Both the position numbers and the translations under genes were made by a program. A stretch of DNA of 64,000 nucleotides from Planctomycetota bacterium (GTDB lineage Bacteria; Planctomycetota; PLA2; JAEUHO01), in contig CBDCTJ010000007.1 in assembly GCA_965222115.1 (NCBI GenBank), forward strand, positions 1,984,001 to 2,048,000. Direction: 5' to 3'. This document shows positions 1-64,000 of this stretch, in pieces. Numbering within the stretch: position 1 is the stretch's first letter; every line of letters starts with the position of its first letter. The notes under the pieces are model-generated. The model ran no database searches, was not told where the DNA came from, and worked only from the letters and a program-made list of their open reading frames with translations.

Positions 1-272
1 AAGGCGGCAGCAATCGCAGTGGTATTGGCGCGCGCATCCTCGTCACCACCGGCGAGGTCACGCAAATGCGCGAAATCCGCTGCGGTAGCGGTCTTAGCAA
101 TCATCAAGACCCGCCCGAAGCCTGCTTCGGCCTTGGTAAAGCTACGAAAATCGACAAACTAGAAGTTCGTTGGCCCGGGAAGAAGTCTAAGTCTCAGGTG
201 TTTAAGAATGTTCCTGTGGATCGGTTCTTGGAGATTGCGGAAGGATCGGGGAAGTACAAAGTGATGAAATAG
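1..272 (+). CDS. 3' end of a CRTAC1-family / ASPIC-UnbV domain protein (5' truncated by the window)
   Basis: Frame is open from nt 3: GGSNRSGIGARILVTTGEVTQMREIRCGSG...FGLG...LEVRWPG, the typical ASPIC/UnbV C-terminal signature; TAG at 270-272. Confidence 0.85.
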   Translation, partial: GGSNRSGIGARILVTTGEVTQMREIRCGSGLSNHQDPPEACFGLGKATKIDKLEVRWPGKKSKSQVFKNVPVDRFLEIAEGSGKYKVMK

Positions 273-538
273 GTGGGGCTCTTGTGGAGTCGTTCCGTGT
301 TGTCTGCGAGAGGGCGACGCTCATCTCACGCAGAGGCGCAAAGGACGCGGGGGCGCAGAGGGCGGCCTGTTTAGGAGCGCGGCCTTGCGGAAGTGGGCAC
401 TGCTTGGTGGGGGAGGGGACTTGAAGAAAAAGCTCACACGAAGAGCGCCAAGGAACGAAGCGCAGGCGTGGCGGAGCAGTGTTCGAGAATGTGGAGGAGT
501 GTCTGGTGGCGGGACGGTTTTTTGGAGAAGAAGGCTCT

Positions 539-2462
539 GTCGCGGTAGGGACTCCGGTTTCCCGGAGCCCCCCGCACAGATCCCGGCGTGCGGATTTCCC
601 GCACCGGGCTCCTGCCTTAGGTAATGACGCGCAAGTTCATGTAGGGACGTTTGTGACGGATGCGAAGGCTTGGGAAGTAGCGTTTTTCCAAGGCATACAT
701 GCGACACCAGGAACACCGTGAGCGTTGGCTACGCCGCCGTAGGTGGTTGCGCCAGATGCGCAGGAGCCGCCTCCGAAAGAGCTGGAGCGCTGTGCCGTTA
801 TCGGGGATGGCATGATAGTTCAGCCAGCCCCGCATAACAGACGCGAGCCATTTAGCCACACGTACGGGTTTCCAGTGGAGTCGTTTTCGGAGCGCATCAC
901 GGATGGCTCGTAGCGTGGCTACCAGTCGATCCGCACGCGTTCTGCGTACAACCTTGAAACGGCCTTTCCGGGTAGTTGCGCATATGTGCGTAAAGCCCAG
1001 AAACTTGAATGTGGGCGGCTTCCCTTCACCGCGTTCCGCTCGGTTTACCGCTGCAAAGCGGCCAAACTCAATCAGACGCGTCTTGTCGGGATGCAGTTCC
1101 AGCTTGAACGTGTTGAGGCGTTCGCGAAGTTCCCGTAGGAATCGCTCAGCCTCGTTCTTGTACTTGAATCCCACCACAAAGTCGTCAGCGTAGCGCACGA
1201 TGATGATGTCACCGCGCGCATGGCGCCGCCGCCACTGGTGGGCCCACAGATCAAAGGCGTAGTGCAGGTACACGTTGGCAAGCAGCGGACTAATGCCGCC
1301 CCCTTGCGGGGTGCCTGCCTTCGTCGGCCTGCGCACGCCATCTTCCATAACGCCCGCGTGCAACCACTTCTTGATAAAGCGATGCACACGTTTGTCCGCA
1401 ATCCGGTGCGAGATGAACTTCATTAGCCACTCATGGTCGATGGCATCGAAAAACCCACGAATGTCTGCATCAAGCACCCAGTTCACCTTCTTGCGCTCGA
1501 TTCCCACGCATAGGGCGTCCAGCGCGTTGTGCTGGCTGCGCCCGGGGCGGAAGCCGTAGCTGAACCCGAGAAATTCCTCCTCGTACACCGTGCCAATCAC
1601 CTCCGAAGCTGCGCGTTGGACCACGCGGTCCTCAATCGCAGGCACACCGAGTGGACGCTGCCGTCCATCGGCCTTCGGGATGTACACACGTCGCACCGGA
1701 GGCGCTCGGTACGCGCCGCGCTTGAGGCGATCGGACAAGTCCACGAGATTATTCTCAAGGTTCTTGCCGTAGGCCTCCCACGTAACCCCATCAACGCCGG
1801 CTGCGCCTTTGCGCTTGAGGCTGAAGTACGCCTCTCGAAGTCGGTCCACGGAGTACACGTGGTGCCAGAGCGTGGTGAACTTCTCATCTTTTCGTTCCAC
1901 AGCAACTTGCCGTACCCGATCCATCTTCTGGTTCAGAACATTCCGTATCTGCGCACGGGTTCTGCTTCGTCGGATCGAGTTCCCCTTGGCCAAACCCCTT
2001 CCCTTCACGTCCTCCGCAGACCGGGACGCATCCCGACCCTTGTTCGGTCGCTTCTTCGGTACTACGGGTTTGTCCGACTGCCTGCGTTCGTTCATCGTCG
2101 GCGTGACCTCATTGAGGTTCCCGACGCGGACCCGTTGCCAAAGGCGGGCCAAACGTAGGCTCTCTCAGGTTCCGTATGGAAATCTATTGGGGCATGCACC
2201 GGGTCTAAGACCGCGCAGGAGCAACTGGACGCTCGCCAAGGACGCACCCAGCCGTGTTGCCTTCTCACGTTGGTGATCGTGTCGGCCTCCTGGAATTTCA
2301 TCGTGGTTTCGCGGCTCAATACCGGGCCTACCTCCCCTCTGTCTACGCTTCGCAGCGCGCCCTTACGAGCGCCCACGCAAGACACGAGGCCGGCGTGAGT
2401 GGCTAGCTCTTCGCCGTAAGACTCTTTCATTCTCTGATCTCCATCGGCTTATCCTGACGCAC
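539..2462 (-). mobile_element. Group II intron, apparently full length, probably bacterial class E
   Basis: Minus-strand 5' end GTGCG at 2462. The 3' end carries domain V (GAGCCCGGTGCGGGAAATCCGCACGCCGGGATCTG) and domain VI ending CCCTACCGCGAC at 539. The EBS1 loop CACCAA (2275-2270, inside the stem CACG..CGTG) is exactly complementary to the exon end TTGGTG (2468-2463). Class E is assigned from recalled 5' sequence style and lack of an En domain. Confidence 0.93.
617..2095 (-). CDS. ltrA: Group II intron reverse transcriptase/maturase without endonuclease domain
   Basis: Motifs AAGVDG, RRVYIPKADGRQRPLGVP, SYGFRPGRS, DADIRGFFD, GTPQGG.ISPLLAN, YADD, FLGF and domain X (RGWLNYH). Likely ATG at 2095 (track start 2152). 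Confidence 0.96.
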   Translation of the reverse strand: MNERRQSDKPVVPKKRPNKGRDASRSAEDVKGRGLAKGNSIRRSRTRAQIRNVLNQKMDRVRQVAVERKDEKFTTLWHHVYSVDRLREAYFSLKRKGAAGVDGVTWEAYGKNLENNLVDLSDRLKRGAYRAPPVRRVYIPKADGRQRPLGVPAIEDRVVQRAASEVIGTVYEEEFLGFSYGFRPGRSQHNALDALCVGIERKKVNWVLDADIRGFFDAIDHEWLMKFISHRIADKRVHRFIKKWLHAGVMEDGVRRPTKAGTPQGGGISPLLANVYLHYAFDLWAHQWRRRHARGDIIIVRYADDFVVGFKYKNEAERFLRELRERLNTFKLELHPDKTRLIEFGRFAAVNRAERGEGKPPTFKFLGFTHICATTRKGRFKVVRRTRADRLVATLRAIRDALRKRLHWKPVRVAKWLASVMRGWLNYHAIPDNGTALQLFRRRLLRIWRNHLRRRSQRSRCSWCRMYALEKRYFPSLRIRHKRPYMNLRVIT

Positions 2463-2894
2463 CACCAAGGACACGAAGGCCACCAAGCGCGGCTCGATAT
2501 GTGGACACTGCGTTCCATGAGGACGATCAAGGGGCGCAAGCGTCGCAGAATGCGGGTCGTGAAGATGGGGAATGGGCTTCAAGCAGTGCGTTGTTTGAAT
2601 GGGCACGCTAAGAAACAAAGCAACGAAGGCGCAAGCGTCGGAGAGCGCCTCTTGACGGGGGCGTGCGCATTCGGGGCGGAACGCTCTTTGAAGAAGAGAG
2701 TCTCTCCCAGGGCAGACGTGAGCTAGCGCTACTGATGAAGTAGTAATTTTGCTCGGAGCGGCGGCGCGGGCTTTAGGTGGGGTCGTGTCGCTTTGATGGT
2801 GGGAGAATGCTAGTTAATTCGCGGTCAACGTTCTTCATGACCCTACGACGGATGATCATTGTCTTCGCCGATAGTAGGCCGCAACATGGTCAAC

Positions 2895-2983
2895 GGCCCC
2901 TTAGGGCCTTGGGTCAATAGCCTTATATGAACAGAGGCCGCCCTGAAAGGGCGCCGGAAGCGCGCATAACGCCAAGGGCTTGC
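2895..2983. repeat. REP-like palindromes (ggccccttagggcc; cgccctgaaagggcg...gccaagggc)
   Basis: Short GC palindromes at 2895-2908 and 2939-2953, with a degenerate similar copy at 4461-4478. They resemble the 'gccctgaaagggc' REP elements associated with RAYT transposases (recalled, not searched). Confidence 0.45.
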
Positions 2984-3160
2984 ATATTTCAATTCGATGC
3001 ATCCGCAAGTCAAACACATTCATTGGAATTGCGGTCAAGAAACGCAGTGCCGTATTCGTCACTCGGGTGCGTCGAATGCGTTACGTGTGCTATACCTAAC
3101 GTGATGAGTTTCCCATTCTCACTAACGCACTTCAAACGGCCCGGCTTGCCTGAGTTGGAG

Positions 3161-4366
3161 ATGGTAAAGATTGACGCATCGGTGATGCGGTCTGTTGCGG
3201 CAGGCAATATGGCAGTTGATAGCGCGATTCATGTATTTGTTGGCGACCATGAAGTTTCGCCGGCGGACATTGATGCGATCCGGAACGCTTGGCCTATCGA
3301 TGGAGCAAGTTTTTCCGGCGCTCGTGCTTGCGGCCCCAGCGTGTTGAAGGCGATCCTGGCGATTCCATCGCTGAAGGTGTTGCATGTGCGGGCGCTTGGC
3401 GAGGAGTTCAACACGGTCCTCGAGCAGCTTAGTAAGGCCTCGAGTCTAGAAGTGCTGACAACGGACAACTGTTGGGGGATGACAGAAAAGGGGTATTCGG
3501 AACTCACGAAGTTGTTCAATCTTAACTACCTCTACCTTGAAGAATACAACATGGGGGCGGATGACTTTGCGCAACTGGCGTCAATACCGTCCCTTGCGAG
3601 AATTCGGCTCATCGGCGCGGGTTTCGAGGATCTGTGGCCTCTCTTTGGAAGCAGGAGCATTCAAGAAATTTGGCTGAACGGAAGAGGAAGGATTTCTGAC
3701 TCTGAGGTCCTCAAATCTCGCGTGGAGGCCTTGAAGCTAGAGGGCGTGGAGCTGTTCCCCGATGAAGTCGACATGCATTGTGCCAAACCTCGCCTCGAGC
3801 ACCTACAAGTTTGGGCGCCCACCTTGTTTGCGGGCGGTCGCCTCAGGCACGTCGCCAAGAATCTTCGCGTCGTCCTTATTCAGTGTGTTGGAACCGCTTT
3901 GCACGATGTGCTGACCGCATTGCAGGCGGCCCCCATCCGCGCCTTGTCGATGAGCAAAATCGATCCATCGGTTGCAGGTACGCTGTCAAGCGTGACGGAG
4001 TTGCACTCGATGGAGGCGCTTGCGCTCTCCTGCGATTACCTCGACGCTTTGCCGCTGGATGTACTGTCTCGAATGCCGACATTGCGTGTGCTCAGGCTAA
4101 ATGGCACCGCTGGGCGTACAACGATCAGGAACATTCGGGAGATCGTGGACCGTTCGTCGATTCGAATCTTGGATCTTATGCACGTCAAGTCATCAGAGGA
4201 ACTCATTGAGCTTCCCGGACATTCTATGACAACCCTCGTGCGCCATCCGAACGCAACGTGGAGCTTGAGCGATGTGGAGGCAGCGCTTCATGTAGCCCGT
4301 TGGCGGCCTACACATGCCGCCACGCTCAGACAATTTCGGTACTACCCATGGGAAAGCACTGTCTAG
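3161..4366 (+). CDS. Leucine-rich-repeat-like hypothetical protein
   Basis: Repeated LxxLxL motifs (IPSLKVLHV, SSLEVLTT, LFNLNYLYLE, IPSLARIRL, MPTLRVLRLNG). Start uncertain (track 2927; 3104 or 3161 more plausible). Confidence 0.6.
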   Translation: MVKIDASVMRSVAAGNMAVDSAIHVFVGDHEVSPADIDAIRNAWPIDGASFSGARACGPSVLKAILAIPSLKVLHVRALGEEFNTVLEQLSKASSLEVLTTDNCWGMTEKGYSELTKLFNLNYLYLEEYNMGADDFAQLASIPSLARIRLIGAGFEDLWPLFGSRSIQEIWLNGRGRISDSEVLKSRVEALKLEGVELFPDEVDMHCAKPRLEHLQVWAPTLFAGGRLRHVAKNLRVVLIQCVGTALHDVLTALQAAPIRALSMSKIDPSVAGTLSSVTELHSMEALALSCDYLDALPLDVLSRMPTLRVLRLNGTAGRTTIRNIREIVDRSSIRILDLMHVKSSEELIELPGHSMTTLVRHPNATWSLSDVEAALHVARWRPTHAATLRQFRYYPWESTV

Positions 4367-4692
4367 CCAGAAGTTGCGGTCAGGCGCGTGTCGCAGTGCG
4401 CCAAGGCTAGGCCCAGCGAAACGGGTCGCTGCTCGGGGTTGCGCTTCTTCCCATAGGTTTCGCCCTCAAAAGGTGGCGGAATTGTGACGGGATGGGGTTT
4501 CGAGGCAATGGGCGGCAGGGTGCCTTATGCGTAGCAGCCTATTCGCCTACGTTGCTTTCTGATGACCCGAATTGCTTGCTATGGTGAGGTCTGTCATGGC
4601 GTCGATCGATGGGTTGCCGAGGTAGCTCGGTTGCTCGTGTGCACGAAGTTTGGCACCAATGTGAGTCGTCGACCCACGACCGCTGGAGGAAC

Positions 4693-6396
4693 ATGGGTAC
4701 CTCAAACCTTCTGAATACGAGCACGCCGAATCTCAAGGCACTCTTAAGTAACGGGCGAGTGTATCGCGTACCTCCGTTTCAGAGAGACTATTCGTGGCGA
4801 CGGGAGAATTGGGAAGACCTGTGGTTGGACCTTCTTGAGCTTACGAAGGGGGCCACTCGTCAGCATTACATGGGGGCTGTAGTCTTGCGCCAGGAAGGGG
4901 CCGAGGAGTTTCAAGTAATCGATGGACAGCAGCGCCTCGCAACTTTAAGCCTCGTGGTGCTTGCCGTCGTAAAGCGCTTACTTGTGCTTGCTGACGATGG
5001 AATTGAGCCGGATCAGAATCGTGAGCGAGCAACTCTTCTTCGAAGCGCATTTATCGGAACTAAGCAGGCAGGATCATTGATCGAAGCCAGCAAGTTAACT
5101 CTTAATCGAAACGATAAGGGGTTTTATGAGGGAACGTTGGTGCAGCTACGTGATCCCGTTAGTGTTCGGACGCTCAGCGCATCCGAGAGGTTCCTGTGGG
5201 GTGCATTTTGTTATTTCCGCGATCGCGTTACGGAAGAATTTTCAGAATATAGCGGCCAGCAGCTCGCCGAATGGATCGAGTCACTTGTTTCCGTACGCCT
5301 ACTTTTTATTCAGGTCACCGTCGAAGATGAAGTTGGGGCATACACAGTTTTCGAAACACTAAACGCGCGTGGTCTTGACTTGACCGCTGGAGACCTAATA
5401 AAGAACTACTTGATGTCGAAAGTAGAACAATCGGGAGAAGGAGATTTGGCATTCGTGCTGGACAAGTGGAGCCGAATCTCGGCGCACGTTCGCGCTGGAA
5501 GGCTGCCCGAATTCTTGCGACATTACTACAATTCCCGGTATCCGTTTGTAAGAAAGGACCGTCTGTTTCGCGGTATCCGAAACCGCGTAGCTACTGCGGA
5601 CCAAGCAATCGCGTTGGTGGAGGACCTGGAACGAGCAGCGGTGCGTTACGGCGCCTTGTCGGCGGGCGATAACGAGTTCTGGTTGGACTTTGACGGTGCC
5701 GCACGTCATGTGAGGGCGCTCGTCTTGTTTGGCGTTGGGCAATATCGGCCGCTTGCGCTAGCGGCGCTGGACAAGATGGACGGAAATGAGGTCGTAACCG
5801 TTCTGCGAGATTGTGTCACTCTATCGATGCGCTTCAACATGGTTGCGCGACGCGGGACGCATGAACTGGAAAAGCGATACAATTTGGCAGCTATTGCTGT
5901 GACGGAGGGGAGAGCCGAAACTGCGGCGGAGATTAGAAAATTCTTACTACCCGCATACGTTGACGATGAAGAGTTTCGTTCTGACTTTGAACGGTATCAA
6001 CTCCCACGCAGCCCTAAGGGGAAGAAATTGGTGCGCTACGTCCTTTGCGAACTGGAGCACCAGAACTCTGGCCAAGACCTGAGTTGGGGCAGCCTGAGAG
6101 CGACCATAGAGCACATTGTGCCCGAAAGTTTGACTGCGGAATGGGAGGAGTGCTTTCCGTCGACTAGGCATGCTGAACTTGTCGATCGGCTTGGAAACTT
6201 CGCTCTGCTTGAGTCGGGACTAAACAATCAGATAGGGCAAGAGCCCTTTTCAGAGAAAGTCCTCGCTTTTCGGAAAAGCCAGTATCAACTCACTCAGGAA
6301 CTCGGTCAACTGAGTGAATGGACGCCCGCTGCATTGACGGAGCGCCAGAAAGGACTCGCCAAAATGGCTACTGCCATTTGGCGATTTCCGTCTTAG
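4693..6396 (+). CDS. DUF262-DUF1524 fusion, GmrSD-family type IV (modification-dependent) restriction endonuclease
   Basis: VPPFQRDYSW, IDGQQRL and FETLNARG (DUF262); C-terminal IEHIVP...LGNFALL...N (DUF1524 HNH). GGAGG RBS before ATG 4693. Confidence 0.88.
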   Translation: MGTSNLLNTSTPNLKALLSNGRVYRVPPFQRDYSWRRENWEDLWLDLLELTKGATRQHYMGAVVLRQEGAEEFQVIDGQQRLATLSLVVLAVVKRLLVLADDGIEPDQNRERATLLRSAFIGTKQAGSLIEASKLTLNRNDKGFYEGTLVQLRDPVSVRTLSASERFLWGAFCYFRDRVTEEFSEYSGQQLAEWIESLVSVRLLFIQVTVEDEVGAYTVFETLNARGLDLTAGDLIKNYLMSKVEQSGEGDLAFVLDKWSRISAHVRAGRLPEFLRHYYNSRYPFVRKDRLFRGIRNRVATADQAIALVEDLERAAVRYGALSAGDNEFWLDFDGAARHVRALVLFGVGQYRPLALAALDKMDGNEVVTVLRDCVTLSMRFNMVARRGTHELEKRYNLAAIAVTEGRAETAAEIRKFLLPAYVDDEEFRSDFERYQLPRSPKGKKLVRYVLCELEHQNSGQDLSWGSLRATIEHIVPESLTAEWEECFPSTRHAELVDRLGNFALLESGLNNQIGQEPFSEKVLAFRKSQYQLTQELGQLSEWTPAALTERQKGLAKMATAIWRFPS

Positions 6397-6492
6397 CGCT
6401 CACACGGGCAGCAGAAGGCTCGAATTGACTTTACGCGGCTCATGCAAGGGGATGGGAACTCGGTGTCTCCCTCGATCCGCATTCGAGGCAAT

Positions 6493-7782
6493 TCATGCCT
6501 TTCCGTTCGAACTATCGGCTAGGCCCGCGGCTGACCTGTCGCTGCCGTCATTGCGCGCATACACACGTACCGCCATGCGCTCATCGGCCTGACGTACGCG
6601 GAGGTACATCCCCCCTTCGAGCTCAAGCACGTCGGCCGAAACGGGAATGCGATCGAGGCGCGCTTGCAGAATGCCGGTGACGGTCGTGTTCTCTTCCTCT
6701 TCGTCCGCGAAGACAACATCGCAGTTGAGGAAACGAGCCACGTCACGGATGCGGGTGAGGCCGTGGACCAAGGCTTCGGTGCGCGACAGTCGCTTAACAA
6801 GTCCTTCGGTGACGTCGAGCTCGTCGATGGCTTCGCCCACGAGTTCTTCCACGAGGTCGTCCATCGTGACGATGCCTTCGGTGACGCCGTACTCGTCAAT
6901 GACTACGGCCATACGGCCGTGGGCGCGTTGCACATCGCGCAAAACGTCGTCGACCTTTTTGCTGGTTGGAACAAACAACGCTTTGCGCTTGAATTCGCCG
7001 ACCGTTTTCTCCTCGCCGCCTGTTGCGAGGGCCACCAGTGCATCGCGGCGCGCCAAGATTCCCGTCACGGCATCGAGGTCGTCGTCATAGATCGGAAACT
7101 GTGCGTGATTGGCACTCAACAGAATCTCGCGAATGCTTGCAAGTGGTGTGTCGGCCTTGAAACCACGAATGAGGCGTCGCGGCGTCATAACGTCTTCGGC
7201 CGTAATGTCGTCGAGTCGAAACACGCGCTGAATTAGTTCGACCTCGCGCGAGGCGATGTGGCCGCCCTCTTCGCCGAGCCGCGCGAGCTCCTTAATCTCC
7301 GATTCGCCGCCCGCGAGCACGCGTGACGACGGTTTGGCCCAACCCACGATCAGATCCACCAGCAACACGAGCGGGCGCAATGCCATGCTGACCCACTGCA
7401 ATAGGGGCGCAACGAGCATGGCAATCGGTTCGGGAAGCGCTTCACCGAGCACCTTGGGGACGATTTCACCAAAGGCGATGATGGCCAATGTCTGCGCGGC
7501 GATAAAGGCGAACATGCCGCCCGTGCTGTCGATCACGGTGGTGGCGTAGGCCGAGATTGCCGCGGTGCCGGCAATGGCGAAGATGTTATTGAGGATCACA
7601 ATGGAAGCGAGCGTGCGTCCGGGCTCGCGCTTGAGCGCCAGCAACCGGTCGGCGCCCTTTTCACCATTCTCCACGCGCACCCGTATGCGCGCTTCGCTCG
7701 TGGAGAGGAGCGCCGCCTCGCTAAGGGAGCAGAAAAAGGAGCCGGCCAGATTTCCGACAACGTAAAGGATGAGTTGCAACAT
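6493..7782 (-). CDS. Hemolysin/CNNM family (DUF21-CBS-CBS-CorC) Mg/Co transport protein
   Basis: SFFCSLSEAALLS, FGEIVPK, VMTPR, VIDEYG..EGIVTMDDLVEELVGE. Confidence 0.92.
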   Translation of the reverse strand: MLQLILYVVGNLAGSFFCSLSEAALLSTSEARIRVRVENGEKGADRLLALKREPGRTLASIVILNNIFAIAGTAAISAYATTVIDSTGGMFAFIAAQTLAIIAFGEIVPKVLGEALPEPIAMLVAPLLQWVSMALRPLVLLVDLIVGWAKPSSRVLAGGESEIKELARLGEEGGHIASREVELIQRVFRLDDITAEDVMTPRRLIRGFKADTPLASIREILLSANHAQFPIYDDDLDAVTGILARRDALVALATGGEEKTVGEFKRKALFVPTSKKVDDVLRDVQRAHGRMAVVIDEYGVTEGIVTMDDLVEELVGEAIDELDVTEGLVKRLSRTEALVHGLTRIRDVARFLNCDVVFADEEEENTTVTGILQARLDRIPVSADVLELEGGMYLRVRQADERMAVRVYARNDGSDRSAAGLADSSNGKA

Positions 7783-8049
7783 GGGTTTGCCTGCCTACGC
7801 AGGAGCCGCAGAGCCGAGGCTCAGTTCGAAAACTCCTCTACTACGCGATCCGATCCACTCGCTGCGAGTTGCGTCCCATTGAAATTGTCATCCTCGACGT
7901 GAACAGATCACGTCTGCGGGTCAATTTCTCGGTCCATCAACTCTCGCGTCGGTCTCGAACCGCTCGCTACGAGGCTTTTCAAACAGAGCCTATACGCCCC
8001 CGCGTGAATTGCATAGATTCCATGGCATTTCCCGCAAATGGTGACCCAG

Positions 8050-8814
8050 CTAAAAGGTGTGCAAGGCTCCCTGAGCGGCCATGCGAATGCGGGTATCGCC
8101 CAGCGCCGCCAGCTCGTTTCGAATTTCGGCGGCATAGCCAGGCTTGACATGAATGACGAAAATGGGGACGTCCTTGTTTAGCGAGGCCAGGTCGTTGGCC
8201 AGAAGCTGAGGTGTCATATGGCCGCTGCGCGTTGCCAAAGCCTCGTGGTGATTGGGGAAACTGCACTCCACGAATACGGCTCGCAGATCATCCGTCGCCG
8301 CGGCAAGATTCCACACCGCCGTGGTGGACGTCGTGTCGCCGGCAATGATGATTGACGCATCGCCGGAACGGATGCGAAAGCCCAAGCACGGCACACTGTG
8401 ATTCATCTCGCACGCGGTGAGCTCGTAGCCGTCGATCCATGTGGATGACTCACCTGCTTCAACAAATTGCCAATCGAGTACATCGGCACCATTGTGTTGA
8501 AGGTGCGTCAGGTCTGGCCACACCACATCGTTGAATATGTGCTCTTTCAAAGCCTTTTGGGTGAGGCGGGTCGTCAATAGCTTCAGCGTATCGGGTTTGC
8601 CCATGAATCGATTGGCCACAAAGAGCGGTAGCGACCAGATGTGATCCACATGGGTATGCGTGATGGCGATTCCACGAATCTTCAGTTGCGCCGCAAGTGG
8701 CAGGCTGTCGGTGAGCGCCCCTGCGTCGACCGCCACGACGTCGTCGATGAGGTAGCACGACAGCCGCGTATTCGGCGCACTTCCCCCCCCGCAACCTAGG
8801 ACTCGAATCTGCAT
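8050..8814 (-). CDS. MBL-fold 3',5'-cyclic-nucleotide phosphodiesterase (class II-like)
   Basis: MQIRVLGCGGG, VDAG, THTHVDHI, HIFNDVVWPD, HSVP, GDT, ECSFPN, SGHMTP, HVKP. Confidence 0.85.
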   Translation of the reverse strand: MQIRVLGCGGGSAPNTRLSCYLIDDVVAVDAGALTDSLPLAAQLKIRGIAITHTHVDHIWSLPLFVANRFMGKPDTLKLLTTRLTQKALKEHIFNDVVWPDLTHLQHNGADVLDWQFVEAGESSTWIDGYELTACEMNHSVPCLGFRIRSGDASIIIAGDTTSTTAVWNLAAATDDLRAVFVECSFPNHHEALATRSGHMTPQLLANDLASLNKDVPIFVIHVKPGYAAEIRNELAALGDTRIRMAAQGALHTF

Positions 8815-9071
8815 GTGGGCCGTAGCCTACCGCCGACGGCCTCATTGCACAGAAACACGGTGCGCGGAATCCCGCGAACCCATCGACGCCGTGGGGTCCG
8901 GTGGAGTTGACCGATTTTGTTGGCGACGGCTAGCATATGGGCGCAACGCCGCAGCTCATGAGGGTCCGCTAGGACGAGCCTTCGTACGGCGATTGCAAAA
9001 ATAGCCCGCGTATGTCGGCGCGTACCACTCTCGGGAGAGCATCGGTGCAACAGAGCCCGCTAATTGGCGTC

Positions 9072-11108
9072 ATGAAGATCTTGGCCTTCATCGCACTTGC
9101 ATTCATGGTTTGGCTCACATGGTGGCAGGCCGATCGACGCGAGCAGCGCCTCGACGAAACCCGCAAACAGATCTCCGGTATCAAAAACGACATTACGAAG
9201 ATGCGCGGTGCCGTAGACAAACTCACTTCGTCGATTCGATCCGGCATCGTAGTTACCGGGCAGTCTTCAGTTTCGCCAGGCTCGTCCGGATCGTCGGGCG
9301 TAGCGAAGAAGAACATCCCTCCGCCTCCTGCGTACCTGAGTGAGAAGGCAAAGGCGCTTTGGGGGCGCTACGAGAACTACTTCACGCCCGAAGACGATCC
9401 GATTGAGATTCCCCCGCTCGACACGAAGGGCGCGGACGTCGATGGCCGAATCAACTGCTGGTTCCTCGGGAAACCCGCTGCCAAGGTCAACTGGGTCACC
9501 GGCAACGACAGCAATATGACCACGCAGGTTAGGGAGTATTGCGAGAGCAGGCTTGGCCGTGTACACGATCGAAACCCTTCCCTTTGGAAACCTGAGTCTG
9601 CTGTTCGTGTAGAGGTGAATCGCGAAGATGTTGGGGATACTCCTAAGTTCTGCGAGTGGGTCGTCTTCTTGCGCGACGACATGTACTGGCACACACCCCA
9701 GGTAGACCTCACGAAATATCCGCATCTGGCCGGCGAACACAAGGTGACCTCGCGCGATTTCAAGTTTCGCCTCGATCTCATTCTTAATGAGGACGTTGAC
9801 TGCGCCAGCTTGCGCAACTACTACAGCGAGTGTGCAGGCATCGAGATCGTTGATGACTACTGTTTCATTGTTCGTTGGAAGAAGCCGCAGTACAACGCGA
9901 TTACGTTCACCCTTGATCATAGACCGGCGCCCTACTTCGTATTCGCATTTGATGAAAAGGGACGCGAGTACGACGACAGCGAAGTGGGTGCGGCCTTCAA
10001 CACCCATTGGATGTATCGAGACTTCAAATTCGTAGGCCACGGACCCTATTACGTGGCTGAGTTCAACCCATCAAGTCACGTGCTGTTGCGCCGATTCGAT
10101 CGCTACTTTGGTGAGACGAGCCTCCCTAAGGAGATTCGCCAAGAGATGTTTCCAGCGGCGAAGATGGCCGTAGACAAGATGGAAAGCGGTGATTTTGACT
10201 ACGTGCGTATGTCTGCAAAGGACTGGGACAAGAAGGTCAACAGCGGGAAGGAGACGCCGTTCAATGACGGTTCCATGGAAGAGGAGTGGGCATGGGACAC
10301 CGGCTACTATTTCATCGCGTGGAAAACGACGCACAAGATCTTTCGAGACGTTCGCGTACGTCGCGCCATGACCATGGCGTGTGACCGCAATCGCGTGCGC
10401 GACGTGATTCAGCACGGAAAGTCGAAGGTTCTCACGGGGCCGCAGCACGTGAACTCGCCCTTCAATCCGCCTGATTTGGAGCCGTTGCCCTTCGACCTCG
10501 AAGCGTCAGCGGCGTTGCTCAAAGAGGCGGGTTGGGAAGACACCGATGGCGATGGCGTACTCGACAAACAGTTGGAGAAGGGCGCGGAGCGGACGGATTT
10601 TCGCTTCGTTGCAACGTTACCGAGCGGCAGTGAGCGCGCCGATGCAATCTTCAAGATGTTCAAAGAAGACCTGCGCAAGATTGGCGTCGAAATGACCATC
10701 ACACGCATGGCGTGGGCGCAGTTTGGCGAAGAGGCACTCGATGGCCGCAGCTTTGAGTGTACGACGCTCGGATGGAACGGCAGTGGTTGGGAGAGTGACC
10801 TCTATCAGATCTGGCACAGCAGTCAGATCAAGTCGGCGCGATCGAGTAATTTTATCGAGTTCAATGACAAGGTGACGGACGAGCTCATTGAACGGCTCCG
10901 CGCTACATTCGATGTAGATGAGCGCGTCCGTCTCCAGCGTAAAGCACACAAACGAATCGCAGAACTTCAGCCGTATACGTTTCTGACCACGCGGCGCATT
11001 CCTTGGTTTTCCTGGAAACACCGCGTTGGCAATTTCGCTGCAGGTACGCGATACGCCGTGCGTCCTGCCGTTCGCATGACGCCTATGTTTGTGAAGTCGC
11101 CCGACTAA
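9072..11108 (+). CDS. Peptide/nickel ABC transporter substrate-binding protein (family 5) with N-terminal TM and coiled coil
   Basis: VTSRDFKF, GHGPY, FRDVRVRRAMTMACDR, AAALLKEAGWEDTDGDGVLDK, DLYQIWHSSQ. Likely ATG 9072. Confidence 0.9.
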   Translation: MKILAFIALAFMVWLTWWQADRREQRLDETRKQISGIKNDITKMRGAVDKLTSSIRSGIVVTGQSSVSPGSSGSSGVAKKNIPPPPAYLSEKAKALWGRYENYFTPEDDPIEIPPLDTKGADVDGRINCWFLGKPAAKVNWVTGNDSNMTTQVREYCESRLGRVHDRNPSLWKPESAVRVEVNREDVGDTPKFCEWVVFLRDDMYWHTPQVDLTKYPHLAGEHKVTSRDFKFRLDLILNEDVDCASLRNYYSECAGIEIVDDYCFIVRWKKPQYNAITFTLDHRPAPYFVFAFDEKGREYDDSEVGAAFNTHWMYRDFKFVGHGPYYVAEFNPSSHVLLRRFDRYFGETSLPKEIRQEMFPAAKMAVDKMESGDFDYVRMSAKDWDKKVNSGKETPFNDGSMEEEWAWDTGYYFIAWKTTHKIFRDVRVRRAMTMACDRNRVRDVIQHGKSKVLTGPQHVNSPFNPPDLEPLPFDLEASAALLKEAGWEDTDGDGVLDKQLEKGAERTDFRFVATLPSGSERADAIFKMFKEDLRKIGVEMTITRMAWAQFGEEALDGRSFECTTLGWNGSGWESDLYQIWHSSQIKSARSSNFIEFNDKVTDELIERLRATFDVDERVRLQRKAHKRIAELQPYTFLTTRRIPWFSWKHRVGNFAAGTRYAVRPAVRMTPMFVKSPD

Positions 11109-11162
11109 GGTGCATGTGCGAACCCCGACGCCCCCGGTTGCGCCCTGCGATGGAGAAGCCAA

Positions 11163-12632
11163 GTGCTTGAGTACATCGTAAAGCGAGTGCTGCTTATGAT
11201 CCCGACGTTCATCGGGATCTCGTTTTTGGTGTGGCTTATCATGACACTTGCACCCGGTGAACCTGCAGGTGCATCACAGCAGTCCAGCGACGGACAGGCC
11301 GATGCCAAAGACGCCGAGTCGGGCGACAAGAGTCAGCGCAATTTTCGTCGGCAGTTTGGACTCGATCGACCGCGCTTCATTAACACATGGACCACGCTCG
11401 ACAAGAAGGAGGTACTTGAAGCATTGGACGCCGATTTGCGGGGTGCCGGAAGCGGCCCCGATGCAGTCTCGCCAAGCGCGCTCAAAGACGCCAAACGCAA
11501 GCTGCTCGACTGGCAACGCTACGCCATTCCGCCACTCCTAGAGATCGTGAAGGAATCGGGCGACAACCCACGACTCCAAGATCGCGCGCTCTCGTACCTG
11601 CGCCGGTCGGCCTATACCATTCGCACACCGTATCCTGCCAGCTACGTTCCCACGGAAGCCGAATCCAAACGTGATCGCAAGATTGAAGCCTTCAATCGGG
11701 AACTTGATACGGCTACTTACCGCTGGAGCGACGAATCAACTGCGCAAGAACGGCAAGCGGTACTCGACAACTGGAACACGTGGTTCGAAACGCACAAGCA
11801 TGAGTTTGACTACTCCACCTGGGAAGTGTTCAAAATCGGAGTCACCGACACACAGTTCGGTAAGTACTGGGGTGGATTGCTAAAGCTCGATTTCGGGCTG
11901 AGTCTGCGCACCCGAGAGCCGGTGCTTAAGATGATTCTTAGCAAGCTCAAGTACAGTCTGTCGCTCGCCGTGCCGTCCTTCATTATCGCGTGGATTTTGG
12001 CGGTGTTCTTGGGCGTATTTAGCGCCACGCACCCGAACACACCTACCGACCAAACGCTCAGCGTATCGCTCTATATGCTCTATAGCATTCCGAGCTTCGT
12101 CATGGGCACGCTCTTGCAGCGTTGGTTGGCGGTCGAGCACGGGCTCTTCCCCATATCGGGATTTGAGTCGCCGGATGCGTTGCAGACCATGACCACGTGG
12201 GAGCATTTCAAGGACGTGCTTTGGCACATTACGTTGCCACTCATCGTCTACACCTATGGGGGCCTCACGTACATTTCGCGCCAGGCACGGTCGGGCATGC
12301 TGCAGGTACTCAAGTCCGACTACGTGCGCACCGCGCGCGCCAAAGGGCTGCCGGAACGGTCAGTGATTTGGAAGCACGCGGTGCGAAATGGCATCATGCC
12401 CATCGTCACGCTGCTTGGAACGGCCTTGCCTGTACTGCTCGCCGGAAGTGTTTTTATCGAATACATATTCAACATTGACGGATTCGGGCAGCTCATGATC
12501 AACTCCATACTTGATAAGGACTATAACGTCGTTATGGCCGTGCAGTTGTTCGTTGCCGTGCTCACGCTGGTGGGTCTACTTCTCACCGACATCATCTACG
12601 CAGCCATGGATCCAAGGATTACGTTCAAGTGA
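11163..12632 (+). CDS. Peptide ABC permease OppB/DppB-like with a large helical insertion
   Basis: YIVKRVLLMIPT, LDFGLS, EAA-type loop DYVRTARAKGL...KHAVRN, DIIYAAMDPRI. Confidence 0.92.
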   Translation: MLEYIVKRVLLMIPTFIGISFLVWLIMTLAPGEPAGASQQSSDGQADAKDAESGDKSQRNFRRQFGLDRPRFINTWTTLDKKEVLEALDADLRGAGSGPDAVSPSALKDAKRKLLDWQRYAIPPLLEIVKESGDNPRLQDRALSYLRRSAYTIRTPYPASYVPTEAESKRDRKIEAFNRELDTATYRWSDESTAQERQAVLDNWNTWFETHKHEFDYSTWEVFKIGVTDTQFGKYWGGLLKLDFGLSLRTREPVLKMILSKLKYSLSLAVPSFIIAWILAVFLGVFSATHPNTPTDQTLSVSLYMLYSIPSFVMGTLLQRWLAVEHGLFPISGFESPDALQTMTTWEHFKDVLWHITLPLIVYTYGGLTYISRQARSGMLQVLKSDYVRTARAKGLPERSVIWKHAVRNGIMPIVTLLGTALPVLLAGSVFIEYIFNIDGFGQLMINSILDKDYNVVMAVQLFVAVLTLVGLLLTDIIYAAMDPRITFK

Positions 12633-14704
12633 GAGACAGCGGCACACCACCAGAGCAAAGGGGCACTGCCGACGTGCCACCTGCCACCGACTCGCTTGCC
12701 CTCGCGCGCGTAAGTCAATGGGACATCATTGCCAAGCAGTTCCGCAAGAATCGACTCGCAGTTTGGGGACTGCGGGTCACGGTGACCTTGGTGCTGTTGG
12801 CGTTCTACGCGCCCGTCATAGCCAGCGGTGTGCCCTTTGTATGGAAGCGGCCACAGGACGACGCCGTGAGCTATCCGTGGCTCACCACGCTCATGAACAA
12901 GGGCGTGTGGGAGCACACGCTCGACCGCTTGTTCAATTTGGGAATGCTCGTCCTCACGGTCTACCTGCTCGCAGCACTGGTGATGCGCGTAGTACCCGCA
13001 TGGCGTGCGTCGTGGCAACGTGTACGAGGCCGCGTGCGGCTTGCTCTCTTGGGCGTGTTTCTCGTCCTATCGATTGCGCATGTGTTTCAAGAGTCCATCG
13101 CTGCGTCATGGTCTTGGTTTGGCTGGTTTTTGTTGGCTGCGGGATTGGCAGCTGCAGCGGTTTGGTGGATTGGGCGCCGGGCCAATCGAACGATTGCATG
13201 GTGGGCAGTGCGAGGCGTGGGTGTTCTGATTCTTGTAGCCGTATGCGCCAAGTGGATTCCCTTTCTCTCCGACGAAACCCGCAAGGTGAACTATCGGGAG
13301 CCGGTCAACATGGTTCGCGACGCGCGCGACCTCGCCCAGGCGCTCCCTATCGTTGAAGACCTTCTCGCTCGCGATGACGACCTCACGAAAAATTGCAAAC
13401 AGGCTATCGAACAATTGGCATTAGCGAAGACCGAGTTGCAACGCCAGGAAGGCGAGGCGGCGCTGTCGATCTTTGCGAAACTCGACGAGCTCGCGTCGGA
13501 CATTCAAAAGACCGAGAACCAGGCGCGCACGGATGCCATGGCGTACACACGTCGGCTTGCGCGGTTGTCGGGCGATGAATCAAGTGATCGAATGCGCAAC
13601 GTGATCGAGACGTTGAGCAACAACAAGAACAGTGCGCGGGAGGCGATTGCAGCGGCCATGGCGTCGCTGGATGGCGATCGGTCCAATGATGGCGCCAAAA
13701 TGCGTCGGAAGTTTGGTTCGCTCAAGTCGAAGATTGAAGAACAACTCACCTCGCTTCCCGCCGCGTTGCGTTCCGGCCTACGAAGCGCCCAATCCGATTC
13801 CATGCGCACGCTGCTGCGAAGCAAAGAGACCGCCGCGTTGCCAAGTCCCGCGGCCAATGACCCCTTGACCGCCCTCGGATTGCCTACTTCGAATCAGGCA
13901 CGTGCCTACGTCGCCTTTGCCGAGCGAAACTTGGCTGACCACATACGCGTGATGACCCATGTTCCCTACGGCTACGACGATCAACTCCCCAGGAAGTATG
14001 ACAAGTTTCGACTTAGCATGGACTTCGCGCGCGGCGAACGCCACTACTTGGGCACCACCGAGAACGGCGAAGACGTATTCGTTCGCATGCTCTACGGGCT
14101 AAGGATTGGCCTCACGATTGGCATTGTGGCGGTCTCCCTGTATGTGCTCATTGGGATCATTATGGGCGCGCTCGCTGGATTCTTCCGCGGCCGCGTAGAC
14201 ATGATCATTATGCGTATTGTGGAGATGATGCTCTGCATCCCGGGCTTGTTCTTGATTCTCACGATCGTGTCGATCTTCGAGAAACGAACCATCTTTCACA
14301 TCATGCTGGCCATTGGCCTCGTGAGTTGGACGGGCGTGACTCGACTGGTGCGCGGTGAATTCCTACGCGAGCGCAATCGCGAATACGTGACGGCGGCTCA
14401 GGCCATGGGCTACTCCACGCCCCGCATCATCTTTCGACACATTCTTCCCAACTCAATGGGCCCCGTCTTGGTTGTGGCCACATTTGGCGTGGTGGGGGCG
14501 ATTCTCACGGAATCAGGGCTTTCCTTCCTGGGACTGGGCGACGCCAACGTGCCGTCGTGGGGCGCGATTCTTGAGCACGGGAAGAACAATGAGTATTGGC
14601 ACTTAATTCTCCCGCCATCAGTTGCCATATTTATCACTGTGACGGCGCTCAACTTGGTGGGGGACGGCCTCCGCGACGCGCTCGATCCCAAGCTCCGCGA
14701 CTGA
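12629..14704 (+). CDS. Peptide ABC permease OppC/DppC-like with extra TM helices and a coiled-coil insertion
   Basis: QFRKNRLA, HYLGTTENGEDVFVRMLYG, EYVTAAQAMG...FRHILPN, NLVGDGLRDALDPK. GTGA overlap with the upstream gene. Confidence 0.9.
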   Translation: MRDSGTPPEQRGTADVPPATDSLALARVSQWDIIAKQFRKNRLAVWGLRVTVTLVLLAFYAPVIASGVPFVWKRPQDDAVSYPWLTTLMNKGVWEHTLDRLFNLGMLVLTVYLLAALVMRVVPAWRASWQRVRGRVRLALLGVFLVLSIAHVFQESIAASWSWFGWFLLAAGLAAAAVWWIGRRANRTIAWWAVRGVGVLILVAVCAKWIPFLSDETRKVNYREPVNMVRDARDLAQALPIVEDLLARDDDLTKNCKQAIEQLALAKTELQRQEGEAALSIFAKLDELASDIQKTENQARTDAMAYTRRLARLSGDESSDRMRNVIETLSNNKNSAREAIAAAMASLDGDRSNDGAKMRRKFGSLKSKIEEQLTSLPAALRSGLRSAQSDSMRTLLRSKETAALPSPAANDPLTALGLPTSNQARAYVAFAERNLADHIRVMTHVPYGYDDQLPRKYDKFRLSMDFARGERHYLGTTENGEDVFVRMLYGLRIGLTIGIVAVSLYVLIGIIMGALAGFFRGRVDMIIMRIVEMMLCIPGLFLILTIVSIFEKRTIFHIMLAIGLVSWTGVTRLVRGEFLRERNREYVTAAQAMGYSTPRIIFRHILPNSMGPVLVVATFGVVGAILTESGLSFLGLGDANVPSWGAILEHGKNNEYWHLILPPSVAIFITVTALNLVGDGLRDALDPKLRD

Positions 14705-14751
14705 CACAAAAGGTACAACGGATCGCGATGTTCTCTGGGTAGAAGGTTTGA

Positions 14752-16347
14752 GTGACGAGTGAACCAGCCCCACCCGAGTTGCAGCCAGAATCCGTAGCTC
14801 GATCGGCCAGCGTCGTATCCGGCGCAGTCATGGGTTCCCGCGTGCTTGGCTTGGCGCGAGAAGCAATCTTCGCGGCAATCTTTGCCACCACGAAGGTGGC
14901 CGACGCCTATTTCTTTGCGTTTCGCATACCGAATTTGTTGCGTGACTTCTTTGCCGAGGGCGCGTTGGCGTCGGCGTTCGTGCCGACCTTCGCGGAAGTA
15001 CGGGAGAAGCAGGGCGAGCAACGCGCGTTCATGCTTGCGCGTCGCGTCTTGGGCACGCTTGCAACCTATGCCGCCTTGGTGGCCTTGCTCGGCATTGTGT
15101 TTGCACCCTTTGTGGTGTCGATTGTGGCGCCACAAGCACCGGCCGACATGCGGCCACACACGATTCTGCTCACGCGCATCATGTTCCCGTTTCTTGTTGT
15201 TGTGGCACTTGCAGCCGTTGCCATGGGCATTCTCAATACGTATCGGCGCTACTTTGTTCCCGCCATTGCGCCCGCAGCGTTCAATGTCGTTCTCGTTGTG
15301 GGAGGTATCGCGTTGCTGGTGTTCGGGGGCGATGCCAAGACTTCACTCACGTGGTGGGCGGGCCTCGTTGTCGTAGGTGGGTTGGCCCAACTGCTCGTAC
15401 AAATTCCGTCGTTACGGCGCATAGGATTTCGTGGGTGGCCATCCGTCGATCTGAAATTCAGCGACCCGTACGTGCGCCAAGTGGTGCGGCGCATGGGACC
15501 CATTGTGCTTTCGGTTGCCGCAACCAATATCATGCTGGTCATTACGACGGCACTTGCTTCACGTGAAGAGGGATGGGCGTCTTCCCTAAGCTACGCGTTT
15601 CGATTGGTCCATTTGCCAATCGGCATCATTGGCGTGGCACTGGGCACGGTGCTGTTGGCCGCCGGTTCGCGTAAGTCGGCGACCGATGATCACGCGGGGC
15701 TCGATGAACTCATCCGTCGCGGCGTTCGACTGAACTGGTTCTTGGCGCTTCCCGCCGCCGTGGGCCTGTTCACATTGTCCGAGCCCATCGTGCGGCTTAT
15801 CTACGAACGCGGAACCTTCGATCAATCGAGCACCCTGCAAGTTGCGCGTGTTCTGCGTTGGTACGCCGGCGGCATTGTGTGTTACGCCGGCATCAAAGCG
15901 GCGGCGCCACACTTTCTTTCGCGCGGCGACACGAAGACACCCATGCTGTGTTCGCTTGTGGGCATCGCGGTCAATCTCGTGGTCGCACTCACGTTGATCG
16001 GATCTTTGGGCGTGGCCGCACTTGCACTCGCTGTTGCCGCGGGTGCCTCCGCCAATTATGTCTTGTTGCGCGCGCTGGGTTCACGCCGCTATGGCTCGGC
16101 CTCATCACCGGGTTGGACGTTTCTAGCCAAGTGCGGGCTTGCGGCCGGACTTATGGGTGTGGGCGGCTGGGCGATTGCGACGTATGTGCTTGATGCGGAG
16201 CGGGTCGAGTCCGGGCTCGTCCTGGGGCTGCTCACACTCGCATTCGCGGCGCTGCTTGCGCTCATCTATTTCGTGATCGGTGCGCTCTTGGGGATCCCGG
16301 AGGCTCGTGCGTTGGGCTCGCGGTGGCGACGTCGGCAGCCGATCTAG
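14752..16347 (+). CDS. murJ: Lipid II flippase MurJ (MviN)
   Basis: SRVLGLARE, ADAYFFAFRIPNLLRDFFAEGALASAFVP, YAFRLVHLPIG, YERGTF, GDTKTP. Confidence 0.95.
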   Translation: MTSEPAPPELQPESVARSASVVSGAVMGSRVLGLAREAIFAAIFATTKVADAYFFAFRIPNLLRDFFAEGALASAFVPTFAEVREKQGEQRAFMLARRVLGTLATYAALVALLGIVFAPFVVSIVAPQAPADMRPHTILLTRIMFPFLVVVALAAVAMGILNTYRRYFVPAIAPAAFNVVLVVGGIALLVFGGDAKTSLTWWAGLVVVGGLAQLLVQIPSLRRIGFRGWPSVDLKFSDPYVRQVVRRMGPIVLSVAATNIMLVITTALASREEGWASSLSYAFRLVHLPIGIIGVALGTVLLAAGSRKSATDDHAGLDELIRRGVRLNWFLALPAAVGLFTLSEPIVRLIYERGTFDQSSTLQVARVLRWYAGGIVCYAGIKAAAPHFLSRGDTKTPMLCSLVGIAVNLVVALTLIGSLGVAALALAVAAGASANYVLLRALGSRRYGSASSPGWTFLAKCGLAAGLMGVGGWAIATYVLDAERVESGLVLGLLTLAFAALLALIYFVIGALLGIPEARALGSRWRRRQPI

Positions 16348-16430
16348 TGTTGTTAGGGCGGGCCGAAACCGTCCAACGCCGCATGCTCGGTGGACCTGGC
16401 CGCAGACGGCTGTGTACGCCTCGGACCCCT

Positions 16431-19217
16431 ATGCCCGAAACGAACCACCAGCCCTGGCCATCCGTGTGCACTGCGCTGTTTGTGCTTTGTATTGTTATGC
16501 TCATCGCGCTGCCAGCATCTGCCGACGAACGAAAGCGACCCCCTCGTATCCCCAACGAACAACTTCCTCCGCCCGTCATTCGAAAGGTACGTGGACCGCG
16601 CAAGATGTCGAATGCGAAGTCGTCGTCGGAACCAAAGCGTGATCGATCTGCAAGCAACGATGAAGACCTTGACGCACCCAAGCGGCCCGATGACGGGAGG
16701 GACGAAGACAGCTCTCTCGATGCACCCAAGCGTCCCGGGAATGACGATGGCAAAGCAACGCCGGGCGAAGTACGCCTCAAGTTTGAACGGCCCCAAGGCG
16801 TCTTGCGTTACATCCCTGCCGACAAGGACGTGGAAGGTAGCAGCGCGCGCATTGTCATGATCGGCAATCCACGCATTGAACGCGACGAACATGTGGCCAC
16901 TACTGGCAAAGAGAAAGGCAAGACGGTACCCGCATTGTCGGTCAAGGGTCGCGTCTTCGTCGTTTGGGTGGATCCGAAGGGAGTACCCGAGCTGGAAGTA
17001 TTCGGCGGGGCGCTGACCGATGAGGACGAGGAAGAGAGCGAGAAAGGCGGAGATACGTCAAAGGAAGACGAGTCGAACGTTTCCCCATCGGACGACAAGC
17101 CTAGCAACACAAGTGATCGCGCAACCAATGAAGCGTCGGTTGTTCCCGAGTTTGTTTTGGGCATCTATGCGGAGGGCTCGGTCGAGGTGGCCTTTGGCGA
17201 TCAACGGTTTCGATGTGATCGCCTGTATCTAGATCCCAAGACGTATCGCGGGATGTTGGTGGCGCCTCGCTTTGACGGCCGCATACTCGATAAGGAAATC
17301 AAGAAGGGGCTGCCGTTGCATCTCAGCGCCAAGCGTTCGCTCTTGGTGGCGCGCGGTCGCATGCTATTTGAAGATGCAGAACTATCGACAAGTCGTGCCA
17401 ATGATCGTATCGCCCTGCGTATACGCGAGCTCACTGTAGAAGAGTTCTCCAAAGCCCTGGACAACGACGAGAAACCCACGCCACACTTTTTGGGATTCCA
17501 ATCGGCATCCACACAGCGCTATCGGGGCAAGCAGATAGTTCTGCGCGGTGAAGGTATCGACCTCATCACGGTCCCCGAGTTTGAGATCGGTGCATCGGAC
17601 GCAAGTGAAGGGTTGCCCACACTGTATCGCCGCGTGCGAGCCGGCAATCGTGGGCGATTGGGTCGCTGGGGGTTTGTTGATCTGGGAACTCCGATTGGCC
17701 CAAAGGATGATCCCTTCGGCGATTTGGAAGGCACAATTGGCGGCTACACGCGTCGTGGTTTTGGCCTTGGCTCGACGTTTCGATGGAAGCGTCTCCCATT
17801 TGCGCCCTCGCTCAAGAGCGGTGGGCGCGTGGAGGCCTTCGGTGTCTATGACATCGAGGATTTCGATCAACTCGGCACGCGTTCGCCCGATTTTCGTGGC
17901 CGCGTGACGAGCGAAAGTCGCACGTACTTGCATGACGATCTCGCCTTAGATCTTGAGGTACACCATTTCAGCGACCGCGGGTTTCAGCGCGAATTCTTTG
18001 AGCGCGATGCCCTCGAACACAAGGATCGCGAATCCTATGCGCGTCTTCAGTGGCGCCCGTCCGGGGATCCCACGACCGTTGCAAGTTTCATTTACAAGTG
18101 GCACCAACGACCCTTCGCTACGGAGACAACGATTCAGCCCGGCATTGACGTGTATACGTCGTCGTTGCCGTTGTTGGTGCCAAGTCGACGCGGTGGTTTG
18201 GGGATCGACGTTACATCCGATACGCACGCGGGCCGTCTCGAACGCCGGTTTGACGAGGATGTTCCGTTGCGCGACCACGGCGCGTGGCGCGTGAGCAATG
18301 ACACGAAGATTCATGCCGGCTTGAGCGTGGGCGACTTGCGGCTCTCTGGCTACATCGGTGGAAGTGCCGATTGGTACCGTGATCGAAATGATGGCGGCCG
18401 CGATCTTACGCGCGGCGCGTTTCTAGCCGGTACGCGTGCGAATCTACAATTCCATCGAGTGTGGTCGGATGCAAAGGGCACCTGGCTCGAGTTGGACGGC
18501 TTGCGACATATTGTGGATCTTGGCGTTGGGTTTCATGGACGCTTTGCCGACAGTCACGACCCCACCGATGTGCCCTTCTTTGATCGCCGTGAATTGAGTG
18601 AAGGGCGTAGGGCCATTGAACTTCGAGCCCGTAATCGGTTTCAAACCCGTCGTGGCGGCGGCACGCCAGAAGGGGGCCCGAATCTTCGATCACTCTTGGA
18701 TCTTGAGGTGGGCTACAAGTACTGGATCGATGGTGTGGGTCCCTTCGGTAGACGATCACCCGGCGCATTTGATCTCTCGTTTTCGGGCGAGCCGCGCGAT
18801 GGCTACCGCATATTTGGGGAGGCCGAGTTTGATTTGAGCCGCGGACTGGAGCATGCAGCAATTGCAACGCAGTCGCATTGGTTGTGGCGAGGCAAGCGCA
18901 TGGATGCACAACTGGGCTCGCGCTACGTACGGGACTTCAGCCTTTCGCTAGACGCTCGTTTGGAGTATCGCTTCAGCCCTCGGTATTCGTGGCGCTTTGA
19001 CGAGAGCTACGACTTCATCGAGGAGCGCAATACGATCCGTGGCATGCTCCGTCGCTATAGCGATGATCATCATTTCGATATCGGGCTGCAGGTTGGGCAG
19101 GGCGGCGTAGTGTCGCTTCAAGCGTCCTTCGAGCCCACGCTGGATGGGCGCGATCCGGTCTCGCCTCTCTTCGAGGACGAGCCAGCGCTCAGTCTTGACG
19201 GTATTCTCCCTGAATGA
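16431..19217 (+). CDS. LPS-assembly protein LptD-like outer-membrane beta-barrel
   Basis: Signal peptide, GIYAEGSV...RLYLD, 'GGYTRRGFG', 'SDRGFQREFFE', 'GLRHIV', 'RNRFQTRRG'; lies between murJ and coaD. Likely ATG 16431. Confidence 0.7.
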   Translation: MPETNHQPWPSVCTALFVLCIVMLIALPASADERKRPPRIPNEQLPPPVIRKVRGPRKMSNAKSSSEPKRDRSASNDEDLDAPKRPDDGRDEDSSLDAPKRPGNDDGKATPGEVRLKFERPQGVLRYIPADKDVEGSSARIVMIGNPRIERDEHVATTGKEKGKTVPALSVKGRVFVVWVDPKGVPELEVFGGALTDEDEEESEKGGDTSKEDESNVSPSDDKPSNTSDRATNEASVVPEFVLGIYAEGSVEVAFGDQRFRCDRLYLDPKTYRGMLVAPRFDGRILDKEIKKGLPLHLSAKRSLLVARGRMLFEDAELSTSRANDRIALRIRELTVEEFSKALDNDEKPTPHFLGFQSASTQRYRGKQIVLRGEGIDLITVPEFEIGASDASEGLPTLYRRVRAGNRGRLGRWGFVDLGTPIGPKDDPFGDLEGTIGGYTRRGFGLGSTFRWKRLPFAPSLKSGGRVEAFGVYDIEDFDQLGTRSPDFRGRVTSESRTYLHDDLALDLEVHHFSDRGFQREFFERDALEHKDRESYARLQWRPSGDPTTVASFIYKWHQRPFATETTIQPGIDVYTSSLPLLVPSRRGGLGIDVTSDTHAGRLERRFDEDVPLRDHGAWRVSNDTKIHAGLSVGDLRLSGYIGGSADWYRDRNDGGRDLTRGAFLAGTRANLQFHRVWSDAKGTWLELDGLRHIVDLGVGFHGRFADSHDPTDVPFFDRRELSEGRRAIELRARNRFQTRRGGGTPEGGPNLRSLLDLEVGYKYWIDGVGPFGRRSPGAFDLSFSGEPRDGYRIFGEAEFDLSRGLEHAAIATQSHWLWRGKRMDAQLGSRYVRDFSLSLDARLEYRFSPRYSWRFDESYDFIEERNTIRGMLRRYSDDHHFDIGLQVGQGGVVSLQASFEPTLDGRDPVSPLFEDEPALSLDGILPE

Positions 19218-19711
19218 GCCAACCCAATGTCGTCGCGGTCCTGCCCGGGACATTTGATCCCGTCACCCTCGGCCACCTCGACATCATTGAGCGAGCGGCG
19301 GGTCTTTGCGACAGCCTCATCGTGGCGGTGGCATCCGAGGGACGCAAATTTCTCTTTTCCGTGGAAGAACGAATCGCACTCATCGAACGAGCCATCCAGG
19401 GGACGGCATTCGAAACGAGGACAGCGGTCAAGTCCTTCAGTGGATTGCTCGTAGACGCGGTACGCGGATGGAATGGAACGCTGCTCGTTCGCGGCGTACG
19501 GGGTCCAAGCGACGTTGACTATGAAATGACCATGGCCCACGCCAATCGCGATTTGGCGCCGGAGCTTGAGACAGTGTTCTTGCCATCCACGTCCACACTG
19601 CATGCTGTGAGCGCATCGTTGGTGCGCGAGGTGTCGTCGCTGGGCGGCGATGTCTCATCGTGGGTACCACGTCATGTTGTGAAGGAACTCAAGAAGCGCA
19701 ACAGGAACTGA
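19214..19711 (+). CDS. coaD: Phosphopantetheine adenylyltransferase
   Basis: PGTFDPVTLGHLDII, FSVEERI, GLLVD, VRGVR, DYE..MAHANR, ETVFL, SASLVRE. Confidence 0.96.
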   Translation: MSQPNVVAVLPGTFDPVTLGHLDIIERAAGLCDSLIVAVASEGRKFLFSVEERIALIERAIQGTAFETRTAVKSFSGLLVDAVRGWNGTLLVRGVRGPSDVDYEMTMAHANRDLAPELETVFLPSTSTLHAVSASLVREVSSLGGDVSSWVPRHVVKELKKRNRN

Positions 19712-19760
19712 CCGCGCTGCCTGTACATCGAATCGGCCCAACGCATTTGTAGGAGTCACC

Positions 19761-20324
19761 ATGCCAACGCTTATCGAACTTTGGATCCCCATACTCGTGT
19801 CGGCCGCTGCCGTCTTTGTGCTGAGTTCCATACTTCACATGTGTGTGCCCATTCACAAGCACGACCAAAAGAAGCTTCCCAACGAAGATGAGGTGCTGGA
19901 CGCCATGCGGAAGCAGGGGGTTGTTGAGGGATCCTATCGCTTTCCCATGATGTTCAACATGAAGGATATGCACAGTCCTGAGATGATGGCCAAGCTCGAT
20001 GCGGGGCCATCGGGCTACATGGTCGTGTTTCCCAAGGGACCGTGGAAGATGGGCAAGAGCCTGCTTCATTGGTTCCTGTATTCGATTCTCATCGGTGTTG
20101 TTGTTGCCTATCTTTGCACCATAGGGCTTCCGAAAGGATCTGCAGACGTATTTCGATTTACCGCAACGGCCGCGTTCTTGGCGTACGGCATTGCCGCCAT
20201 GCATGACTCCATTTGGAAGGGCATCGCATGGGGCGTTACCGCGAAGTTCATCTTTGATGGCTTGCTCTATGCCCTGGCGACTGGGGCCGTGTTTGCGTGG
20301 CTCTATCCACAAGTTGCTGCGTAG
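19761..20324 (+). CDS. Conserved hypothetical multi-pass membrane protein
   Basis: AGGAG RBS, about four hydrophobic segments, HM...H..D...LPNED motif. Confidence 0.8.
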   Translation: MPTLIELWIPILVSAAAVFVLSSILHMCVPIHKHDQKKLPNEDEVLDAMRKQGVVEGSYRFPMMFNMKDMHSPEMMAKLDAGPSGYMVVFPKGPWKMGKSLLHWFLYSILIGVVVAYLCTIGLPKGSADVFRFTATAAFLAYGIAAMHDSIWKGIAWGVTAKFIFDGLLYALATGAVFAWLYPQVAA

Positions 20325-20414
20325 CCACATCACGATCATGACGCGAGAGTGACTTTGCACACGTTGTGCAAGGACAGTGACAGGGCGGTGATTCCTAGCC
20401 TCTACGTTTGACGC

Positions 20415-21062
20415 ATGAGCCGAACCGCTGTCTTCGCTGTTACTCTCTCGCTACTAGCTGGTGGCCTTGCCGCTTGCCAAAGCACTCGTCGATGCTGCTC
20501 GCCGACGCTCTGCGAACCCATCGGAATACCGGTACCTCCAGAGGAACTGAACCGAAAAGCCCAAGCCACCGCGCCTGCCACCTTCGTCGGTCCACGCGCG
20601 AATCAACTTCCAGCCATCGAGTTGTCAGAAGGCCTTCCACCAACGGGCCATCTATTAGCGAATCCTGCAAATCCAAACGCAACAACAATGCCAGTTCTGC
20701 CTCCACCGTCGGTCAGTTCAATCTCATCAAATTCAGGAGAGGCGCTCGCTTCGAATGCTTTCGAGCCCGAGGCGGTTTCGGCTGCCGATACAGTTTCTGC
20801 TGCCGATACCGTTTCTCCTGCCGATACAGGCGACAATGTACGCATGACGTTTGAATACTATGATGTGCGCGACCTAGCGAGCGCCGGAGAAAACCTCGAT
20901 CAGTTTCTCCAAGAGGTTGAGCGTGACGTACGCGCGTCATCGAGTCACCCGAATACCGTTGTGGATCGTAGAAAGAGCATTTTGATTATTCGTGCGTCTA
21001 AGCCCGGTCACGACGCCGTCGCGTCGATACTCAAACGCAAGCGTGAAGCAATCGGTCGGTAG
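20415..21062 (+). CDS. Lipoprotein with a C-terminal secretin-N-like 'YDVRDL' domain
   Basis: Lipobox LAAC, low-complexity linker, then YYDVRDL...LIIRAS..GHDAVASIL. Confidence 0.65.
   Translation: MSRTAVFAVTLSLLAGGLAACQSTRRCCSPTLCEPIGIPVPPEELNRKAQATAPATFVGPRANQLPAIELSEGLPPTGHLLANPANPNATTMPVLPPPSVSSISSNSGEALASNAFEPEAVSAADTVSAADTVSPADTGDNVRMTFEYYDVRDLASAGENLDQFLQEVERDVRASSSHPNTVVDRRKSILIIRASKPGHDAVASILKRKREAIGR
20781..20830 (+). repeat. In-frame 18-bp tandem repeat (about 3 copies, AADTVS)
   Basis: gctgccgatacagtttct gctgccgataccgtttct cctgccgatacagg. Confidence 0.85.
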
Positions 21063-21083
21063 GTCTTCCGATCGCCTCAATGC

Positions 21084-22835
21084 CTAGTCGGTGGCTTTGA
21101 TCAAACGGGTGGTCTTGGCATCGGCCGTCGTTAGTAGCATCGATTCGGCGGCGTCTCTTTTCAATTCAAACGACAACGTAGGGGCGGGTTCGGCGCGTGG
21201 ATTCCAGTTATACGAAGTCCATGAATCGTCCGCGTTGAGTACGAAACGCTTGGACAAGCCCTGGGGCGCGTCTTTCCTTGTCTCGTCGAACTTGAGGTAA
21301 CTCAACTTGCCATCCGTGAGCCCCATCGAAGCGATGCGTACACCTGACTTGAATGCAATTCTTAATTTCACCATCACGCGCTTCGGCCCTTGCACGTGCG
21401 ACGAGAGGGCAGCACAAGAAGCGAACGCTCCACACGCCTTCGTTTGCTTGGCCCAAATCGAATCCGTGAGCGTTCGTGCCCATGAAGTGGGTACCGATGG
21501 ATCGATCATGGCGCCCAACGCCTCATAATCACCTTTCGCTACTGTATCGATGATGCGGCGTGCCTTTGCGGCCGCCGCTTGACTCTTGGGGTCGCCCGCC
21601 TTCTTTGGCTCTATCAACGCTGCGGCGCCCATGCCCTCGCAGAAGAGCATAAGCCCGCCTTCTTGTGCCTCTACGCGAATGGCGTCTTGACTCCCTTCCA
21701 ACGTATACCGGCCATTGATCTTCTTGATGACTGAGTTCTTCGGCATTCGTATGGGCGGTGGCGCGGGCTCATGCACCGGCTGGTCTTCCATCATCGCGCG
21801 TATGTCACCCGACACGCGCCAGGATGGTGCCTCATTGACATTGGAGAGCACTACTACGCAGGCCTCGCGTGACGGCCACAAATCGAGTTGGCAGTGAAAG
21901 CCCTTCACGTCACCGCCATGCGTCACGCGCAAGTCGCCGCGCTTGGTCTTCGCGATGCGCCAGCCCAGTCCATAGCCCTGTTTCACGGGCGTAAACATCT
22001 GCTTCTGCAACGCACTTCCCATGAGCTTGCCGCTGGCCATGGCGTTTGAGAACGCCAAGAGATCCTTGGCCGACGTGACGAGCCCGCCCATGCCTTTGTA
22101 GTTCCACCCGTAGTAGCCATAGGCATGCTCCGCCGCCGTACGAACGACACTCGCACCGTCGTAAGCCGTGGATTGGCGTTTTGCCGAGAGCCTCTCGCCG
22201 GTGAACCCGCTGGACTTCATGCCGGCGGGTTTGAGTACATGCTTGTGCATATACGCTTCGTAACTACCACCCGATACGCGCTCGATGATTCCTGCCAACA
22301 GGGCGTACCCGCCATTCCAGTAGCCGAATGTGGACCCAGGAGATGCCGCCAAGGGTGGTGCCAAGTATGCCTGAACCGCGGCCTCAAGGTCTGTTCCTCG
22401 TCCGCTTGTTGATCGGGGCGAAACGCCTGAGGTATGACTCAGGAGTTGGGCAACGGTGATGGCTTGTTTATCGGGCGGTACGCCGGGTAGGTGATTACCG
22501 ATACGGTCGTCCAAGGAGAGTTTCTTCTGTTCGACCAGCTTAAGAATGCCGCAGGCGGTAAATGACTTGGTGATGGACGCGATTTCAAACAGCGTCGTGC
22601 TGTCGTTCTCGCGCTTCTTGGCACGATCCGCGAATCCGTAGCCGCGCTCAAATACGACGGCGCCCTTATCAGCAATGAGCACGCTGCCCGACCATCCCGA
22701 GTGCGCGCAACGTTTCAAGTGGGCGTCCAACGCTTTGGTATAGTTCGCGGATTTGGCGAAGACGAGCGATGCACCCGAATGAGCAACGAATAGGGTCAGC
22801 CCGACAAGCGCCACGCGCGTGAGATTCCGTATCAT
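21084..22835 (-). CDS. Secreted serine hydrolase, beta-lactamase (AmpC/CubicO) family, with C-terminal extension
   Basis: FEIASITK (SxxK), LLSHTSG, YWN (YxN), HGG; signal peptide. Confidence 0.9.
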   Translation of the reverse strand: MIRNLTRVALVGLTLFVAHSGASLVFAKSANYTKALDAHLKRCAHSGWSGSVLIADKGAVVFERGYGFADRAKKRENDSTTLFEIASITKSFTACGILKLVEQKKLSLDDRIGNHLPGVPPDKQAITVAQLLSHTSGVSPRSTSGRGTDLEAAVQAYLAPPLAASPGSTFGYWNGGYALLAGIIERVSGGSYEAYMHKHVLKPAGMKSSGFTGERLSAKRQSTAYDGASVVRTAAEHAYGYYGWNYKGMGGLVTSAKDLLAFSNAMASGKLMGSALQKQMFTPVKQGYGLGWRIAKTKRGDLRVTHGGDVKGFHCQLDLWPSREACVVVLSNVNEAPSWRVSGDIRAMMEDQPVHEPAPPPIRMPKNSVIKKINGRYTLEGSQDAIRVEAQEGGLMLFCEGMGAAALIEPKKAGDPKSQAAAAKARRIIDTVAKGDYEALGAMIDPSVPTSWARTLTDSIWAKQTKACGAFASCAALSSHVQGPKRVMVKLRIAFKSGVRIASMGLTDGKLSYLKFDETRKDAPQGLSKRFVLNADDSWTSYNWNPRAEPAPTLSFELKRDAAESMLLTTADAKTTRLIKATD

Positions 22836-22918
22836 GACACGACCTCCATCATCCAAATCGTTGCACGGGGACCAGGGGAACGAATCCTGGAAACTCGCGT
22901 ACGTAAGGGAACTGTGCC

Positions 22919-23701
22919 TTGGACGACACCGCCGCCGCCACTGCTTCCAAAGTCGCCAAGATTGTTCATCACGCCGACGCCATTCTGGCCGTGACGGGCG
23001 CAGGCATTTCTGTGGATTCGGGACTACCGACGTATCGTGGAACCGGAGGTATGTATACGGATCGTGATACCGACGACGGCATGCCTATTGAAGAAGCACT
23101 CAGTGGGCAGGTGCTCAAGCGTCGTCCCGATATTTCGTGGAAACATCTTTGGGTTCTGGGTGAGGCCCTGCAGGGCACGTCACCCAATCGCGGTCACGAG
23201 GTGTTGGTTGAGATGGAGCGCGCGATGCCTGCGAGTTGGGTACTCACGCAAAACGTGGACGGCTTTCATGCCGAAGCGGGTTCAAGGAATCTTATCGAGA
23301 TCCACGGTCGACGGGATCGACTCTCTTGCATGAGTTGTGACCGGCCACACCGTTTGAGCGAGCTCGTCGCCTCGGGTCGCGCGGCGCCGCCGCATCCGCC
23401 CACGTGCTTGGCCTGTGACGGGATCCTTCGCCCGGGCGTCGTGCTATTCGGTGAGATGTTGCCCGACGATGAGTACAACAAGTTGATTCAACTTGCCACG
23501 ATCCCGTTTGGCATGGTCATGAGCATTGGCACCTCAAGCCAGTTTCCCTACATTCAAGCACCCATGGTGTGGGCGCGCGATCTCGGCATTCCCACTGTCG
23601 AGATCAACATGGACGACACCCCCGTCACTGAGATCGCCACCTACCGTATGCGTTGCGGCGCTACCGAGGCGCTTGACGCGATCTGGGAGATGGCACAGTA
23701 G
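22919..23701 (+). CDS. cobB: NAD-dependent protein deacylase, Sir2 family
   Basis: TGAGISVDSGLPTYRG, TQNVDGFH, EIHG, two CxxC, LRPGVVLFGE, IGTS, EIN. Confidence 0.93.
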   Translation: MDDTAAATASKVAKIVHHADAILAVTGAGISVDSGLPTYRGTGGMYTDRDTDDGMPIEEALSGQVLKRRPDISWKHLWVLGEALQGTSPNRGHEVLVEMERAMPASWVLTQNVDGFHAEAGSRNLIEIHGRRDRLSCMSCDRPHRLSELVASGRAAPPHPPTCLACDGILRPGVVLFGEMLPDDEYNKLIQLATIPFGMVMSIGTSSQFPYIQAPMVWARDLGIPTVEINMDDTPVTEIATYRMRCGATEALDAIWEMAQ

Positions 23702-23767
23702 TCAATATCTCACGTCACGAGGTTCAGTTCTTTTCCGCATGCCAACTTGTGCGTACCGTGCGCGTTC

Positions 23768-24562
23768 ATGTCATGGCGCACATTCCCCACCCGCTTTTCG
23801 AACGCAACGCGCGGACTGCTTTATCGCGCCTATGAGCGCCGTCTGGTTCGGGAAGTTCGACGCTCTCCGGTTCCCGGCCACGTTGGATTCATCATGGACG
23901 GCAATCGCCGCCACGCGCGCGCCCTCAAGCGTCTTCCGTGGGAGGGGCATAAACTCGGATCCCAAACCGTCGAGGCACTCGTTGATTGGGGTCGCGAGAT
24001 CGGCATTCGCACGATGACGCTCTACGCGTTTTCAACCGAGAACTTTGACAGAAGCGACGCGGAAGTCGATGCGTTGATGCGCCTCTTTGCCGAGAAGCTC
24101 ACCGACATGGCTTCGGATGATCGCATCTTGGGCAATCGCGTCCATGTGCGCGTGCTTGGACGCACCGAAATGCTCCCCGCCGATGTCATTGCTGCCAAAG
24201 AGCTCGTCGAAACCACCACGCAGGACTTTGAGAACTACCGTCTCAACTTCTGCATTGCCTACGGCGGACGGCAAGAGATCATCGACGCCTTCAAATCGCT
24301 CATCATCAAAATCGAGCGTGGGGAGTTGGACGCCGAAGACATTAACGAGCGCATCTTGGGCGAACATCTCTACACCGGAGGCGATGACCCCGACTTGATC
24401 ATTCGCACCGGCGGTGAGGCCCGACTCAGCAACTTTTTGCTCTATCAAGCTGCCTATTCCGAGCTCTTCTTTACCGACGTTCACTTTCCGTCGTTTCGCA
24501 AGGTCGACCTCCTGCGCGTTATTCGTGCCTACCAACAACGCCAACGCCGTTTCGGCCGCTAA
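23768..24562 (+). CDS. uppS: cis-prenyltransferase (polyprenyl diphosphate synthase)
   Basis: HVGFIMDGNRR, LYAFSTENF.R, AYGGRQEI, DPDLIIRTGGEARLSNFL, C-terminal RRFGR. Confidence 0.93.
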   Translation: MSWRTFPTRFSNATRGLLYRAYERRLVREVRRSPVPGHVGFIMDGNRRHARALKRLPWEGHKLGSQTVEALVDWGREIGIRTMTLYAFSTENFDRSDAEVDALMRLFAEKLTDMASDDRILGNRVHVRVLGRTEMLPADVIAAKELVETTTQDFENYRLNFCIAYGGRQEIIDAFKSLIIKIERGELDAEDINERILGEHLYTGGDDPDLIIRTGGEARLSNFLLYQAAYSELFFTDVHFPSFRKVDLLRVIRAYQQRQRRFGR

Positions 24563-24648
24563 GCTGTGCCCTCTTCCTTTCCCATATCCTTCTCCTAATC
24601 TGAATCTCTTGCCTCACCCCATCCCTTCTTCCTCGTATGGAGGCGTTC

Positions 24649-25953
24649 ATGTCGAAATGCCAACTGCCCCTTTTTGTCGCCATTGGTTTGCTGCTCATCT
24701 TCACGCCGTCCGCATTCGCCAAAGAACCAGCTGACGCACTCGACCAACCCAAACTCACCACCCCCAAACTAAACACCAAGAACTGGCGAGCAACACTCGA
24801 AGCCGTCATCCCCACCAAAAAGGAACTCGCCTGGCTCGACATTGGTTGGAAGCCCACGTTGTGGGATGCGGTCATCGAGGCACACAAGCAGAAGAAGCCG
24901 ATACTCCTGTGGGCGATGAATGGCCATGCCCTGGCATGCACCTGAAACAACGGCGTGATTGGCCGGCAAGTTTGTTGGTCGGATCCCGCGCTGGCGAAGT
25001 TGGCAGAAAAGTTTGTGGCTGCGAGCGATGAAGTGTGGCGCCTCCAGAATCGCAAAGACGTGGACTGCAAGTTCTTTCAGGGCTTCTGTGAGGAGGGACA
25101 CTACGGCGGTCGCACGAGACCAACGGGTACTCGCCAGGGCATCTACTGCTGCACGCCCTCCGGTCGATTCCTGGCATCGGTGAATACAACCGACCCCAAG
25201 CGCATGGCCCGCATGTTGAGCGAGGCGCTTGCCGCGTGGGCGAAGACACCCGAAGGTGACCGCTACCTGAACTACGACCCCGCCACCAAGGCGTCGTCAA
25301 TTGGTCGTGCCGAACAGAACGTACCCAAGGATGGTCTCCTACTGCGTGTGTATTCGCGCGACGTGCCGGCCCGCAAGGCCTCACGCGCGTGGCTTGAACT
25401 TGCCTGGAATGTGGATTCGCTTTGGTACCGGCGAGATGAGATTCGCGAGCTACTACCGAAGAAAATCGTCGTCGGAGCCAAGCAGATTTGGCCCGAAGCG
25501 TTGGCACAGCGGTTGATTCGCACGGGGCTGGTGGACAATGTGCGCGGGCAGACCCTTGCCTACGACGCCAACCACGTTCGGGATGCACAGATCAAATCCG
25601 AGATCACAGCAATCAACGAAGGCGTGGCCACCGTTCGCATATCGGGATCGACCCGAGCTTCTACGACCGAAGCCTGGCCCATTGGCGGGGAAGTCGCGAG
25701 TCTCAAGGGCGCGCGGGAGTTTGACCGCGGTGTGCGCACGACGTTGCTCGGTGAAGCACAGGTTCAATTGGACAAGCGTACGATCACCTCATTGGCGATC
25801 GCAGTCGCGGGAACCCGCTGGGGACGCACACGCTACAACTTTCGCGGTGGTGATGTCGATGAGGCGCCCATCGCCTTCGCAGTGCGTTTGGAACCCGATT
25901 CACCAATCGCGCGCGTTGCCCCCGCACACGTCTGGTCCTACGGCTGGGAGTAA
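24649..25953 (+). CDS. Predicted exported thioredoxin-fold selenoprotein (CxU; Sec codon 24943-24945), SelN-like
   Basis: Track ORFs 24637-24945 and 24955-25953 are in the same frame and join through TGA: KKPILLWAMNGHALACT-U-NNGVIGRQVCWSDP. GGAGG RBS, signal peptide and downstream hairpin. Confidence 0.8.
24957..24985 (+). promoter_or_regulatory. Candidate bacterial SECIS element
   Basis: Stem ggccggca (24961-68) / tgttggtc (24973-80) with G-U pairs; loop AGUU begins 23 nt after the UGA. Confidence 0.6.
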
Positions 25954-26048
25954 CGCGAACACGTTCGACTACTTGCTGCTTTGGATTCTCGACTCCGTGA
26001 GTACCTTGCACCTGCCGTCTTAGGCAGGGCGGTCAAATCGGAGCGGAG

Positions 26049-27110
26049 TTGATCAAGTACATCGGCTCAAAGCGGCGGCTGGTCCCCGTGCTACAGGCGA
26101 TCTGCAAAGGGGTCGGCGCGAGAACCGCGCTCGATCTCTTTACAGGCACAACGCGCGTCGCCCAGGCATTTAAGCGTGCGGGCGCCCATGTGACGGCCGT
26201 CGATGTCGCCACCTACTCCGAGATTCTCGCCAAGTGTTACGTGGCGCTCGATGCCGATTCGATCGATCGGGAGGAGCTCCAACAAGCGTTGGATGAACTC
26301 GCCGCGCTTCCCGCACGACCTGGCTACTTCACCGAGACGTTTTGTGAACGCTCGCGTTTCTTTCAGCCCGAAAATGGTGCCCGCGTGGACGCGATTCGTG
26401 AGCGCATCGAACGGGACTATGTCGATTCGAGGCTCTACCCGGTCCTGCTAACCAGTTTGATGGAGGCGGCCGATCGCGTGGACTCCACCACCGGTGTTCA
26501 GATGGCCTACGTGAAACGTTGGTCCAAACGATCGTTTCAGCCGCTCGAACTTCGTATGCCCGCACTGATTTCGGGTACTGGCGCCGCAGTTCGTATGGAT
26601 GCGCGCGCCTATCTTGACCAGTCTTCGATCGTGGATGTTGCCTATCTGGATCCGCCCTACAACCAGCACCGCTACTACACCAACTATCACATTTGGGAAA
26701 CGTTGGTGCGTTGGGACGCTCCCGAGCACTACGGGGTGGCCTGCAAGCGCATGGACTGTCGTGACGACGACACCAAGAGCGTTTTCAACAAGAAGCGCGA
26801 AATGCCCCTCGCGTTGGAAGACGCCGTCGCCGCTGTACGCGCAAAGCTCGTTGTGCTTTCCTATAACGACGAATCGTGGATCACGCGTGCACGCCTAGAA
26901 CAAGCGATGGCCGTGCATGGTCACGTAGAAACGCTTGAGTTTGATTCCAAACGCTATGTGGGCGCACAGATTGGCATTTACAATCCCGATGGGAAGCGCG
27001 TTGGTCAAATCTCTCATCTGCGTAATACCGAGTACGTGATTCTCGCCGGTGAAGCCGAGGTCGTGGCAGCCGCACGAAATGCGGTTCAGGCTCATCAAGA
27101 TCAGAGCTAA
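26049..27110 (+). CDS. DNA N6-adenine methyltransferase (D12 class), orphan
   Basis: IKYIGSKRRL, DLFTGT (motif I), YLDPPYN (motif IV), LSYNDE. Confidence 0.9.
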   Translation: MIKYIGSKRRLVPVLQAICKGVGARTALDLFTGTTRVAQAFKRAGAHVTAVDVATYSEILAKCYVALDADSIDREELQQALDELAALPARPGYFTETFCERSRFFQPENGARVDAIRERIERDYVDSRLYPVLLTSLMEAADRVDSTTGVQMAYVKRWSKRSFQPLELRMPALISGTGAAVRMDARAYLDQSSIVDVAYLDPPYNQHRYYTNYHIWETLVRWDAPEHYGVACKRMDCRDDDTKSVFNKKREMPLALEDAVAAVRAKLVVLSYNDESWITRARLEQAMAVHGHVETLEFDSKRYVGAQIGIYNPDGKRVGQISHLRNTEYVILAGEAEVVAAARNAVQAHQDQS

Positions 27111-28561
27111 GCGGGTCCTTTGGGCCACGGACCGCGTATGGCAAGCGTCAGTCCTGCCTGGTGAAGATTGAGAAAGAGCGTCGCGCCATCCGGCGAAAAA
27201 CACGCGCCGGAAAACTCGCTTGTATCCAGTCGATTCACCGCAAAGCGATAGGACTCGCCCCTTGGTGTGAGGCCCCAAATCGCGTTGGTGCGTGCCGTGC
27301 CCACGCGCGATCGCGAGCGATCTTCACAAATCAGTAGGTCGCCCCACGGTGCAACGGTGATGTTGTCACACATGGCGGGCGCGTCCACACTGCGGCATTC
27401 GTAGATTAGCCGAAGCAGTCCGGGACGTTTGGATTCAGTCTCGGTGCCCTCATAGGGACTGGGTTCGTAGCGCCATACTTGCCCAAGTCCACGAGTGCCG
27501 CCTTCGGTGCATGCGAAGTAGATGCCGTCGGTACCGATCCAAACGCCCTCTCCGCGTACAAACGGAAACGCGCCTGCTGCGCGTCCTCGCAGGCGAAGAT
27601 CGTTCTTTGGCGCTGTCACATCGCGAAGCGGAATCCAGCGGGTGGGGGCAGCAATGCCCCGCAGCATGGCTCGACGTCGTGTATCGGTGGGGGCGAGCGC
27701 AAGCGCACATAGCTCTCCGCCCCGACGCAGTGCACCTGGGTGGCTAGGCACATAGCGATAGAACAGTCCATCCCGCATGTCTTCGGTCATGAATACGCAT
27801 CCGGATGGTCGATGGACGCCAGCGGCTTCGTGACGAAAGCGACCCATATGCGTAATCGGACTAGCGACTTGAATCCCGGTGTTGGTTGTAGCCTCGACTT
27901 CGAAGACAAATCCGTGCCTCAGTTCATCGTCTGTCGCGTGTGGATCCGTATCTTCTTCACACGTTAGCCATGTTCCCCATGGCGTCACGCCGCCTGCGCA
28001 GTTGCGCGACATACCGCCCATGGCGAGCACTTGGCGTTCGACGTCCAGTGAACGCGGATCCAATACAACTCGCGTGACGCAGCCCTTGGGAATTGAGCCT
28101 CGTGACTCATTGTGGCGTGGTGATCCGTAGGCGCAGCGTGCGTACGATGCCGTCAAGAGATCATTGTCGGGACCCCATGGACCCAGCGAAGGATCGTCGG
28201 AACGAAGCTCGTGGTTGCGCATCAACACAATGTGCCCACGATCGTCCTCGAAGGCGCCCATACCATCGGGTCGCGCGGGTACTAGCAGTCCATCGTTCAT
28301 GACCTCGCCCGTGACCGAGACGACGCGGTACGTAAATTCGCGTGGGAGATCCAAGATCGATTTGGGATCTCGCAGTGGATGGCCGAGTGCGCGTGCGTTG
28401 TGTTCGCTGACACCTACGACGCGCGCGAGGGCACTCAGTCCTCCAAATGCGAGCGACGTGGCCATGGCACGCCGAATCACGCTACGGCGTGTCACAGCAC
28501 AGATTGTGGGTTGTGGTTCTCCGCCCACGACCGTTGAACTACGGACCAAAGGACTAGTCAT
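27107..28561 (-). CDS. PhoX / DUF839 family Tat-exported alkaline phosphatase
   Basis: TRR signal, PDGMGAF, RNHE, NCAGGVTPWGTWLTCEE, MGRFRHEA, GEG, DNITVAPWG...CED, GACFSPDG.TLFLN.Q. Confidence 0.9.
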   Translation of the reverse strand: MTSPLVRSSTVVGGEPQPTICAVTRRSVIRRAMATSLAFGGLSALARVVGVSEHNARALGHPLRDPKSILDLPREFTYRVVSVTGEVMNDGLLVPARPDGMGAFEDDRGHIVLMRNHELRSDDPSLGPWGPDNDLLTASYARCAYGSPRHNESRGSIPKGCVTRVVLDPRSLDVERQVLAMGGMSRNCAGGVTPWGTWLTCEEDTDPHATDDELRHGFVFEVEATTNTGIQVASPITHMGRFRHEAAGVHRPSGCVFMTEDMRDGLFYRYVPSHPGALRRGGELCALALAPTDTRRRAMLRGIAAPTRWIPLRDVTAPKNDLRLRGRAAGAFPFVRGEGVWIGTDGIYFACTEGGTRGLGQVWRYEPSPYEGTETESKRPGLLRLIYECRSVDAPAMCDNITVAPWGDLLICEDRSRSRVGTARTNAIWGLTPRGESYRFAVNRLDTSEFSGACFSPDGATLFLNLHQAGLTLAIRGPWPKGPA

Positions 28562-28754
28562 GTACTCACCTCAGGACACGAAATGTCTCCATCTGAGTAC
28601 ATGACGCACAACTCCTTCGTCGGCCACACCCCCGGGCAGTTTTTTTTGGAAATCGACAGGGCAATTCGATTTCACGTCTCCGTCTACCGAGCGGCTCAAG
28701 TGCGAAGCGACGTCCGGCATGTCGCTGTGCCTTGGCCAAGCAAAGGAGACTCTG

Positions 28755-29654
28755 ATGAATCGTCTACATCACCTTGCCCTTGCCTCGCTCGTTGTCGTGA
28801 GTGCGTTTGCGACCGGCTGTGGAGCCGGAGGCGGCATGGAAGAACCGACAGCTCCCAATGTCGCGCCGGGCACGCCCTCCGACGTGGACTTTCTGCATGT
28901 TGCCAATGGTGGAAACATCATTGGCCACGCAACGGAAATTCAGCACGCCTTACTGAACGGAAATCCAAACGCGATACTCTTGATTACGCAAGTGTGGAAT
29001 CCACCGGGGCTCGCTGGCACCTACAACAATCACGCCATTGGCGTGTGGTACCATCCCATCGCCCAGCGCTGGCGAATCTACAACGAGGACATTGCGGCCA
29101 TGCCTACGGGTGCGTCGTTCAACGTTCGGATTGTGAATACTGACCCTGATGCGTTTCACTGGATTGCGAACCCTGGAAACACCATTGGCAATCGGACGAT
29201 CATTTCGGACCCTGCATACGACGGCGATGCATCACTCATCATGCTGGCCACACACAATTACAATCCACCCGGCGGTGGCGCGGTTTACAACGACCACGCC
29301 ATGGGCATCTACTTCAACGGCGTAGGCCAGTGGTCCATTTTTAATCAAGACTTGGCCGCCATGCCGAACAATGCCGGGTTTAACGTTCTTATGCGCCAGC
29401 CGAGCGGCACCCAGTACGTCCATGAAGCAACTGCTGGCAACATCACCGGCAACTATACGCTCATCAGTCATCCAGATCTTGATGGGCGATGGGGCGCCGT
29501 GTTTCAAGTCACGCAAAATTGGAGGCCCAATGATGTGTATAACGACAAGGTGATCGGCGTGTTCTATCATGAAATCGAACAGCGATGGGCCATCTTCAAC
29601 CAAGACGTAACGAACATGCCTGTGGGTGCGGCGTTCAATATCAGTATTGATTGA
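28755..29654 (+). CDS. Lipoprotein with three tandem ~85-aa repeats (DUF7452-like)
   Basis: AGGAG RBS, lipobox ATGC, three copies of H.A...N..G..T.I.....G......T..(W/Y)....YN...IG.(W/Y/F)......W.I(Y/F)N.D...MP..A.FN. Confidence 0.8.
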   Translation: MNRLHHLALASLVVVSAFATGCGAGGGMEEPTAPNVAPGTPSDVDFLHVANGGNIIGHATEIQHALLNGNPNAILLITQVWNPPGLAGTYNNHAIGVWYHPIAQRWRIYNEDIAAMPTGASFNVRIVNTDPDAFHWIANPGNTIGNRTIISDPAYDGDASLIMLATHNYNPPGGGAVYNDHAMGIYFNGVGQWSIFNQDLAAMPNNAGFNVLMRQPSGTQYVHEATAGNITGNYTLISHPDLDGRWGAVFQVTQNWRPNDVYNDKVIGVFYHEIEQRWAIFNQDVTNMPVGAAFNISID

Positions 29655-29796
29655 CCCCATCTAGGCACACGTTCATTCGACCTACATGCGGAGCGCAGCG
29701 ATCATGTTGCGCTCCGCACTTCTCGTTTTGGGCGCACTCGTTGGCTCCGCACTCTATGATGTGCGACACAATTTCGTTCGTTATGGCCAAGCGGAG

Positions 29797-32754
29797 ATGG
29801 AATCGCCCGTGTCTCGCCGATCCACCTGGGGAATGCTCCTGCTACTCCTGTCCGCGGGCATCTTTTTGTATGTTCGAGATCACTATGAAACACAGCATGG
29901 GACGCACTCGCCGGGTGCCGACGACGCAAGTAAGTTCGAGGGTACCGGGTTCACTCCCTACGTTGGCACTCGTAGAGTGCTTAGAGAGTCGCCGACGCCT
30001 AGTACAGCGCCTGTTCGTCACATGCCCGTCCAGGGTCGAGTAATTGATGCCGTGTCAGGCGTCGGTATCGCCGATGTTCGTGTTCATCTCATTCAATACC
30101 CTCGTGCCGTTGAACGGGTTCATTCGTCTACGAATCTCAATGGTGAGTTCTCAGTTGACGTTCCGGTATTCGACGACGCAAGCAAAAACGCGTGGATGGT
30201 GATCCCTCAGCACAGTCAGTACTTCGCGTCAATATGGTATGAAACTGACCACACTCAATCTGATCGGCCGCATGCGTCCAACAACAATTCGTTTGGACAC
30301 CTGGTGCTTGACGCCGCAGCAGAGCGCACGGAGCCCTTGGTCGTACGCATGGAGCCCGGTCAGTTGCTACATGGCATCGTATTGGATCCGGATGGCAAAC
30401 CGATTTCAGGCGCACGAATCGAAACAACAGAGTTTCCACCATCTGGTTCGTCTATGACCCGCGTTGCCAAGAGGCACTGGCTTCATATGTTTCCGGAAGT
30501 CCAAACGGATCATCGGGGACGATTCGCCGTTTCGAGGCTACCGCTAGAGCGAGCGTCGATTCACGTGTCTGCCACGCATGATCATTGGGTAGCGCGGTGG
30601 CAAGGACCGATCGATCCCGATCAGCATGAAGAGATTGAGATTACGATGGTGCGACCCGCCTCGCTCGAGATTCACGTCAAAGGAGCCAAAGGAAGCGCGT
30701 TCAACGCCACAGCCAGATCTGCCGGTCGATGGAACACGACAAGTTCACAGCGCAGGACAAGTGTAGCTTCGCCTATTGTCATCAAAGGACTGCCCCCGGG
30801 TTCCGCCGACGTCACGCTAAGCTCGGACGACGATCGCGATCGGGAGTCCAGTGTGGAAGTTTCGGATCTCAAACCCGGGGAACTACGACGTGTCGAGATC
30901 GAAGTGACGCGCGCCCACGTCGTGCGAGGAACTCTCGTTGACTCCAACGGATTCCACTTGAACGATGAGATACTGGAACTGCGCCCACCGAAACGTGAAC
31001 GCGCTATCGATTCCTCCAGGACATGGGACAGTGGCGAGTTTCGGTTTCGAAACGTGGAGACGCCCGGTCCCTTTGAACTATGGCTTGTGACGGGAGACCG
31101 TTCCGAGCGTTTAAGATCTCATGTCTTCGCTGATGGTAAGCGGATCGAGGTTGTGTCGAGCCAGACGCCGTTCGAGACGCTTAAGATTCAAGCGCTGGAT
31201 GAACGCGGCGCCGTATTTCGACGCGCGCATGTCAGCGTGGAGAGTCTTGATGACGCGAGTTGTGACGTCGAACGCGTGGGCGGGGAATCGCTTTTAGGCG
31301 AACATGCGTTTCGCGTGTCTGGGAAAGCGCCGGTGGTTGTCAAGATCTCGCCACCACGCGAGTCAGGCGCAGCGTCGTCTCCCTATTTCCATAAGTGTGT
31401 TTACTTGTCACGCATCCCCCGAGAAGTTGTTGAGATACAGTTGACGAAGTATCCCGAGCTTGTCGGGCAAGTCGTCGATGAGCGCGGCCAGGCGATCGTA
31501 GGCGCCAAACTAACGCTGAAGAATGGCGATGTTGTGTCCATTGATAGTCATGGATGCTTTCGCCATCCACTGGAGAACCACGAGAAACGTGGGTCGCGTG
31601 ATAATTATTTTGTGCGCGCCAAGCTCGTGGTGCCCGCCAATTTCCGGCCGGACCGCGAGCGCTCGCATCTAAGCAGCAGGTCGTTCAATCGGATTCTTGT
31701 GTATCGTCACGGCCGCGAAATTCGAGGTGGTTTGCTCGATGTTGATGGACGGCCGATTGCCCTCAAGAGCGTGCGTATAGACGCGCGCTGGGGCTCGATG
31801 CACGAAGGCATTGCTGTTGGCAAGTTCGCGACTGCGCATACGAATGATGGGGGGCGATTCCGATTCGCGGCGATGCCGGCAGGTTTGGTACAAGTCATTC
31901 TCAGTAAGAACGAACTCGCCGAACACGGCTACGTTTCAAAGAGTGCCTTTCTAAATGCTGGCGATGAAGAGACCAATTTTGTTCTTCGAAAAGGAAGCCG
32001 TCTGTCGGGCCGGCTCACGGGACTGCCTCTGACTGATGTGGATCTTCGACGAATGCGAGTGTTCACCACGCTAGCAGGAGTTCAATACTACGCGAAGTTA
32101 GAACGCAAACATGGTTTGATTACGTATCGATTCGATGGCCTGCCGCCTGCTTCGTACGACATCGTTGCCGTCGCGGATGAACCCTTGTTTATAGGCGTGC
32201 GCCGTGGCGTGCGCGCGCCCTCGGAAGGTGTAGAAATTCGTGTCCGCGTTCCAACTGGCACGATTGTGGGCACTGTTGATGTATCGCTGATCCCGATCCA
32301 CACGAATGTAAGAGTTCGGGCTTACTCAGAAGACGGGCTTGCGTTGGGGCACTCCACGACCTACGACTTGCGGGAATTTCGCCTCGAACAACTTCGTACG
32401 GATGTGACCTATACCCTTGTTGCCCAGCCCAGCATGTCTTCGTTCGATGGCGGTGAAGCCGTGGCTATGAAGCGCGGCGTGCGGGCGGGCGACACCGTGC
32501 ACTTGGTGCCGGTCGTGGGTTCGTACGTAGAGGGTCGTGTGGTGAGTGCGGCCGCACATATTGACTACATCAAAGCCGCGAACGGATCTGCCGAGTTTGA
32601 GGCTTACATCGATGAATCTACGGGCGGGTTCTGGATTGGCCCGCTTCCCCCGGGAACGTACTCCATTATTGCGGAAAACTCGGACTTGGGTGTCGTCAAG
32701 CGTATCGACGGCGTCACACCTGGTACCGACGAAGTGCTTTTGATCGAACGATAA
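29797..32754 (+). CDS. Membrane-anchored carboxypeptidase-regulatory-like (beta-sandwich) repeat protein, paralog A1
   Basis: N-terminal TM; repeated G.V.D..G.PI.GA / TD..GRF / GLPPG motifs. Track start 29686. Confidence 0.8.
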   Translation: MESPVSRRSTWGMLLLLLSAGIFLYVRDHYETQHGTHSPGADDASKFEGTGFTPYVGTRRVLRESPTPSTAPVRHMPVQGRVIDAVSGVGIADVRVHLIQYPRAVERVHSSTNLNGEFSVDVPVFDDASKNAWMVIPQHSQYFASIWYETDHTQSDRPHASNNNSFGHLVLDAAAERTEPLVVRMEPGQLLHGIVLDPDGKPISGARIETTEFPPSGSSMTRVAKRHWLHMFPEVQTDHRGRFAVSRLPLERASIHVSATHDHWVARWQGPIDPDQHEEIEITMVRPASLEIHVKGAKGSAFNATARSAGRWNTTSSQRRTSVASPIVIKGLPPGSADVTLSSDDDRDRESSVEVSDLKPGELRRVEIEVTRAHVVRGTLVDSNGFHLNDEILELRPPKRERAIDSSRTWDSGEFRFRNVETPGPFELWLVTGDRSERLRSHVFADGKRIEVVSSQTPFETLKIQALDERGAVFRRAHVSVESLDDASCDVERVGGESLLGEHAFRVSGKAPVVVKISPPRESGAASSPYFHKCVYLSRIPREVVEIQLTKYPELVGQVVDERGQAIVGAKLTLKNGDVVSIDSHGCFRHPLENHEKRGSRDNYFVRAKLVVPANFRPDRERSHLSSRSFNRILVYRHGREIRGGLLDVDGRPIALKSVRIDARWGSMHEGIAVGKFATAHTNDGGRFRFAAMPAGLVQVILSKNELAEHGYVSKSAFLNAGDEETNFVLRKGSRLSGRLTGLPLTDVDLRRMRVFTTLAGVQYYAKLERKHGLITYRFDGLPPASYDIVAVADEPLFIGVRRGVRAPSEGVEIRVRVPTGTIVGTVDVSLIPIHTNVRVRAYSEDGLALGHSTTYDLREFRLEQLRTDVTYTLVAQPSMSSFDGGEAVAMKRGVRAGDTVHLVPVVGSYVEGRVVSAAAHIDYIKAANGSAEFEAYIDESTGGFWIGPLPPGTYSIIAENSDLGVVKRIDGVTPGTDEVLLIER

Positions 32755-32877
32755 TGTCACGCTCATCGTGACCATCGTACGTGCCTTAAGCAACACAGAT
32801 GATTGTTCAATGCGAATTCGTTAGAATCATTCCGTTGGCTCATCACACCGTTCCCCATGATCAAAGAAGGGTTTCAC

Positions 32878-35877
32878 GTGTCAAAACATGCGGCTGCAGT
32901 AGTGATCACTCTACTCGTGGTTAGTTGCCTGTTCCTGCTCCTACGTGACTCCCGCAGCGAGCGACGGGTCCATCCTGAGACCCAAAGCAATGCATCGGTT
33001 GAGCTCAATCGAGCAGAGCAAAAAGGCGGAGCGCTGCAAGCGGCACTCACTGAGCCGTCGAAACCTGCGCTGGCCGAACGAGATTGGTCGCCAGAGTTGT
33101 TGGCGGCGTCACTTGGCGATATCGCGGTGTCCGGCATTGTGCGGGACGCTGGGACGAGGAAGGGCGTAGCCAACGTCAGCGTCGTTATTCAGGGTGACGA
33201 AGACACAGAATCGACCCGAACGGTGACAACGGGTGAGGATGGAACGTTTGCGTTGCGCGTGCCGTATTTCCAGGACGCGAAGAAGAACAACTGGCGCGTG
33301 TTTCCGGTGCATCAATCGTATTTCTTGCCCTATTGGTTCGAATATTTCACGCACCAACTTCGGCAGAATGGGATGTCCATTGGCGCGTTGGTTCGTGATG
33401 GCGCAGAAGGCGCAGGCCTGTTCATTCGAATTGACGCCGACGATCCCACGCCCCAGTCCCTCTCGATAGATCTGAAGCGAGGGGCGCGCGTCGTCGGGCG
33501 TGTCGTGGATGCGAGCGGAACACCCATTTCCGGTGCAAACATCATCACCCATCTCACGCAGCACGACATGATGACGCGATTGATCGATAAGTACGCGTCT
33601 CGTAGCAAGGTGCCGCCGGTCGTAACGCGTGAGGATGGCTCGTTTGAACTGGCCAACATTCCTACGTCCGTCGCTTCATTTGAAATTGCTGCGACGCATC
33701 CCGAGTGGGTGTCACGGTGGCATGGGCCGTTTGAGCCTTCAGACGACACGAACGTAGACATCGTGATGCAGCGCGCGGCATCCTTGGAAATCGATCTCAA
33801 AGGGGTATGGGAAGCGCAAGTTGACATCCAAACGAAGGGCGCTGGACGTTGGGCAGATTGCGAGTCGTCCACATGGTCTGACATCGGCAAGACGGCAGTC
33901 GTTAGGCGTGTACCACCGGGCGATGTCTCCCTTCGTGCGAGATTTCTAAACACCGAGGACACATCCAAATCGATCACCGTGCATGACCTCAAGCCTGGAG
34001 AGAGGCGGCGCGTTTCTCTTTCGCTGGCCGAGTATCACCAGATTGCGGGATCATTGGTAGACGAGAAGGGCGGTGCGATTGCGGAGGAGTCACTTGAACT
34101 GCGGCTTGATGATGGGCGTCGAGTCGTCGGTGAGTGTAGTACGGGAGACGCGGGGGAGTATCAGTTCGACGGGCTCACCGAGCCGGGACACTACTCGCTT
34201 TGGATCGTTACTGCGAATCGAGTCGAGCAGATCAAGGATCGTGTTTCATTGGGTCATGGCCATCGCGTCACTACCACGCCCACGCCTCTAACCACAATCC
34301 GCGTCAGTATTGAAGATTCCCTTGGGAAGATTGTGAAGGGCGCTCACCTGAGACTGATGGGGCTCGAGGGCCATGATGTAGAGAAGCGAAGCGACAGAAC
34401 ATCGCTCGATACTCATGTTCACACGGTGAATTTTCTGGGCGTTGTACCGATCGTTGTCTGTGCGTCCGTGCAAGAAACGCAAGACACAAGAGCGCCCGAT
34501 TGCTATTCCACGTGCGTCGTCATTGATCGCGTGAGTGCCGAAGCTGTCACCATTAGGCTTGCGAATGCGCCCACGCTCATGGGTCGAATCGTTGATTGCC
34601 GCCAAGTGCCCGTGGCGAGTGCGCGAATTGCGCTATCGAACGGCGAATCCGTAGTGACCGACGTGCGTGGGCACTACCGTTACGTGTGGCCCGAAGGTCA
34701 AAGCGTGTCGGGTGAAGCGCAAGACGACATTACCGCAAAGCTCTCGGCGCCTAGGGATGTTCGAGTTGACGGTGATGAATTTGATATTTCCTTCGATCGT
34801 TGGAATTGCCTAACGTTGTATCGCGGCGGTCGAACTATCACCGGTCGCCTGGTGGGTGAGGCCATGGCGAATCGAGGGGATCTATCGAGAGTTGACGTTG
34901 TCGCCGAATGGAAGGGCGATCGGGATCCGCGTTTCTCCGAAGGCATCTTCGAAACAAGAACAGATAAGGCGGGTGCCTTTGCTTTGCCCGTAATGCCTCA
35001 TAAGACTGTTGAAGTGTGGGTAGACAAACACGAATTGGCGAGGCGCGGGTTTCGTGCCAATCGTCAAACTATGGTCGCATTACCTGGTATTAATGCTCTT
35101 GAGTTCAGGTTGGAACGAGGTGTTTCGGTCTCCGGGTTCTTGACCGGCAGCGAACTCGACGCGACCGACTTGAGCAGGATTCGCATAGAAGCTCGTGCGA
35201 AGGACTTCTCAACCGCCGTGCATCCCGTACGCGAAGCGGGCCGTTTGTCGTTTCGTTTCGAAGGCCTTCCTCCCGGCCCCGTCGATCTGCTCGTCTCTGA
35301 AATGGGCGGGCCTCTGTTGGGCATGAAGTCTGCCGTGCACGCTCCGTCAAGCGACGTGACCATTCCACTTGACTATCCGAACGGACGAATCTCAGGAACG
35401 TTGGATCTCTCGGACGTCCCGCTGGACTGCAGGATGTTAGTGATGGCGTTTCCTCATGACGATCTTGAGTGGCCTCACTACGAGTACAGTGATCCGAAGG
35501 CGTTCACGTTCACAGGCCTTCGCAAGGAGACGACCTACACGTTGTCGGTGCAGCCGTCGGAAATGAGCGCCGGCCACAACGTGGTGGCGTTGAAGCAGGG
35601 TGTTCGCGTAGGTGAAACCGTCGAGCTTAAGCCCGTCGCGGGTGAATACATCACCGGTCGCCTTCAAGGCGCTGCGACGTATGTGTCGTCGGTTCAGGCC
35701 ACCATTGGCGTTGTGTCCTACGGTTACACGCCAGAAGGACCCGAAAGGACGTTTCGACTGGGACCCCTAGCGCCCGGTGTGTATACGATTGAAGCACGCG
35801 ATGAGAACTACGATTTGTTGGCGAGCAAGGCGGATGTGCGCGCAGGGGAGAACGACGTCGTGCTTGTGCTCAAGTAG
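32878..35877 (+). CDS. Membrane-anchored carboxypeptidase-regulatory-like repeat protein, paralog A2
   Basis: Same architecture and colinear with A1 (ATH..WV.RW.GP..P, RAASLEI..KG, AGRW, DLKPGE.RRV). Confidence 0.8.
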   Translation: MSKHAAAVVITLLVVSCLFLLLRDSRSERRVHPETQSNASVELNRAEQKGGALQAALTEPSKPALAERDWSPELLAASLGDIAVSGIVRDAGTRKGVANVSVVIQGDEDTESTRTVTTGEDGTFALRVPYFQDAKKNNWRVFPVHQSYFLPYWFEYFTHQLRQNGMSIGALVRDGAEGAGLFIRIDADDPTPQSLSIDLKRGARVVGRVVDASGTPISGANIITHLTQHDMMTRLIDKYASRSKVPPVVTREDGSFELANIPTSVASFEIAATHPEWVSRWHGPFEPSDDTNVDIVMQRAASLEIDLKGVWEAQVDIQTKGAGRWADCESSTWSDIGKTAVVRRVPPGDVSLRARFLNTEDTSKSITVHDLKPGERRRVSLSLAEYHQIAGSLVDEKGGAIAEESLELRLDDGRRVVGECSTGDAGEYQFDGLTEPGHYSLWIVTANRVEQIKDRVSLGHGHRVTTTPTPLTTIRVSIEDSLGKIVKGAHLRLMGLEGHDVEKRSDRTSLDTHVHTVNFLGVVPIVVCASVQETQDTRAPDCYSTCVVIDRVSAEAVTIRLANAPTLMGRIVDCRQVPVASARIALSNGESVVTDVRGHYRYVWPEGQSVSGEAQDDITAKLSAPRDVRVDGDEFDISFDRWNCLTLYRGGRTITGRLVGEAMANRGDLSRVDVVAEWKGDRDPRFSEGIFETRTDKAGAFALPVMPHKTVEVWVDKHELARRGFRANRQTMVALPGINALEFRLERGVSVSGFLTGSELDATDLSRIRIEARAKDFSTAVHPVREAGRLSFRFEGLPPGPVDLLVSEMGGPLLGMKSAVHAPSSDVTIPLDYPNGRISGTLDLSDVPLDCRMLVMAFPHDDLEWPHYEYSDPKAFTFTGLRKETTYTLSVQPSEMSAGHNVVALKQGVRVGETVELKPVAGEYITGRLQGAATYVSSVQATIGVVSYGYTPEGPERTFRLGPLAPGVYTIEARDENYDLLASKADVRAGENDVVLVLK

Positions 35878-35922
35878 GCGTGGGCCCATACGATTGGGAC
35901 CGCGCAGCGGACACGTGAGCAT

Positions 35923-36009
35923 TGGTGGCCTCGGTGGGAGTCGAACCCACACTCCCTTTACGGGAAACGGATTTTGAATCCGTCGCGTCTGCCATTCCGC
36001 CACGAGGCC
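35923..36009 (-). tRNA. tRNA-Leu(CAA)
   Basis: GGCCTCGTGGCGGAATGGCAGACGCGACGGA-TT-CAA-AA-TCCGT, long variable arm, GGTTCGACTCCC, ACCA end. Confidence 0.96.
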
Positions 36010-36119
36010 GTGTTGGAAGCGCCACAGAGTAGCGACAGCGCCCAGCGAATCCAGCCCTGCGGGCCAGAAAGGAGGTGAACCCACTCCCGGTATGATCGTT
36101 TCTACCACTGGAGGCACGC

Positions 36120-39100
36120 ATGGAATCGCGCTTCGCAGCTCTGCTCATCGCGCTCGCGGTGGCAGCCCTCGGTTGGTTTCTCCTACTTCGGGGCGATGTG
36201 ACGCCAGGCACGGACCAAGTTCAGAACTCCGAGGGACCAGGCAGTACAAGGACAGCGAGCGACTTGGACAGCCCCACACTTCAATCGGCGCGAGATGACC
36301 GGCAGGTGCTTCCGGCAGACGTTCAGGAAATCGAGGAGCCTGCCATACGCGCCGAGCCGCGACTGGTTGAGTTTTCTGGCGTCGTAATCGACACCCATCA
36401 ACGACCGGTCCCGAACGCTACGGTCGAAGCCAAACTATTTGGCAAAGTGATTGCCACGATGGACACCGACGAGCAAGGGCGCTATTCGTTTCGCCATTCA
36501 GTATCACCCATGGACGATCGATTCTCTGGTGGAACGGTTGTCGCGCGAGGACCCGCGGGCGAAGTGGGTTACGAGACGTTTTATTACCGCGATGTCATGG
36601 CGGATGCCCCGGATGAGGGTGGAAGCGACGAAAGCATCGAACACGAGAACATCTCGCCTATTCTCTTGCGTGCAGGTGGATCCATACGTGTTTCTGTGGC
36701 GATGTCATGTGACGACTCACTTCCCGCGCGCGTTTGGATTGTGAAACGCGAGCGCGGGCATTCGCGGGACGATGTCATCGCAGTGGACTACACCAACGAG
36801 CGTGGGCAACTCAAGTTCGATGGGCTCGAACCGGGGCGCTATCGGGTTGTGGCGGCCACAAAGACTTGTGGGCGAGACTCGGCGTGGGTCGAAGTCGAGC
36901 GAGAAGATGTCGTGAATGTGGCGCTCAGAATTCCCGAGTCCCGCACGTTGGAGATCCGCGTTCTTGAGAAGGACACCCAAAAGCCTATCGCTGGCGCGCG
37001 CGTTGTAGCCCAAGAGGTTCAATCGCGAGGTCGCGACGATGCTGCTCAGGAAGGAACGTACAGTTTCGTCTCCACGCCAAGTCTTGTTGCGACCGATCGA
37101 TCCGGCGTTGCCAAATTCCGTGGATTGGGGAATCGCGAGCGGATTCGCGTGCGCGTGAGTGCGCCGGGTCACATTGTTCCCATGCGCGAAGGCAAGGAGT
37201 CGGCGCAGGACTTGAGTTCTCTATCCCCTGAGACAACCGCCGCAACGGTTTACTTGCAAGGGCCTCGAACCGTGACGTGGAAGATTCTTGAGGGGGGACT
37301 CGATATGCCTCCCGACAATACGCGTGTTTCGATAAACGCCCTTGATGGTGTCGGCGATCAGTATATGCCCGACGCGGGTGTCATTCGCGCCGGCGTTCTT
37401 TCGGTTTCGGGATGGCCGCCGCACGTACAGACGGCCCGAGCCCAACTTCGAATGGGCGACGGTACCCGGATCGCGTCTGCCACGCTTCACGTGGGCCGCA
37501 ATGCAATCGCAGGGTCGCCCATCTCCTTTGTCGCGCACCGCACGTTACGCATCCACGTCCAAAACGATGACGGGACGCCTGCGGAGAGTGTCTGGGTTTT
37601 GCTTGACGACGGGACAAACGGCATGATGCCAAATGCCGTAACTGACGCGTCAGGCTTCGCGGCCATCGAGGATCTACCGAGTGATTCCGACACGTCATTA
37701 CCTTGCTATGTCTCGTATACATCGCGTCTGCAAGACGGTTGGCTTGTTGGCAATGTCCAACTCCATGCGGAGGATCCAGAACTCACGTTTACAATCCCCG
37801 GCCCGCGGACCGTGCGCTTCACCTTGATTCTAAACGGGAAACCTGCCCCTGCCGGCTTCAACGGAACGCTCTCGGTATCGACGACGCCAAAGGCGCTGGT
37901 GAAGATGGGCCCGACCGGCGCGATTGAGTTTGAAACCGATGGCCGAGGGATGTTCGAAGCGCCATTGCAGATTGCGAGCGCCGTGCGTTCGCTTCAGCCC
38001 AACATACGGGCCGTAGGCACTCGACAGACGGGGTACCCAACGATTCAGGTTCCGGCGGCTGGTCCGATTCAAGCGACTATAGACCTGAGGCGTGGATTCC
38101 CCGCAAACGTGCAATTGCGATTGGCGCAAGAAAGCGGGCCATTCTCCATGGTCGTTCATCGAAAATCGCCGGACGGGTTACGCTGGGAATCGCTGGCGCC
38201 GAAGGAACTTACGGTTGAGTATCGCGGCAATCCGAATGGGTCCGCCTATCGGTTGTGGTTGCCGACAAAAGGGACGTATCGCGTACTCGATGGACAAACT
38301 GAAATTGCTACGCCATCGTTCGAAGTAGGCCCAGCGATTGAAGAGCCTTCTGTCGTATTGGATCTCTCCAAGACCGCATGGGTTTCCGGTCGGGTCGTAT
38401 TGCCGGAGGGATTTCATCACATTGGCACGTCCGTTTCCCCAGTGGGTCATTCCATCAATCGCACGGCCACACGATGGGCGCCTCCTATTTCCCATAGAGG
38501 CGTCGGACGAGTCCAGTCACATGATGGGAGCTTTCGAGTCCGCATTGACACGAGTCGAGAAACGAAACTGCGTGCCTACCATCCCACGTTGCGCCCACAC
38601 GCAACTCGAGGCTACGTTATCGTCCGAGGGGCTCGATCCGACGTCGAACTTCATATGGAAGCGGGTGGGGTTGCGCGACTGTCTCTCGACAAGCCGATCC
38701 CCACGCTCGACCGCTATACCGGGCGCGTGCGTGTCGTCATTACGCCGGTGGACCGACCCCATGAACAGGAGGTGCTAGTTGGATTCATCCATGCAAATCG
38801 CAATCGTATTGACCTCCGTGGCTACCTGCCGGGGCGCTATCACATGTGGGTGGACACGCTGGCATTTTTGCCGCTAGAGTTGCGAAACATCTCGTTGGGG
38901 GCAGGTGACACCGACCTTGGAACATTTGCCGCTCAGCGTGGAACTACCCTCCGCGTGCGCGTGAAAGATGAAAGCGACAAAGCAACTTTCAGTGTCGTCA
39001 CAGTTATGGCGGTGTACCTCGGTGACCTTCCCTACACACGAATCGCTCGCTCGCACGGCGACGTGATAGAGTTGTCCGGATTGGGAGCTGGCCGCTTTCA

Positions 39101-39197
39101 TGTAACTTCTTCGTACACACCCACGAGCGGGCGAGGCATCGATGAGATTATCGAAACCGATGGCAAGTCTTCGCTGGACATTGGTCCTCCCAAGTAA
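36120..39197 (+). CDS. Membrane-anchored carboxypeptidase-regulatory-like repeat protein, paralog B1
   Basis: GGAGG RBS, N-terminal TM, repeated TD..G / GLEPGRY motifs. Confidence 0.82.
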   Translation: MESRFAALLIALAVAALGWFLLLRGDVTPGTDQVQNSEGPGSTRTASDLDSPTLQSARDDRQVLPADVQEIEEPAIRAEPRLVEFSGVVIDTHQRPVPNATVEAKLFGKVIATMDTDEQGRYSFRHSVSPMDDRFSGGTVVARGPAGEVGYETFYYRDVMADAPDEGGSDESIEHENISPILLRAGGSIRVSVAMSCDDSLPARVWIVKRERGHSRDDVIAVDYTNERGQLKFDGLEPGRYRVVAATKTCGRDSAWVEVEREDVVNVALRIPESRTLEIRVLEKDTQKPIAGARVVAQEVQSRGRDDAAQEGTYSFVSTPSLVATDRSGVAKFRGLGNRERIRVRVSAPGHIVPMREGKESAQDLSSLSPETTAATVYLQGPRTVTWKILEGGLDMPPDNTRVSINALDGVGDQYMPDAGVIRAGVLSVSGWPPHVQTARAQLRMGDGTRIASATLHVGRNAIAGSPISFVAHRTLRIHVQNDDGTPAESVWVLLDDGTNGMMPNAVTDASGFAAIEDLPSDSDTSLPCYVSYTSRLQDGWLVGNVQLHAEDPELTFTIPGPRTVRFTLILNGKPAPAGFNGTLSVSTTPKALVKMGPTGAIEFETDGRGMFEAPLQIASAVRSLQPNIRAVGTRQTGYPTIQVPAAGPIQATIDLRRGFPANVQLRLAQESGPFSMVVHRKSPDGLRWESLAPKELTVEYRGNPNGSAYRLWLPTKGTYRVLDGQTEIATPSFEVGPAIEEPSVVLDLSKTAWVSGRVVLPEGFHHIGTSVSPVGHSINRTATRWAPPISHRGVGRVQSHDGSFRVRIDTSRETKLRAYHPTLRPHATRGYVIVRGARSDVELHMEAGGVARLSLDKPIPTLDRYTGRVRVVITPVDRPHEQEVLVGFIHANRNRIDLRGYLPGRYHMWVDTLAFLPLELRNISLGAGDTDLGTFAAQRGTTLRVRVKDESDKATFSVVTVMAVYLGDLPYTRIARSHGDVIELSGLGAGRFHVTSSYTPTSGRGIDEIIETDGKSSLDIGPPK

Positions 39198-39251
39198 CAT
39201 TCGATGCCACCGCGTCGATCCAGCACTACCGCATGGCGGCGGTAGAGAATC

Positions 39252-42200
39252 GTGACTCGCTGGATTCTACCCCTGGCCGGTATCGTGACGGTCGCAGCCA
39301 TTATTCTCCTTTTCGATGGCCACTCGAGTCAAAACGATGTGCCTGAGACAACCGACTTTGAGCATGTTGCAGATTCTACACGTGCGCCCGAACTTCAAGG
39401 CACACTTGTTGCGGAGCCAGACGGCTACATCTCCAGCGAGTATGTCCAGGAGACGCAAACCAAGTCGCCCATGCGGGCCAAGTTCTTTGGTTCGGTCGTG
39501 GATCGCAAGTTCACGCCGGTGGTTGGCGCCGACATCACGGCAAGAATGCGCTCGGGCGTCGTTGCGACCACAACGACAAAGGGCGACGGATCGTTTTCCT
39601 TTGAGACCGAGGTTGTTCCGGGTGGTAATCGATTTGATGTCGGCACTGTGATTGCGCAAGACGCTTCAGGCGCTACGGGGTATGCCGAGTTTGAGGCGCC
39701 CGCACCTTGGCTCGTGCCGGAGATGGAGGGAGAGCGCGGTATTGCCATCCCAACGATTCGCCTTGAAGAACACGAAGGAGTCGTGTCGATTCGTGTGACG
39801 ACGTCATGCGATGGTGGGTTACCCGCCCGCGTGTATGTGGATGCGGGTGTAGGGCAACGAAGTTCGTTCGCTGCCCATTGGACAGATGCCGAGGGTCAAC
39901 TCACCATCCGCGGACTGGCACGAGGCAGTTATCGCTTCATAGCGGCGGCGCCAGGCTGTGGACGGGCGACTGCTTCCACAGTCATCGAGGACGACGAGCA
40001 TCGTCAGATGGACTTGAACATTCCTGTAGCTCGGACGGTTGTCGTTCGCGTCGTTGAGACGGGGACCGATACACCGGTTACCGACGCGCGCATTGCTGTG
40101 AATGAATGCACGGGACAGGAAGTCGCCAGTGGGACAGCGCGTATCTTGCCACTGAGCCCAAGCGTGTACGCCGATGAACATGGTGTTGCACAGATTGAAG
40201 GACTGGGTCCAAACGACTGTTTGTGGCTGCGTGCGTCGTCGGAGTCTTCTCGCGTAACGGCGGAGGAATGGACCAAGGTCGACGCGCACGCCACCGATGT
40301 CACGTTGGAACTACCACCGAAGCGCACAATCACGTGGGCGTTGATCGATGGGGGACACGGCATGCCGCCCGATGGCTCCAACGTGTCGCTGCTCAAGAAC
40401 GACCTCTCCCCCAAACCGACCTATCCCGATTCAGGCCTTGTTGAGGGCAATACGATTACGGTGACGGGATGGCCGCCCGGTGCCATCGAGGCCCAGGCGT
40501 ATGTTCGAGGCTTTGGCGCGGCACTCTTGCGTGCCGACGACGGTAAGGATCGAGGTCACAACGCGGCATTTTATCCATTGCGCACGATTCAACTCCTGGC
40601 GAAGGAAGCCGATGGATCGCCAGCGAAGGGTGCCACGTTCTTCGTTCGCTCCATGGGGCTCGCTGGGGGGACGTCCCAATCCCAGACCGACGATCAAGGG
40701 CGTGCCAAAGTTGAGGGCCTCTTTGGTGGTCCCGGAGCCATTGCGTACTGGAATGTGAGTCGCAGTAGCCTTCGTCGATCACCGCAGGCGCCTGTACGCG
40801 ATCACGTATCGATGGAACGCGGCGACGCCTCGGTCACCTATACGTTTCCCGCCAAGCGACGTGTGGTGGTAACGCTGCGCGTGGACGGTAAGGCGCCGCC
40901 ATCCGACATTGTGGGCACCGTGAATGTGTCGGCTCTCTACGCGCCGGGCAGTGGCTCTTCATCGAGTGTGACCCAACCCATTGAGGGCAGTAGCGCGGTT
41001 GACGTAGCGTTTGCGGTAGACGAAGGCGCCACGGCGTTTGTCGTTTCTGTGAGAGCACCGGGATACCAGCAAGCCGAAGCATGCGTTGTGCCGGTAACAC
41101 CGGACCTCGTCACGTATGCCGTCGTAGATCTCGAGCCTAGATTCGAAGCCGTCGTGCATGTCGAGACGCCCGAAGACTTCATGTTTCGGATTCAATCGAT
41201 GCCCTATCCCAAAGGGAAGAGTACGCCGCCGGTGATTCCGCAACCGACGTTTTGGTCCAACCGAACGCGTCGCACAAGTCCCCGAGCGGGAACGAAACAC
41301 GTTATGCGGCTCGAGGGGTTGGTCCCGGGTCGTCACATTGCCTACGACGCGTTGTCCGGCAAGATAAGTGAGCCGTTCGTCGTCGGAGGTGGCGGGAAGC
41401 CGCCCGAGGTGTCACTCGACTTGAGCCGTGCAGGATGGATCATGGGCAGAGTGATTCCACCGCCTGGCGAGAAGCTTGGGCATACCTCGGTTGCCGTGAT
41501 TGAGCGTCAGGTTCTTGGTGCCATACCCGGATTGAGACAGCCGCAGCCCGGCGCCTTCGTGAATCCGCAGACCGGGGAGTTCAGAGTGCGCTCCGATGGC
41601 GAGCGCCCGATCACACTTACCGCGCAATCGTCAAAGTATCGTCCGCATTCAACGCACGGACGCGTCACGGTTCGTGGACCTCGTACCGGTGTAGAACTTC
41701 GACTAGCCAAGGGTTCGCGTGCGACGATCCGCTTCGATCGCGTGCTGCGAACCGTACCGTTTTATTCGAGCAATCCGAGGGGAATCGTTTTCGCTGGCGA
41801 TAACCATCGCGACGCCGCGGGCCAAACCATTGCCACCCATGTCAGCGTCGTACTCACGTTCAGTACGGGTGAAACAAGACAGATTCGAGCAGACGTTTCC
41901 AAAGACGGTCGCAGCATCTCCTTTGGTGGCTACGCTCCGGGTCGTTACTCCCTCTGGATCGACGCCGCTCCGTTCAAACCGTTAGCTCTTTCGCGCATAG
42001 AACTCACTACGTCGGACCAGGATCTGGGCACGCATTCGCTTTCAGAAGGCGCGAACGTCGCGATCGACATTCCAAGCGACGAATTCGACAAGTACAAACC
42101 CTTCATCGCCCGCGCCATATCGACGACCGCGCCCTACTACATGCGTAATGTCTCCGTATCCGACGTCCCTCGCATCTCGCTCGCGGGTCTCGGTCCCGGC

Positions 42201-42302
42201 ACGTTCCGCCTTTCGGTACACAGCAGCTCCCGCCCCGACATCGCCCTCAATGAGACGATCACCGTCAACGGCTCCGAAACCATCGAGCGCACCCTCAAAT
42301 AG
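39252..42302 (+). CDS. Membrane-anchored carboxypeptidase-regulatory-like repeat protein, paralog B2
   Basis: Colinear with B1 (SCD..LPARV, CGR..A, T.TW....GG..MPPD, GWPP, LDLS...W..GRV..P.G, GY.PGRY..W.D). Confidence 0.82.
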   Translation: MTRWILPLAGIVTVAAIILLFDGHSSQNDVPETTDFEHVADSTRAPELQGTLVAEPDGYISSEYVQETQTKSPMRAKFFGSVVDRKFTPVVGADITARMRSGVVATTTTKGDGSFSFETEVVPGGNRFDVGTVIAQDASGATGYAEFEAPAPWLVPEMEGERGIAIPTIRLEEHEGVVSIRVTTSCDGGLPARVYVDAGVGQRSSFAAHWTDAEGQLTIRGLARGSYRFIAAAPGCGRATASTVIEDDEHRQMDLNIPVARTVVVRVVETGTDTPVTDARIAVNECTGQEVASGTARILPLSPSVYADEHGVAQIEGLGPNDCLWLRASSESSRVTAEEWTKVDAHATDVTLELPPKRTITWALIDGGHGMPPDGSNVSLLKNDLSPKPTYPDSGLVEGNTITVTGWPPGAIEAQAYVRGFGAALLRADDGKDRGHNAAFYPLRTIQLLAKEADGSPAKGATFFVRSMGLAGGTSQSQTDDQGRAKVEGLFGGPGAIAYWNVSRSSLRRSPQAPVRDHVSMERGDASVTYTFPAKRRVVVTLRVDGKAPPSDIVGTVNVSALYAPGSGSSSSVTQPIEGSSAVDVAFAVDEGATAFVVSVRAPGYQQAEACVVPVTPDLVTYAVVDLEPRFEAVVHVETPEDFMFRIQSMPYPKGKSTPPVIPQPTFWSNRTRRTSPRAGTKHVMRLEGLVPGRHIAYDALSGKISEPFVVGGGGKPPEVSLDLSRAGWIMGRVIPPPGEKLGHTSVAVIERQVLGAIPGLRQPQPGAFVNPQTGEFRVRSDGERPITLTAQSSKYRPHSTHGRVTVRGPRTGVELRLAKGSRATIRFDRVLRTVPFYSSNPRGIVFAGDNHRDAAGQTIATHVSVVLTFSTGETRQIRADVSKDGRSISFGGYAPGRYSLWIDAAPFKPLALSRIELTTSDQDLGTHSLSEGANVAIDIPSDEFDKYKPFIARAISTTAPYYMRNVSVSDVPRISLAGLGPGTFRLSVHSSSRPDIALNETITVNGSETIERTLK

Positions 42303-42384
42303 CGTACGCCTGCGTGCCTGGCACAACTGTGTATGGTGGGCTGTCGAGAGTCGTCCAACGGTGTGCTACTCTCCGGATACCGAC

Positions 42385-43812
42385 ATGAACGAACGCCGAA
42401 CCGTATGCGCGCTCGCGATCGTAGCGCTACTGATCATAGGACTTGCGTGGCTATTGATGCGGGATGATGCGGTCGAGGTGCCCGAAGTCGTGACATCAGA
42501 CGTCGCGAGCGAACCCGCGGAACAACCGGTCGAGCTACTGTCCGGCGTTCCTGATGCACTTCGTAAGCAGAAGAAACCACCTGCGGAGAAGGCGCCCAAG
42601 AGTGCAAAGGAGACAACAAACGAATTGATGGGCATGTTGGGGGAGAAGCAGACCCCGCGCGTGCAGCCAGTGCCGAGCAAAGAACAACTCGACGAGATTT
42701 CGCTGTATGAGCCTGCGCCGCCCGGCGTGCTTATTGGCGCCGTGTTCGACGGCAAGGAACCGTTTTCGGACGGCGAAGCCGTTGTTTGGATGCAAGGAAA
42801 GAGTTTCGGCGCCAATGGGATTCCTGCAGGTGAGAAGCCTATTCGTGCTGTATCCCTTGGCAGCGACGGCGTGTTTCGCGTTGATGGGTTGGAGCCGGGC
42901 TACTACTACGTTGGCGTGCGTGCGCGCGGTGGGCCGCCTCGTCTTGGATTTCACAAACTTCTCGTTGGTCCGAAACCATCGCCGAAAGCGCTGTTCGTTC
43001 TCGGTACCGGTAGGCTGTTTGGAACGGTGTATGACGATCAGGGTCGTCCAGCGACCCATGTGTGGGTGCGTGCGTCTATGAGCGGAACCGCTGGGCGACT
43101 TGAGAGTACGTCGATTCAGCAGGTCCGCACCGATCGCGATGGCTCGTACTCGTTTGATCTTTTGCGTGCAGGCGGCGGTTGGCTTTCGGTTGCGTACTCC
43201 GGGAACTTCAATGACGACGCCACGACACCCTCACGGAAGTACTCGCTTCGCGTGGGACAGGAAAGACGGATCGACATCGGTACGCCACACGGCCTACGTA
43301 CGCTACGCGGGAACATCGTTACGGCGGGCGGCGTTCCCTTTCGAGGTCCGGGGAAGATCATAATTTCCGGTGGCGCGTCTCGGGGCTACGTCGTTACGCG
43401 CTATGCAGAAGATGGAACCTTTTCGCAAAAGCTCGCTCCCGGTGAATACAACCTCGCGGTGATGTTTCCCGACCCGACACGCCAACCCACGTCGGGCGGC
43501 AGATTCAACGTGAGGATTGGTGAGGAAGACGCAAGCACGACGATCACCATTCCGGGTACCCGGCTCACCGGTCGCGTCCATGATCGCGGCGGACGTGCCC
43601 CCCGCGCGACGAACGGTGTCACGTGGCGCACGCCCAAGAGTGCTTCTCTTCGCCTACGAGGATCTGCTCGTATTCGGGGCGACGGCACCTACACTATTGA
43701 CGGGCTCCCTCCCGCAACCTATCTCCTTCGTGCGCCCGGAAATGAAGTGGAAGTCGAAGTCGTCATTCGACCGGGCGATGAACGTGTAGCGCAAGACCTG
43801 GAAACACCGTAA
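42385..43812 (+). CDS. Shorter membrane-anchored carboxypeptidase-regulatory-like repeat protein
   Basis: TM after ATG 42385; DGVFRVDGLEPGYY, GTVYDDQGRPA, TDRDGSYSF, DGTYTIDGLPP. The track's upstream extension (from 42148) overlaps the previous gene. Confidence 0.8.
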   Translation: MNERRTVCALAIVALLIIGLAWLLMRDDAVEVPEVVTSDVASEPAEQPVELLSGVPDALRKQKKPPAEKAPKSAKETTNELMGMLGEKQTPRVQPVPSKEQLDEISLYEPAPPGVLIGAVFDGKEPFSDGEAVVWMQGKSFGANGIPAGEKPIRAVSLGSDGVFRVDGLEPGYYYVGVRARGGPPRLGFHKLLVGPKPSPKALFVLGTGRLFGTVYDDQGRPATHVWVRASMSGTAGRLESTSIQQVRTDRDGSYSFDLLRAGGGWLSVAYSGNFNDDATTPSRKYSLRVGQERRIDIGTPHGLRTLRGNIVTAGGVPFRGPGKIIISGGASRGYVVTRYAEDGTFSQKLAPGEYNLAVMFPDPTRQPTSGGRFNVRIGEEDASTTITIPGTRLTGRVHDRGGRAPRATNGVTWRTPKSASLRLRGSARIRGDGTYTIDGLPPATYLLRAPGNEVEVEVVIRPGDERVAQDLETP

Positions 43813-43958
43813 TCAGGCCCAACGCCCCGATAAATAGGCCTTTCGTGGGCAATTCGGGACCTGATTCTCAGGAACCCCGTGTCCCTCCCTCTCCAACCCC
43901 TTGCGCAGGGCAGGGAGGCGGAGATAGTGGGGGCGTCACTCTCGGACGAGGATTTCTA

Positions 43959-44984
43959 ATGAATCTCAAGAAGCTGGTTGGCGCCTCGGCGCTCGCGCTC
44001 CTCATGGGCGCAGGAATTGTGTATGCGAAGGCAGAGGTGGGGGACGAAGCCACCGATGTCACCGCAGGCGACTTCATCAACATTGAACCCACTACGATGT
44101 TGGGCTTGAAGGGCCGCGTCATCTTTTTCGAGCTCTTCGGTACCACCTGAGGTCCGTGCGTTGCCCAGGTTGGGCATCTCAACAAGCTTCAGGAAGAATA
44201 CGACGCCAAGGGCTTTACCGTGATCGCAGGATCGGGTGAACCCAAGGAGAAGATAGAAGCCTTCGTCGCAAAGCACGACGCGAAGTATCCGATCTTTTGC
44301 AGTACGAAGGTCAACGACTATAGCGGGACCGGCATACCCCGCGTCGCGTTGATTAGCGCCGATGGGAAAGTTCTTTTCGTTGGTAGTCCGAGCGGTGTCA
44401 GTAACAGCATGATCGAAAGGGCGCTCAAAGACGTCAGCAAGCCCAATCGCATCAGCACTTGGGCCTTCACCATCAATAAGGCGCTCCCCGACGTTCCGGA
44501 AAAGATGAGTGCCGTGGTTAAGGATCTCGCCAAGAAGAAGTTTGGCGCGGCGCTCAAGCGTGCCGAGGGCATCGCCCCTAAGCTCGAAGGTGACGACAAA
44601 GCCAACGGTGATACGGTTGTTGAGTGGATTCGAAAGCGCGCCACCGACAATATGGATCAAGCCGCCACACTTGTTTCGGAAGGCAAGATTTTCGCTGCCC
44701 ACAATCTCTACGAGACGATTGAAGATGAGTTCAAGGGCCACGCATTGAGCAAAGAAGCGAAGGCCGCGTGCAAGGAACTCTTGTCCGACAAGGCCAACAA
44801 GCTTGAGGTCAAGGCGGGCGAGAAGTTTGAAGCACTTAAAGCCGAGGCTCGCAAGGAACGCACCGCCGAAAAGAAGATCGATGTTCTAAAGGCCATGCTT
44901 TCCAAGAAGTATGCCGAGACGGAAGCGGGCAAAGCCGCCGCCAAGCTCATCGAGAAGATCAAGGCAGGACCGAAGAAGAAGTAG
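43959..44984 (+). CDS. Predicted exported TlpA/redoxin-family selenoprotein (UxxC; Sec codon 44148-44150) with a Lys-rich helical C-terminal domain
   Basis: Track ORFs ending 44150 and starting 44220 are in frame: LKGRVIFFELFGTT-U-GPCVAQVGHLNKLQEEY...GIPRVALISADGKV. This is the canonical TlpA pattern with Sec in place of the first Cys. Signal peptide present. Confidence 0.9.
44162..44176 (+). promoter_or_regulatory. Candidate bacterial SECIS element
   Basis: Perfect stem tgccca/tgggca with a GGU loop, starting 11 nt after the UGA (same spacing as the E. coli fdhF minimal SECIS). Confidence 0.78.
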
Positions 44985-45033
44985 TGTATCGAGCCCATGC
45001 GCGACGCTCGCGTCGCAACCGTCCATAAGAAGA

Positions 45034-45064
45034 CGGGGCCGACGAAAAACGTCGGCCCCGCTTT
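45034..45064. terminator. Probable bidirectional intrinsic terminator
   Basis: 11-bp perfect stem cggggccgacg/cgtcggccccg with an A5 loop between convergent genes; second hairpin gcgacgc/gcgtcgc at 45001-45016. Confidence 0.75.
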
Positions 45065-45096
45065 GGGTTTTGAGGATGGGTTGCTACGCGCGGCCG

Positions 45097-46932
45097 CTAG
45101 ACACCTCGGAGTATCTTGATTTTGGTCCCTTTGAGGACCTTAGTGCCTGCCGCGGTGAACTGCTTCTTGATCTTGAAGCCGCCAAAGCCCAAGAGTTGCC
45201 ACTTGAGGCCCTTGGCGAGCAAGGCTTGCTTGGCTGCCGCCACAGTCATGCCTTTGACATTGGGCACCTTGACTTTGATCAGTTGACCCGGGATCAAGAC
45301 GAGCTTGAACTTGTAGGTCATCTTGACGGTCTTGCCGATTTTGAGCATGGTGCCAGGCGCGGGGCTCTGCGTCTTGACGACCTTCACACCCACACCGTTC
45401 GCGGGACCGAAGAACTGTGTCTTGAAGCCGGCAGCGACAAGCTTGTTCTTTGCCTTTGTGGTCGACAGACCAATCACGTTGGGCACCTTCTTTGTTAGGG
45501 GCAGGATGATCATCTTGAACTTATAGGTCATCTTGACGGTCTTGCCGACCGCAAGCATGGTTCCAGGCGCAGGACTTTGAGTCTTCACGACCTTCACGCC
45601 GACACCATTGGCGGGCCCAAAGAACTTCGTCTTGAAACCAGCGGCAATCATGATGTTCTTGGCCTTGCTCGTGCTCTTGCCAATGACATTCGGCACGGGC
45701 TTCTTGAGCTGCAAGATCAACGGCTTGTTCTTGTAGACAACCTTGACGTTGGATCCCTTAGCTAGGTAGGTACCCGCCGTGGGAAGCTGCGAAATGACCT
45801 GCGTGGTGAACATTGGCGAGGGCGCGGGACCACTCAAGACGGGCTTGAGCGACGCGGCCTGAACCTTCTGCTTTGCGGTGATCTTCTTGAGGCCGATCAC
45901 ATTCGGCATCTTCGCGACGTACGGAAGATAGAACGTGATGCGTGTTCCGGGATTGACGAGCGATCCAGGGGCACGACTCTGCTTGAAGATTCGCTTGATG
46001 TCGCGATTGGGACCAAGCGCCTTACGCTTCTTGTAAAGCAGGCCACGGGCAAGCAACGCCAAGCGCGCTTCATTGGGCTTCATGCCACTCAGATTGGGAA
46101 CTTTGGACTTAGCCATGGACGGGGGCTTGACCGCAACAATGATTGTTACATCGCTACCGTAGCCAACAATCGAACCCGAAGCGGGCGACTGCGAGAACAC
46201 GCGCCCCTTGGGCCAGTTCGAGATTTTGCGAACGATGCTCACGCCAAAGCCAAAGGCTTCCAAGTGCGACGCCGCCGCAGCTTCCGACAAACCGCGCACG
46301 TAGGGGACTCGTGCTTGCGTGGGAATCTCAATCGGCTTGGCGATCTCAATGCGCACTTCGGTGCCAAGCGGAAGTTCGGTGTTGGGCGCCTGATCCTGGG
46401 CGATCACAGTGTTGGGTGTGCGATCGGCTGCCGAAACGAGGAAAAAACGTGGCGTGAAACCAAGTTCAACCAACGCGAGCTCAGCATCGGCCATGGAACG
46501 ACCCAAGAGATCGGGCATGACCGCCATGGCCAAGTCGCCTTCGTCTCCAGGCAGTTCCGGATCAGGAAATTGATCTTCGCCGCCCGGTACGGGGGCTCCG
46601 CCATCCGGTGCACCGGCATGTTCAATCACTCGCAAGACTACCTTTGAGCCGCGCAGTATCTCGCTGCCACTCTTGGGATCTTGACCAATGACCGTACCGG
46701 GCGCTGCCACGTCATCATTGACGTGAACGATCTCGGCTTCGAGTTCTCGCTCGCTGAGGAGGGTGAGCGCGTCGGCTTCACTCTTCCCAATGAGCCCGGG
46801 GACTTCGGTGGTGTTGTCTTCACTCGCGTGAACGGGGTGAATCACCAGGGTTAGTAAACACAGTGCTGCGAGTGTCGATGTAACGGACTTTCGCAGCGCG
46901 AAGGATCGAGTCGGGGTATTGAGGCGGGACAT
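45097..46932 (-). CDS. Secreted protein composed of eight PASTA domains
   Basis: Signal peptide (VHA|SE) and eight (V/M)P.(V/L).G....A...L...G.....V..Q.P..G repeats. Confidence 0.88.
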   Translation of the reverse strand: MSRLNTPTRSFALRKSVTSTLAALCLLTLVIHPVHASEDNTTEVPGLIGKSEADALTLLSERELEAEIVHVNDDVAAPGTVIGQDPKSGSEILRGSKVVLRVIEHAGAPDGGAPVPGGEDQFPDPELPGDEGDLAMAVMPDLLGRSMADAELALVELGFTPRFFLVSAADRTPNTVIAQDQAPNTELPLGTEVRIEIAKPIEIPTQARVPYVRGLSEAAAASHLEAFGFGVSIVRKISNWPKGRVFSQSPASGSIVGYGSDVTIIVAVKPPSMAKSKVPNLSGMKPNEARLALLARGLLYKKRKALGPNRDIKRIFKQSRAPGSLVNPGTRITFYLPYVAKMPNVIGLKKITAKQKVQAASLKPVLSGPAPSPMFTTQVISQLPTAGTYLAKGSNVKVVYKNKPLILQLKKPVPNVIGKSTSKAKNIMIAAGFKTKFFGPANGVGVKVVKTQSPAPGTMLAVGKTVKMTYKFKMIILPLTKKVPNVIGLSTTKAKNKLVAAGFKTQFFGPANGVGVKVVKTQSPAPGTMLKIGKTVKMTYKFKLVLIPGQLIKVKVPNVKGMTVAAAKQALLAKGLKWQLLGFGGFKIKKQFTAAGTKVLKGTKIKILRGV

Positions 46933-47114
46933 GGCCGGTGCTCCTTGAGGGTGGGTTCCGGGATTGGCCCTAGGAATCGCAAGGAGTGTGCCGAACTCGC
47001 GCGGGCTCGTCGTAAATATCTGTAAAATAAATGGTTACGAATATTTGGCGCGCTCTAATGTGGCGTCCGTTGTCTCTGGGAGAGACGGCCTGAGTCCCCA
47101 GAAGGCGACCGTGC

Positions 47115-48821
47115 CTATTCGATGTAGCGGCGCGAATCGAGGGCGTCGAGCAGGAAGGAGACTTCGCTACGCATGGTGGGGTCGAGCTTGGCCGCGTAGG
47201 TCTCAAACGCCTTCGTAAAGTCCGTTTCAACTTCACGCTTAGGCGCTTCGGTCCACGAGTCGTGGGCAGTACGCCATGATTGGAAGCGAGATTCGACCCA
47301 GGCCTTTGATCGCGGCTCATGATGGGTGGCGGCAAACTCAATCAAGCTGGCGAGCGGTGCCCAGTTGCCCTTTGCAAGCAACGCCTCCAACGCGTGCTTT
47401 CGCACGTGTGCAACCGGCGACGTACGCACCAGGCGTCGAAGGTGTGAGGCCGAGACCATGTGTGGGTGCTCTCGAATGACGTCAAGTGCTGTGTGACTTA
47501 CACGCCCCGACTCATCAGAGAGTGCTTCCAGAAACACATGGCTTGAGTCAAGTGGTTTGAGTGCTCCGATGCCCGTAATTGCACTGGCGCGCACACGTGA
47601 CCGCGGATCCCTTACGTGCTCAAGTATGAAGGACGCATCGCTACCGGTCCCCACTTCACGGAGTCCATCGAGGGCCGCCGCAAGGGTGCGCGCGCTATCC
47701 GCCTTGATGGCCGCATCGCGATAGAGCGTGGCGAGATCGTTGTCGCTTCGATCGAGTAGTTCTCGTTGGCAGTAGCCTCGGATCCGTGGCGAAGCGTCAA
47801 TCAGTAGTCGACTGAGGGAACGGATGGCAGCATCGTCACTTGCATGAGCTGTACGGTAGCCCAATGCAACGAGTCGGTTGCTCTCGCACGGGTCCGTTTC
47901 CAATGCATCAAGGACGTGATCTCGCTCCTTGAGCGTGAGGGACGAGGTTAGCGCCTCAATGAGGTAGCGGCGAACACGCGCTTCCGATCGATGAAGGGCA
48001 GTATGCAAGAGTTGATCGCGGTCCTCGGCTTGCGGGCTAAGGCGGATGGTCAATGCCTGCATGGCCACGTGCGGTGGTGCAGATTCGATATGATGCCGCA
48101 TGGCGTTGCTTCGCGGTTCACGCGCCAGTCGGGCTGTTGCCTCGAGATAGAGGTCTTCGTGTGCATGTCTCTTTGCACCGCGTAAGCGCAAGAGAGAAGG
48201 AAACGCCAAGGCCCAGTCTTCAATACACGCGTGCGCGAGCATGTCGTCAATGGAATCTCGCGCGATATCGCGCACGTTATCGACCCAATCATTGAGTCGC
48301 AAGAGCGTACAGCCTAGTGCGTGACGACTTCGCTCGTCGTGCGCCGCCTTTGCGATACCTCGCAGGCCGTGCTCACGTATCCAGCCACTTGGATGCATCG
48401 CAGCCAAGACGTTGAGCGTGGGCTTCGGAAGTCCAAGCACGTCGAGATCTTCGATGGCCTTGGCATCGTGCCACGTGGAAGCGAACGGGCCGGTCTCACG
48501 CATCTTGCCGTCGAGATCAACAACGAACGCCGGATCAAGCGCTTCAAGCGTCTTGGCAATGAACCCAGGATCAACCTTGCGCGCGAAACGCATGGGGCGC
48601 GTGACGTAGGTCCACAAGGTATGGATCGCGTCCTTGCCCACCGGGATCGGTGTTGAGGAGACCTTTGGGATTTCCGTTTTGACCGGGGGCGGTAGTGGAG
48701 GTTGGACTACCGGCGTAGACGGCTCGACCGAAACGGGGGGCGCGGATGACGGATCGCTCCTACGCTCGACCGGTTTGGGCCGAAACAGCGAAACGAACCA
48801 CCGGTACATGCGCCGAAACAT
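47115..48821 (-). CDS. HEAT-repeat protein
   Basis: SGWIREHGL..LLRLNDWV..VR, D....RVR..A repeats, Pro-rich N-terminal linker. Confidence 0.75.
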   Translation of the reverse strand: MFRRMYRWFVSLFRPKPVERRSDPSSAPPVSVEPSTPVVQPPLPPPVKTEIPKVSSTPIPVGKDAIHTLWTYVTRPMRFARKVDPGFIAKTLEALDPAFVVDLDGKMRETGPFASTWHDAKAIEDLDVLGLPKPTLNVLAAMHPSGWIREHGLRGIAKAAHDERSRHALGCTLLRLNDWVDNVRDIARDSIDDMLAHACIEDWALAFPSLLRLRGAKRHAHEDLYLEATARLAREPRSNAMRHHIESAPPHVAMQALTIRLSPQAEDRDQLLHTALHRSEARVRRYLIEALTSSLTLKERDHVLDALETDPCESNRLVALGYRTAHASDDAAIRSLSRLLIDASPRIRGYCQRELLDRSDNDLATLYRDAAIKADSARTLAAALDGLREVGTGSDASFILEHVRDPRSRVRASAITGIGALKPLDSSHVFLEALSDESGRVSHTALDVIREHPHMVSASHLRRLVRTSPVAHVRKHALEALLAKGNWAPLASLIEFAATHHEPRSKAWVESRFQSWRTAHDSWTEAPKREVETDFTKAFETYAAKLDPTMRSEVSFLLDALDSRRYIE

Positions 48822-48993
48822 CTCGAAGTTTTTATCGACTAGCTAGCCCAAGAGATAGCGCGTGGTCTCCGGTTTCAATTACGAACAAAATACGTACGAT
48901 AGGCCTCCCGGTGCGGCGCGGCATCCCTTGAGTCCTCCAATGCTCGCGATCACCATCTCTCGCGGGGCCCCAACCACGTCCGGAGCCAACTCG

Positions 48994-49800
48994 ATGAACC
49001 GTTCGTTCTCTTTCGTCCGCACGAGCGCGATCCTCGCCGCCGTCCTACTTCTACTCGCTTCTGCGTGTGGAAGCCAAACTCGCGATCCATTCGCCAACGA
49101 GCTGGGCTGGGACTTGCGCGCTTTGCCGAGCTATGGCACTGTGCAGCGGGAGATCAAGACGCCCGGGGATGGCCTCATTCTGGTAACGCAAGATGGCGAA
49201 GGTGAGCCTGCCGGTCCATCCACACCACTCACTTTGCATTATCAGATCTATACCGCCGACGGCGTGCGGCGTGACCGTGGTGTGTTTGAGGGGCTCACGA
49301 CGGCGAGCAAGCGTGAGGGAGAGGGATTTCGTCAGGGATTGGCAGGTATCAAACGTTGGGAGCGAAGGCGTATTCTTGTTCCTGCGGCATTGGCGCGAAA
49401 ATCCTCGAAATCGCGTCGCTACGTGCCCTCAGACCAAGATCTTGTATACGACATCCAATGGGCGGTGCTTCGCATCGAAGACCAAACAGTTGGAACCGGC
49501 GAGATCCTCAACGAAGGAGACGTGTTCGAGGCCGACTACCGACTCACGCTGGACACCGGTGAAGAAATGGCCAATAGTTTCAAGGATGGCCAGCGAATTG
49601 AGAATAGCCCGCTCAAAGCCCCCGGACTCATTGAGGGTTTCGTTGAGGGGGCAAAGGGCATGCGCGTGGGCGGGCGCAGGACGTTTTGGGTGCCGTGGCA
49701 TATTGGCTATGGGGCAAAGGTAAGCCGCAAGATTCCCGCCTACTCCAACCTCACCTTTGAATTGGCGCTCCACGCCGTGAAGAAGCCCAAGGCCAAGTAG
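48994..49800 (+). CDS. Lipoprotein, double-domain FKBP-type peptidyl-prolyl isomerase
   Basis: Lipobox LASAC; GLIEGFVEGAKGMRVGGRRTFWVPWHIGYG...IPAYSNLTFEL; a degenerate first FKBP domain. Confidence 0.88.
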   Translation: MNRSFSFVRTSAILAAVLLLLASACGSQTRDPFANELGWDLRALPSYGTVQREIKTPGDGLILVTQDGEGEPAGPSTPLTLHYQIYTADGVRRDRGVFEGLTTASKREGEGFRQGLAGIKRWERRRILVPAALARKSSKSRRYVPSDQDLVYDIQWAVLRIEDQTVGTGEILNEGDVFEADYRLTLDTGEEMANSFKDGQRIENSPLKAPGLIEGFVEGAKGMRVGGRRTFWVPWHIGYGAKVSRKIPAYSNLTFELALHAVKKPKAK

Positions 49801-50020
49801 CAACGATTGAAGAAATCGCTAGCGCGTGAACCAGACCGCAGCGGGCACGAGAATGCAGTTGAGTGCGAGTAGGATGAAGCGCAGTCGTGCGATACTCATG
49901 TGTCCCCATTTTCGTCCGCTTGGCGTCTGGACCTGCGGAGAAATTTACGTCAGACCGATTTGGGCGGGTCGGTCGATCCTCGTACCGTGATTTGACGCGC
50001 GACTCGCTGGGTGGCCGCCA

Positions 50021-51538
50021 GTGAAACGGAGCAAGCGAGCACCCGAAGTCCGTGCGGTGCTTGGCGTGGATCTCGGTACGACGTCGGTCAAAGTAGTCGC
50101 GTGTGCCCTCGACGGCAATCCGCTCAGTTCGACAGGGGCAACCATACCGCTGATAGCGCAAACACCGCTTCAAGCGGAACAAGATCCCGCGGCGTGGTGG
50201 GACGCGACACGTCGCGCCATGGCCTCCTGTGTTTCGGAGTTGCGAAGCGTCTCACCGAATGCAAGTGTTGAAGCGATTGGGCTCACCGGGCAAAAGCACG
50301 CACTGTTACCGCTCGATATTGCGGGCGTTCCACTCTCCAATGCGTTCTTGTGGGCGGATGGTCGCGCGGTCGAAGAAGCGATTGAAGTGCGCAATGTGTA
50401 TCCGGCGATTCGACGCCGTTCTGGTTCACACGCACTTCCTGGATACATCATTCCCAAGTGGCTCCGTTGGATGCGCGCACATCCAGTCGTGGCAAGTGAG
50501 ACCGCCCATCTTTGTTTCGCAAAGGATTGGATTCGCTACAAGTTGTCAGGGAGCTTCGCCACCGATCGCACGGAGGCATCGGCAAGTCAGATTTATGACT
50601 TCCGATCCAACAGTTGGGCCACGCCGCTTGTGACGGTGTTTGAAGTACCGCCCGATGCCTTACCACCCGTGCTGCCATCATCGGGGCGCGCGGGTGTCCT
50701 GTCAGAAGATGCTGCCGACGCCCTTGGCTTAGAAGCCGGCATACCCATTGCGGCGGGCGCGGGAGACAACGAGGCGGCGGCACTTGCAGCGGGCGCAATC
50801 GACGACGGAAACGTCGCGGTTATTCTCGGCACGTCAGGAACGGTGATTGGTTGGGGCAAACGCCGCGCGCCCGCGGGTGGTTTGGTGTGGTGTCGCCACG
50901 TAATTCCACAGGGCTATGCGGCTACGGGCACCGTACTCAGTGCCGGACGGGCATTAAACTGGGCGCGTCATACGTTTTTCCCCGAAGGCACGCGCATGGT
51001 GATGGCGCTCCAAGAGGCGGAACGCTCCCTCCCTCGCGGCGCGGCGCCCATCTGCCTCTCGTCGTTGGTTGGCGAGCGCAGCCCAACGCCCGATCCGCTT
51101 GCGTCCGGGTGCTTCTTCGGCCTGCGACCAGGTCACACACGTGGCCATCTAATTCGTTCCGTGCTCGAAGGTGTCGCGGTTCAAATCGGCGACATCGTTC
51201 GTCTACTGCGTGGTGTCGGCGTGGACGTAAGCGAGTTGCGATTGACCTCCGGTGGCGCGGCTTCACCACTCTGGCGTCGATTTATCGCGGCGGCCGCGGA
51301 TGTGCCGGTCCGGATGTTTCCCCAGGCCCGCAGCGGCCCGGCGCGTGGTGCGGCGTGCATCGCCGCAGCGATGGTGGAGGGCGCGCGCGATCTACGATCG
51401 TGGTCAACGCAGTGGGTCAATCCCGAGGCTCTCGAGGAGCCGATTCCAGCCGAAGTGTCGCGCTTCCAGGAGATTGGCGCAATTCAACGCAGCGTGCGCA
51501 TGGCACTGCGCGGCGTGCCTTCCGCCCCTCGCGAGTAA
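50021..51538 (+). CDS. xylB: FGGY-family sugar kinase, xylulokinase-like
   Basis: GVDLGTTSVK, EQDPAAWW, GLTGQ.H, W.DGR, KDWIR, GAGDN, GTSG, GERSP, SVLEGVA, GGAAS..W. Confidence 0.8.
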   Translation: MKRSKRAPEVRAVLGVDLGTTSVKVVACALDGNPLSSTGATIPLIAQTPLQAEQDPAAWWDATRRAMASCVSELRSVSPNASVEAIGLTGQKHALLPLDIAGVPLSNAFLWADGRAVEEAIEVRNVYPAIRRRSGSHALPGYIIPKWLRWMRAHPVVASETAHLCFAKDWIRYKLSGSFATDRTEASASQIYDFRSNSWATPLVTVFEVPPDALPPVLPSSGRAGVLSEDAADALGLEAGIPIAAGAGDNEAAALAAGAIDDGNVAVILGTSGTVIGWGKRRAPAGGLVWCRHVIPQGYAATGTVLSAGRALNWARHTFFPEGTRMVMALQEAERSLPRGAAPICLSSLVGERSPTPDPLASGCFFGLRPGHTRGHLIRSVLEGVAVQIGDIVRLLRGVGVDVSELRLTSGGAASPLWRRFIAAAADVPVRMFPQARSGPARGAACIAAAMVEGARDLRSWSTQWVNPEALEEPIPAEVSRFQEIGAIQRSVRMALRGVPSAPRE

Positions 51539-51705
51539 GCCCTGCATCGCGAGCGATCCGACCACTTGTAGTTCTGTCGATGGCGGCTCGGGGGCTTACA
51601 ATCCCGCCCGTTCGCCGCGGGCCGGCTCGCACCAACGCGAATGAAATGGGCGTCGTTGTTGCCCGTTTCCCCACGGTGCTGGGCCACGTACGAGATCTTC
51701 GAACC

Positions 51706-53550
51706 GTGACGCAACAACCACCTGCGCCCAAGTCGCAGCCCAAGCAAACCGCCACAGCAGAACCCGTCGTCAATCGACTTTCGATTCAAATGGCCACAGT
51801 CAATGGATCGGGGAGCCAGACGGCCAATCTGACGCTCTTGCGTTCATTATTCCAAATGGGCATTCCTGTATCGGGGAAGAACTTGTTCCCGAGCAACATT
51901 CAGGGACTACCAACGTGGTTCACGATTCGCGCCAACGCGGATGGCTATACCGCACGACGCAAGGAGATCGACGTCCTTGTGTGCATGAACCCCTCCACCG
52001 TGAAGGAAGACATTTTGGGCGTGCCACCGGGCGCCGCCATCGTTCATGAGCAGTCGCTCAAAGTGGATGGCATACGCGACGATGTCGATTTTTATCCGGT
52101 GCCGTTTGCTAAGATGGTGAAGGAGGTGTGCCCGGCCGTAAAGCTCCGCAAGCTCGTGGTCAACATGATCTACGTCGGTGTGTTGGCCGATCTTATTGGC
52201 ATCGAGATGACCGAAGTGGAGCGCGCGCTTGAGAAAGCGTTTGCGAAGAAGCCCAAAGCACTTGGCGTCAATGTCGATGCTGTACGTGCAGGCAAGGCGT
52301 GGGCAGAAGAGCATATCGAGCGTCGCCCGCGCTTTCGCGTGGAACGCATGGATAAGACCAAGGGGCTGATCCTGGTCGAAGGCAATGCCGCTACTGCAAT
52401 CGGCGCACTCTTTGGTGGCGTCATGTTTGCCGCGTGGTATCCGATTACGCCGTCCAGTAGCGTTACCGAATCATTGATTTCCTACGCAGCAACGCATCGA
52501 GTCGATGAGAAAACGGGCAAGAGCAAGATCGCCATTGTGCAGGCCGAGGACGAACTCGCGGCGATTGGCATGGTGTGTGGTGCGGGATGGGCGGGCGCGC
52601 GCGCCATGACCAGCACTAGCGGACCCGGCGTGAGTTTGATGTCGGAGTTCATCGGCCTTTGCTACTACGCCGAGATCCCATCGGTGATTGTGAATGTGCA
52701 GCGTACGGGGCCCAGCACCGGATTGCCCACGCGCACCATGCAGGGTGACATCTTTTTCTGTGCCTATAACTCCCATGGCGACACCAAACATCCTTGCCTC
52801 TATCCCGCCGATGCCACGGAGGCCTACCAGTTTGCGGCGGAAGCCTTGGACTTGGCCGAGCGCGTGCAGAGTCTCATATTTGTAGTTTCCGATCTCGACT
52901 TGGGCATGAACCTGTGGATGTCGGAACCCTTCGAGTACGCCGAGAAACCCTTGGACCGTGGCAAGGTACTCGATGAAGAAGATCTGAAGAAGGTCGAAGA
53001 CTGGGGTCGCTACAAAGACGTTGACGGCGATGGCATTCCCTACCGAACGCTTCCGGGAACGCCCGGTGGTCTTGGTGCCTACTTCACGCGGGGTTCGGGC
53101 CACGATGAATACGCCAACTACACGGAGAGTGGCGAAGTCTACGTTCGAAATCTCGACCGCTTGACGCGCAAGATGGAGACCGCGGCACGATTGGTACCTC
53201 AACCCGTGATTGATGATTGCGGTTCCTCGGTTGGGTTGATTGCATTTGGCACTAGCCATGCGGCCGTGGAAGAGTCGCGCGATCAGCTTCGTCAGGAATC
53301 GGGCATTGAAGTCAACTACCTGCGACTGCGCGCGTTCCCCTTTGCCGAGTCGATCAAGGACTGGATCTTGAAACACGACCATGTGTACGTCGTGGAACAG
53401 AATCGCGACGCACAGATGGCCAAGATGCTCACAATCGAATTCCCCGAGGTTGCGGCCAAACTTCGATCGATCCTCCACTACGACGGCATGCCACTTGATG
53501 CCCGCAGCGTGACCGATGCCGTGCTTGCCGGCGAGAAGGGTGGTGCGTAA
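51706..53550 (+). CDS. korA: 2-oxoacid:ferredoxin oxidoreductase, alpha subunit (gamma-alpha fusion)
   Basis: TVNGSGSQ, KNLFPSNIQGLPTW, WYPITPSS, QAEDELAA, TSGPG, QRTGPSTGLPTRT.Q. GTG start at ~51706 rather than the track's 50851. Confidence 0.92.
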   Translation: MTQQPPAPKSQPKQTATAEPVVNRLSIQMATVNGSGSQTANLTLLRSLFQMGIPVSGKNLFPSNIQGLPTWFTIRANADGYTARRKEIDVLVCMNPSTVKEDILGVPPGAAIVHEQSLKVDGIRDDVDFYPVPFAKMVKEVCPAVKLRKLVVNMIYVGVLADLIGIEMTEVERALEKAFAKKPKALGVNVDAVRAGKAWAEEHIERRPRFRVERMDKTKGLILVEGNAATAIGALFGGVMFAAWYPITPSSSVTESLISYAATHRVDEKTGKSKIAIVQAEDELAAIGMVCGAGWAGARAMTSTSGPGVSLMSEFIGLCYYAEIPSVIVNVQRTGPSTGLPTRTMQGDIFFCAYNSHGDTKHPCLYPADATEAYQFAAEALDLAERVQSLIFVVSDLDLGMNLWMSEPFEYAEKPLDRGKVLDEEDLKKVEDWGRYKDVDGDGIPYRTLPGTPGGLGAYFTRGSGHDEYANYTESGEVYVRNLDRLTRKMETAARLVPQPVIDDCGSSVGLIAFGTSHAAVEESRDQLRQESGIEVNYLRLRAFPFAESIKDWILKHDHVYVVEQNRDAQMAKMLTIEFPEVAAKLRSILHYDGMPLDARSVTDAVLAGEKGGA

Positions 53551-54575
53551 TGGCCAAGACGAATCGACTCGGACTTGAACAAAAGGTCTACAAGGGTTCA
53601 CCCTCGACGCTCTGCAAGGGCTGCGGCCACGATGTGGTCACCAACACCATTGTGGCGGCGTTCTGGGAAATGGGCGTTGAGCCCCACATGGTGTCGAAAA
53701 TGTCGGGCATTGGCTGCTCGTCAAAGACGCCCACGTACTTCTTGAATGGTGCATGGGGATTCAATTCGGTCCACGGGCGCATGCCGTCGGTGGCCACCGG
53801 CGCGGCGCTTGCCAATCGCAAGTTGATCTCCATTGGAATCAGCGGCGACGGTGATACGGCGTCTATCGGCATTGGGCAGTTCATCCACATGATCCGCCGC
53901 AATGTGCCGCTCATGTACATCGTCGAGAACAACGGCGTATACGGCTTGACCAAGGGGCAGTTCTCGGCCACGGCGGACGAGGGCAGCAAGTCGAAGGGTG
54001 GGGCGGTCAACGAGCTCCCGGCGATTGATCTGTGTACGATGGCGATTGAACTTGGATGTGGCTTCGTGGCGCGCTCCTTCTCGGCCGACCGCAAGCAACT
54101 CCTGCAAATTTTGAAGGCCGCAATCGCCTACGAAGGCACCGCGATGATCGACGTGATGAGTCCGTGTGTGACGTTCAATGACCACGCGGGATCAACCAAG
54201 TCTTATGACTGGGGCCGCGAGCACGAGGGCCCGGTCCATGAGCTTGGCTTCGTTCCCGCGTGGGAAACGCCGTCGACCGAGTTCAAAGACGGCGAGTCGA
54301 TCGAAGTGCCCATGCCCGACGGCGGATCGATTTTCGTGCGCCGTTTGGAAGACGATCGCCATGACCCGCGTGACAAAAAGGCCGCCCTCGACCTGTTGCG
54401 CCGCGACTATGAAAACGAGGACGAGTTCCTCACCGGGCTCTTCTATGCCGCGCCCGAGAAGCCATCCATCTTCTCCGCGCTCAACATTCCCGATGAACCG
54501 CTCTGCCACATGGACGCCAGCGACCTGCGCCCACCCAAGTCCGCCCTCGACGCCATCAACGACAGCCTTCGCTAG
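53550..54575 (+). CDS. korB: 2-oxoacid:ferredoxin oxidoreductase, beta subunit
   Basis: CKGCGHD, SGIGCSSK, HGR, GDGD, NNGVYGLTKGQFS, SPCVTFN; TAATG overlap with the alpha gene. Confidence 0.93.
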   Translation: MAKTNRLGLEQKVYKGSPSTLCKGCGHDVVTNTIVAAFWEMGVEPHMVSKMSGIGCSSKTPTYFLNGAWGFNSVHGRMPSVATGAALANRKLISIGISGDGDTASIGIGQFIHMIRRNVPLMYIVENNGVYGLTKGQFSATADEGSKSKGGAVNELPAIDLCTMAIELGCGFVARSFSADRKQLLQILKAAIAYEGTAMIDVMSPCVTFNDHAGSTKSYDWGREHEGPVHELGFVPAWETPSTEFKDGESIEVPMPDGGSIFVRRLEDDRHDPRDKKAALDLLRRDYENEDEFLTGLFYAAPEKPSIFSALNIPDEPLCHMDASDLRPPKSALDAINDSLR

Positions 54576-54577
54576 TC

Positions 54578-54610
54578 GTGCGCCGAAACTACCAGGTATC
54601 TCTGGCGCAC
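54578..54610. repeat. 33-bp imperfect palindrome, copy 1
   Basis: gtgcgcc-gaaac-taccaggta-tctct-ggcgcac. Confidence 0.85.
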
Positions 54611-54634
54611 GCGCCTTGTCGGATGTGAGAGGCG

Positions 54635-55405
54635 TTGCGCATGGATATGTGGCGCTACTACGAGATTACGCACGGGCGTCATGACGTCATGAATCCATCG
54701 TCGCCTGAGCGACTTGATGAGATGGGCCGCATGCTTCGACTGCAGCCTGGGCAGCGCATGGTGGATGTGGGATGCGGGCACGGCGAGCTGCTACTGCGGT
54801 GGCATAGGAACCACGGTATTTCTGGCATAGGAATCGATGCTTCCCCGTATCACGCAAAACGCGCAACGGAGCGGGTCGAGAAAGCGGGAGCGACAGACGC
54901 GATCCAGATCCTTCATCAGAAGGGCGAAGCGTTTGAATCCGACGAGACGTTTGACATCGCCGCATGCCTAGGGGCGTCGTGGATATATGGGGGGCATGGA
55001 GGAACACTCGACGCGCTGCGTCGTACCTGCAAACCAGGCGGGTTGATTGTTGTGGGGGAGCCGTACTGGATCGAAGAACCGCCGCAGGCCTATCTGGATG
55101 CTGAGGACTTAACGCGTGACCAGTTCACTGACTTGGTGGGATGTTATGACGCCGCAACGAAGCGTGGTCTTGAGCTCGTGTGGATGACACGCTCCAGTTC
55201 ACGGGACTGGGATCGATACGAGATGTTGCAATGCGCAGCGCTCGACGAGTACGCCGCCACACACCCCGACGACCCTGATCTCGACGACCCTGATCTCGAC
55301 GAAATTCGGCGCACGCGACACAAGTACAACGAGAGTTACTTTCGTTGGGGCCACGCGTGCCTCGGCTGGGCACTCTGGGCATTCCGCACACCTACGAGCG
55401 TGTGA
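54635..55405 (+). CDS. Class I SAM-dependent methyltransferase
   Basis: VDVGCGHG, GID.S, FDIAACLGASWI.GG, KPGG.IVVGEPYW. Confidence 0.9.
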   Translation: MRMDMWRYYEITHGRHDVMNPSSPERLDEMGRMLRLQPGQRMVDVGCGHGELLLRWHRNHGISGIGIDASPYHAKRATERVEKAGATDAIQILHQKGEAFESDETFDIAACLGASWIYGGHGGTLDALRRTCKPGGLIVVGEPYWIEEPPQAYLDAEDLTRDQFTDLVGCYDAATKRGLELVWMTRSSSRDWDRYEMLQCAALDEYAATHPDDPDLDDPDLDEIRRTRHKYNESYFRWGHACLGWALWAFRTPTSV

Positions 55406-55476
55406 GCCAAAAATACCAGGTAAATCTGGCGCATAGGGACGCGGTGCGCCACAAATACCAGGTATTTTTGGCGCGT
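55402..55476. repeat. 33-bp imperfect palindromes, copies 2 and 3
   Basis: gtgagcc-aaaaa-taccaggta-aatct-ggcgcat (55402-55434) and gtgcgcc-acaaa-taccaggta-ttttt-ggcgcgt (55444-55476). Confidence 0.85.
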
Positions 55477-55477
55477 C

Positions 55478-56242
55478 TTAGGGGGCGAAGTCGGTGGGCG
55501 GGGCGGTGCGGCCTGCGCGGGCGGCGCGGCGGAGGAGCCAGATGAGGAGTATGCCGAGGACGAGGATGCCGGCGGCTTTGAAGTACCACGGGGTGGTCTC
55601 GAGCGCCTTGCCGACCCAGTCGCCAAACATGGCGTAAAGCGTGCACACGATGACGCCGGAGATGGCCACGATCAAGAAGGTCGAGAAGCGGCGCATGCCA
55701 AGCAAGTGACCAATGATACTGCCACCCAACGCTCCCGATCCTGGCAGGGGGCTCACGACAAAGAAGCCCACGCCTAACGCGGAGAGCCTGCGGATCCATG
55801 GACGTTGGCGAAGCGTGGATGCGGCTTGGGCGCGTACGTTTCGCAGCCACGGGCCGACGCCAGGTAGCCGTTGCGCGAGGTCGAGGTTGTAGGTGTACCA
55901 AAACGCACTCGCCGCATTGACCCACATCACCGTGTAGGCAAGGTCCCAGGTGCCCAAGTGAATCGAATCAATCCACTCCGCAGGAATGAACGGCAATTGC
56001 TGCATGACGACTTTGCCGAGCACCACGCTGGTGCCGAGGAACAGCAGGCTAGCCAGCCCAGCAATCATGATTTGCGACGTGTAGTCCCAGCCGCGCAGCA
56101 GATAGATCACCAGCAGAACCATCGCAGTGAGCACAATGGGCGCAAGCAGCAGCACCAACCGCCGCACAAGCCGACGATTCCATTCCATGAGGCGCTCAAA
56201 CCAGGAAGCCCGGTCCGCGTGCGCGTGTTGAGCCCCGGTCAT
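55478..56242 (-). CDS. Putative small multidrug-export family membrane protein
   Basis: Multiple TM helices; GVGFFVVSPLPGSGALGGSIIGHLLG motif. Confidence 0.7.
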   Translation of the reverse strand: MTGAQHAHADRASWFERLMEWNRRLVRRLVLLLAPIVLTAMVLLVIYLLRGWDYTSQIMIAGLASLLFLGTSVVLGKVVMQQLPFIPAEWIDSIHLGTWDLAYTVMWVNAASAFWYTYNLDLAQRLPGVGPWLRNVRAQAASTLRQRPWIRRLSALGVGFFVVSPLPGSGALGGSIIGHLLGMRRFSTFLIVAISGVIVCTLYAMFGDWVGKALETTPWYFKAAGILVLGILLIWLLRRAARAGRTAPPTDFAP

Positions 56243-56326
56243 TGTTGCTGGCCGCCTCCTTGGATGTCTGCGGTGGTTCCTTGAGCGCGCGATTGTACGT
56301 GGTTGGGCGCCCCGGGAAGAACACGA

Positions 56327-58876
56327 TTACCGGTTGATGCGTACAATCTCCGAGACGGATCCGTCGCTGTAGGTGAGCCGGACGGTCGCATACGTCGTAG
56401 CCGCCGGGACCGTGAGATAGAGCGTGGCCTTGGTGGGGTCGATCGCCATGGGATTCTTGGGATCGACGGGGGGAATAGGGAAGTCCTGGCTCGGGTCCCC
56501 GTTGAGGCCGTACTCGATGCGTTTGAGCGACGCGCGATAGCTCATCAGCATCGAAAAATAGAGCAACACCCTGCCATCATAGTCTCGAAACATAAGCCAT
56601 GAGTTCTTCATGGATTCGAGAATGTTCTTTTGATTTTTGAGCTGGTGTGCCTGTGGATTGAAACGGATCGCAAAAGGCCCTCGCTCACGATCGCGCGCAT
56701 CGACATACTTGACGTACAGCGTAGTGGCTTTCGTGTCCATAGGTAGCGAGATGAGTAGGTTGGGCTGCGGTTTTCCGGTGCGCGCGTCAGGCGTATTCGA
56801 AAGGCCCGTTACCTTGTATGGGCCGTCTTTCGTGCCCTGGCGCCAGGACATCGTCTTGGCCAACTCTGAGATAACAAAGTACACCGACCACCCCGCGTTA
56901 CTCTGGGTCGTGGTGATCGAAACCGGGGATTCGAACAACGTGGCAGGTATTGCGCGCAACGTCGCGAGGCGAACCTGTGCATCTTGTATGTGTTTCGCTG
57001 CCTCGCTCTGATCCAAGTAGTGTTTCAGGAAGGCGCCTTCATCGCGAAGTTTGAAGAAGTTTTCCAGGTACTCCTTTTCTTTGCCCTTTTCCCACAGCGT
57101 CTGCGAGCCGAGGCGCGCCGCCGAATATTCCCTACTGAGTTCGTATTGTGCAGGTGCAAATGTGGGGTGCTTGGCCGCGTAGTCTTCGAGTGCCTTCGTC
57201 CTTCCTTCCGCAGGCAACAAAAGCATCCACGCAAACTCGGTAACCGGGTTCTTCGATACGTCTTTCATGGCGGAATACACTTCGCGCGCTCCCGCCGGTC
57301 CCTGCTGCACTTTCAGTAAGCTCTGATACTTCAAGTGCGGGTCCACGAATCCGAGGTCCGGAAACGTAAAAAACTTGCGATACGACTCCATGGCTTTCAC
57401 CGTGTCACCTCGACTCTGATACACACGCGCGTTGTGATAGTGAGCCGACGGTCGGTTAGCGTCCGCAATGACGCCGCCTTCTTTGAGCAGTGCCGCAAAG
57501 CCGGTTTTTAGTTCGTCGAGCGATTCCGCCACGCGCTCGCTGGTCTTGGCGGCCGATTCGGCGGCAGTCTTCGCAGCATCCGCAGCCGCCTTGGTCTCAT
57601 CGCTCGCCGCTTTCATCGTTTCTGCAGCATCGGCAACGCCTTTGCGAGTTTCCTCGGCCGCCTTCTCCACACGATCGGCGGTTTCTCTGCTGGTGGTGGC
57701 GGCGTCGGCTGCGGCCTTGCGTGCTTCCTCGGCCTTGTCTCGTGTCTCATTCGTGGCGACTTCCGTACGCTCACTCGCTTTGCGCGCATCCTCGGCACTC
57801 TTCTTCGTTTCGTCGCCCTTGATAAATAGGAAGTACGACACGCCCAGCAACGCCAAGATGCCCGCTGCAATGCCCCACAGCTTTGCGTCCATGCCTTTGG
57901 TTCGCGCTGCGACAGTCTTTGTGTCTTCAGCGATGCCGTCGAGTCGTCCTTCAACCGACGAGCGAAACGCGGCGATGTCATCGCGCACTTCTTGCACATC
58001 CTCGCGCAAGTTCCCGATGTATTCCTCCAAGATATCGTCGCTTACATCGAGGTAGGTGGAGGGATCCACCTTCACGTCGCCTTGATCATGAGCCGTCTGA
58101 ACCGGGCCGACGATTTCCTCGTAGTAGAGATCCATCAGTGACAGTTGGGTGGGCGTAACCTGCTTGTTGTGCGCCATGGTATTTCGAATGCGTCGCACGT
58201 CGTCCAAGAAGTAGCGAATCGTCTTTCTTCGTTCTTTCAGAAGGGTCAAGAACGGCGTGTCTTCATAAATCGGTTCGTAGCGTTCAAACTCCTCTTTATT
58301 GACAAAAAGCGAAGCTAGATCACTAAACGAAAGTCCGCTCAAAATGTCATTTGGATCGGCCTGCTGGATACAACGCTCGGCAGCTTTGCTGCTCAGTGCC
58401 TCACGAAGTCGATCCGTGAGTTGGTCTTGGTCGTTGTAGCTATCGGTAATGAGCGAGCGCACAATGAGCTCGAGCGCGCGCACCTTCTTTTGGCCAAGAT
58501 TTTCCGAGATCAATGCATCAATCGACGCGTCCACAAATTGCTTGGAAGAAGCCCGTTCTGCAGTTTCCAGCCAAGACAACAGTCGAAATCGAGCCAGCCG
58601 TCGATTCCGTGCCGACGCCGCGGTCCCCTTGCCTTCGTGGGCCATTTCCGTGCGCTCGGCATCGCGCATCGCGGTCTCCAGGCCCTTCACTTCGTGCTCG
58701 TTCAAATTTAGCGCGTCCGCCGGTTTCGCGGTTCCGGATTCTCCCTTGGTGCGAAAGTAGCCACGTACCGCATCCGGAATACTCGACGCCACCACGGCCA
58801 TTTCTGGGGCGAGCGCAATCGTGAGTCGGTGAATGGCCTTGACGATGAGCGGCTCGATCGTTTCAGAGGAAGACAT
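56327..58876 (-). CDS. Transmembrane protein with N-terminal STY4199-like HEPN domain, coiled coil, TM, Ala-rich stalk, TPR-like region and C-terminal beta domain
   Basis: VRALELIVR...FSDLASLF...FLDDVRRI-RNTMAH (RxxxxH at 58169-58186); TM WGIAAGILALLGVSYFLFI; GGAG RBS before ATG 58876. Confidence 0.8.
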   Translation of the reverse strand: MSSSETIEPLIVKAIHRLTIALAPEMAVVASSIPDAVRGYFRTKGESGTAKPADALNLNEHEVKGLETAMRDAERTEMAHEGKGTAASARNRRLARFRLLSWLETAERASSKQFVDASIDALISENLGQKKVRALELIVRSLITDSYNDQDQLTDRLREALSSKAAERCIQQADPNDILSGLSFSDLASLFVNKEEFERYEPIYEDTPFLTLLKERRKTIRYFLDDVRRIRNTMAHNKQVTPTQLSLMDLYYEEIVGPVQTAHDQGDVKVDPSTYLDVSDDILEEYIGNLREDVQEVRDDIAAFRSSVEGRLDGIAEDTKTVAARTKGMDAKLWGIAAGILALLGVSYFLFIKGDETKKSAEDARKASERTEVATNETRDKAEEARKAAADAATTSRETADRVEKAAEETRKGVADAAETMKAASDETKAAADAAKTAAESAAKTSERVAESLDELKTGFAALLKEGGVIADANRPSAHYHNARVYQSRGDTVKAMESYRKFFTFPDLGFVDPHLKYQSLLKVQQGPAGAREVYSAMKDVSKNPVTEFAWMLLLPAEGRTKALEDYAAKHPTFAPAQYELSREYSAARLGSQTLWEKGKEKEYLENFFKLRDEGAFLKHYLDQSEAAKHIQDAQVRLATLRAIPATLFESPVSITTTQSNAGWSVYFVISELAKTMSWRQGTKDGPYKVTGLSNTPDARTGKPQPNLLISLPMDTKATTLYVKYVDARDRERGPFAIRFNPQAHQLKNQKNILESMKNSWLMFRDYDGRVLLYFSMLMSYRASLKRIEYGLNGDPSQDFPIPPVDPKNPMAIDPTKATLYLTVPAATTYATVRLTYSDGSVSEIVRINR

Positions 58877-58878
58877 CG

Positions 58879-60954
58879 TTATTTCTCCGTGAGTGCGATT
58901 GCGCCATCCCAAGAATCGGAAGGCGGATCGTCTCGATAGGCTCCGGCTGCCTGTGCGTGGAGAGTGTACCCCTTTTCACCGGGCTGACCACGCCGTTCGA
59001 ATGCAAGGGCTTGAAAGCGCTCTTCGGCCCTCTCGAACGCCCCTGAATAGAAATCACGAAACGCGTCGTCCGCTCGCAATGCCAGCGCGGTGGCATTCGT
59101 ATCGTCGGCAACAAAGAACACTTCGATGGGTGCGTTGCGTCCAACGGCCCGGTACTTGCCCAAGGGGACGAGCTGGCTACGAAGCGGCTCACCTGTTGCA
59201 CGCGCGACTTCATTCGTAACAAGAATCGGCGCGCCCAGCGCTTTGGTCATGCCCTCAAGCCGCGATGCAGTGTTTACCACATCGCCCAACACGGTATACG
59301 AGCGGCGCTGTGGTGAACCCACGAGTCCGGCAATCACGTTGCCCGTGTGCACGCCAATGCCCGACCGGAACGGCCCCACGCCATCGGTCAAGAACCGATT
59401 GAAACGTCGCAGTTCTTCTTGCATAAACATTGCGGCGTGCAAAGCGCGATCGGCGTGGTGCATCGCGTCGTCACTTGCAGGAAAGAACGCCATCACGGCA
59501 TCGCCGATGAACTTATCCACCCGCCCTCTGTAGTACTCGACGCAGCGCGTCATACAACCGAAGTAGCGATTGAGTGTTGACACCAGCCGCTCGGCTGGCA
59601 AGCGTTCCGTAATCGTTGTAAATCCGCGCAGGTCGCAAAAGAGCACGGCCGCCTCTTCGCTGTGACCTTGAAACCCGTCTTGTCCGCCCTCCGTGAGCAG
59701 GCGTGCAATTTCCGCATGACCCACAAATCGACCGCTGCTATGTAGCATCCATGCATGCCGGTCAAAGGCTTTGAGCTTCTCATCGAGCCGCTTGCGCATT
59801 TCGTCGGCCGATGTCGCATCCAGTTCACGCAGCGCTTCGCGGATCAAGTCGGCTGCCAAACGTGCATCACCCGCGCGCATTGCCACATCGGCATTCGCCG
59901 CCAAGAGCGTCGCGCGATCGATCGGCGTAGTTTGGATCGCACGAGCGAAATGCGCGCGCGCTGCATCGAATGCGCTCAACGCTTCATCAATCTGCCCGAC
60001 ATCGGCAAACAGCGCCGCTCGTACTTGACTCGCCATTCCGCTCACATGGGGAAGGTCTGCGACGACAGCGCGATCTAGCTCGTCAAGTGCGTCGATATGT
60101 TCTCTTGCCTCTGCCACTCGACCCACGCGCTGCTCAAGGATGGCCAAGTGCACACGTGCAAACGCTTGCGATACCTCATCGCCTGTCGACTCCGCCAGAT
60201 GTTGGGACGCCGTCAACGCGTCGCGCGCGACATCGTGTTCGTGGCACTCGTAGTTGGCTACACCGATTTGTGTAAGGAGCGTGCACTTCAGTGATGTTGC
60301 GTCTGGCGCATGCTCAGCGACATGACGGTAGTCGTCTTCCAAATGCTGAATCGCGGCAGGGAAATCGCCAACCGCCATACACAACCGCCCCAGGTTCCCT
60401 TGCGTTAGCGCGATCCCGTGGATGTCACCCACGCGCCCCTTGGTTGCGAGTGCACGTTCAAAGGCGCGGCGCGCATCGTGAAGTAGCCCTTGGTGATGGA
60501 GGAGTTGGCCCATAGTGTCAAGCACGCGTCCCGCGTAGGCATCGGCGTATTCGGTTTCGTCCTGATCCAAGAGTTCCATACTGCGATTCAAAAACGTTGA
60601 AGCCGACAACACATTGTTTCCAGCGCGCCACGCCGCGGTTGCGCGCAGATGCATGACGACGCCGCGTGCGAACGGTGTTGACACAGCACCCGCACGTTCC
60701 GCGTCATCAAGGAAAGGCAGCAACACGGTTGTGGCGAGGATTGGATCACTGGCGATGGCGAGTGCGGCGCGAATCCGTTCGTCGAGCGATGCGACCAGCG
60801 GATCGTTGGCGTTTGTGAGTCGTTCGCAGACGCGGACGCGCGTCCGAGCGTCGATGCCAAGTTCCGTCATGAGATTGTCAAGTGTCTTCACAACGCGAAG
60901 CCTAATCGTCCTAGCCGCAGTTCCGTCACATTCGTCTTGTACGCCGCGTCCCAC
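58879..60954 (-). CDS. TPR-repeat class III adenylate/guanylate cyclase
   Basis: VLFCDLRGFT, DKFIGDAVMA, GIGVHTG, YTVLGDVVNTASRLEG, C-tail PP.DSWDGAI.LTEK; N-terminal TPRs. Start may be ATG 60870. Confidence 0.92.
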   Translation of the reverse strand: MGRGVQDECDGTAARTIRLRVVKTLDNLMTELGIDARTRVRVCERLTNANDPLVASLDERIRAALAIASDPILATTVLLPFLDDAERAGAVSTPFARGVVMHLRATAAWRAGNNVLSASTFLNRSMELLDQDETEYADAYAGRVLDTMGQLLHHQGLLHDARRAFERALATKGRVGDIHGIALTQGNLGRLCMAVGDFPAAIQHLEDDYRHVAEHAPDATSLKCTLLTQIGVANYECHEHDVARDALTASQHLAESTGDEVSQAFARVHLAILEQRVGRVAEAREHIDALDELDRAVVADLPHVSGMASQVRAALFADVGQIDEALSAFDAARAHFARAIQTTPIDRATLLAANADVAMRAGDARLAADLIREALRELDATSADEMRKRLDEKLKAFDRHAWMLHSSGRFVGHAEIARLLTEGGQDGFQGHSEEAAVLFCDLRGFTTITERLPAERLVSTLNRYFGCMTRCVEYYRGRVDKFIGDAVMAFFPASDDAMHHADRALHAAMFMQEELRRFNRFLTDGVGPFRSGIGVHTGNVIAGLVGSPQRRSYTVLGDVVNTASRLEGMTKALGAPILVTNEVARATGEPLRSQLVPLGKYRAVGRNAPIEVFFVADDTNATALALRADDAFRDFYSGAFERAEERFQALAFERRGQPGEKGYTLHAQAAGAYRDDPPSDSWDGAIALTEK

Positions 60955-61048
60955 CGCGTCCGCGAGAGGCTATTTGTCGTAGGCTAGGTGTCTGCCAACG
61001 AAGGAGAGCTCCGTGATCACCATTAGGATCGAGTCAAAGCGCGCGAAA

Positions 61049-62599
61049 ATGGCCTCGCCGCTAATTCGAACATGTGTCCTATTTCTAGCGCTCATTGCGA
61101 TCTCCATCGGATTGCCAGCGTGTGGGGGCGGTGGTGGTAGCGACACGACTGAATTGCCAATTGGGGAGCTGCGCGTGTTTGGCATGAGCGGGGAGGCGTT
61201 GCCGGGCCCGACAGCTGGAAACTTTGCGCCGTTTCCTGCCCAGCCGGTGATGGCCGCGGCGGAGAACGGATGGTCGGCACTGGTCGCACCGACAGACGTT
61301 GTGGCCGCGCCCAATGTGTTGCTCGTCATGGAGCCCGATGGCAATGTCGTTGAAGTTTGCGCGGAGGGTGACGCGGCATTGGCGCCCAGCGACGGAACAA
61401 TATCAGGCTTCCTCGCGGTTTGGATGGCGCCCGATGGTCGCGTCACCGCGTTGGTCACGATCACTGGCGATTCGCTTGTTGCACCGGGGCCACGTACGTT
61501 TGCGGTCATATCGGCAGAGATCGCGGGTGGTGTGGTGATGAACAAGATGGCCGTGATCACCGAACACGACGACGTCAACACTACACCCGACACCCTCGTT
61601 TCGATTGATCCATCGACGATGGTTGTTAGTGATCTAGGCGAGCTGTGGTTCATGGGCGTTACAAGCGCCGACGCCGACCAGGATCTGTTTGCGGTCAGCG
61701 CCGACGGCGCAACGATTCGCGAGATGGCCGTCGTGGGGGGATCGCTACCGAGTGGCGCGGGCACAATCCAGTCGGTGGACGCGTTTGGCATTGATCGCGA
61801 AGCGAAGTTCGTCGCCTTCGTCGCCGACGCGTCACTAGCCGCGGAACGACGACTGTATCTGACCGACGCAACAGCCGGCGGCGCTCCGGTCTACGACGAG
61901 CTGGCTCAGGACGGAGAGTTGCTTATCAACGAACCGGGGTCGATCAACGACGTCCACACGGGCGGGCCGATTCTCCTCGACTCGCTCGGAACAGTTGCAT
62001 GGCTGGCCGAAGGCACGCAGGGTGCCACGGATGACATGATATTGCTCACCAATGCCGTTGCTGCTGGCCCCGGTGTATTCGCCAGGACGGGTGACGAGGC
62101 ACCTCTGACCGCGGGTGGGACTTTTGGCGACTTGAACCTGCTCCGGCAAAGTCCCAATGTTTCTCTGCCCACGTTTACCGCTGAAGTCTCAGGCGGCACG
62201 ATTGACTTCGCGACGTATCAGCTCATATCCCAAAACAGTGCAGTTCCCCCCGCGATTTCAATATTCGATGGGCGCCCCGCGCCTGGACCCGTCAACGGTG
62301 GACTGTTTGGGACAACGTTTCCCGGACTCGATCAACCGCCCTATCAACACGTCGCTCGCAACGGTTCCTTTGCCTTTGCGCAGGTATTAACGAACGGCGA
62401 GACGGGGCTATTTTGGTTGGTGCCATTCGTGGGACTCTTCGACATTGCGATCGAGGGCCAGCCATCGCCGGTTGCAGGACAGACGTTTGAGACCTTTAAT
62501 GCCGCGCCGCCCCAGGGCGCCACCACCGCGAATGGCCAGGTGCTTTTCCGCGCAGAACTAACCGGCGGGCTGACGGGCGTTTTCCGCCAGGGCCCCTAA
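61049..62599 (+). CDS. Acidic lipoprotein with tandem beta-propeller-like repeats (DUF7453 / NxxGxxAF-like)
   Basis: Lipobox LPAC-GGGG; repeats 'A..G...P', 'NGSFAF', 'NGQVLFRA.L'. Confidence 0.65.
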   Translation: MASPLIRTCVLFLALIAISIGLPACGGGGGSDTTELPIGELRVFGMSGEALPGPTAGNFAPFPAQPVMAAAENGWSALVAPTDVVAAPNVLLVMEPDGNVVEVCAEGDAALAPSDGTISGFLAVWMAPDGRVTALVTITGDSLVAPGPRTFAVISAEIAGGVVMNKMAVITEHDDVNTTPDTLVSIDPSTMVVSDLGELWFMGVTSADADQDLFAVSADGATIREMAVVGGSLPSGAGTIQSVDAFGIDREAKFVAFVADASLAAERRLYLTDATAGGAPVYDELAQDGELLINEPGSINDVHTGGPILLDSLGTVAWLAEGTQGATDDMILLTNAVAAGPGVFARTGDEAPLTAGGTFGDLNLLRQSPNVSLPTFTAEVSGGTIDFATYQLISQNSAVPPAISIFDGRPAPGPVNGGLFGTTFPGLDQPPYQHVARNGSFAFAQVLTNGETGLFWLVPFVGLFDIAIEGQPSPVAGQTFETFNAAPPQGATTANGQVLFRAELTGGLTGVFRQGP

Positions 62600-62706
62600 G
62601 AGAGCCCTATTGGCGCGTCTCCAATGGACGCGAATCCAACAAGACTGCGTTGGTCGCCAAATAGGCAGCGATCGGTAAGGACTCGGCTATTCTCTGGAAC
62701 CCTCGC

Positions 62707-62796
62707 GGAGAGGTGGCCGAGCGGTCGAAGGCGCGTGCTTGGAAAGCACGTATACCCTCACGGGTATCGCAGGTTCAAATCCTGTTCTCTCCGCCA
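62707..62796 (+). tRNA. tRNA-Ser(GGA)
   Basis: GGAGAGGTGGCCGAGCGGTCGAAGGCG-CGTGC-TT-GGA-AA-GCACG, long variable arm, GGTTCAAATCC, GCCA end. Confidence 0.96.
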
Positions 62797-62848
62797 TTTT
62801 CTCTCAGCCGATTCAAGCAGCGTCCCGCCCCCTTTTTGACGCCAGGGG

Positions 62849-63976
62849 ATGAAGCGAGTCCTTGATACTGCACAGGTGAAGACCGAAGGACAGAACGGCC
62901 GGCACGCGCGGGGCCACGGCCGATTTGCGCACTGGATCGTCGAGCGCATTCTGCACCTGCGCCTCGCGCATCTGCTCTTCGCTGTTGCCTGCATGGTTGT
63001 CTTTGGAACGCTGGGCTACATGGCCTTTGCCGGCATCGGCCCCATGGATGCGTTGTTTCAAGCGGTCAATGTCGTTACGACGGTCGGGGCGGAGAACTTG
63101 GCCGACAGTGCGTGGGGACGCGCATTCGGGATCGTTTATTCGCTCTTGGGCGTTGCCCTTGCATCGCTGACACTTTCGGCGATAGCAGCCGCCATTGTCG
63201 AGGGTCGTATTCGCTCCGTCATCGGGAGACGTCGTATGGATCATGCAATCTCGGAACTTCGCGATCACGTGATTCTCTGTGGTTACGGGCGCTTCGGTCA
63301 ACTGACGGCGTCGGAGCTTCGACGGGCAGGTGTGCCTTTCGTCGTGATCGAGATCGACCACAAACATGTGGAAGCCGCGGAGACCCACGAGATGCTCGTG
63401 ATGGAAGCCGATGCCACGGAGGAAGCCACGTTGCGCCGGGTCGGCATTGAACATGCACGCGCGCTCCTTTGTACGTTGCCGTCCGATGCGGAAAATCTCT
63501 ACGTGATTCTCACGGCTCGCGACATGCGCGCAGGCGCGGCCAATGACTTTCCCATTGTTACGCTTGCTCGGGCTCCCAATGCGAATCGAAAACTCAAGCG
63601 CGCGGGTGCAACACACGTCGTGAGTCCCTACGCCATTGGTTCGGTTCACATGGCGCGTCAGATTCTCTCGCCTCATTTGGTGGAAGTGCTCAACTTCGCG
63701 CGTAGCGGAAGCGACGGCTTGCAGAAAGCGGGCGTGTTTATGGAGGAATTCCGCATCCAACCCGACTCATCGCTTGTTGGACAGTCACTTGTCGATTCAC
63801 CGCTTCGGCGCGAGTGGAATGTGATGGTCGTGGCTGTGATCGGAAATGAGGACACGCCCATCTATTCGCCGCGTGCCGACTATGTCTTCCGCGCTGGCGA
63901 CGTGCTCGTGAGTGTGGGGCCCGATGAAGGACTCGCCAAGCTCGCCAAGGCCAGCCGAGATGGGGGCGAGACATAG
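62849..63976 (+). CDS. Two-TM potassium channel with TrkA-N/TrkA-C (RCK) domains
   Basis: DALFQAV..VTTVG pore, HVILCGYGRFG, DAT.E..L...GIE.A, AGATHVVSPY, TrkA-C domain. Confidence 0.9.
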   Translation: MKRVLDTAQVKTEGQNGRHARGHGRFAHWIVERILHLRLAHLLFAVACMVVFGTLGYMAFAGIGPMDALFQAVNVVTTVGAENLADSAWGRAFGIVYSLLGVALASLTLSAIAAAIVEGRIRSVIGRRRMDHAISELRDHVILCGYGRFGQLTASELRRAGVPFVVIEIDHKHVEAAETHEMLVMEADATEEATLRRVGIEHARALLCTLPSDAENLYVILTARDMRAGAANDFPIVTLARAPNANRKLKRAGATHVVSPYAIGSVHMARQILSPHLVEVLNFARSGSDGLQKAGVFMEEFRIQPDSSLVGQSLVDSPLRREWNVMVVAVIGNEDTPIYSPRADYVFRAGDVLVSVGPDEGLAKLAKASRDGGET

Positions 63977-64000
63977 CAACCGCGCGACCCGCGTCGACTT

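Follow-up and report, generated by a model that had tools for sequence, protein, structure and literature searches.

The two apparent gene fragments between positions 43,959 and 44,984 of the 64,000-nucleotide stretch of DNA analyzed here (the window) are, judging from the comparison with related genes, almost certainly one gene for an exported redox enzyme, and the UGA codon that interrupts them is very probably read as selenocysteine (Sec64), a reading to which we assign a probability of about 0.93. From the ATG at 43959 to the TAG ending at 44984 there is a single frame of 341 codons whose only internal stop is the TGA at 44148-44150, in the context FELFGTT-TGA-GPC. A sequence-only reading of this DNA had placed that TGA where a thioredoxin CxxC has its first Cys, in a frame open on both sides, and had pointed to the flanking motifs LKGRVIF (residues 49-55) and GIPRVALISADGKV (residues 125-138, including Pro127), all of which are borne out. 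The gene caller did split the gene, as that reading remarked: the protein collection stores it as two separate entries, P0042 (residues 1-63) and P0002 (residues 88-341). The elements of the gene and its immediate flanks are as follows.

43959..44984, + strand: coding sequence of 341 aa with TGA read as Sec, based on the reading frame and a structure model (mean pLDDT 93.8, pTM 0.85)
44148..44150, + strand: in-frame TGA, putative selenocysteine U64 and nucleophile of the UGPC motif, based on conservation and Cys pairing
43948..43952, + strand: Shine-Dalgarno-like GAGGA, 6 nt upstream of the ATG, from the sequence
45033..45061, both strands: terminator-like hairpin of 11-12 bp between the selenoprotein gene and a convergent PASTA-repeat gene, from a terminator scan

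The terminator scan returned 2 sites against 2.3 in shuffled sequences, so the count is not enriched, and no match to a sigma-70 promoter was found within 43700-45200. An opposite-strand ORF at 43956-44741 was considered as a separate gene and was taken to be a shadow of the selenoprotein gene because comparable minus-strand ORFs in related loci match only one another.

The evidence rises above chance because the TGA is conserved, whereas the hairpin behind it is weak evidence alone. GTDB genomes were scanned with one pattern taken from the C-terminal end of the protein, which yielded 27 candidate stretches and 10 confirmed relatives (L001-L010); a single pattern of this kind will miss members. 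All 10 relatives come from Planctomycetota MAGs and share 36-52% identity with the window protein. The TGA occurs at the same codon in 10/10 loci, none of which has a further break, and the search was not biased toward TGA because the active site is not part of the pattern. Alternatively, a nonsense mutation or a sequencing error might have produced the TGA, and the locus would then be a pseudogene or a normal gene with CxxC; only one base separates TGC from TGA. This is contradicted by the TGA in all 10 loci at such low identity and the lack of any other break, and the rare codons found where the hairpin pairs also argue against it; we give this alternative next to no weight.

Cys-containing homologs of the codon, which the sequence-only reading had proposed as a check, were found in number. 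Among 279 proteins fetched, 121 span at least 100 of the 146 helical-domain positions (the window's own entries, P0001 and P0002, excluded), and at column 64 these comprise 56 with CxxC, 56 without an N terminus, 6 with Ser, 2 with Asn and 1 with Asp. Of the 65 relatives in which this column is occupied, 56 therefore have Cys, 9 have Ser, Asn or Asp, and none has Trp or Gly, and the in-frame UGA is aligned with a conserved Cys of the homologs with homology on both sides. No U occurs in any of the 279 fetched sequences. In a first search that gave 23 matches (the window's own fragment, 16 close relatives and 6 distant thioredoxin-domain proteins), all 16 close relatives begin at residue 71 or later, and the first piece of an 81%-identical relative likewise ends at residue 63. 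Some of these headless entries may be contig ends.

Gene callers give a downstream ORF of 254-270 aa in every close relative, which would suit either of two other explanations, namely that the two pieces are separate proteins or that TGA is a general sense codon of the host, for Trp or Gly (codes 4 or 25). The starts assigned to the downstream piece, however, scatter over residues 68-99 and cut through the thioredoxin fold. An alternative genetic code is ruled out by the normal TGA stops in the window, together with the absence of Trp and Gly from column 64 in the 65 relatives: 6 of 25 long window ORFs end in TGA, with a further stop 5-78 codons downstream; TGG use is normal, at 235 of 14839 window codons; and the reading frames of two ABC permeases close with TGA no more than 2 residues from the end of a Pfam domain. 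We consider a recoded genome or a pair of separate proteins barely more probable than a pseudogene or an error, and all of these together still very improbable.

The reading of the protein as a selenoenzyme with U64 and C67, proposed from the sequence, is thus supported by the Cys/TGA pairing, the conservation of TGA, a hairpin in 11/11 genes and a tRNA-Sec near one ortholog. The tRNA-Sec lies at 13005-13103 of L001, on the same strand and about 4 kb downstream of the ortholog (ARAGORN; Rfam RF01852, 70.9 bits, cut-off 47), and is the one case among the flanks of the 10 orthologs (at most 8 kb per side). Pfam named no selA, selB, selC or selD among the 37 window proteins scanned, and the 64-kb window holds no tRNA-Sec. 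Four planctomycetes have been described as having Sec machinery, and one planctomycete as having split thioredoxin-like candidates (PMC4807772). When the window was scanned for TGA in a UxxC or CxxU context with at least 40 open codons per side, 18 sites were obtained, and none except that at 44148 was recognized as a redox motif.

Insertion of Sec in bacteria depends on a SECIS-type hairpin and SelB. Two structural elements are predicted at and behind the UGA.

44162..44176, + strand: SECIS-like apical hairpin UGCCCA-GGU-UGGGCA with a 6-bp stem, from folding and the bacterial SECIS consensus (PMC13188914)
44148..44191, + strand: predicted lower stem in which the UGA and the next codon (44148-44153) pair with 44186-44191, from folding

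The apical hairpin is the one described in the sequence-only reading, with 6 bp and a GGU loop, and begins 11 nt after the UGA; the loop occupies 44168-44170, 17 nt from the UGA. The bSECIS consensus given in section 5 of PMC13188914 calls for a loop of 3-9 nt with G in its first two positions, a stem of 4-16 bp, a distance of 16-37 nt from the UGA and an MFE of -7.5 kcal/mol or lower, and the window hairpin agrees with every term (GGU, 6 bp, 17 nt, and -7.8 for the hairpin or -16.3 for 53 nt as calculated with our own script). Of 1946 arbitrary TGAs in the window, 1284 satisfy a loose SECIS rule. In shuffle tests the 53 nt from the UGA gave z = -1.32 (20/200 shuffles as stable) and the 23-nt hairpin z = -2.07 (5/200), and the hairpin taken alone is unremarkable. 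A stricter rule, which was set after the hairpins of the family were known (at least 5 bp, -5 kcal/mol or lower, G[G/U] at the start of the loop), is satisfied by 11/11 genes. The corresponding figures are 129/1946 for window TGAs, 360/2599 for TGAs of the loci and 3-22% for codons inside genes, and these ratios overstate independence because the rule is post hoc and the loci are related.

Across the 11 genes the hairpin occupies two registers 4 nt apart. The loop lies at +16/17 in the window gene, L003, L004, L005 and L006 (register 1), and at +20/21 in L001, L002 and L007-L010 (register 2), where the near-palindromic codons of Gln-Val...His-Leu are used. In all five register 1 genes the third base of Gly72 changes in step with base 2 of codon 69 (C-G, G-C, U-A, G-C, C-G), which amounts to three pair types, while the pairs of register 2 scarcely vary and carry little information by themselves. 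Covariation assessed over the 11 genes under a single-register structure is not significant, with the pairing reached in 32/500 shuffles and the covariation score in 22/500, likely because two registers are mixed; RNAalifold returned a different, weak consensus at -3.11 kcal/mol. For the lower stem, 83% of cells over the 11 genes are paired, with no two-sided changes. Codons that are rare in these GC-rich genes are placed where the stems need them: in 10 genes, codons ending in A or T number 24/140 behind the UGA against 145/2491 in the rest (Fisher p 5e-6, with kinship among the genes ignored), and GTT encodes Val71 in L003, L004 and L006, although it is used 0/15, 0/14 and 0/21 times elsewhere in the same genes. 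The residues encoded by the hairpin form the signature Q-V-G-H-L of the Sec clade, in contrast to x-[IM]-P-H-[LMV] in most Cys relatives.

If TGA is translated as Sec, residues 27-144 of the product match Redoxin PF08534 at 43.7 bits (cut-off 26.6) and AhpC-TSA PF00578 at 36.3 bits (cut-off 26). A structure model built from a 98-sequence alignment predicts a thioredoxin domain up to about residue 158, followed by nine helices. The features of the N-terminal part are as follows.

43959..44033, + strand: probable cleavable signal peptide, residues 1-25, from hydropathy judged by eye
44034..44432, + strand: TlpA/ResA/DsbE-type thioredoxin-fold domain, residues ~26-158, from Pfam and the fold match
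44130..44132, + strand: Glu58, six residues before U64, invariant in 14/14 aligned members
44157..44159, + strand: Cys67, second residue of UxxC, invariant in 14/14
44337..44339, + strand: Pro127 at the cis-Pro position of the thioredoxin fold, invariant in 14/14 and in at least 90% of 98

Glu58 occupies the site of the buried acid of thioredoxins. The leader has a basic start, a hydrophobic core and A-K-A before Glu26, with no lipoprotein Cys, and a similar leader, again judged by eye, is present in the 10 orthologs too (11/11 genes), which suggests Sec/SPI export to the periplasm. A third Cys, at residue 114 (44298-44300), occurs in 5/11 genes, and a 14-residue insert between the domains (residues ~158-171, 44430-44471) is confined to the window's subclade (the window gene and L001-L006).

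The model and the alignment together show an extended thioredoxin fold with (U/C)xxC and a proline at the cis-Pro position, a combination shared with ResA, TlpA and DsbE(CcmG) (3gl3, 4nmu, 2f9s, 1jfu). The best structural match of the first domain as modeled is 3gl3 (Z 18.1, rmsd 1.8 A, 132 residues), the Z values to 2f9s and 1jfu being 16.1 and 13.3, and the best matches of a sequence profile against the PDB are likewise of the DsbE/ResA type. The description as TlpA-like in the sequence-only reading holds at the level of fold and family, but the protein is not a TlpA ortholog, as it scores 26.7 bits against a cut-off of 230 with the TlpA equivalog NF047696. No NCBIfam model passes its cut-off for the 341-aa protein: ResA NF002854 gives 52.9 against 170, TUGYCR redoxin NF053656 17.8 against 100, SelL-related NF040769 18.1 against 120, and VPGUxxT type 1 NF041382 19.8 against 350, where the motif here is TTUGPC; WAxxUGC NF041054 is not among the matches for the window protein. 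The window protein also differs from ResA, TlpA and DsbE in having Sec for the first Cys, an extra helical domain and a cleavable leader, where those proteins have a membrane anchor, and its loci share no common neighbor such as the genes for cytochrome c maturation.

The AhpC-TSA match above its cut-off, to which a weak GSHPx match (E 0.002) can be added, raises the question of whether the selenoprotein mainly scavenges peroxide or sulfenic acid in the envelope, as a Prx/GPx-like enzyme, instead of acting on protein disulfides. Three full-length Cys relatives bear the JGI label "peroxiredoxin", the gene stands alone as is often the case for detoxifying enzymes, and UxxC proteins have been called "Prx-like" in the literature, with 225 Prx-like 1 and 68 Prx-like 3 sequences reported from ocean samples (PMC2398784). 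The active site, however, is UGPC and not the PxxxTxxU given for Sec peroxiredoxins in PMC13188914; an Arg after the cis-Pro, Arg128, is found in the window gene only (1/11); and DsbE/ResA structures (Z 18.1-15.2) outrank the first Prx/BCP types (Z 14.6). A peroxidase role seems to us unlikely, and a disulfide reductase remains the preferred reading of the first domain.

The second half of the protein is less readily classified.

44451..44966, + strand: all-helical Lys/Ala-rich domain of nine helices, residues ~165-336, from the structure model

Modeled alone, this domain reaches a mean pLDDT of 95.7. Lys accounts for 34 of the 181 residues of the C-terminal region (19%) and for 14-20% across the 11 genes, and the domain has no conserved Cys. 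The Lys-rich helical character noticed in the sequence-only reading is real, but it is not peculiar to this gene, being common to at least 56 CxxC proteins and accompanied by a weak match to NF041382. Pfam gives no match for the helical domain of the window protein, although TPR_6 is found in 3/70 members and YfiO in 4/70, and the BamD and YbgF models each match 8/98 members. A Foldseek search with the domain returned nothing at E 0.001 or lower, the best values being 0.23-0.24 for YfgM and BamD, and the best fold match (Z 9.2 over 53 residues) lies within the helical-bundle background, below significance. The absence of a fold match in either library does not imply a new fold, and the domain is best called loosely TPR-like. 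Residues 180-331 weakly match positions 192-347 of NF041382 (E 3.9e-4), a model that matches 49/98 family members at E 0.01 or lower (best 1.5e-19), and the domain is probably homologous to the C-terminal half of this model. VPGUxxT type 1 is similar to the window protein in being a thioredoxin-like selenoprotein of comparable length (349) and differs in its motif, the window active site being UGPC.

The size and conservation of the helical domain, along with its weak TPR, BamD, YbgF and YfgM likeness, also bear on another possibility, in which the selenoprotein would serve secreted proteins as a disulfide isomerase or folding chaperone, its helical domain being essential and its redox site accessory. 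Consistent with it, the whole architecture is kept with Ser, Asn or Asp at position 64 in 9/121 relatives. On the other hand, the fold matches of the domain are below significance, no DsbC-type dimerization domain was recognized, and UGPC, a reducing motif of the thioredoxin type, counts against an isomerase or chaperone. We judge this possibility to be improbable to about the same degree as a peroxidase role.

The account that we favor, and regard as reasonably probable as a whole, is of an exported enzyme that would use its UGPC site to reduce disulfides in the periplasm and its helical domain to bind clients. SelB bound to the hairpin behind the UGA would deliver Sec-tRNA and place Sec at residue 64, and the signal peptide would direct the chain to the periplasm. 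There, U64/C67 of the thioredoxin domain would alternate between the reduced state and a selenenyl-sulfide, with the selenolate attacking a disulfide or an oxidized cysteine of an envelope protein and Cys67 resolving the mixed bond. The enzyme might be re-reduced by a membrane carrier of the DsbD/CcdA type, as the biology of TlpA, ResA and DsbE suggests, although no such partner was found nearby, and the helical domain would most likely hold the client or a partner protein. Without selenium, translation would halt and leave a 63-residue stub, and the output of the enzyme would therefore be expected to follow the selenium supply.

The family history was approached with a quick, midpoint-rooted tree of 98 rows (the 11 TGA genes and 87 of 172 fetched proteins covering the helical domain), built from residue 75 onward. 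A clade of 55 rows (SH-aLRT 95) contains all 11 TGA genes, 32 headless entries, 4 CxxC proteins and 8 without the first Cys, whereas the remaining 43 rows comprise 34 CxxC, 8 headless and 1 other. Within this clade, the window's 20-row subclade (support 100) consists of 7 TGA genes and 13 headless entries, with no Cys forms. The 8 of 55 members without the first Cys imply that the protein can persist without the redox chemistry of that site. P0027 and P0032 have Cys at position 64 yet keep QVGHL or QVSHL and are nested in the clade, which suggests a possible Sec-to-Cys reversion, in a tree with a midpoint root and many weak inner forks. At the Sec column, nine full-length relatives carry Ser (6), Asn (2) or Asp (1) instead: P0054, P0060, P0063, P0069, P0091, P0099, P0102, P0133 and P0113. 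Some of them may derive from Sec loss, since a single base separates TCA (Ser) from TGA. Eight headless fragments outside the QVGHL clade, starting at residues 68-77 (P0073, P0090, P0123, P0137, P0141, P0142, P0160 and P0172), may be further independent Sec forms or contig ends.

A more far-reaching idea, which we put forward tentatively and think doubtful as it stands, is that these genes represent an unmodeled Planctomycetota family of exported two-domain selenoenzymes whose SECIS lies within its own protein signature, has slid by 4 nt with a G-led loop, and has been given up repeatedly as Sec changed to Cys and then to Ser, Asn or Asp. Q-V-G-H-L would in that case have replaced the x-I-P-H-L of the family, jointly with the birth, sliding and loss of the SECIS, a part of the idea that we hold equally doubtful. 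Were it true, the origin, movement and loss of bacterial SECIS elements could be followed as a natural series within the family, which would also be an exception to the view that the Sec-to-Cys change in bacteria is rare and limited mostly to FdhA and SelD (PMC1794560, PMC13188914).

Among bacterial selenoproteins, those with UxxC in a thioredoxin fold are the commonest. Redoxin selenoproteins with UxxC are already known, also in Planctomycetota, and are listed under PF08534, cd02966 and PF00578 in Table 1 of PMC13188914. The window protein has the same Pfam domains, UxxC and a UGA followed by an in-frame SECIS in common with these catalogued proteins, and differs, as far as table entries allow comparison, by its 170-residue helical domain and signal peptide (PMC13188914). 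Unnamed metagenome proteins that combine a CxxC redoxin with the helical domain (P0027, P0032, P0034, P0175-P0181, P0041 and others) share the two-domain layout and the leader at no more than 40% identity but have Cys at position 64. No published description of the two-domain family was found in a literature search lacking many papers. The genome list of BSepDB (PMC13326102) contains at least 752 planctomycete mentions, and family members may already be present in BSepDB or in NCBI protein records under a generic redoxin name. What is new is the two-domain architecture, the clade, the sliding SECIS and the possible reversions of Sec to Cys or Ser.

The general picture of bacterial selenoproteins is unchanged by these findings. 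Their practical gain lies in annotation: a redox enzyme of uncultured Planctomycetota has been missed because its close members appear as headless "hypothetical" fragments in the collections searched, and a family HMM would mend the headless entries and mark selenium use in the phylum. In addition, with its two SECIS registers and its Cys and Ser branches, this small family allows tests of SECIS plasticity and of the direction in which Sec and Cys are exchanged.

The genomic surroundings give no hint of a substrate. An all-against-all search with the filtered ORFs of the 10 loci revealed no conserved operon: apart from the gene and its shadows, it recovered just the synteny between L009 and L010, and no conserved neighbor that would name a substrate or reductant was found among the 10 loci, neighbors being kept solely in that close pair. 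Directly upstream in the window (29686-43812, + strand) lies a tandem array of five genes whose large products carry carboxypeptidase-regulatory-like (PF13620) repeats. Four of the products have about 1020 aa and one has at most 554 aa, and a tRNA-Leu at 35923-36009 interrupts the array; no link between this array and the selenoprotein gene was seen. The convergent gene downstream (45097-46932, - strand) encodes a 611-aa protein with eight PASTA domains. A plasmid search gave 13 records, none of which covers 80% of the query. Elsewhere in the window there are a group II intron with a reverse-transcriptase ORF (539-2425, - strand), a gene for a protein with three DUF7452 repeats (28719-29654, + strand), and several possibly defense-related genes: a GmrSD-type restriction gene (4609-6396, + strand), a D12-class adenine methyltransferase gene (26049-27110, + strand), and the gene for an STY4199-like HEPN protein adjoining a TPR/adenylate-guanylate cyclase gene (56327-60954, - strand).

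Follow-up and report, generated by a model that had tools for sequence, protein, structure and literature searches.

The locus and its gene junction

The window, a stretch of 64,000 nucleotides from a Planctomycetota bacterium, carries two neighbouring genes on its minus strand, first placed at 58879-60954 (a cyclase gene) and 56327-58876 (an HEPN gene). Their features are as follows.

58879..60954, minus strand: gene P0001, TPR protein with a predicted class III adenylate cyclase domain, 691 aa as listed (ORF, Pfam)
59755..60648, minus strand: TPR/MalT-like helical repeat region of P0001, residues 103-400 (Pfam TPR_12, E 5e-13; TPR_MalT, 103-360)
59140..59661, minus strand: predicted class III catalytic domain of P0001, residues 432-605 (Pfam, alignment to solved cyclases, conservation)
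58882..59112, minus strand: C-terminal tail of P0001, residues 615-691, with the conserved ending ...W.G.I.LTEK (alignment, sequence)
58874..58888, minus strand: gene junction, GGAG 58888-58885, TAA 58881-58879, 2 nt, ATG 58876-58874 (sequence)
56327..58876, minus strand: gene P0002, single-pass membrane protein with an N-terminal STY4199-type HEPN domain, 849 aa (ORF, Pfam)
58541..58876, minus strand: N-terminal helical bundle of P0002, residues 1-112 (model pLDDT 85; within the family profile)
58076..58522, minus strand: HEPN domain of P0002, residues 119-267 (Pfam, fold matches, invariant R231/N232/H236)
57821..58039, minus strand: long helix of P0002, residues 280-334, running into the transmembrane helix 333-352 (model, hydropathy)
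57482..57802, minus strand: Ala/Glu/Lys/Thr-rich linker of P0002, residues 359-465, of highly variable length among relatives (alignment, composition)
56927..57451, minus strand: extracytoplasmic TPR-like helical repeats of P0002, residues 476-650 (model pLDDT 93, Foldseek)
56330..56926, minus strand: two tandem Ig/fibronectin-III-like beta-sandwich domains of P0002, residues 651-849 (model, Foldseek)

The junction sequence bears out the preliminary description of two co-directional genes 2 nt apart, with the GGAG ribosome-binding site of the HEPN gene lying within the last codons of the cyclase gene. Junctions in relatives are equally tight, ranging from a 4-nt overlap to a 2-nt gap, with one case of 51 nt. 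The two genes form a conserved unit, probably with translational coupling. The limits of the cyclase ORF stand as listed, but its true start needs correction: because orthologs begin at GTG 60891 or ATG 60870, these are the likely starts rather than GTG 60954. In a promoter and terminator scan, counts did not exceed the shuffled expectation, and no terminator-like site was found between the stop of the HEPN gene and the next gene.

The TPR-cyclase

The Pfam matches of P0001 to TPR_12, TPR_2 and TPR_MalT all fall within residues 103-400, and Guanylate_cyc is matched at residues 432-605 (E 1.3e-21). The catalytic domain contains the motifs FCDLRGFT (439-446), DKFIGD (480-485), YTVLGD (553-558) and VNTASRLE (560-567). 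These provide the metal-binding Asp441 and Asp485, the ATP-type pair Lys481 and Thr554, and the transition-state residues Asn561 and Arg565, so that the complete class III (IIIb) set of two Asp, Lys/Thr and Asn/Arg is present in one chain. In alignment, the set agrees residue for residue with the adenylate cyclases OaPAC, bPAC, CyaB and CyaC, whose catalytic domains are the closest among solved structures. Across 28 orthologs the two Asp, the Thr, the Asn and the Arg are invariant and the Lys is nearly so. Intact class III residues behind a TPR array, as first described, are thus supported by Pfam and by alignment to solved enzymes, and its residues mark P0001 as a class III enzyme of ATP type with its catalytic set intact. 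From the Lys/Thr pair, cAMP is the predicted product. In this organism cAMP serves as a general signal: other parts of the genome encode three further class III cyclases and several proteins that bind cNMPs.

No convincing transmembrane segment was found in P0001, in keeping with the initial reading: over 19 residues the hydropathy reaches at most 1.75, and conservation there is poor. By alignment, the C-terminal tail occurs in the window's family and is missing from the Pirellulaceae versions. The order of TPR repeats and class IIIb catalytic domain is that of soluble TPR class III adenylate cyclases in general, but P0001 belongs to a small ortholog group, with 22 proteins at E <= 1e-93 before a gap to 1e-42, and this group is tied to the HEPN gene in every genome where the context could be checked.

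The HEPN membrane protein

P0002 is a clear member of the HEPN_STY4199 family (PF18729), matched at residues 55-272 with 134.7 bits and E 5.3e-39 (Pfam, cut-off 25) and with 137.4 bits in a whole-genome search. Both profiles that the preliminary description proposed for an HMM search, the STY4199-like HEPN and Guanylate_cyc, are therefore matched at the locus. The RNTMAH motif occupies residues 231-236 (window 58186-58169), and R231, N232 and H236 are invariant in separate alignments of 30, 31 and 12 relatives, remaining so when cyclase-less proteobacterial relatives are added. This agrees with the early view of an intact RxxxxH motif placed N-terminal to a single membrane helix. The HEPN assignment, a prediction from sequence, rests mainly on the Pfam profile, the fold matches of the domain being only middling (VIA-align Z 5.7-7.5, to Roquin, AbiA, AbiF, Csm6, an HEPN toxin and Cas13h, with the AMPylated HEPN toxin 8xdj among the matches). 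Foldseek against the PDB with the cytoplasmic model returned no match at E <= 0.001, and for the N-terminal bundle (1-112) VIA-align gave no specific fold match, only generic helical bundles.

The model of residues 1-335 is all-helical, with no strand of at least 3 residues. Neither a cNMP-binding domain (PF00027) nor CARF, SAVED or another nucleotide sensor was found in P0002 by Pfam at E up to 1, and no nucleotide-sensor family was found in 62 HEPN_STY4199 representatives at E up to 1e-5. Nucleotide binding by HEPN domains does occur, and direct activation of P0002 by cAMP is conceivable. A complex prediction of the cyclase (663 aa) with residues 1-335 of P0002 scored 0.00, which gives no verdict and counts neither way.

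The single transmembrane helix (residues 333-352) is aligned in relatives and has basic residues on its N-terminal side. Beyond it lies an outside part of 490 residues made of an Ala/Glu-rich linker, TPR-like repeats and two Ig-like domains; the preliminary description recognized a membrane-tethered partner but left this part out. In Foldseek, the repeats match the TPR of OGT (E 2.9e-5), MamA and PilW, and the Ig-like domains match the cytokine-receptor ectodomains of EpoR (E 6.6e-5) and IL-10R2 and the S-layer protein SbsC. A protein atlas search with the ectodomain returned only unnamed or TPR/Fn3-type clusters. The outside part equals the HEPN part in conservation, the identity of relatives to the window's protein being 39-53% in the former and 35-57% in the latter. 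In its predicted structure P0002 is receptor-shaped, and the large size and good conservation of the outside domain suggest that it is itself a sensor rather than a mere effector.

Family members without the cyclase

A hydrophobic segment is present in 100 of 110 HEPN_STY4199 proteins of at least 400 aa, mostly at residues 300-360, and an N-terminal HEPN domain followed by a membrane helix is the plan of the whole family, including Salmonella STY4199/STM3604. The available text of PMC3710099 records STY4199 as an HEPN with ‘Fusions to TM (STY4199), active’. In the flanks examined, HEPN-membrane relatives lacking the cyclase were seen in Proteobacteria, in Salmonella (STM3604), in Enterobacter and on many metagenome contigs. 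Enterobacterial members have treF on one side and a lysozyme gene on the other, with no cyclase beside them. The cytoplasmic part is alike in relatives without the cyclase, and some of them have the entire ectodomain in common with P0002. Because many lineages carry the HEPN-membrane protein alone, it can evidently, as far as gene content tells, function without the TPR-cyclase. The initial model of a TPR sensor-cyclase coupled to a membrane HEPN thus stands for the conserved unit and its intact motifs, but the HEPN-membrane protein elsewhere does not require the cyclase.

Conservation of the pair

The HEPN gene is patchy, occurring in 9 of 29 genomes of the window's family (PF18729 search), in 2 of 251 of a Pirellulaceae sample and in 3 of 127 from an order of Proteobacteria. 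A full-length cyclase ortholog is found in exactly those same nine family genomes; in the remaining 20, cyclase matches span the catalytic domain only, from residue 357 onward. Presence or absence of the two genes therefore agrees in 29/29 genomes. The genes are adjacent in eight of the nine carriers; in the remaining one (G410), contig ends truncate each of them. The order is reversed in three genomes of the Pirellulaceae, where stop and start overlap by 4 nt. In one Pirellulaceae genome (G595) the HEPN gene is frameshifted, and a search there turned up no ortholog of the cyclase. Conservation of the pair, which the preliminary description left to neighbourhood analysis, is thus borne out: the genes co-occur side by side in 11 further genomes, in two planctomycete families and two gene orders. 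Adjacency persists between these families despite the reversal of order and a protein identity of only 23-39%. Pairing with the cyclase was seen only in planctomycete genomes and on three unassigned metagenome contigs.

Joint retention or loss of the two genes among related bacteria makes it probable that they work as a single signalling unit. We read the pair as a real, previously undescribed two-gene module; literature searches on STY4199, STM3604 and HEPN/cyclase pairing, with supplementary files outside their scope, found no description of it.

Two apparent variants proved to be artefacts. Fused cyclase-HEPN proteins (open frames of 1364-1808 aa) reflect high G+C, the cyclase lying in a different frame. 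A seemingly different C-terminus at two loci (L024 and L025, tblastn match to residues 1-380 only) results from composition statistics, and these proteins are homologous over their full length.

Genomic neighbourhood and known systems

Genes flanking the pair are of housekeeping type and vary between genomes, none being common between genera. Two species of one genus are only 45-47% identical in the pair and have no flanking genes in common. Among the scanned flanking genes no CRISPR-Cas genes were found, and of about eight neighbourhoods one contains a kinase-TIR protein. These surroundings do not constitute defence islands. Patchiness and varying genomic position are also what is expected of a defence gene. 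A gene for a 254-aa membrane protein (Sm_multidrug_ex), 84 nt downstream, was considered as a third component and rejected, as no homolog stands beside the pair at the 8 other loci compared.

No PADLOC model matches P0002. The PycC model matches the cyclase (E 6.7e-26, 89.3 bits), but this is not a sign of Pycsar, for a control with four unrelated cyclases from ordinary signalling gave 89.7-107.3 bits. Pycsar resembles the pair in its two-gene layout, with a class III-type cyclase beside a potentially toxic partner, but the residues of the cyclase here are of purine/ATP type, pointing to an adenylate cyclase rather than to the pyrimidine products cCMP or cUMP, and P0002 has no cNMP-binding domain (Pfam). 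No CD-NTase (cGAS/DncV-like) of the CBASS kind was matched in either protein by PADLOC or Pfam. The pair is thus neither Pycsar nor CBASS, as was held from the outset. Type III CRISPR likewise combines a nucleotide cyclase with an HEPN RNase, Cas10 cyclic oligoadenylate acting on CARF-HEPN Csm6/Csx1, and the HEPN of Csm6 is among the fold matches; P0002, however, lacks CARF and SAVED, its cytoplasmic part is modelled as all-helical, and the enzyme next to it belongs to class III and is no Cas10. In MNT-HEPN toxin-antitoxin pairs the neighbour is a minimal nucleotidyltransferase antitoxin of Pol-beta fold; here it is a class III cyclase, and the NTP_transf family was not found.

With Ire1 and RNase L the likeness is one of outline, a sensor part joined to an HEPN-type RNase. 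P0002 lacks their kinase/pseudokinase or ankyrin sensor (Pfam) and has a 112-residue helical bundle before the HEPN; the order is also reversed, with the HEPN N-terminal, and P0002 is not a family member. RNase L is additionally driven by a nucleotide messenger. In the available text of PMC3710099, the KEN domain of Ire1 is a membrane-anchored HEPN RNase, with a single transmembrane segment separating it from the lumenal sensor.

Possible function of the module

Domain make-up, conservation of catalytic residues, topology signals, co-inheritance and adjacency are established for the pair. The best explanation, with a probability of roughly 0.45, is a single module in which P0002 is a receptor-RNase and the docked TPR-cyclase provides an output. 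P0002 would be a single-pass, probably dimeric membrane receptor, with its TPR-like and tandem Ig-like domains facing the periplasm and joined by the membrane helix and a long coiled linker to a cytoplasmic HEPN ribonuclease. A cue from the periplasm or envelope would alter how the HEPN domains are packed, and this would lead to RNA cleavage near the membrane, a switch modelled by analogy on the control of HEPN-type (KEN) domains in Ire1 and RNase L. The soluble TPR-cyclase would be a lineage-specific partner that docks via its TPR repeats on the cytoplasmic part of P0002 and relays the event as cAMP to the cell's ordinary cAMP receptors. RNase activity, the cAMP product, contact between the proteins, the direction of signalling and the purpose (envelope stress or surface defence) are what we infer for the pair. 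The fuller picture of an Ire1-like bacterial receptor, in which the TPR and Ig-like domains would read a cue from the periplasm or cell surface, perhaps an envelope under attack by phage, and set off both RNA cleavage near the membrane by the HEPN and cAMP formation by the docked cyclase, is tentative and on balance doubtful.

The main alternative is abortive infection, which the preliminary description proposed. Here, the TPR-cyclase would sense, for example, a phage protein, and its cyclic nucleotide would activate the membrane HEPN RNase, causing shutdown or death as in Pycsar or type III CRISPR. This would fit the cyclase-nuclease layout kept in both gene orders, the conservation of both catalytic sites, the patchy distribution within genera at differing genomic positions, the divergence of the pair with unshared flanks within one genus, and the coincidence of HEPN frameshift and cyclase loss in G595. 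Nucleotide-regulated HEPN nucleases do exist in defence, such as the CBS-HEPN protein DS-11 in the available text of PMC13092281. However, the cytoplasmic part of P0002, all-helical in the model and devoid of cNMP-binding, CARF and SAVED matches, is unchanged in cyclase-less relatives, and the conserved ectodomain is left without a role. In addition, the Lys/Thr pair predicts cAMP, and in a cell with three other cyclases cAMP as a lethal trigger would easily suffer from cross-talk. No observation speaks specifically for abortive infection: PADLOC is blank for P0002, the PycC match is non-specific, the flanks are housekeeping and no cNMP sensor domain was found. A cyclase-triggered effector of this type is thus rather unlikely; the reading favoured over it is a sensor-RNase in the membrane to which the cyclase docks as an output.

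The HEPN domain could also be a latent toxin restrained by the cyclase, through TPR binding or a nucleotide-dependent modification comparable with MNT-HEPN AMPylation. Tight coupling of the genes and their strict joint retention or loss would agree with such a toxin-regulator pair, and HEPN toxins with ATP-using partners are known (the 8xdj fold match; MNT-HEPN modules described in the available text of PMC3710099). Against this, many cyclase-less relatives keep an intact Rx4H motif and appear to tolerate the absence of the partner, and the gene order is variable. Moreover, we know of no protein modification by class III cyclases. On balance the arrangement is improbable. That the genes are functionally unrelated and merely have a transcript in common, as might be thought from the HEPN-membrane family being mostly without a cyclase elsewhere, is very improbable given the joint presence or absence in all 29 family genomes, the adjacency that outlasts order reversal between two divergent families, and the unrelated flanking genes.

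Implications for HEPN biology

HEPN RNases are central to type III and VI CRISPR, toxin-antitoxin systems and abortive infection, as well as to eukaryotic Ire1 and RNase L. To our knowledge, there is no studied example in bacteria of a membrane-spanning, receptor-shaped HEPN RNase. If the defence reading were true, the pair would be a cyclase-nuclease immune module that manages without any known sensor domain and without a messenger reserved for it. If the Ire1-like reading were true, the STY4199 family, including Salmonella STM3604, would form a new class of sensor RNases, one-component proteins that span the membrane. The uncharacterised STY4199 family gains its first conserved partner and a testable hypothesis, and with just two genes the pair is a simple system for studying whether RNA cleavage can be governed by extracytoplasmic signals and how cAMP signalling is connected to it.

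Conservation of the pair

The TPR and class III cyclase P0001 and its HEPN membrane partner P0002 very likely form a functional unit, because their genes strictly co-occur, stand side by side in two orders amid unrelated flanking genes, and decay jointly. The two ORFs are arranged head to tail on one strand:

58879-60954, minus: cyclase gene P0001, ORF of 691 aa as listed
56327-58876, minus: HEPN partner gene P0002, ORF of 849 aa counted from the ATG

At the junction, GGAG within the final cyclase codons precedes TAA (58881-58879), 2 bases and the ATG at 58876. The preliminary description of the two genes is correct in layout and domains (Guanylate_cyc and TPR in one, HEPN_STY4199 in the other), except that the cyclase start is probably further in, at GTG 60891 or ATG 60870 according to ortholog starts.

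Judging by the source names of homologous proteins, the organism belongs to Planctomycetota. The HEPN_STY4199 profile (PF18729) is found in seven of 401 sampled genomes of the phylum, all seven from the window's own family, and in 9/29 genomes of that family. Full-length cyclase orthologs (coverage from residue ≤61, E ≤1e-117) occur in exactly those nine; in the remaining 20, no match of the cyclase search reaches beyond the catalytic domain, all beginning at residue 357 or later. The pair is adjacent and co-directional in eight of the nine, the junctions ranging between a 4-nt overlap and a 51-nt gap, and contig ends cut both genes in the ninth, a fragmented assembly. Scanning one genome per species gave 14 loci. 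Three are from Pirellulaceae and have the opposite order, the HEPN gene being followed, with a 4-nt overlap, by a TPR and Guanylate_cyc gene of 620-623 aa; between the two families, the HEPN proteins are 35-39% and the cyclases 23-29% identical. Three metagenome contigs carry the cyclase first, then the HEPN gene. The coupling of the two genes proposed at the outset is thus borne out by neighbourhood analysis, with co-occurrence in the nine family genomes and three Pirellulaceae.

Between genera, the flanking genes are not in common. Synteny is seen solely in two species of genus g2, where the pair (69% and 60% identity) is about as diverged as its neighbours (70-72%); in genus g7, two species have pair identities of 47% and 45% and share zero flanking genes. 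In G595, a Pirellulaceae genome, the HEPN-membrane gene (G595:C2:28000-45000, about 6688-9065, minus; locus L036) is frameshifted near the catalytic motif, its halves covering P0002 residues 1-247 and 236-849 in two frames, and a Pirellulaceae query finds no cyclase ortholog in the genome. The split may reflect decay of this copy or a fault in the assembly. Because the family genomes are kin, their co-occurrence counts do not represent separate events; independent evidence of linkage comes from the two gene orders, the varied genomic positions and the decay in G595.

In the window's family, the cyclase C-terminus is a conserved ...LTEK (window 58882-58893; alignment A5 of cyclase orthologs), whose codons ACG GAG AAA contain the ribosome-binding site of the HEPN gene. 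Since these codons serve both purposes, the protein sequence and the ribosome-binding site may each restrict the other. In Pirellulaceae cyclases, encoded downstream of the HEPN gene, the entire 75-residue C-terminal tail is missing. On the other side of the window's pair, a gene for a 254-aa membrane protein (55478-56242, minus; Pfam Sm_multidrug_ex, E 6e-10) with a strong AAGGAGG site starts 84 nt after the HEPN gene. No terminator-like site lies between them, and this gene may share a transcript with the pair in this genome; no homolog was found beside the pair in the other genomes compared.

The HEPN membrane partner

Described at first as a HEPN domain plus a transmembrane segment, P0002 has both, and is far larger in content. 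The HEPN_STY4199 profile matches residues 55-272 (E 5.3e-39, 134.7 bits versus a cut-off of 25), upholding the HEPN assignment; Pfam gives no other convincing match and an NCBIfam scan nothing further above its cut-offs. A model of residues 1-335 (pLDDT 85; input of 31 aligned sequences) is all-helical, with the following predicted parts:

residues 1-112: helical bundle
residues 119-267: helical domain (HEPN)
residues 280-334: long helix

Foldseek finds no match for this model. An all-against-representatives structural search repeatedly matches residues 119-267 to HEPN domains (Roquin, AbiA, AbiF, Csm6, AMPylated HEPN toxin and Cas13h) at Z 5.7-7.5, which is middling for helical proteins, so that the Pfam profile and the motif are the main grounds for the assignment. 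This motif, RNTMAH, occupies residues 231-236; R231, N232 and H236 are invariant across all three alignments.

The sole strong hydrophobic segment is at residues 333-352. In relatives, two to three basic residues directly precede it and few follow, an asymmetry consistent with HEPN in the cytoplasm and the C-terminus outside. Residues 359-465 are rich in Ala/Glu/Lys/Thr and vary widely in length between relatives. This low-complexity extracytoplasmic linker (window 57482-57802; columns about 600-760 of A1, the alignment of HEPN partner relatives) differs by >100 residues even between close relatives, which suggests repeat expansion and contraction. The model of residues 462-849 (pLDDT 93) has TPR-like repeats followed by two beta-sandwich domains; its Foldseek matches are the O-GlcNAc transferase TPR (E 2.9e-5), MamA, PilW and cytokine-receptor ectodomains, e.g. 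EpoR (E 6.6e-5). As modelled, P0002 is shaped like a single-pass receptor. Its outside domain (490 residues) is about as conserved in the alignments as the HEPN part, or more.

Pfam and PMC3710099 both document the HEPN_STY4199 family and its transmembrane fusion, and the entries and sections consulted assign it no function; STM3604 is filed under motility and chemotaxis in a table of PMC11000858. Pairing of a HEPN_STY4199 protein with a cyclase was not found in the literature searched, supplementary files aside.

The cyclase

In P0001, Guanylate_cyc matches residues 432-605 (E 1.3e-21), and within residues 103-400 there are matches to several TPR families, the MalT-like TPR region among them. 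The closest sequences with solved structures are all adenylate cyclases (OaPAC, bPAC, CyaB and Spirulina CyaC; E 1e-26 to 6e-20). They share with P0001 both metal aspartates, the Lys of D-K-F-I-G-D, the Thr of Y-T-[VI]-L-G-D, and the Asn and Arg of V-N-x-A-[SA]-R-L-E; across 28 aligned orthologs, Asp, Asp, Thr, Asn and Arg never vary and Lys hardly does. The Lys/Thr pair is the mark of ATP-using class IIIb cyclases, in agreement with these best matches. PADLOC matches P0001 to PycC, the Pycsar cyclase, at 89.3 bits. Four control signalling cyclases (one GAF/PAS, one CHASE2, two HAMP) score 89.7-107.3 bits; the match therefore means simply ‘class III cyclase’ and is rejected as a sign of Pycsar. 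Elsewhere in the genome, outside the window, are three more class III cyclases and several cNMP-binding proteins. The predicted product of P0001, cAMP, would be a general messenger of the cell.

Family members without a cyclase

Among 1.84 billion representative proteins, a profile search finds just 175 family members at E ≤0.001, essentially all with an N-terminal HEPN module. The family is rare (2/251 genomes in a Pirellulaceae sample, 3/127 in one proteobacterial order). The 150 proteins examined comprise 149 of 150 listed, P0031 being excluded, and the window's own. Among them, 110 have at least 400 aa, and 100 of these have one or more hydrophobic segments, for the most part at residues 300-360; two of the other ten are frameshifted products. 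A Pfam scan of 62 of the 110, hand-picked among the longer ones, matches HEPN_STY4199 in all 62 and a cyclase or cNMP-binding domain in none. Their C-terminal parts are mostly unannotated (TPR in two; ankyrin, CsgG, SH3_4 and CarboxypepD_reg in one each).

Four proteobacterial genomes have the HEPN_STY4199 gene without a cyclase, beside genes such as MipA, a GT87 glycosyltransferase, an M48 peptidase and a dioxygenase-like gene. In Salmonella and Enterobacter (records L029 and L030), STM3604/STY4199 likewise has no cyclase beside it; it lies between treF and a small lysozyme gene (STM3605 in Salmonella), a chromosomal context conserved in both. No cyclase was detected in the available flank of 15 of 18 metagenome loci, many of them on short contigs. 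In three close relatives (L039-L041; about 50% identity), the upstream cyclase is missing and the contigs end before the downstream side. Other loci are clearly solitary; L045, L046, L053 and L056 match P0002 to the last residue, ectodomain included.

Several records stand apart. P0031 opens with C-terminal cyclase sequence and continues into a HEPN domain, and P0027 and P0030 have Arg/Pro-rich out-of-frame sequence after the HEPN part; all three appear to come from genes that are frameshifted or wrongly called. One source labels the planctomycete member P0012 a methyl-accepting protein, probably owing to the coiled linker. Downstream of a cyclase-less HEPN-membrane gene, a 285-aa ORF (L047:3599-4456, plus) starts MYDFIGDVHGH, which we take to resemble a metallophosphatase or Ap4A-hydrolase-type motif.

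Function of the pair

That the pair is a defence system stays a live reading. It is patchily distributed, even within genera, at varying genomic positions, and nucleotide-regulated HEPN nucleases exist in defence, as described for the CBS-HEPN protein DS-11 in the part of PMC13092281 consulted. Nothing specific, however, speaks in its favour: no PADLOC model matches P0002 and the neighbours in the scanned loci are housekeeping genes, which goes against the abortive-infection role first suggested. The sole defence-flavoured neighbour seen is a convergent gene directly after one Pirellulaceae pair, encoding a 1053-aa protein with a protein kinase and a TIR_2 domain (L018:12334-15495, minus).

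The simple scheme of the preliminary description, in which the cyclase senses and its messenger activates the HEPN effector, is argued against by the lack of a nucleotide sensor domain in P0002 (Pfam, all-helical model), by a cytoplasmic part that is the same in relatives without a cyclase, by a predicted product that is a general messenger, by the conserved outside domain that it leaves unexplained, and by the HEPN-membrane protein evidently working alone in most lineages. For these reasons a receptor-first model is favoured. We infer that the outside domain of P0002 would sense, that the coiled linker and transmembrane segment would pass the signal on, and that HEPN pairing would be switched, as in Ire1 and RNase L. 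According to the sections of PMC3710099 consulted, KEN domains are akin to HEPN domains and Ire1 has a single-transmembrane layout. The TPR-cyclase would then be a docked, lineage-specific output.
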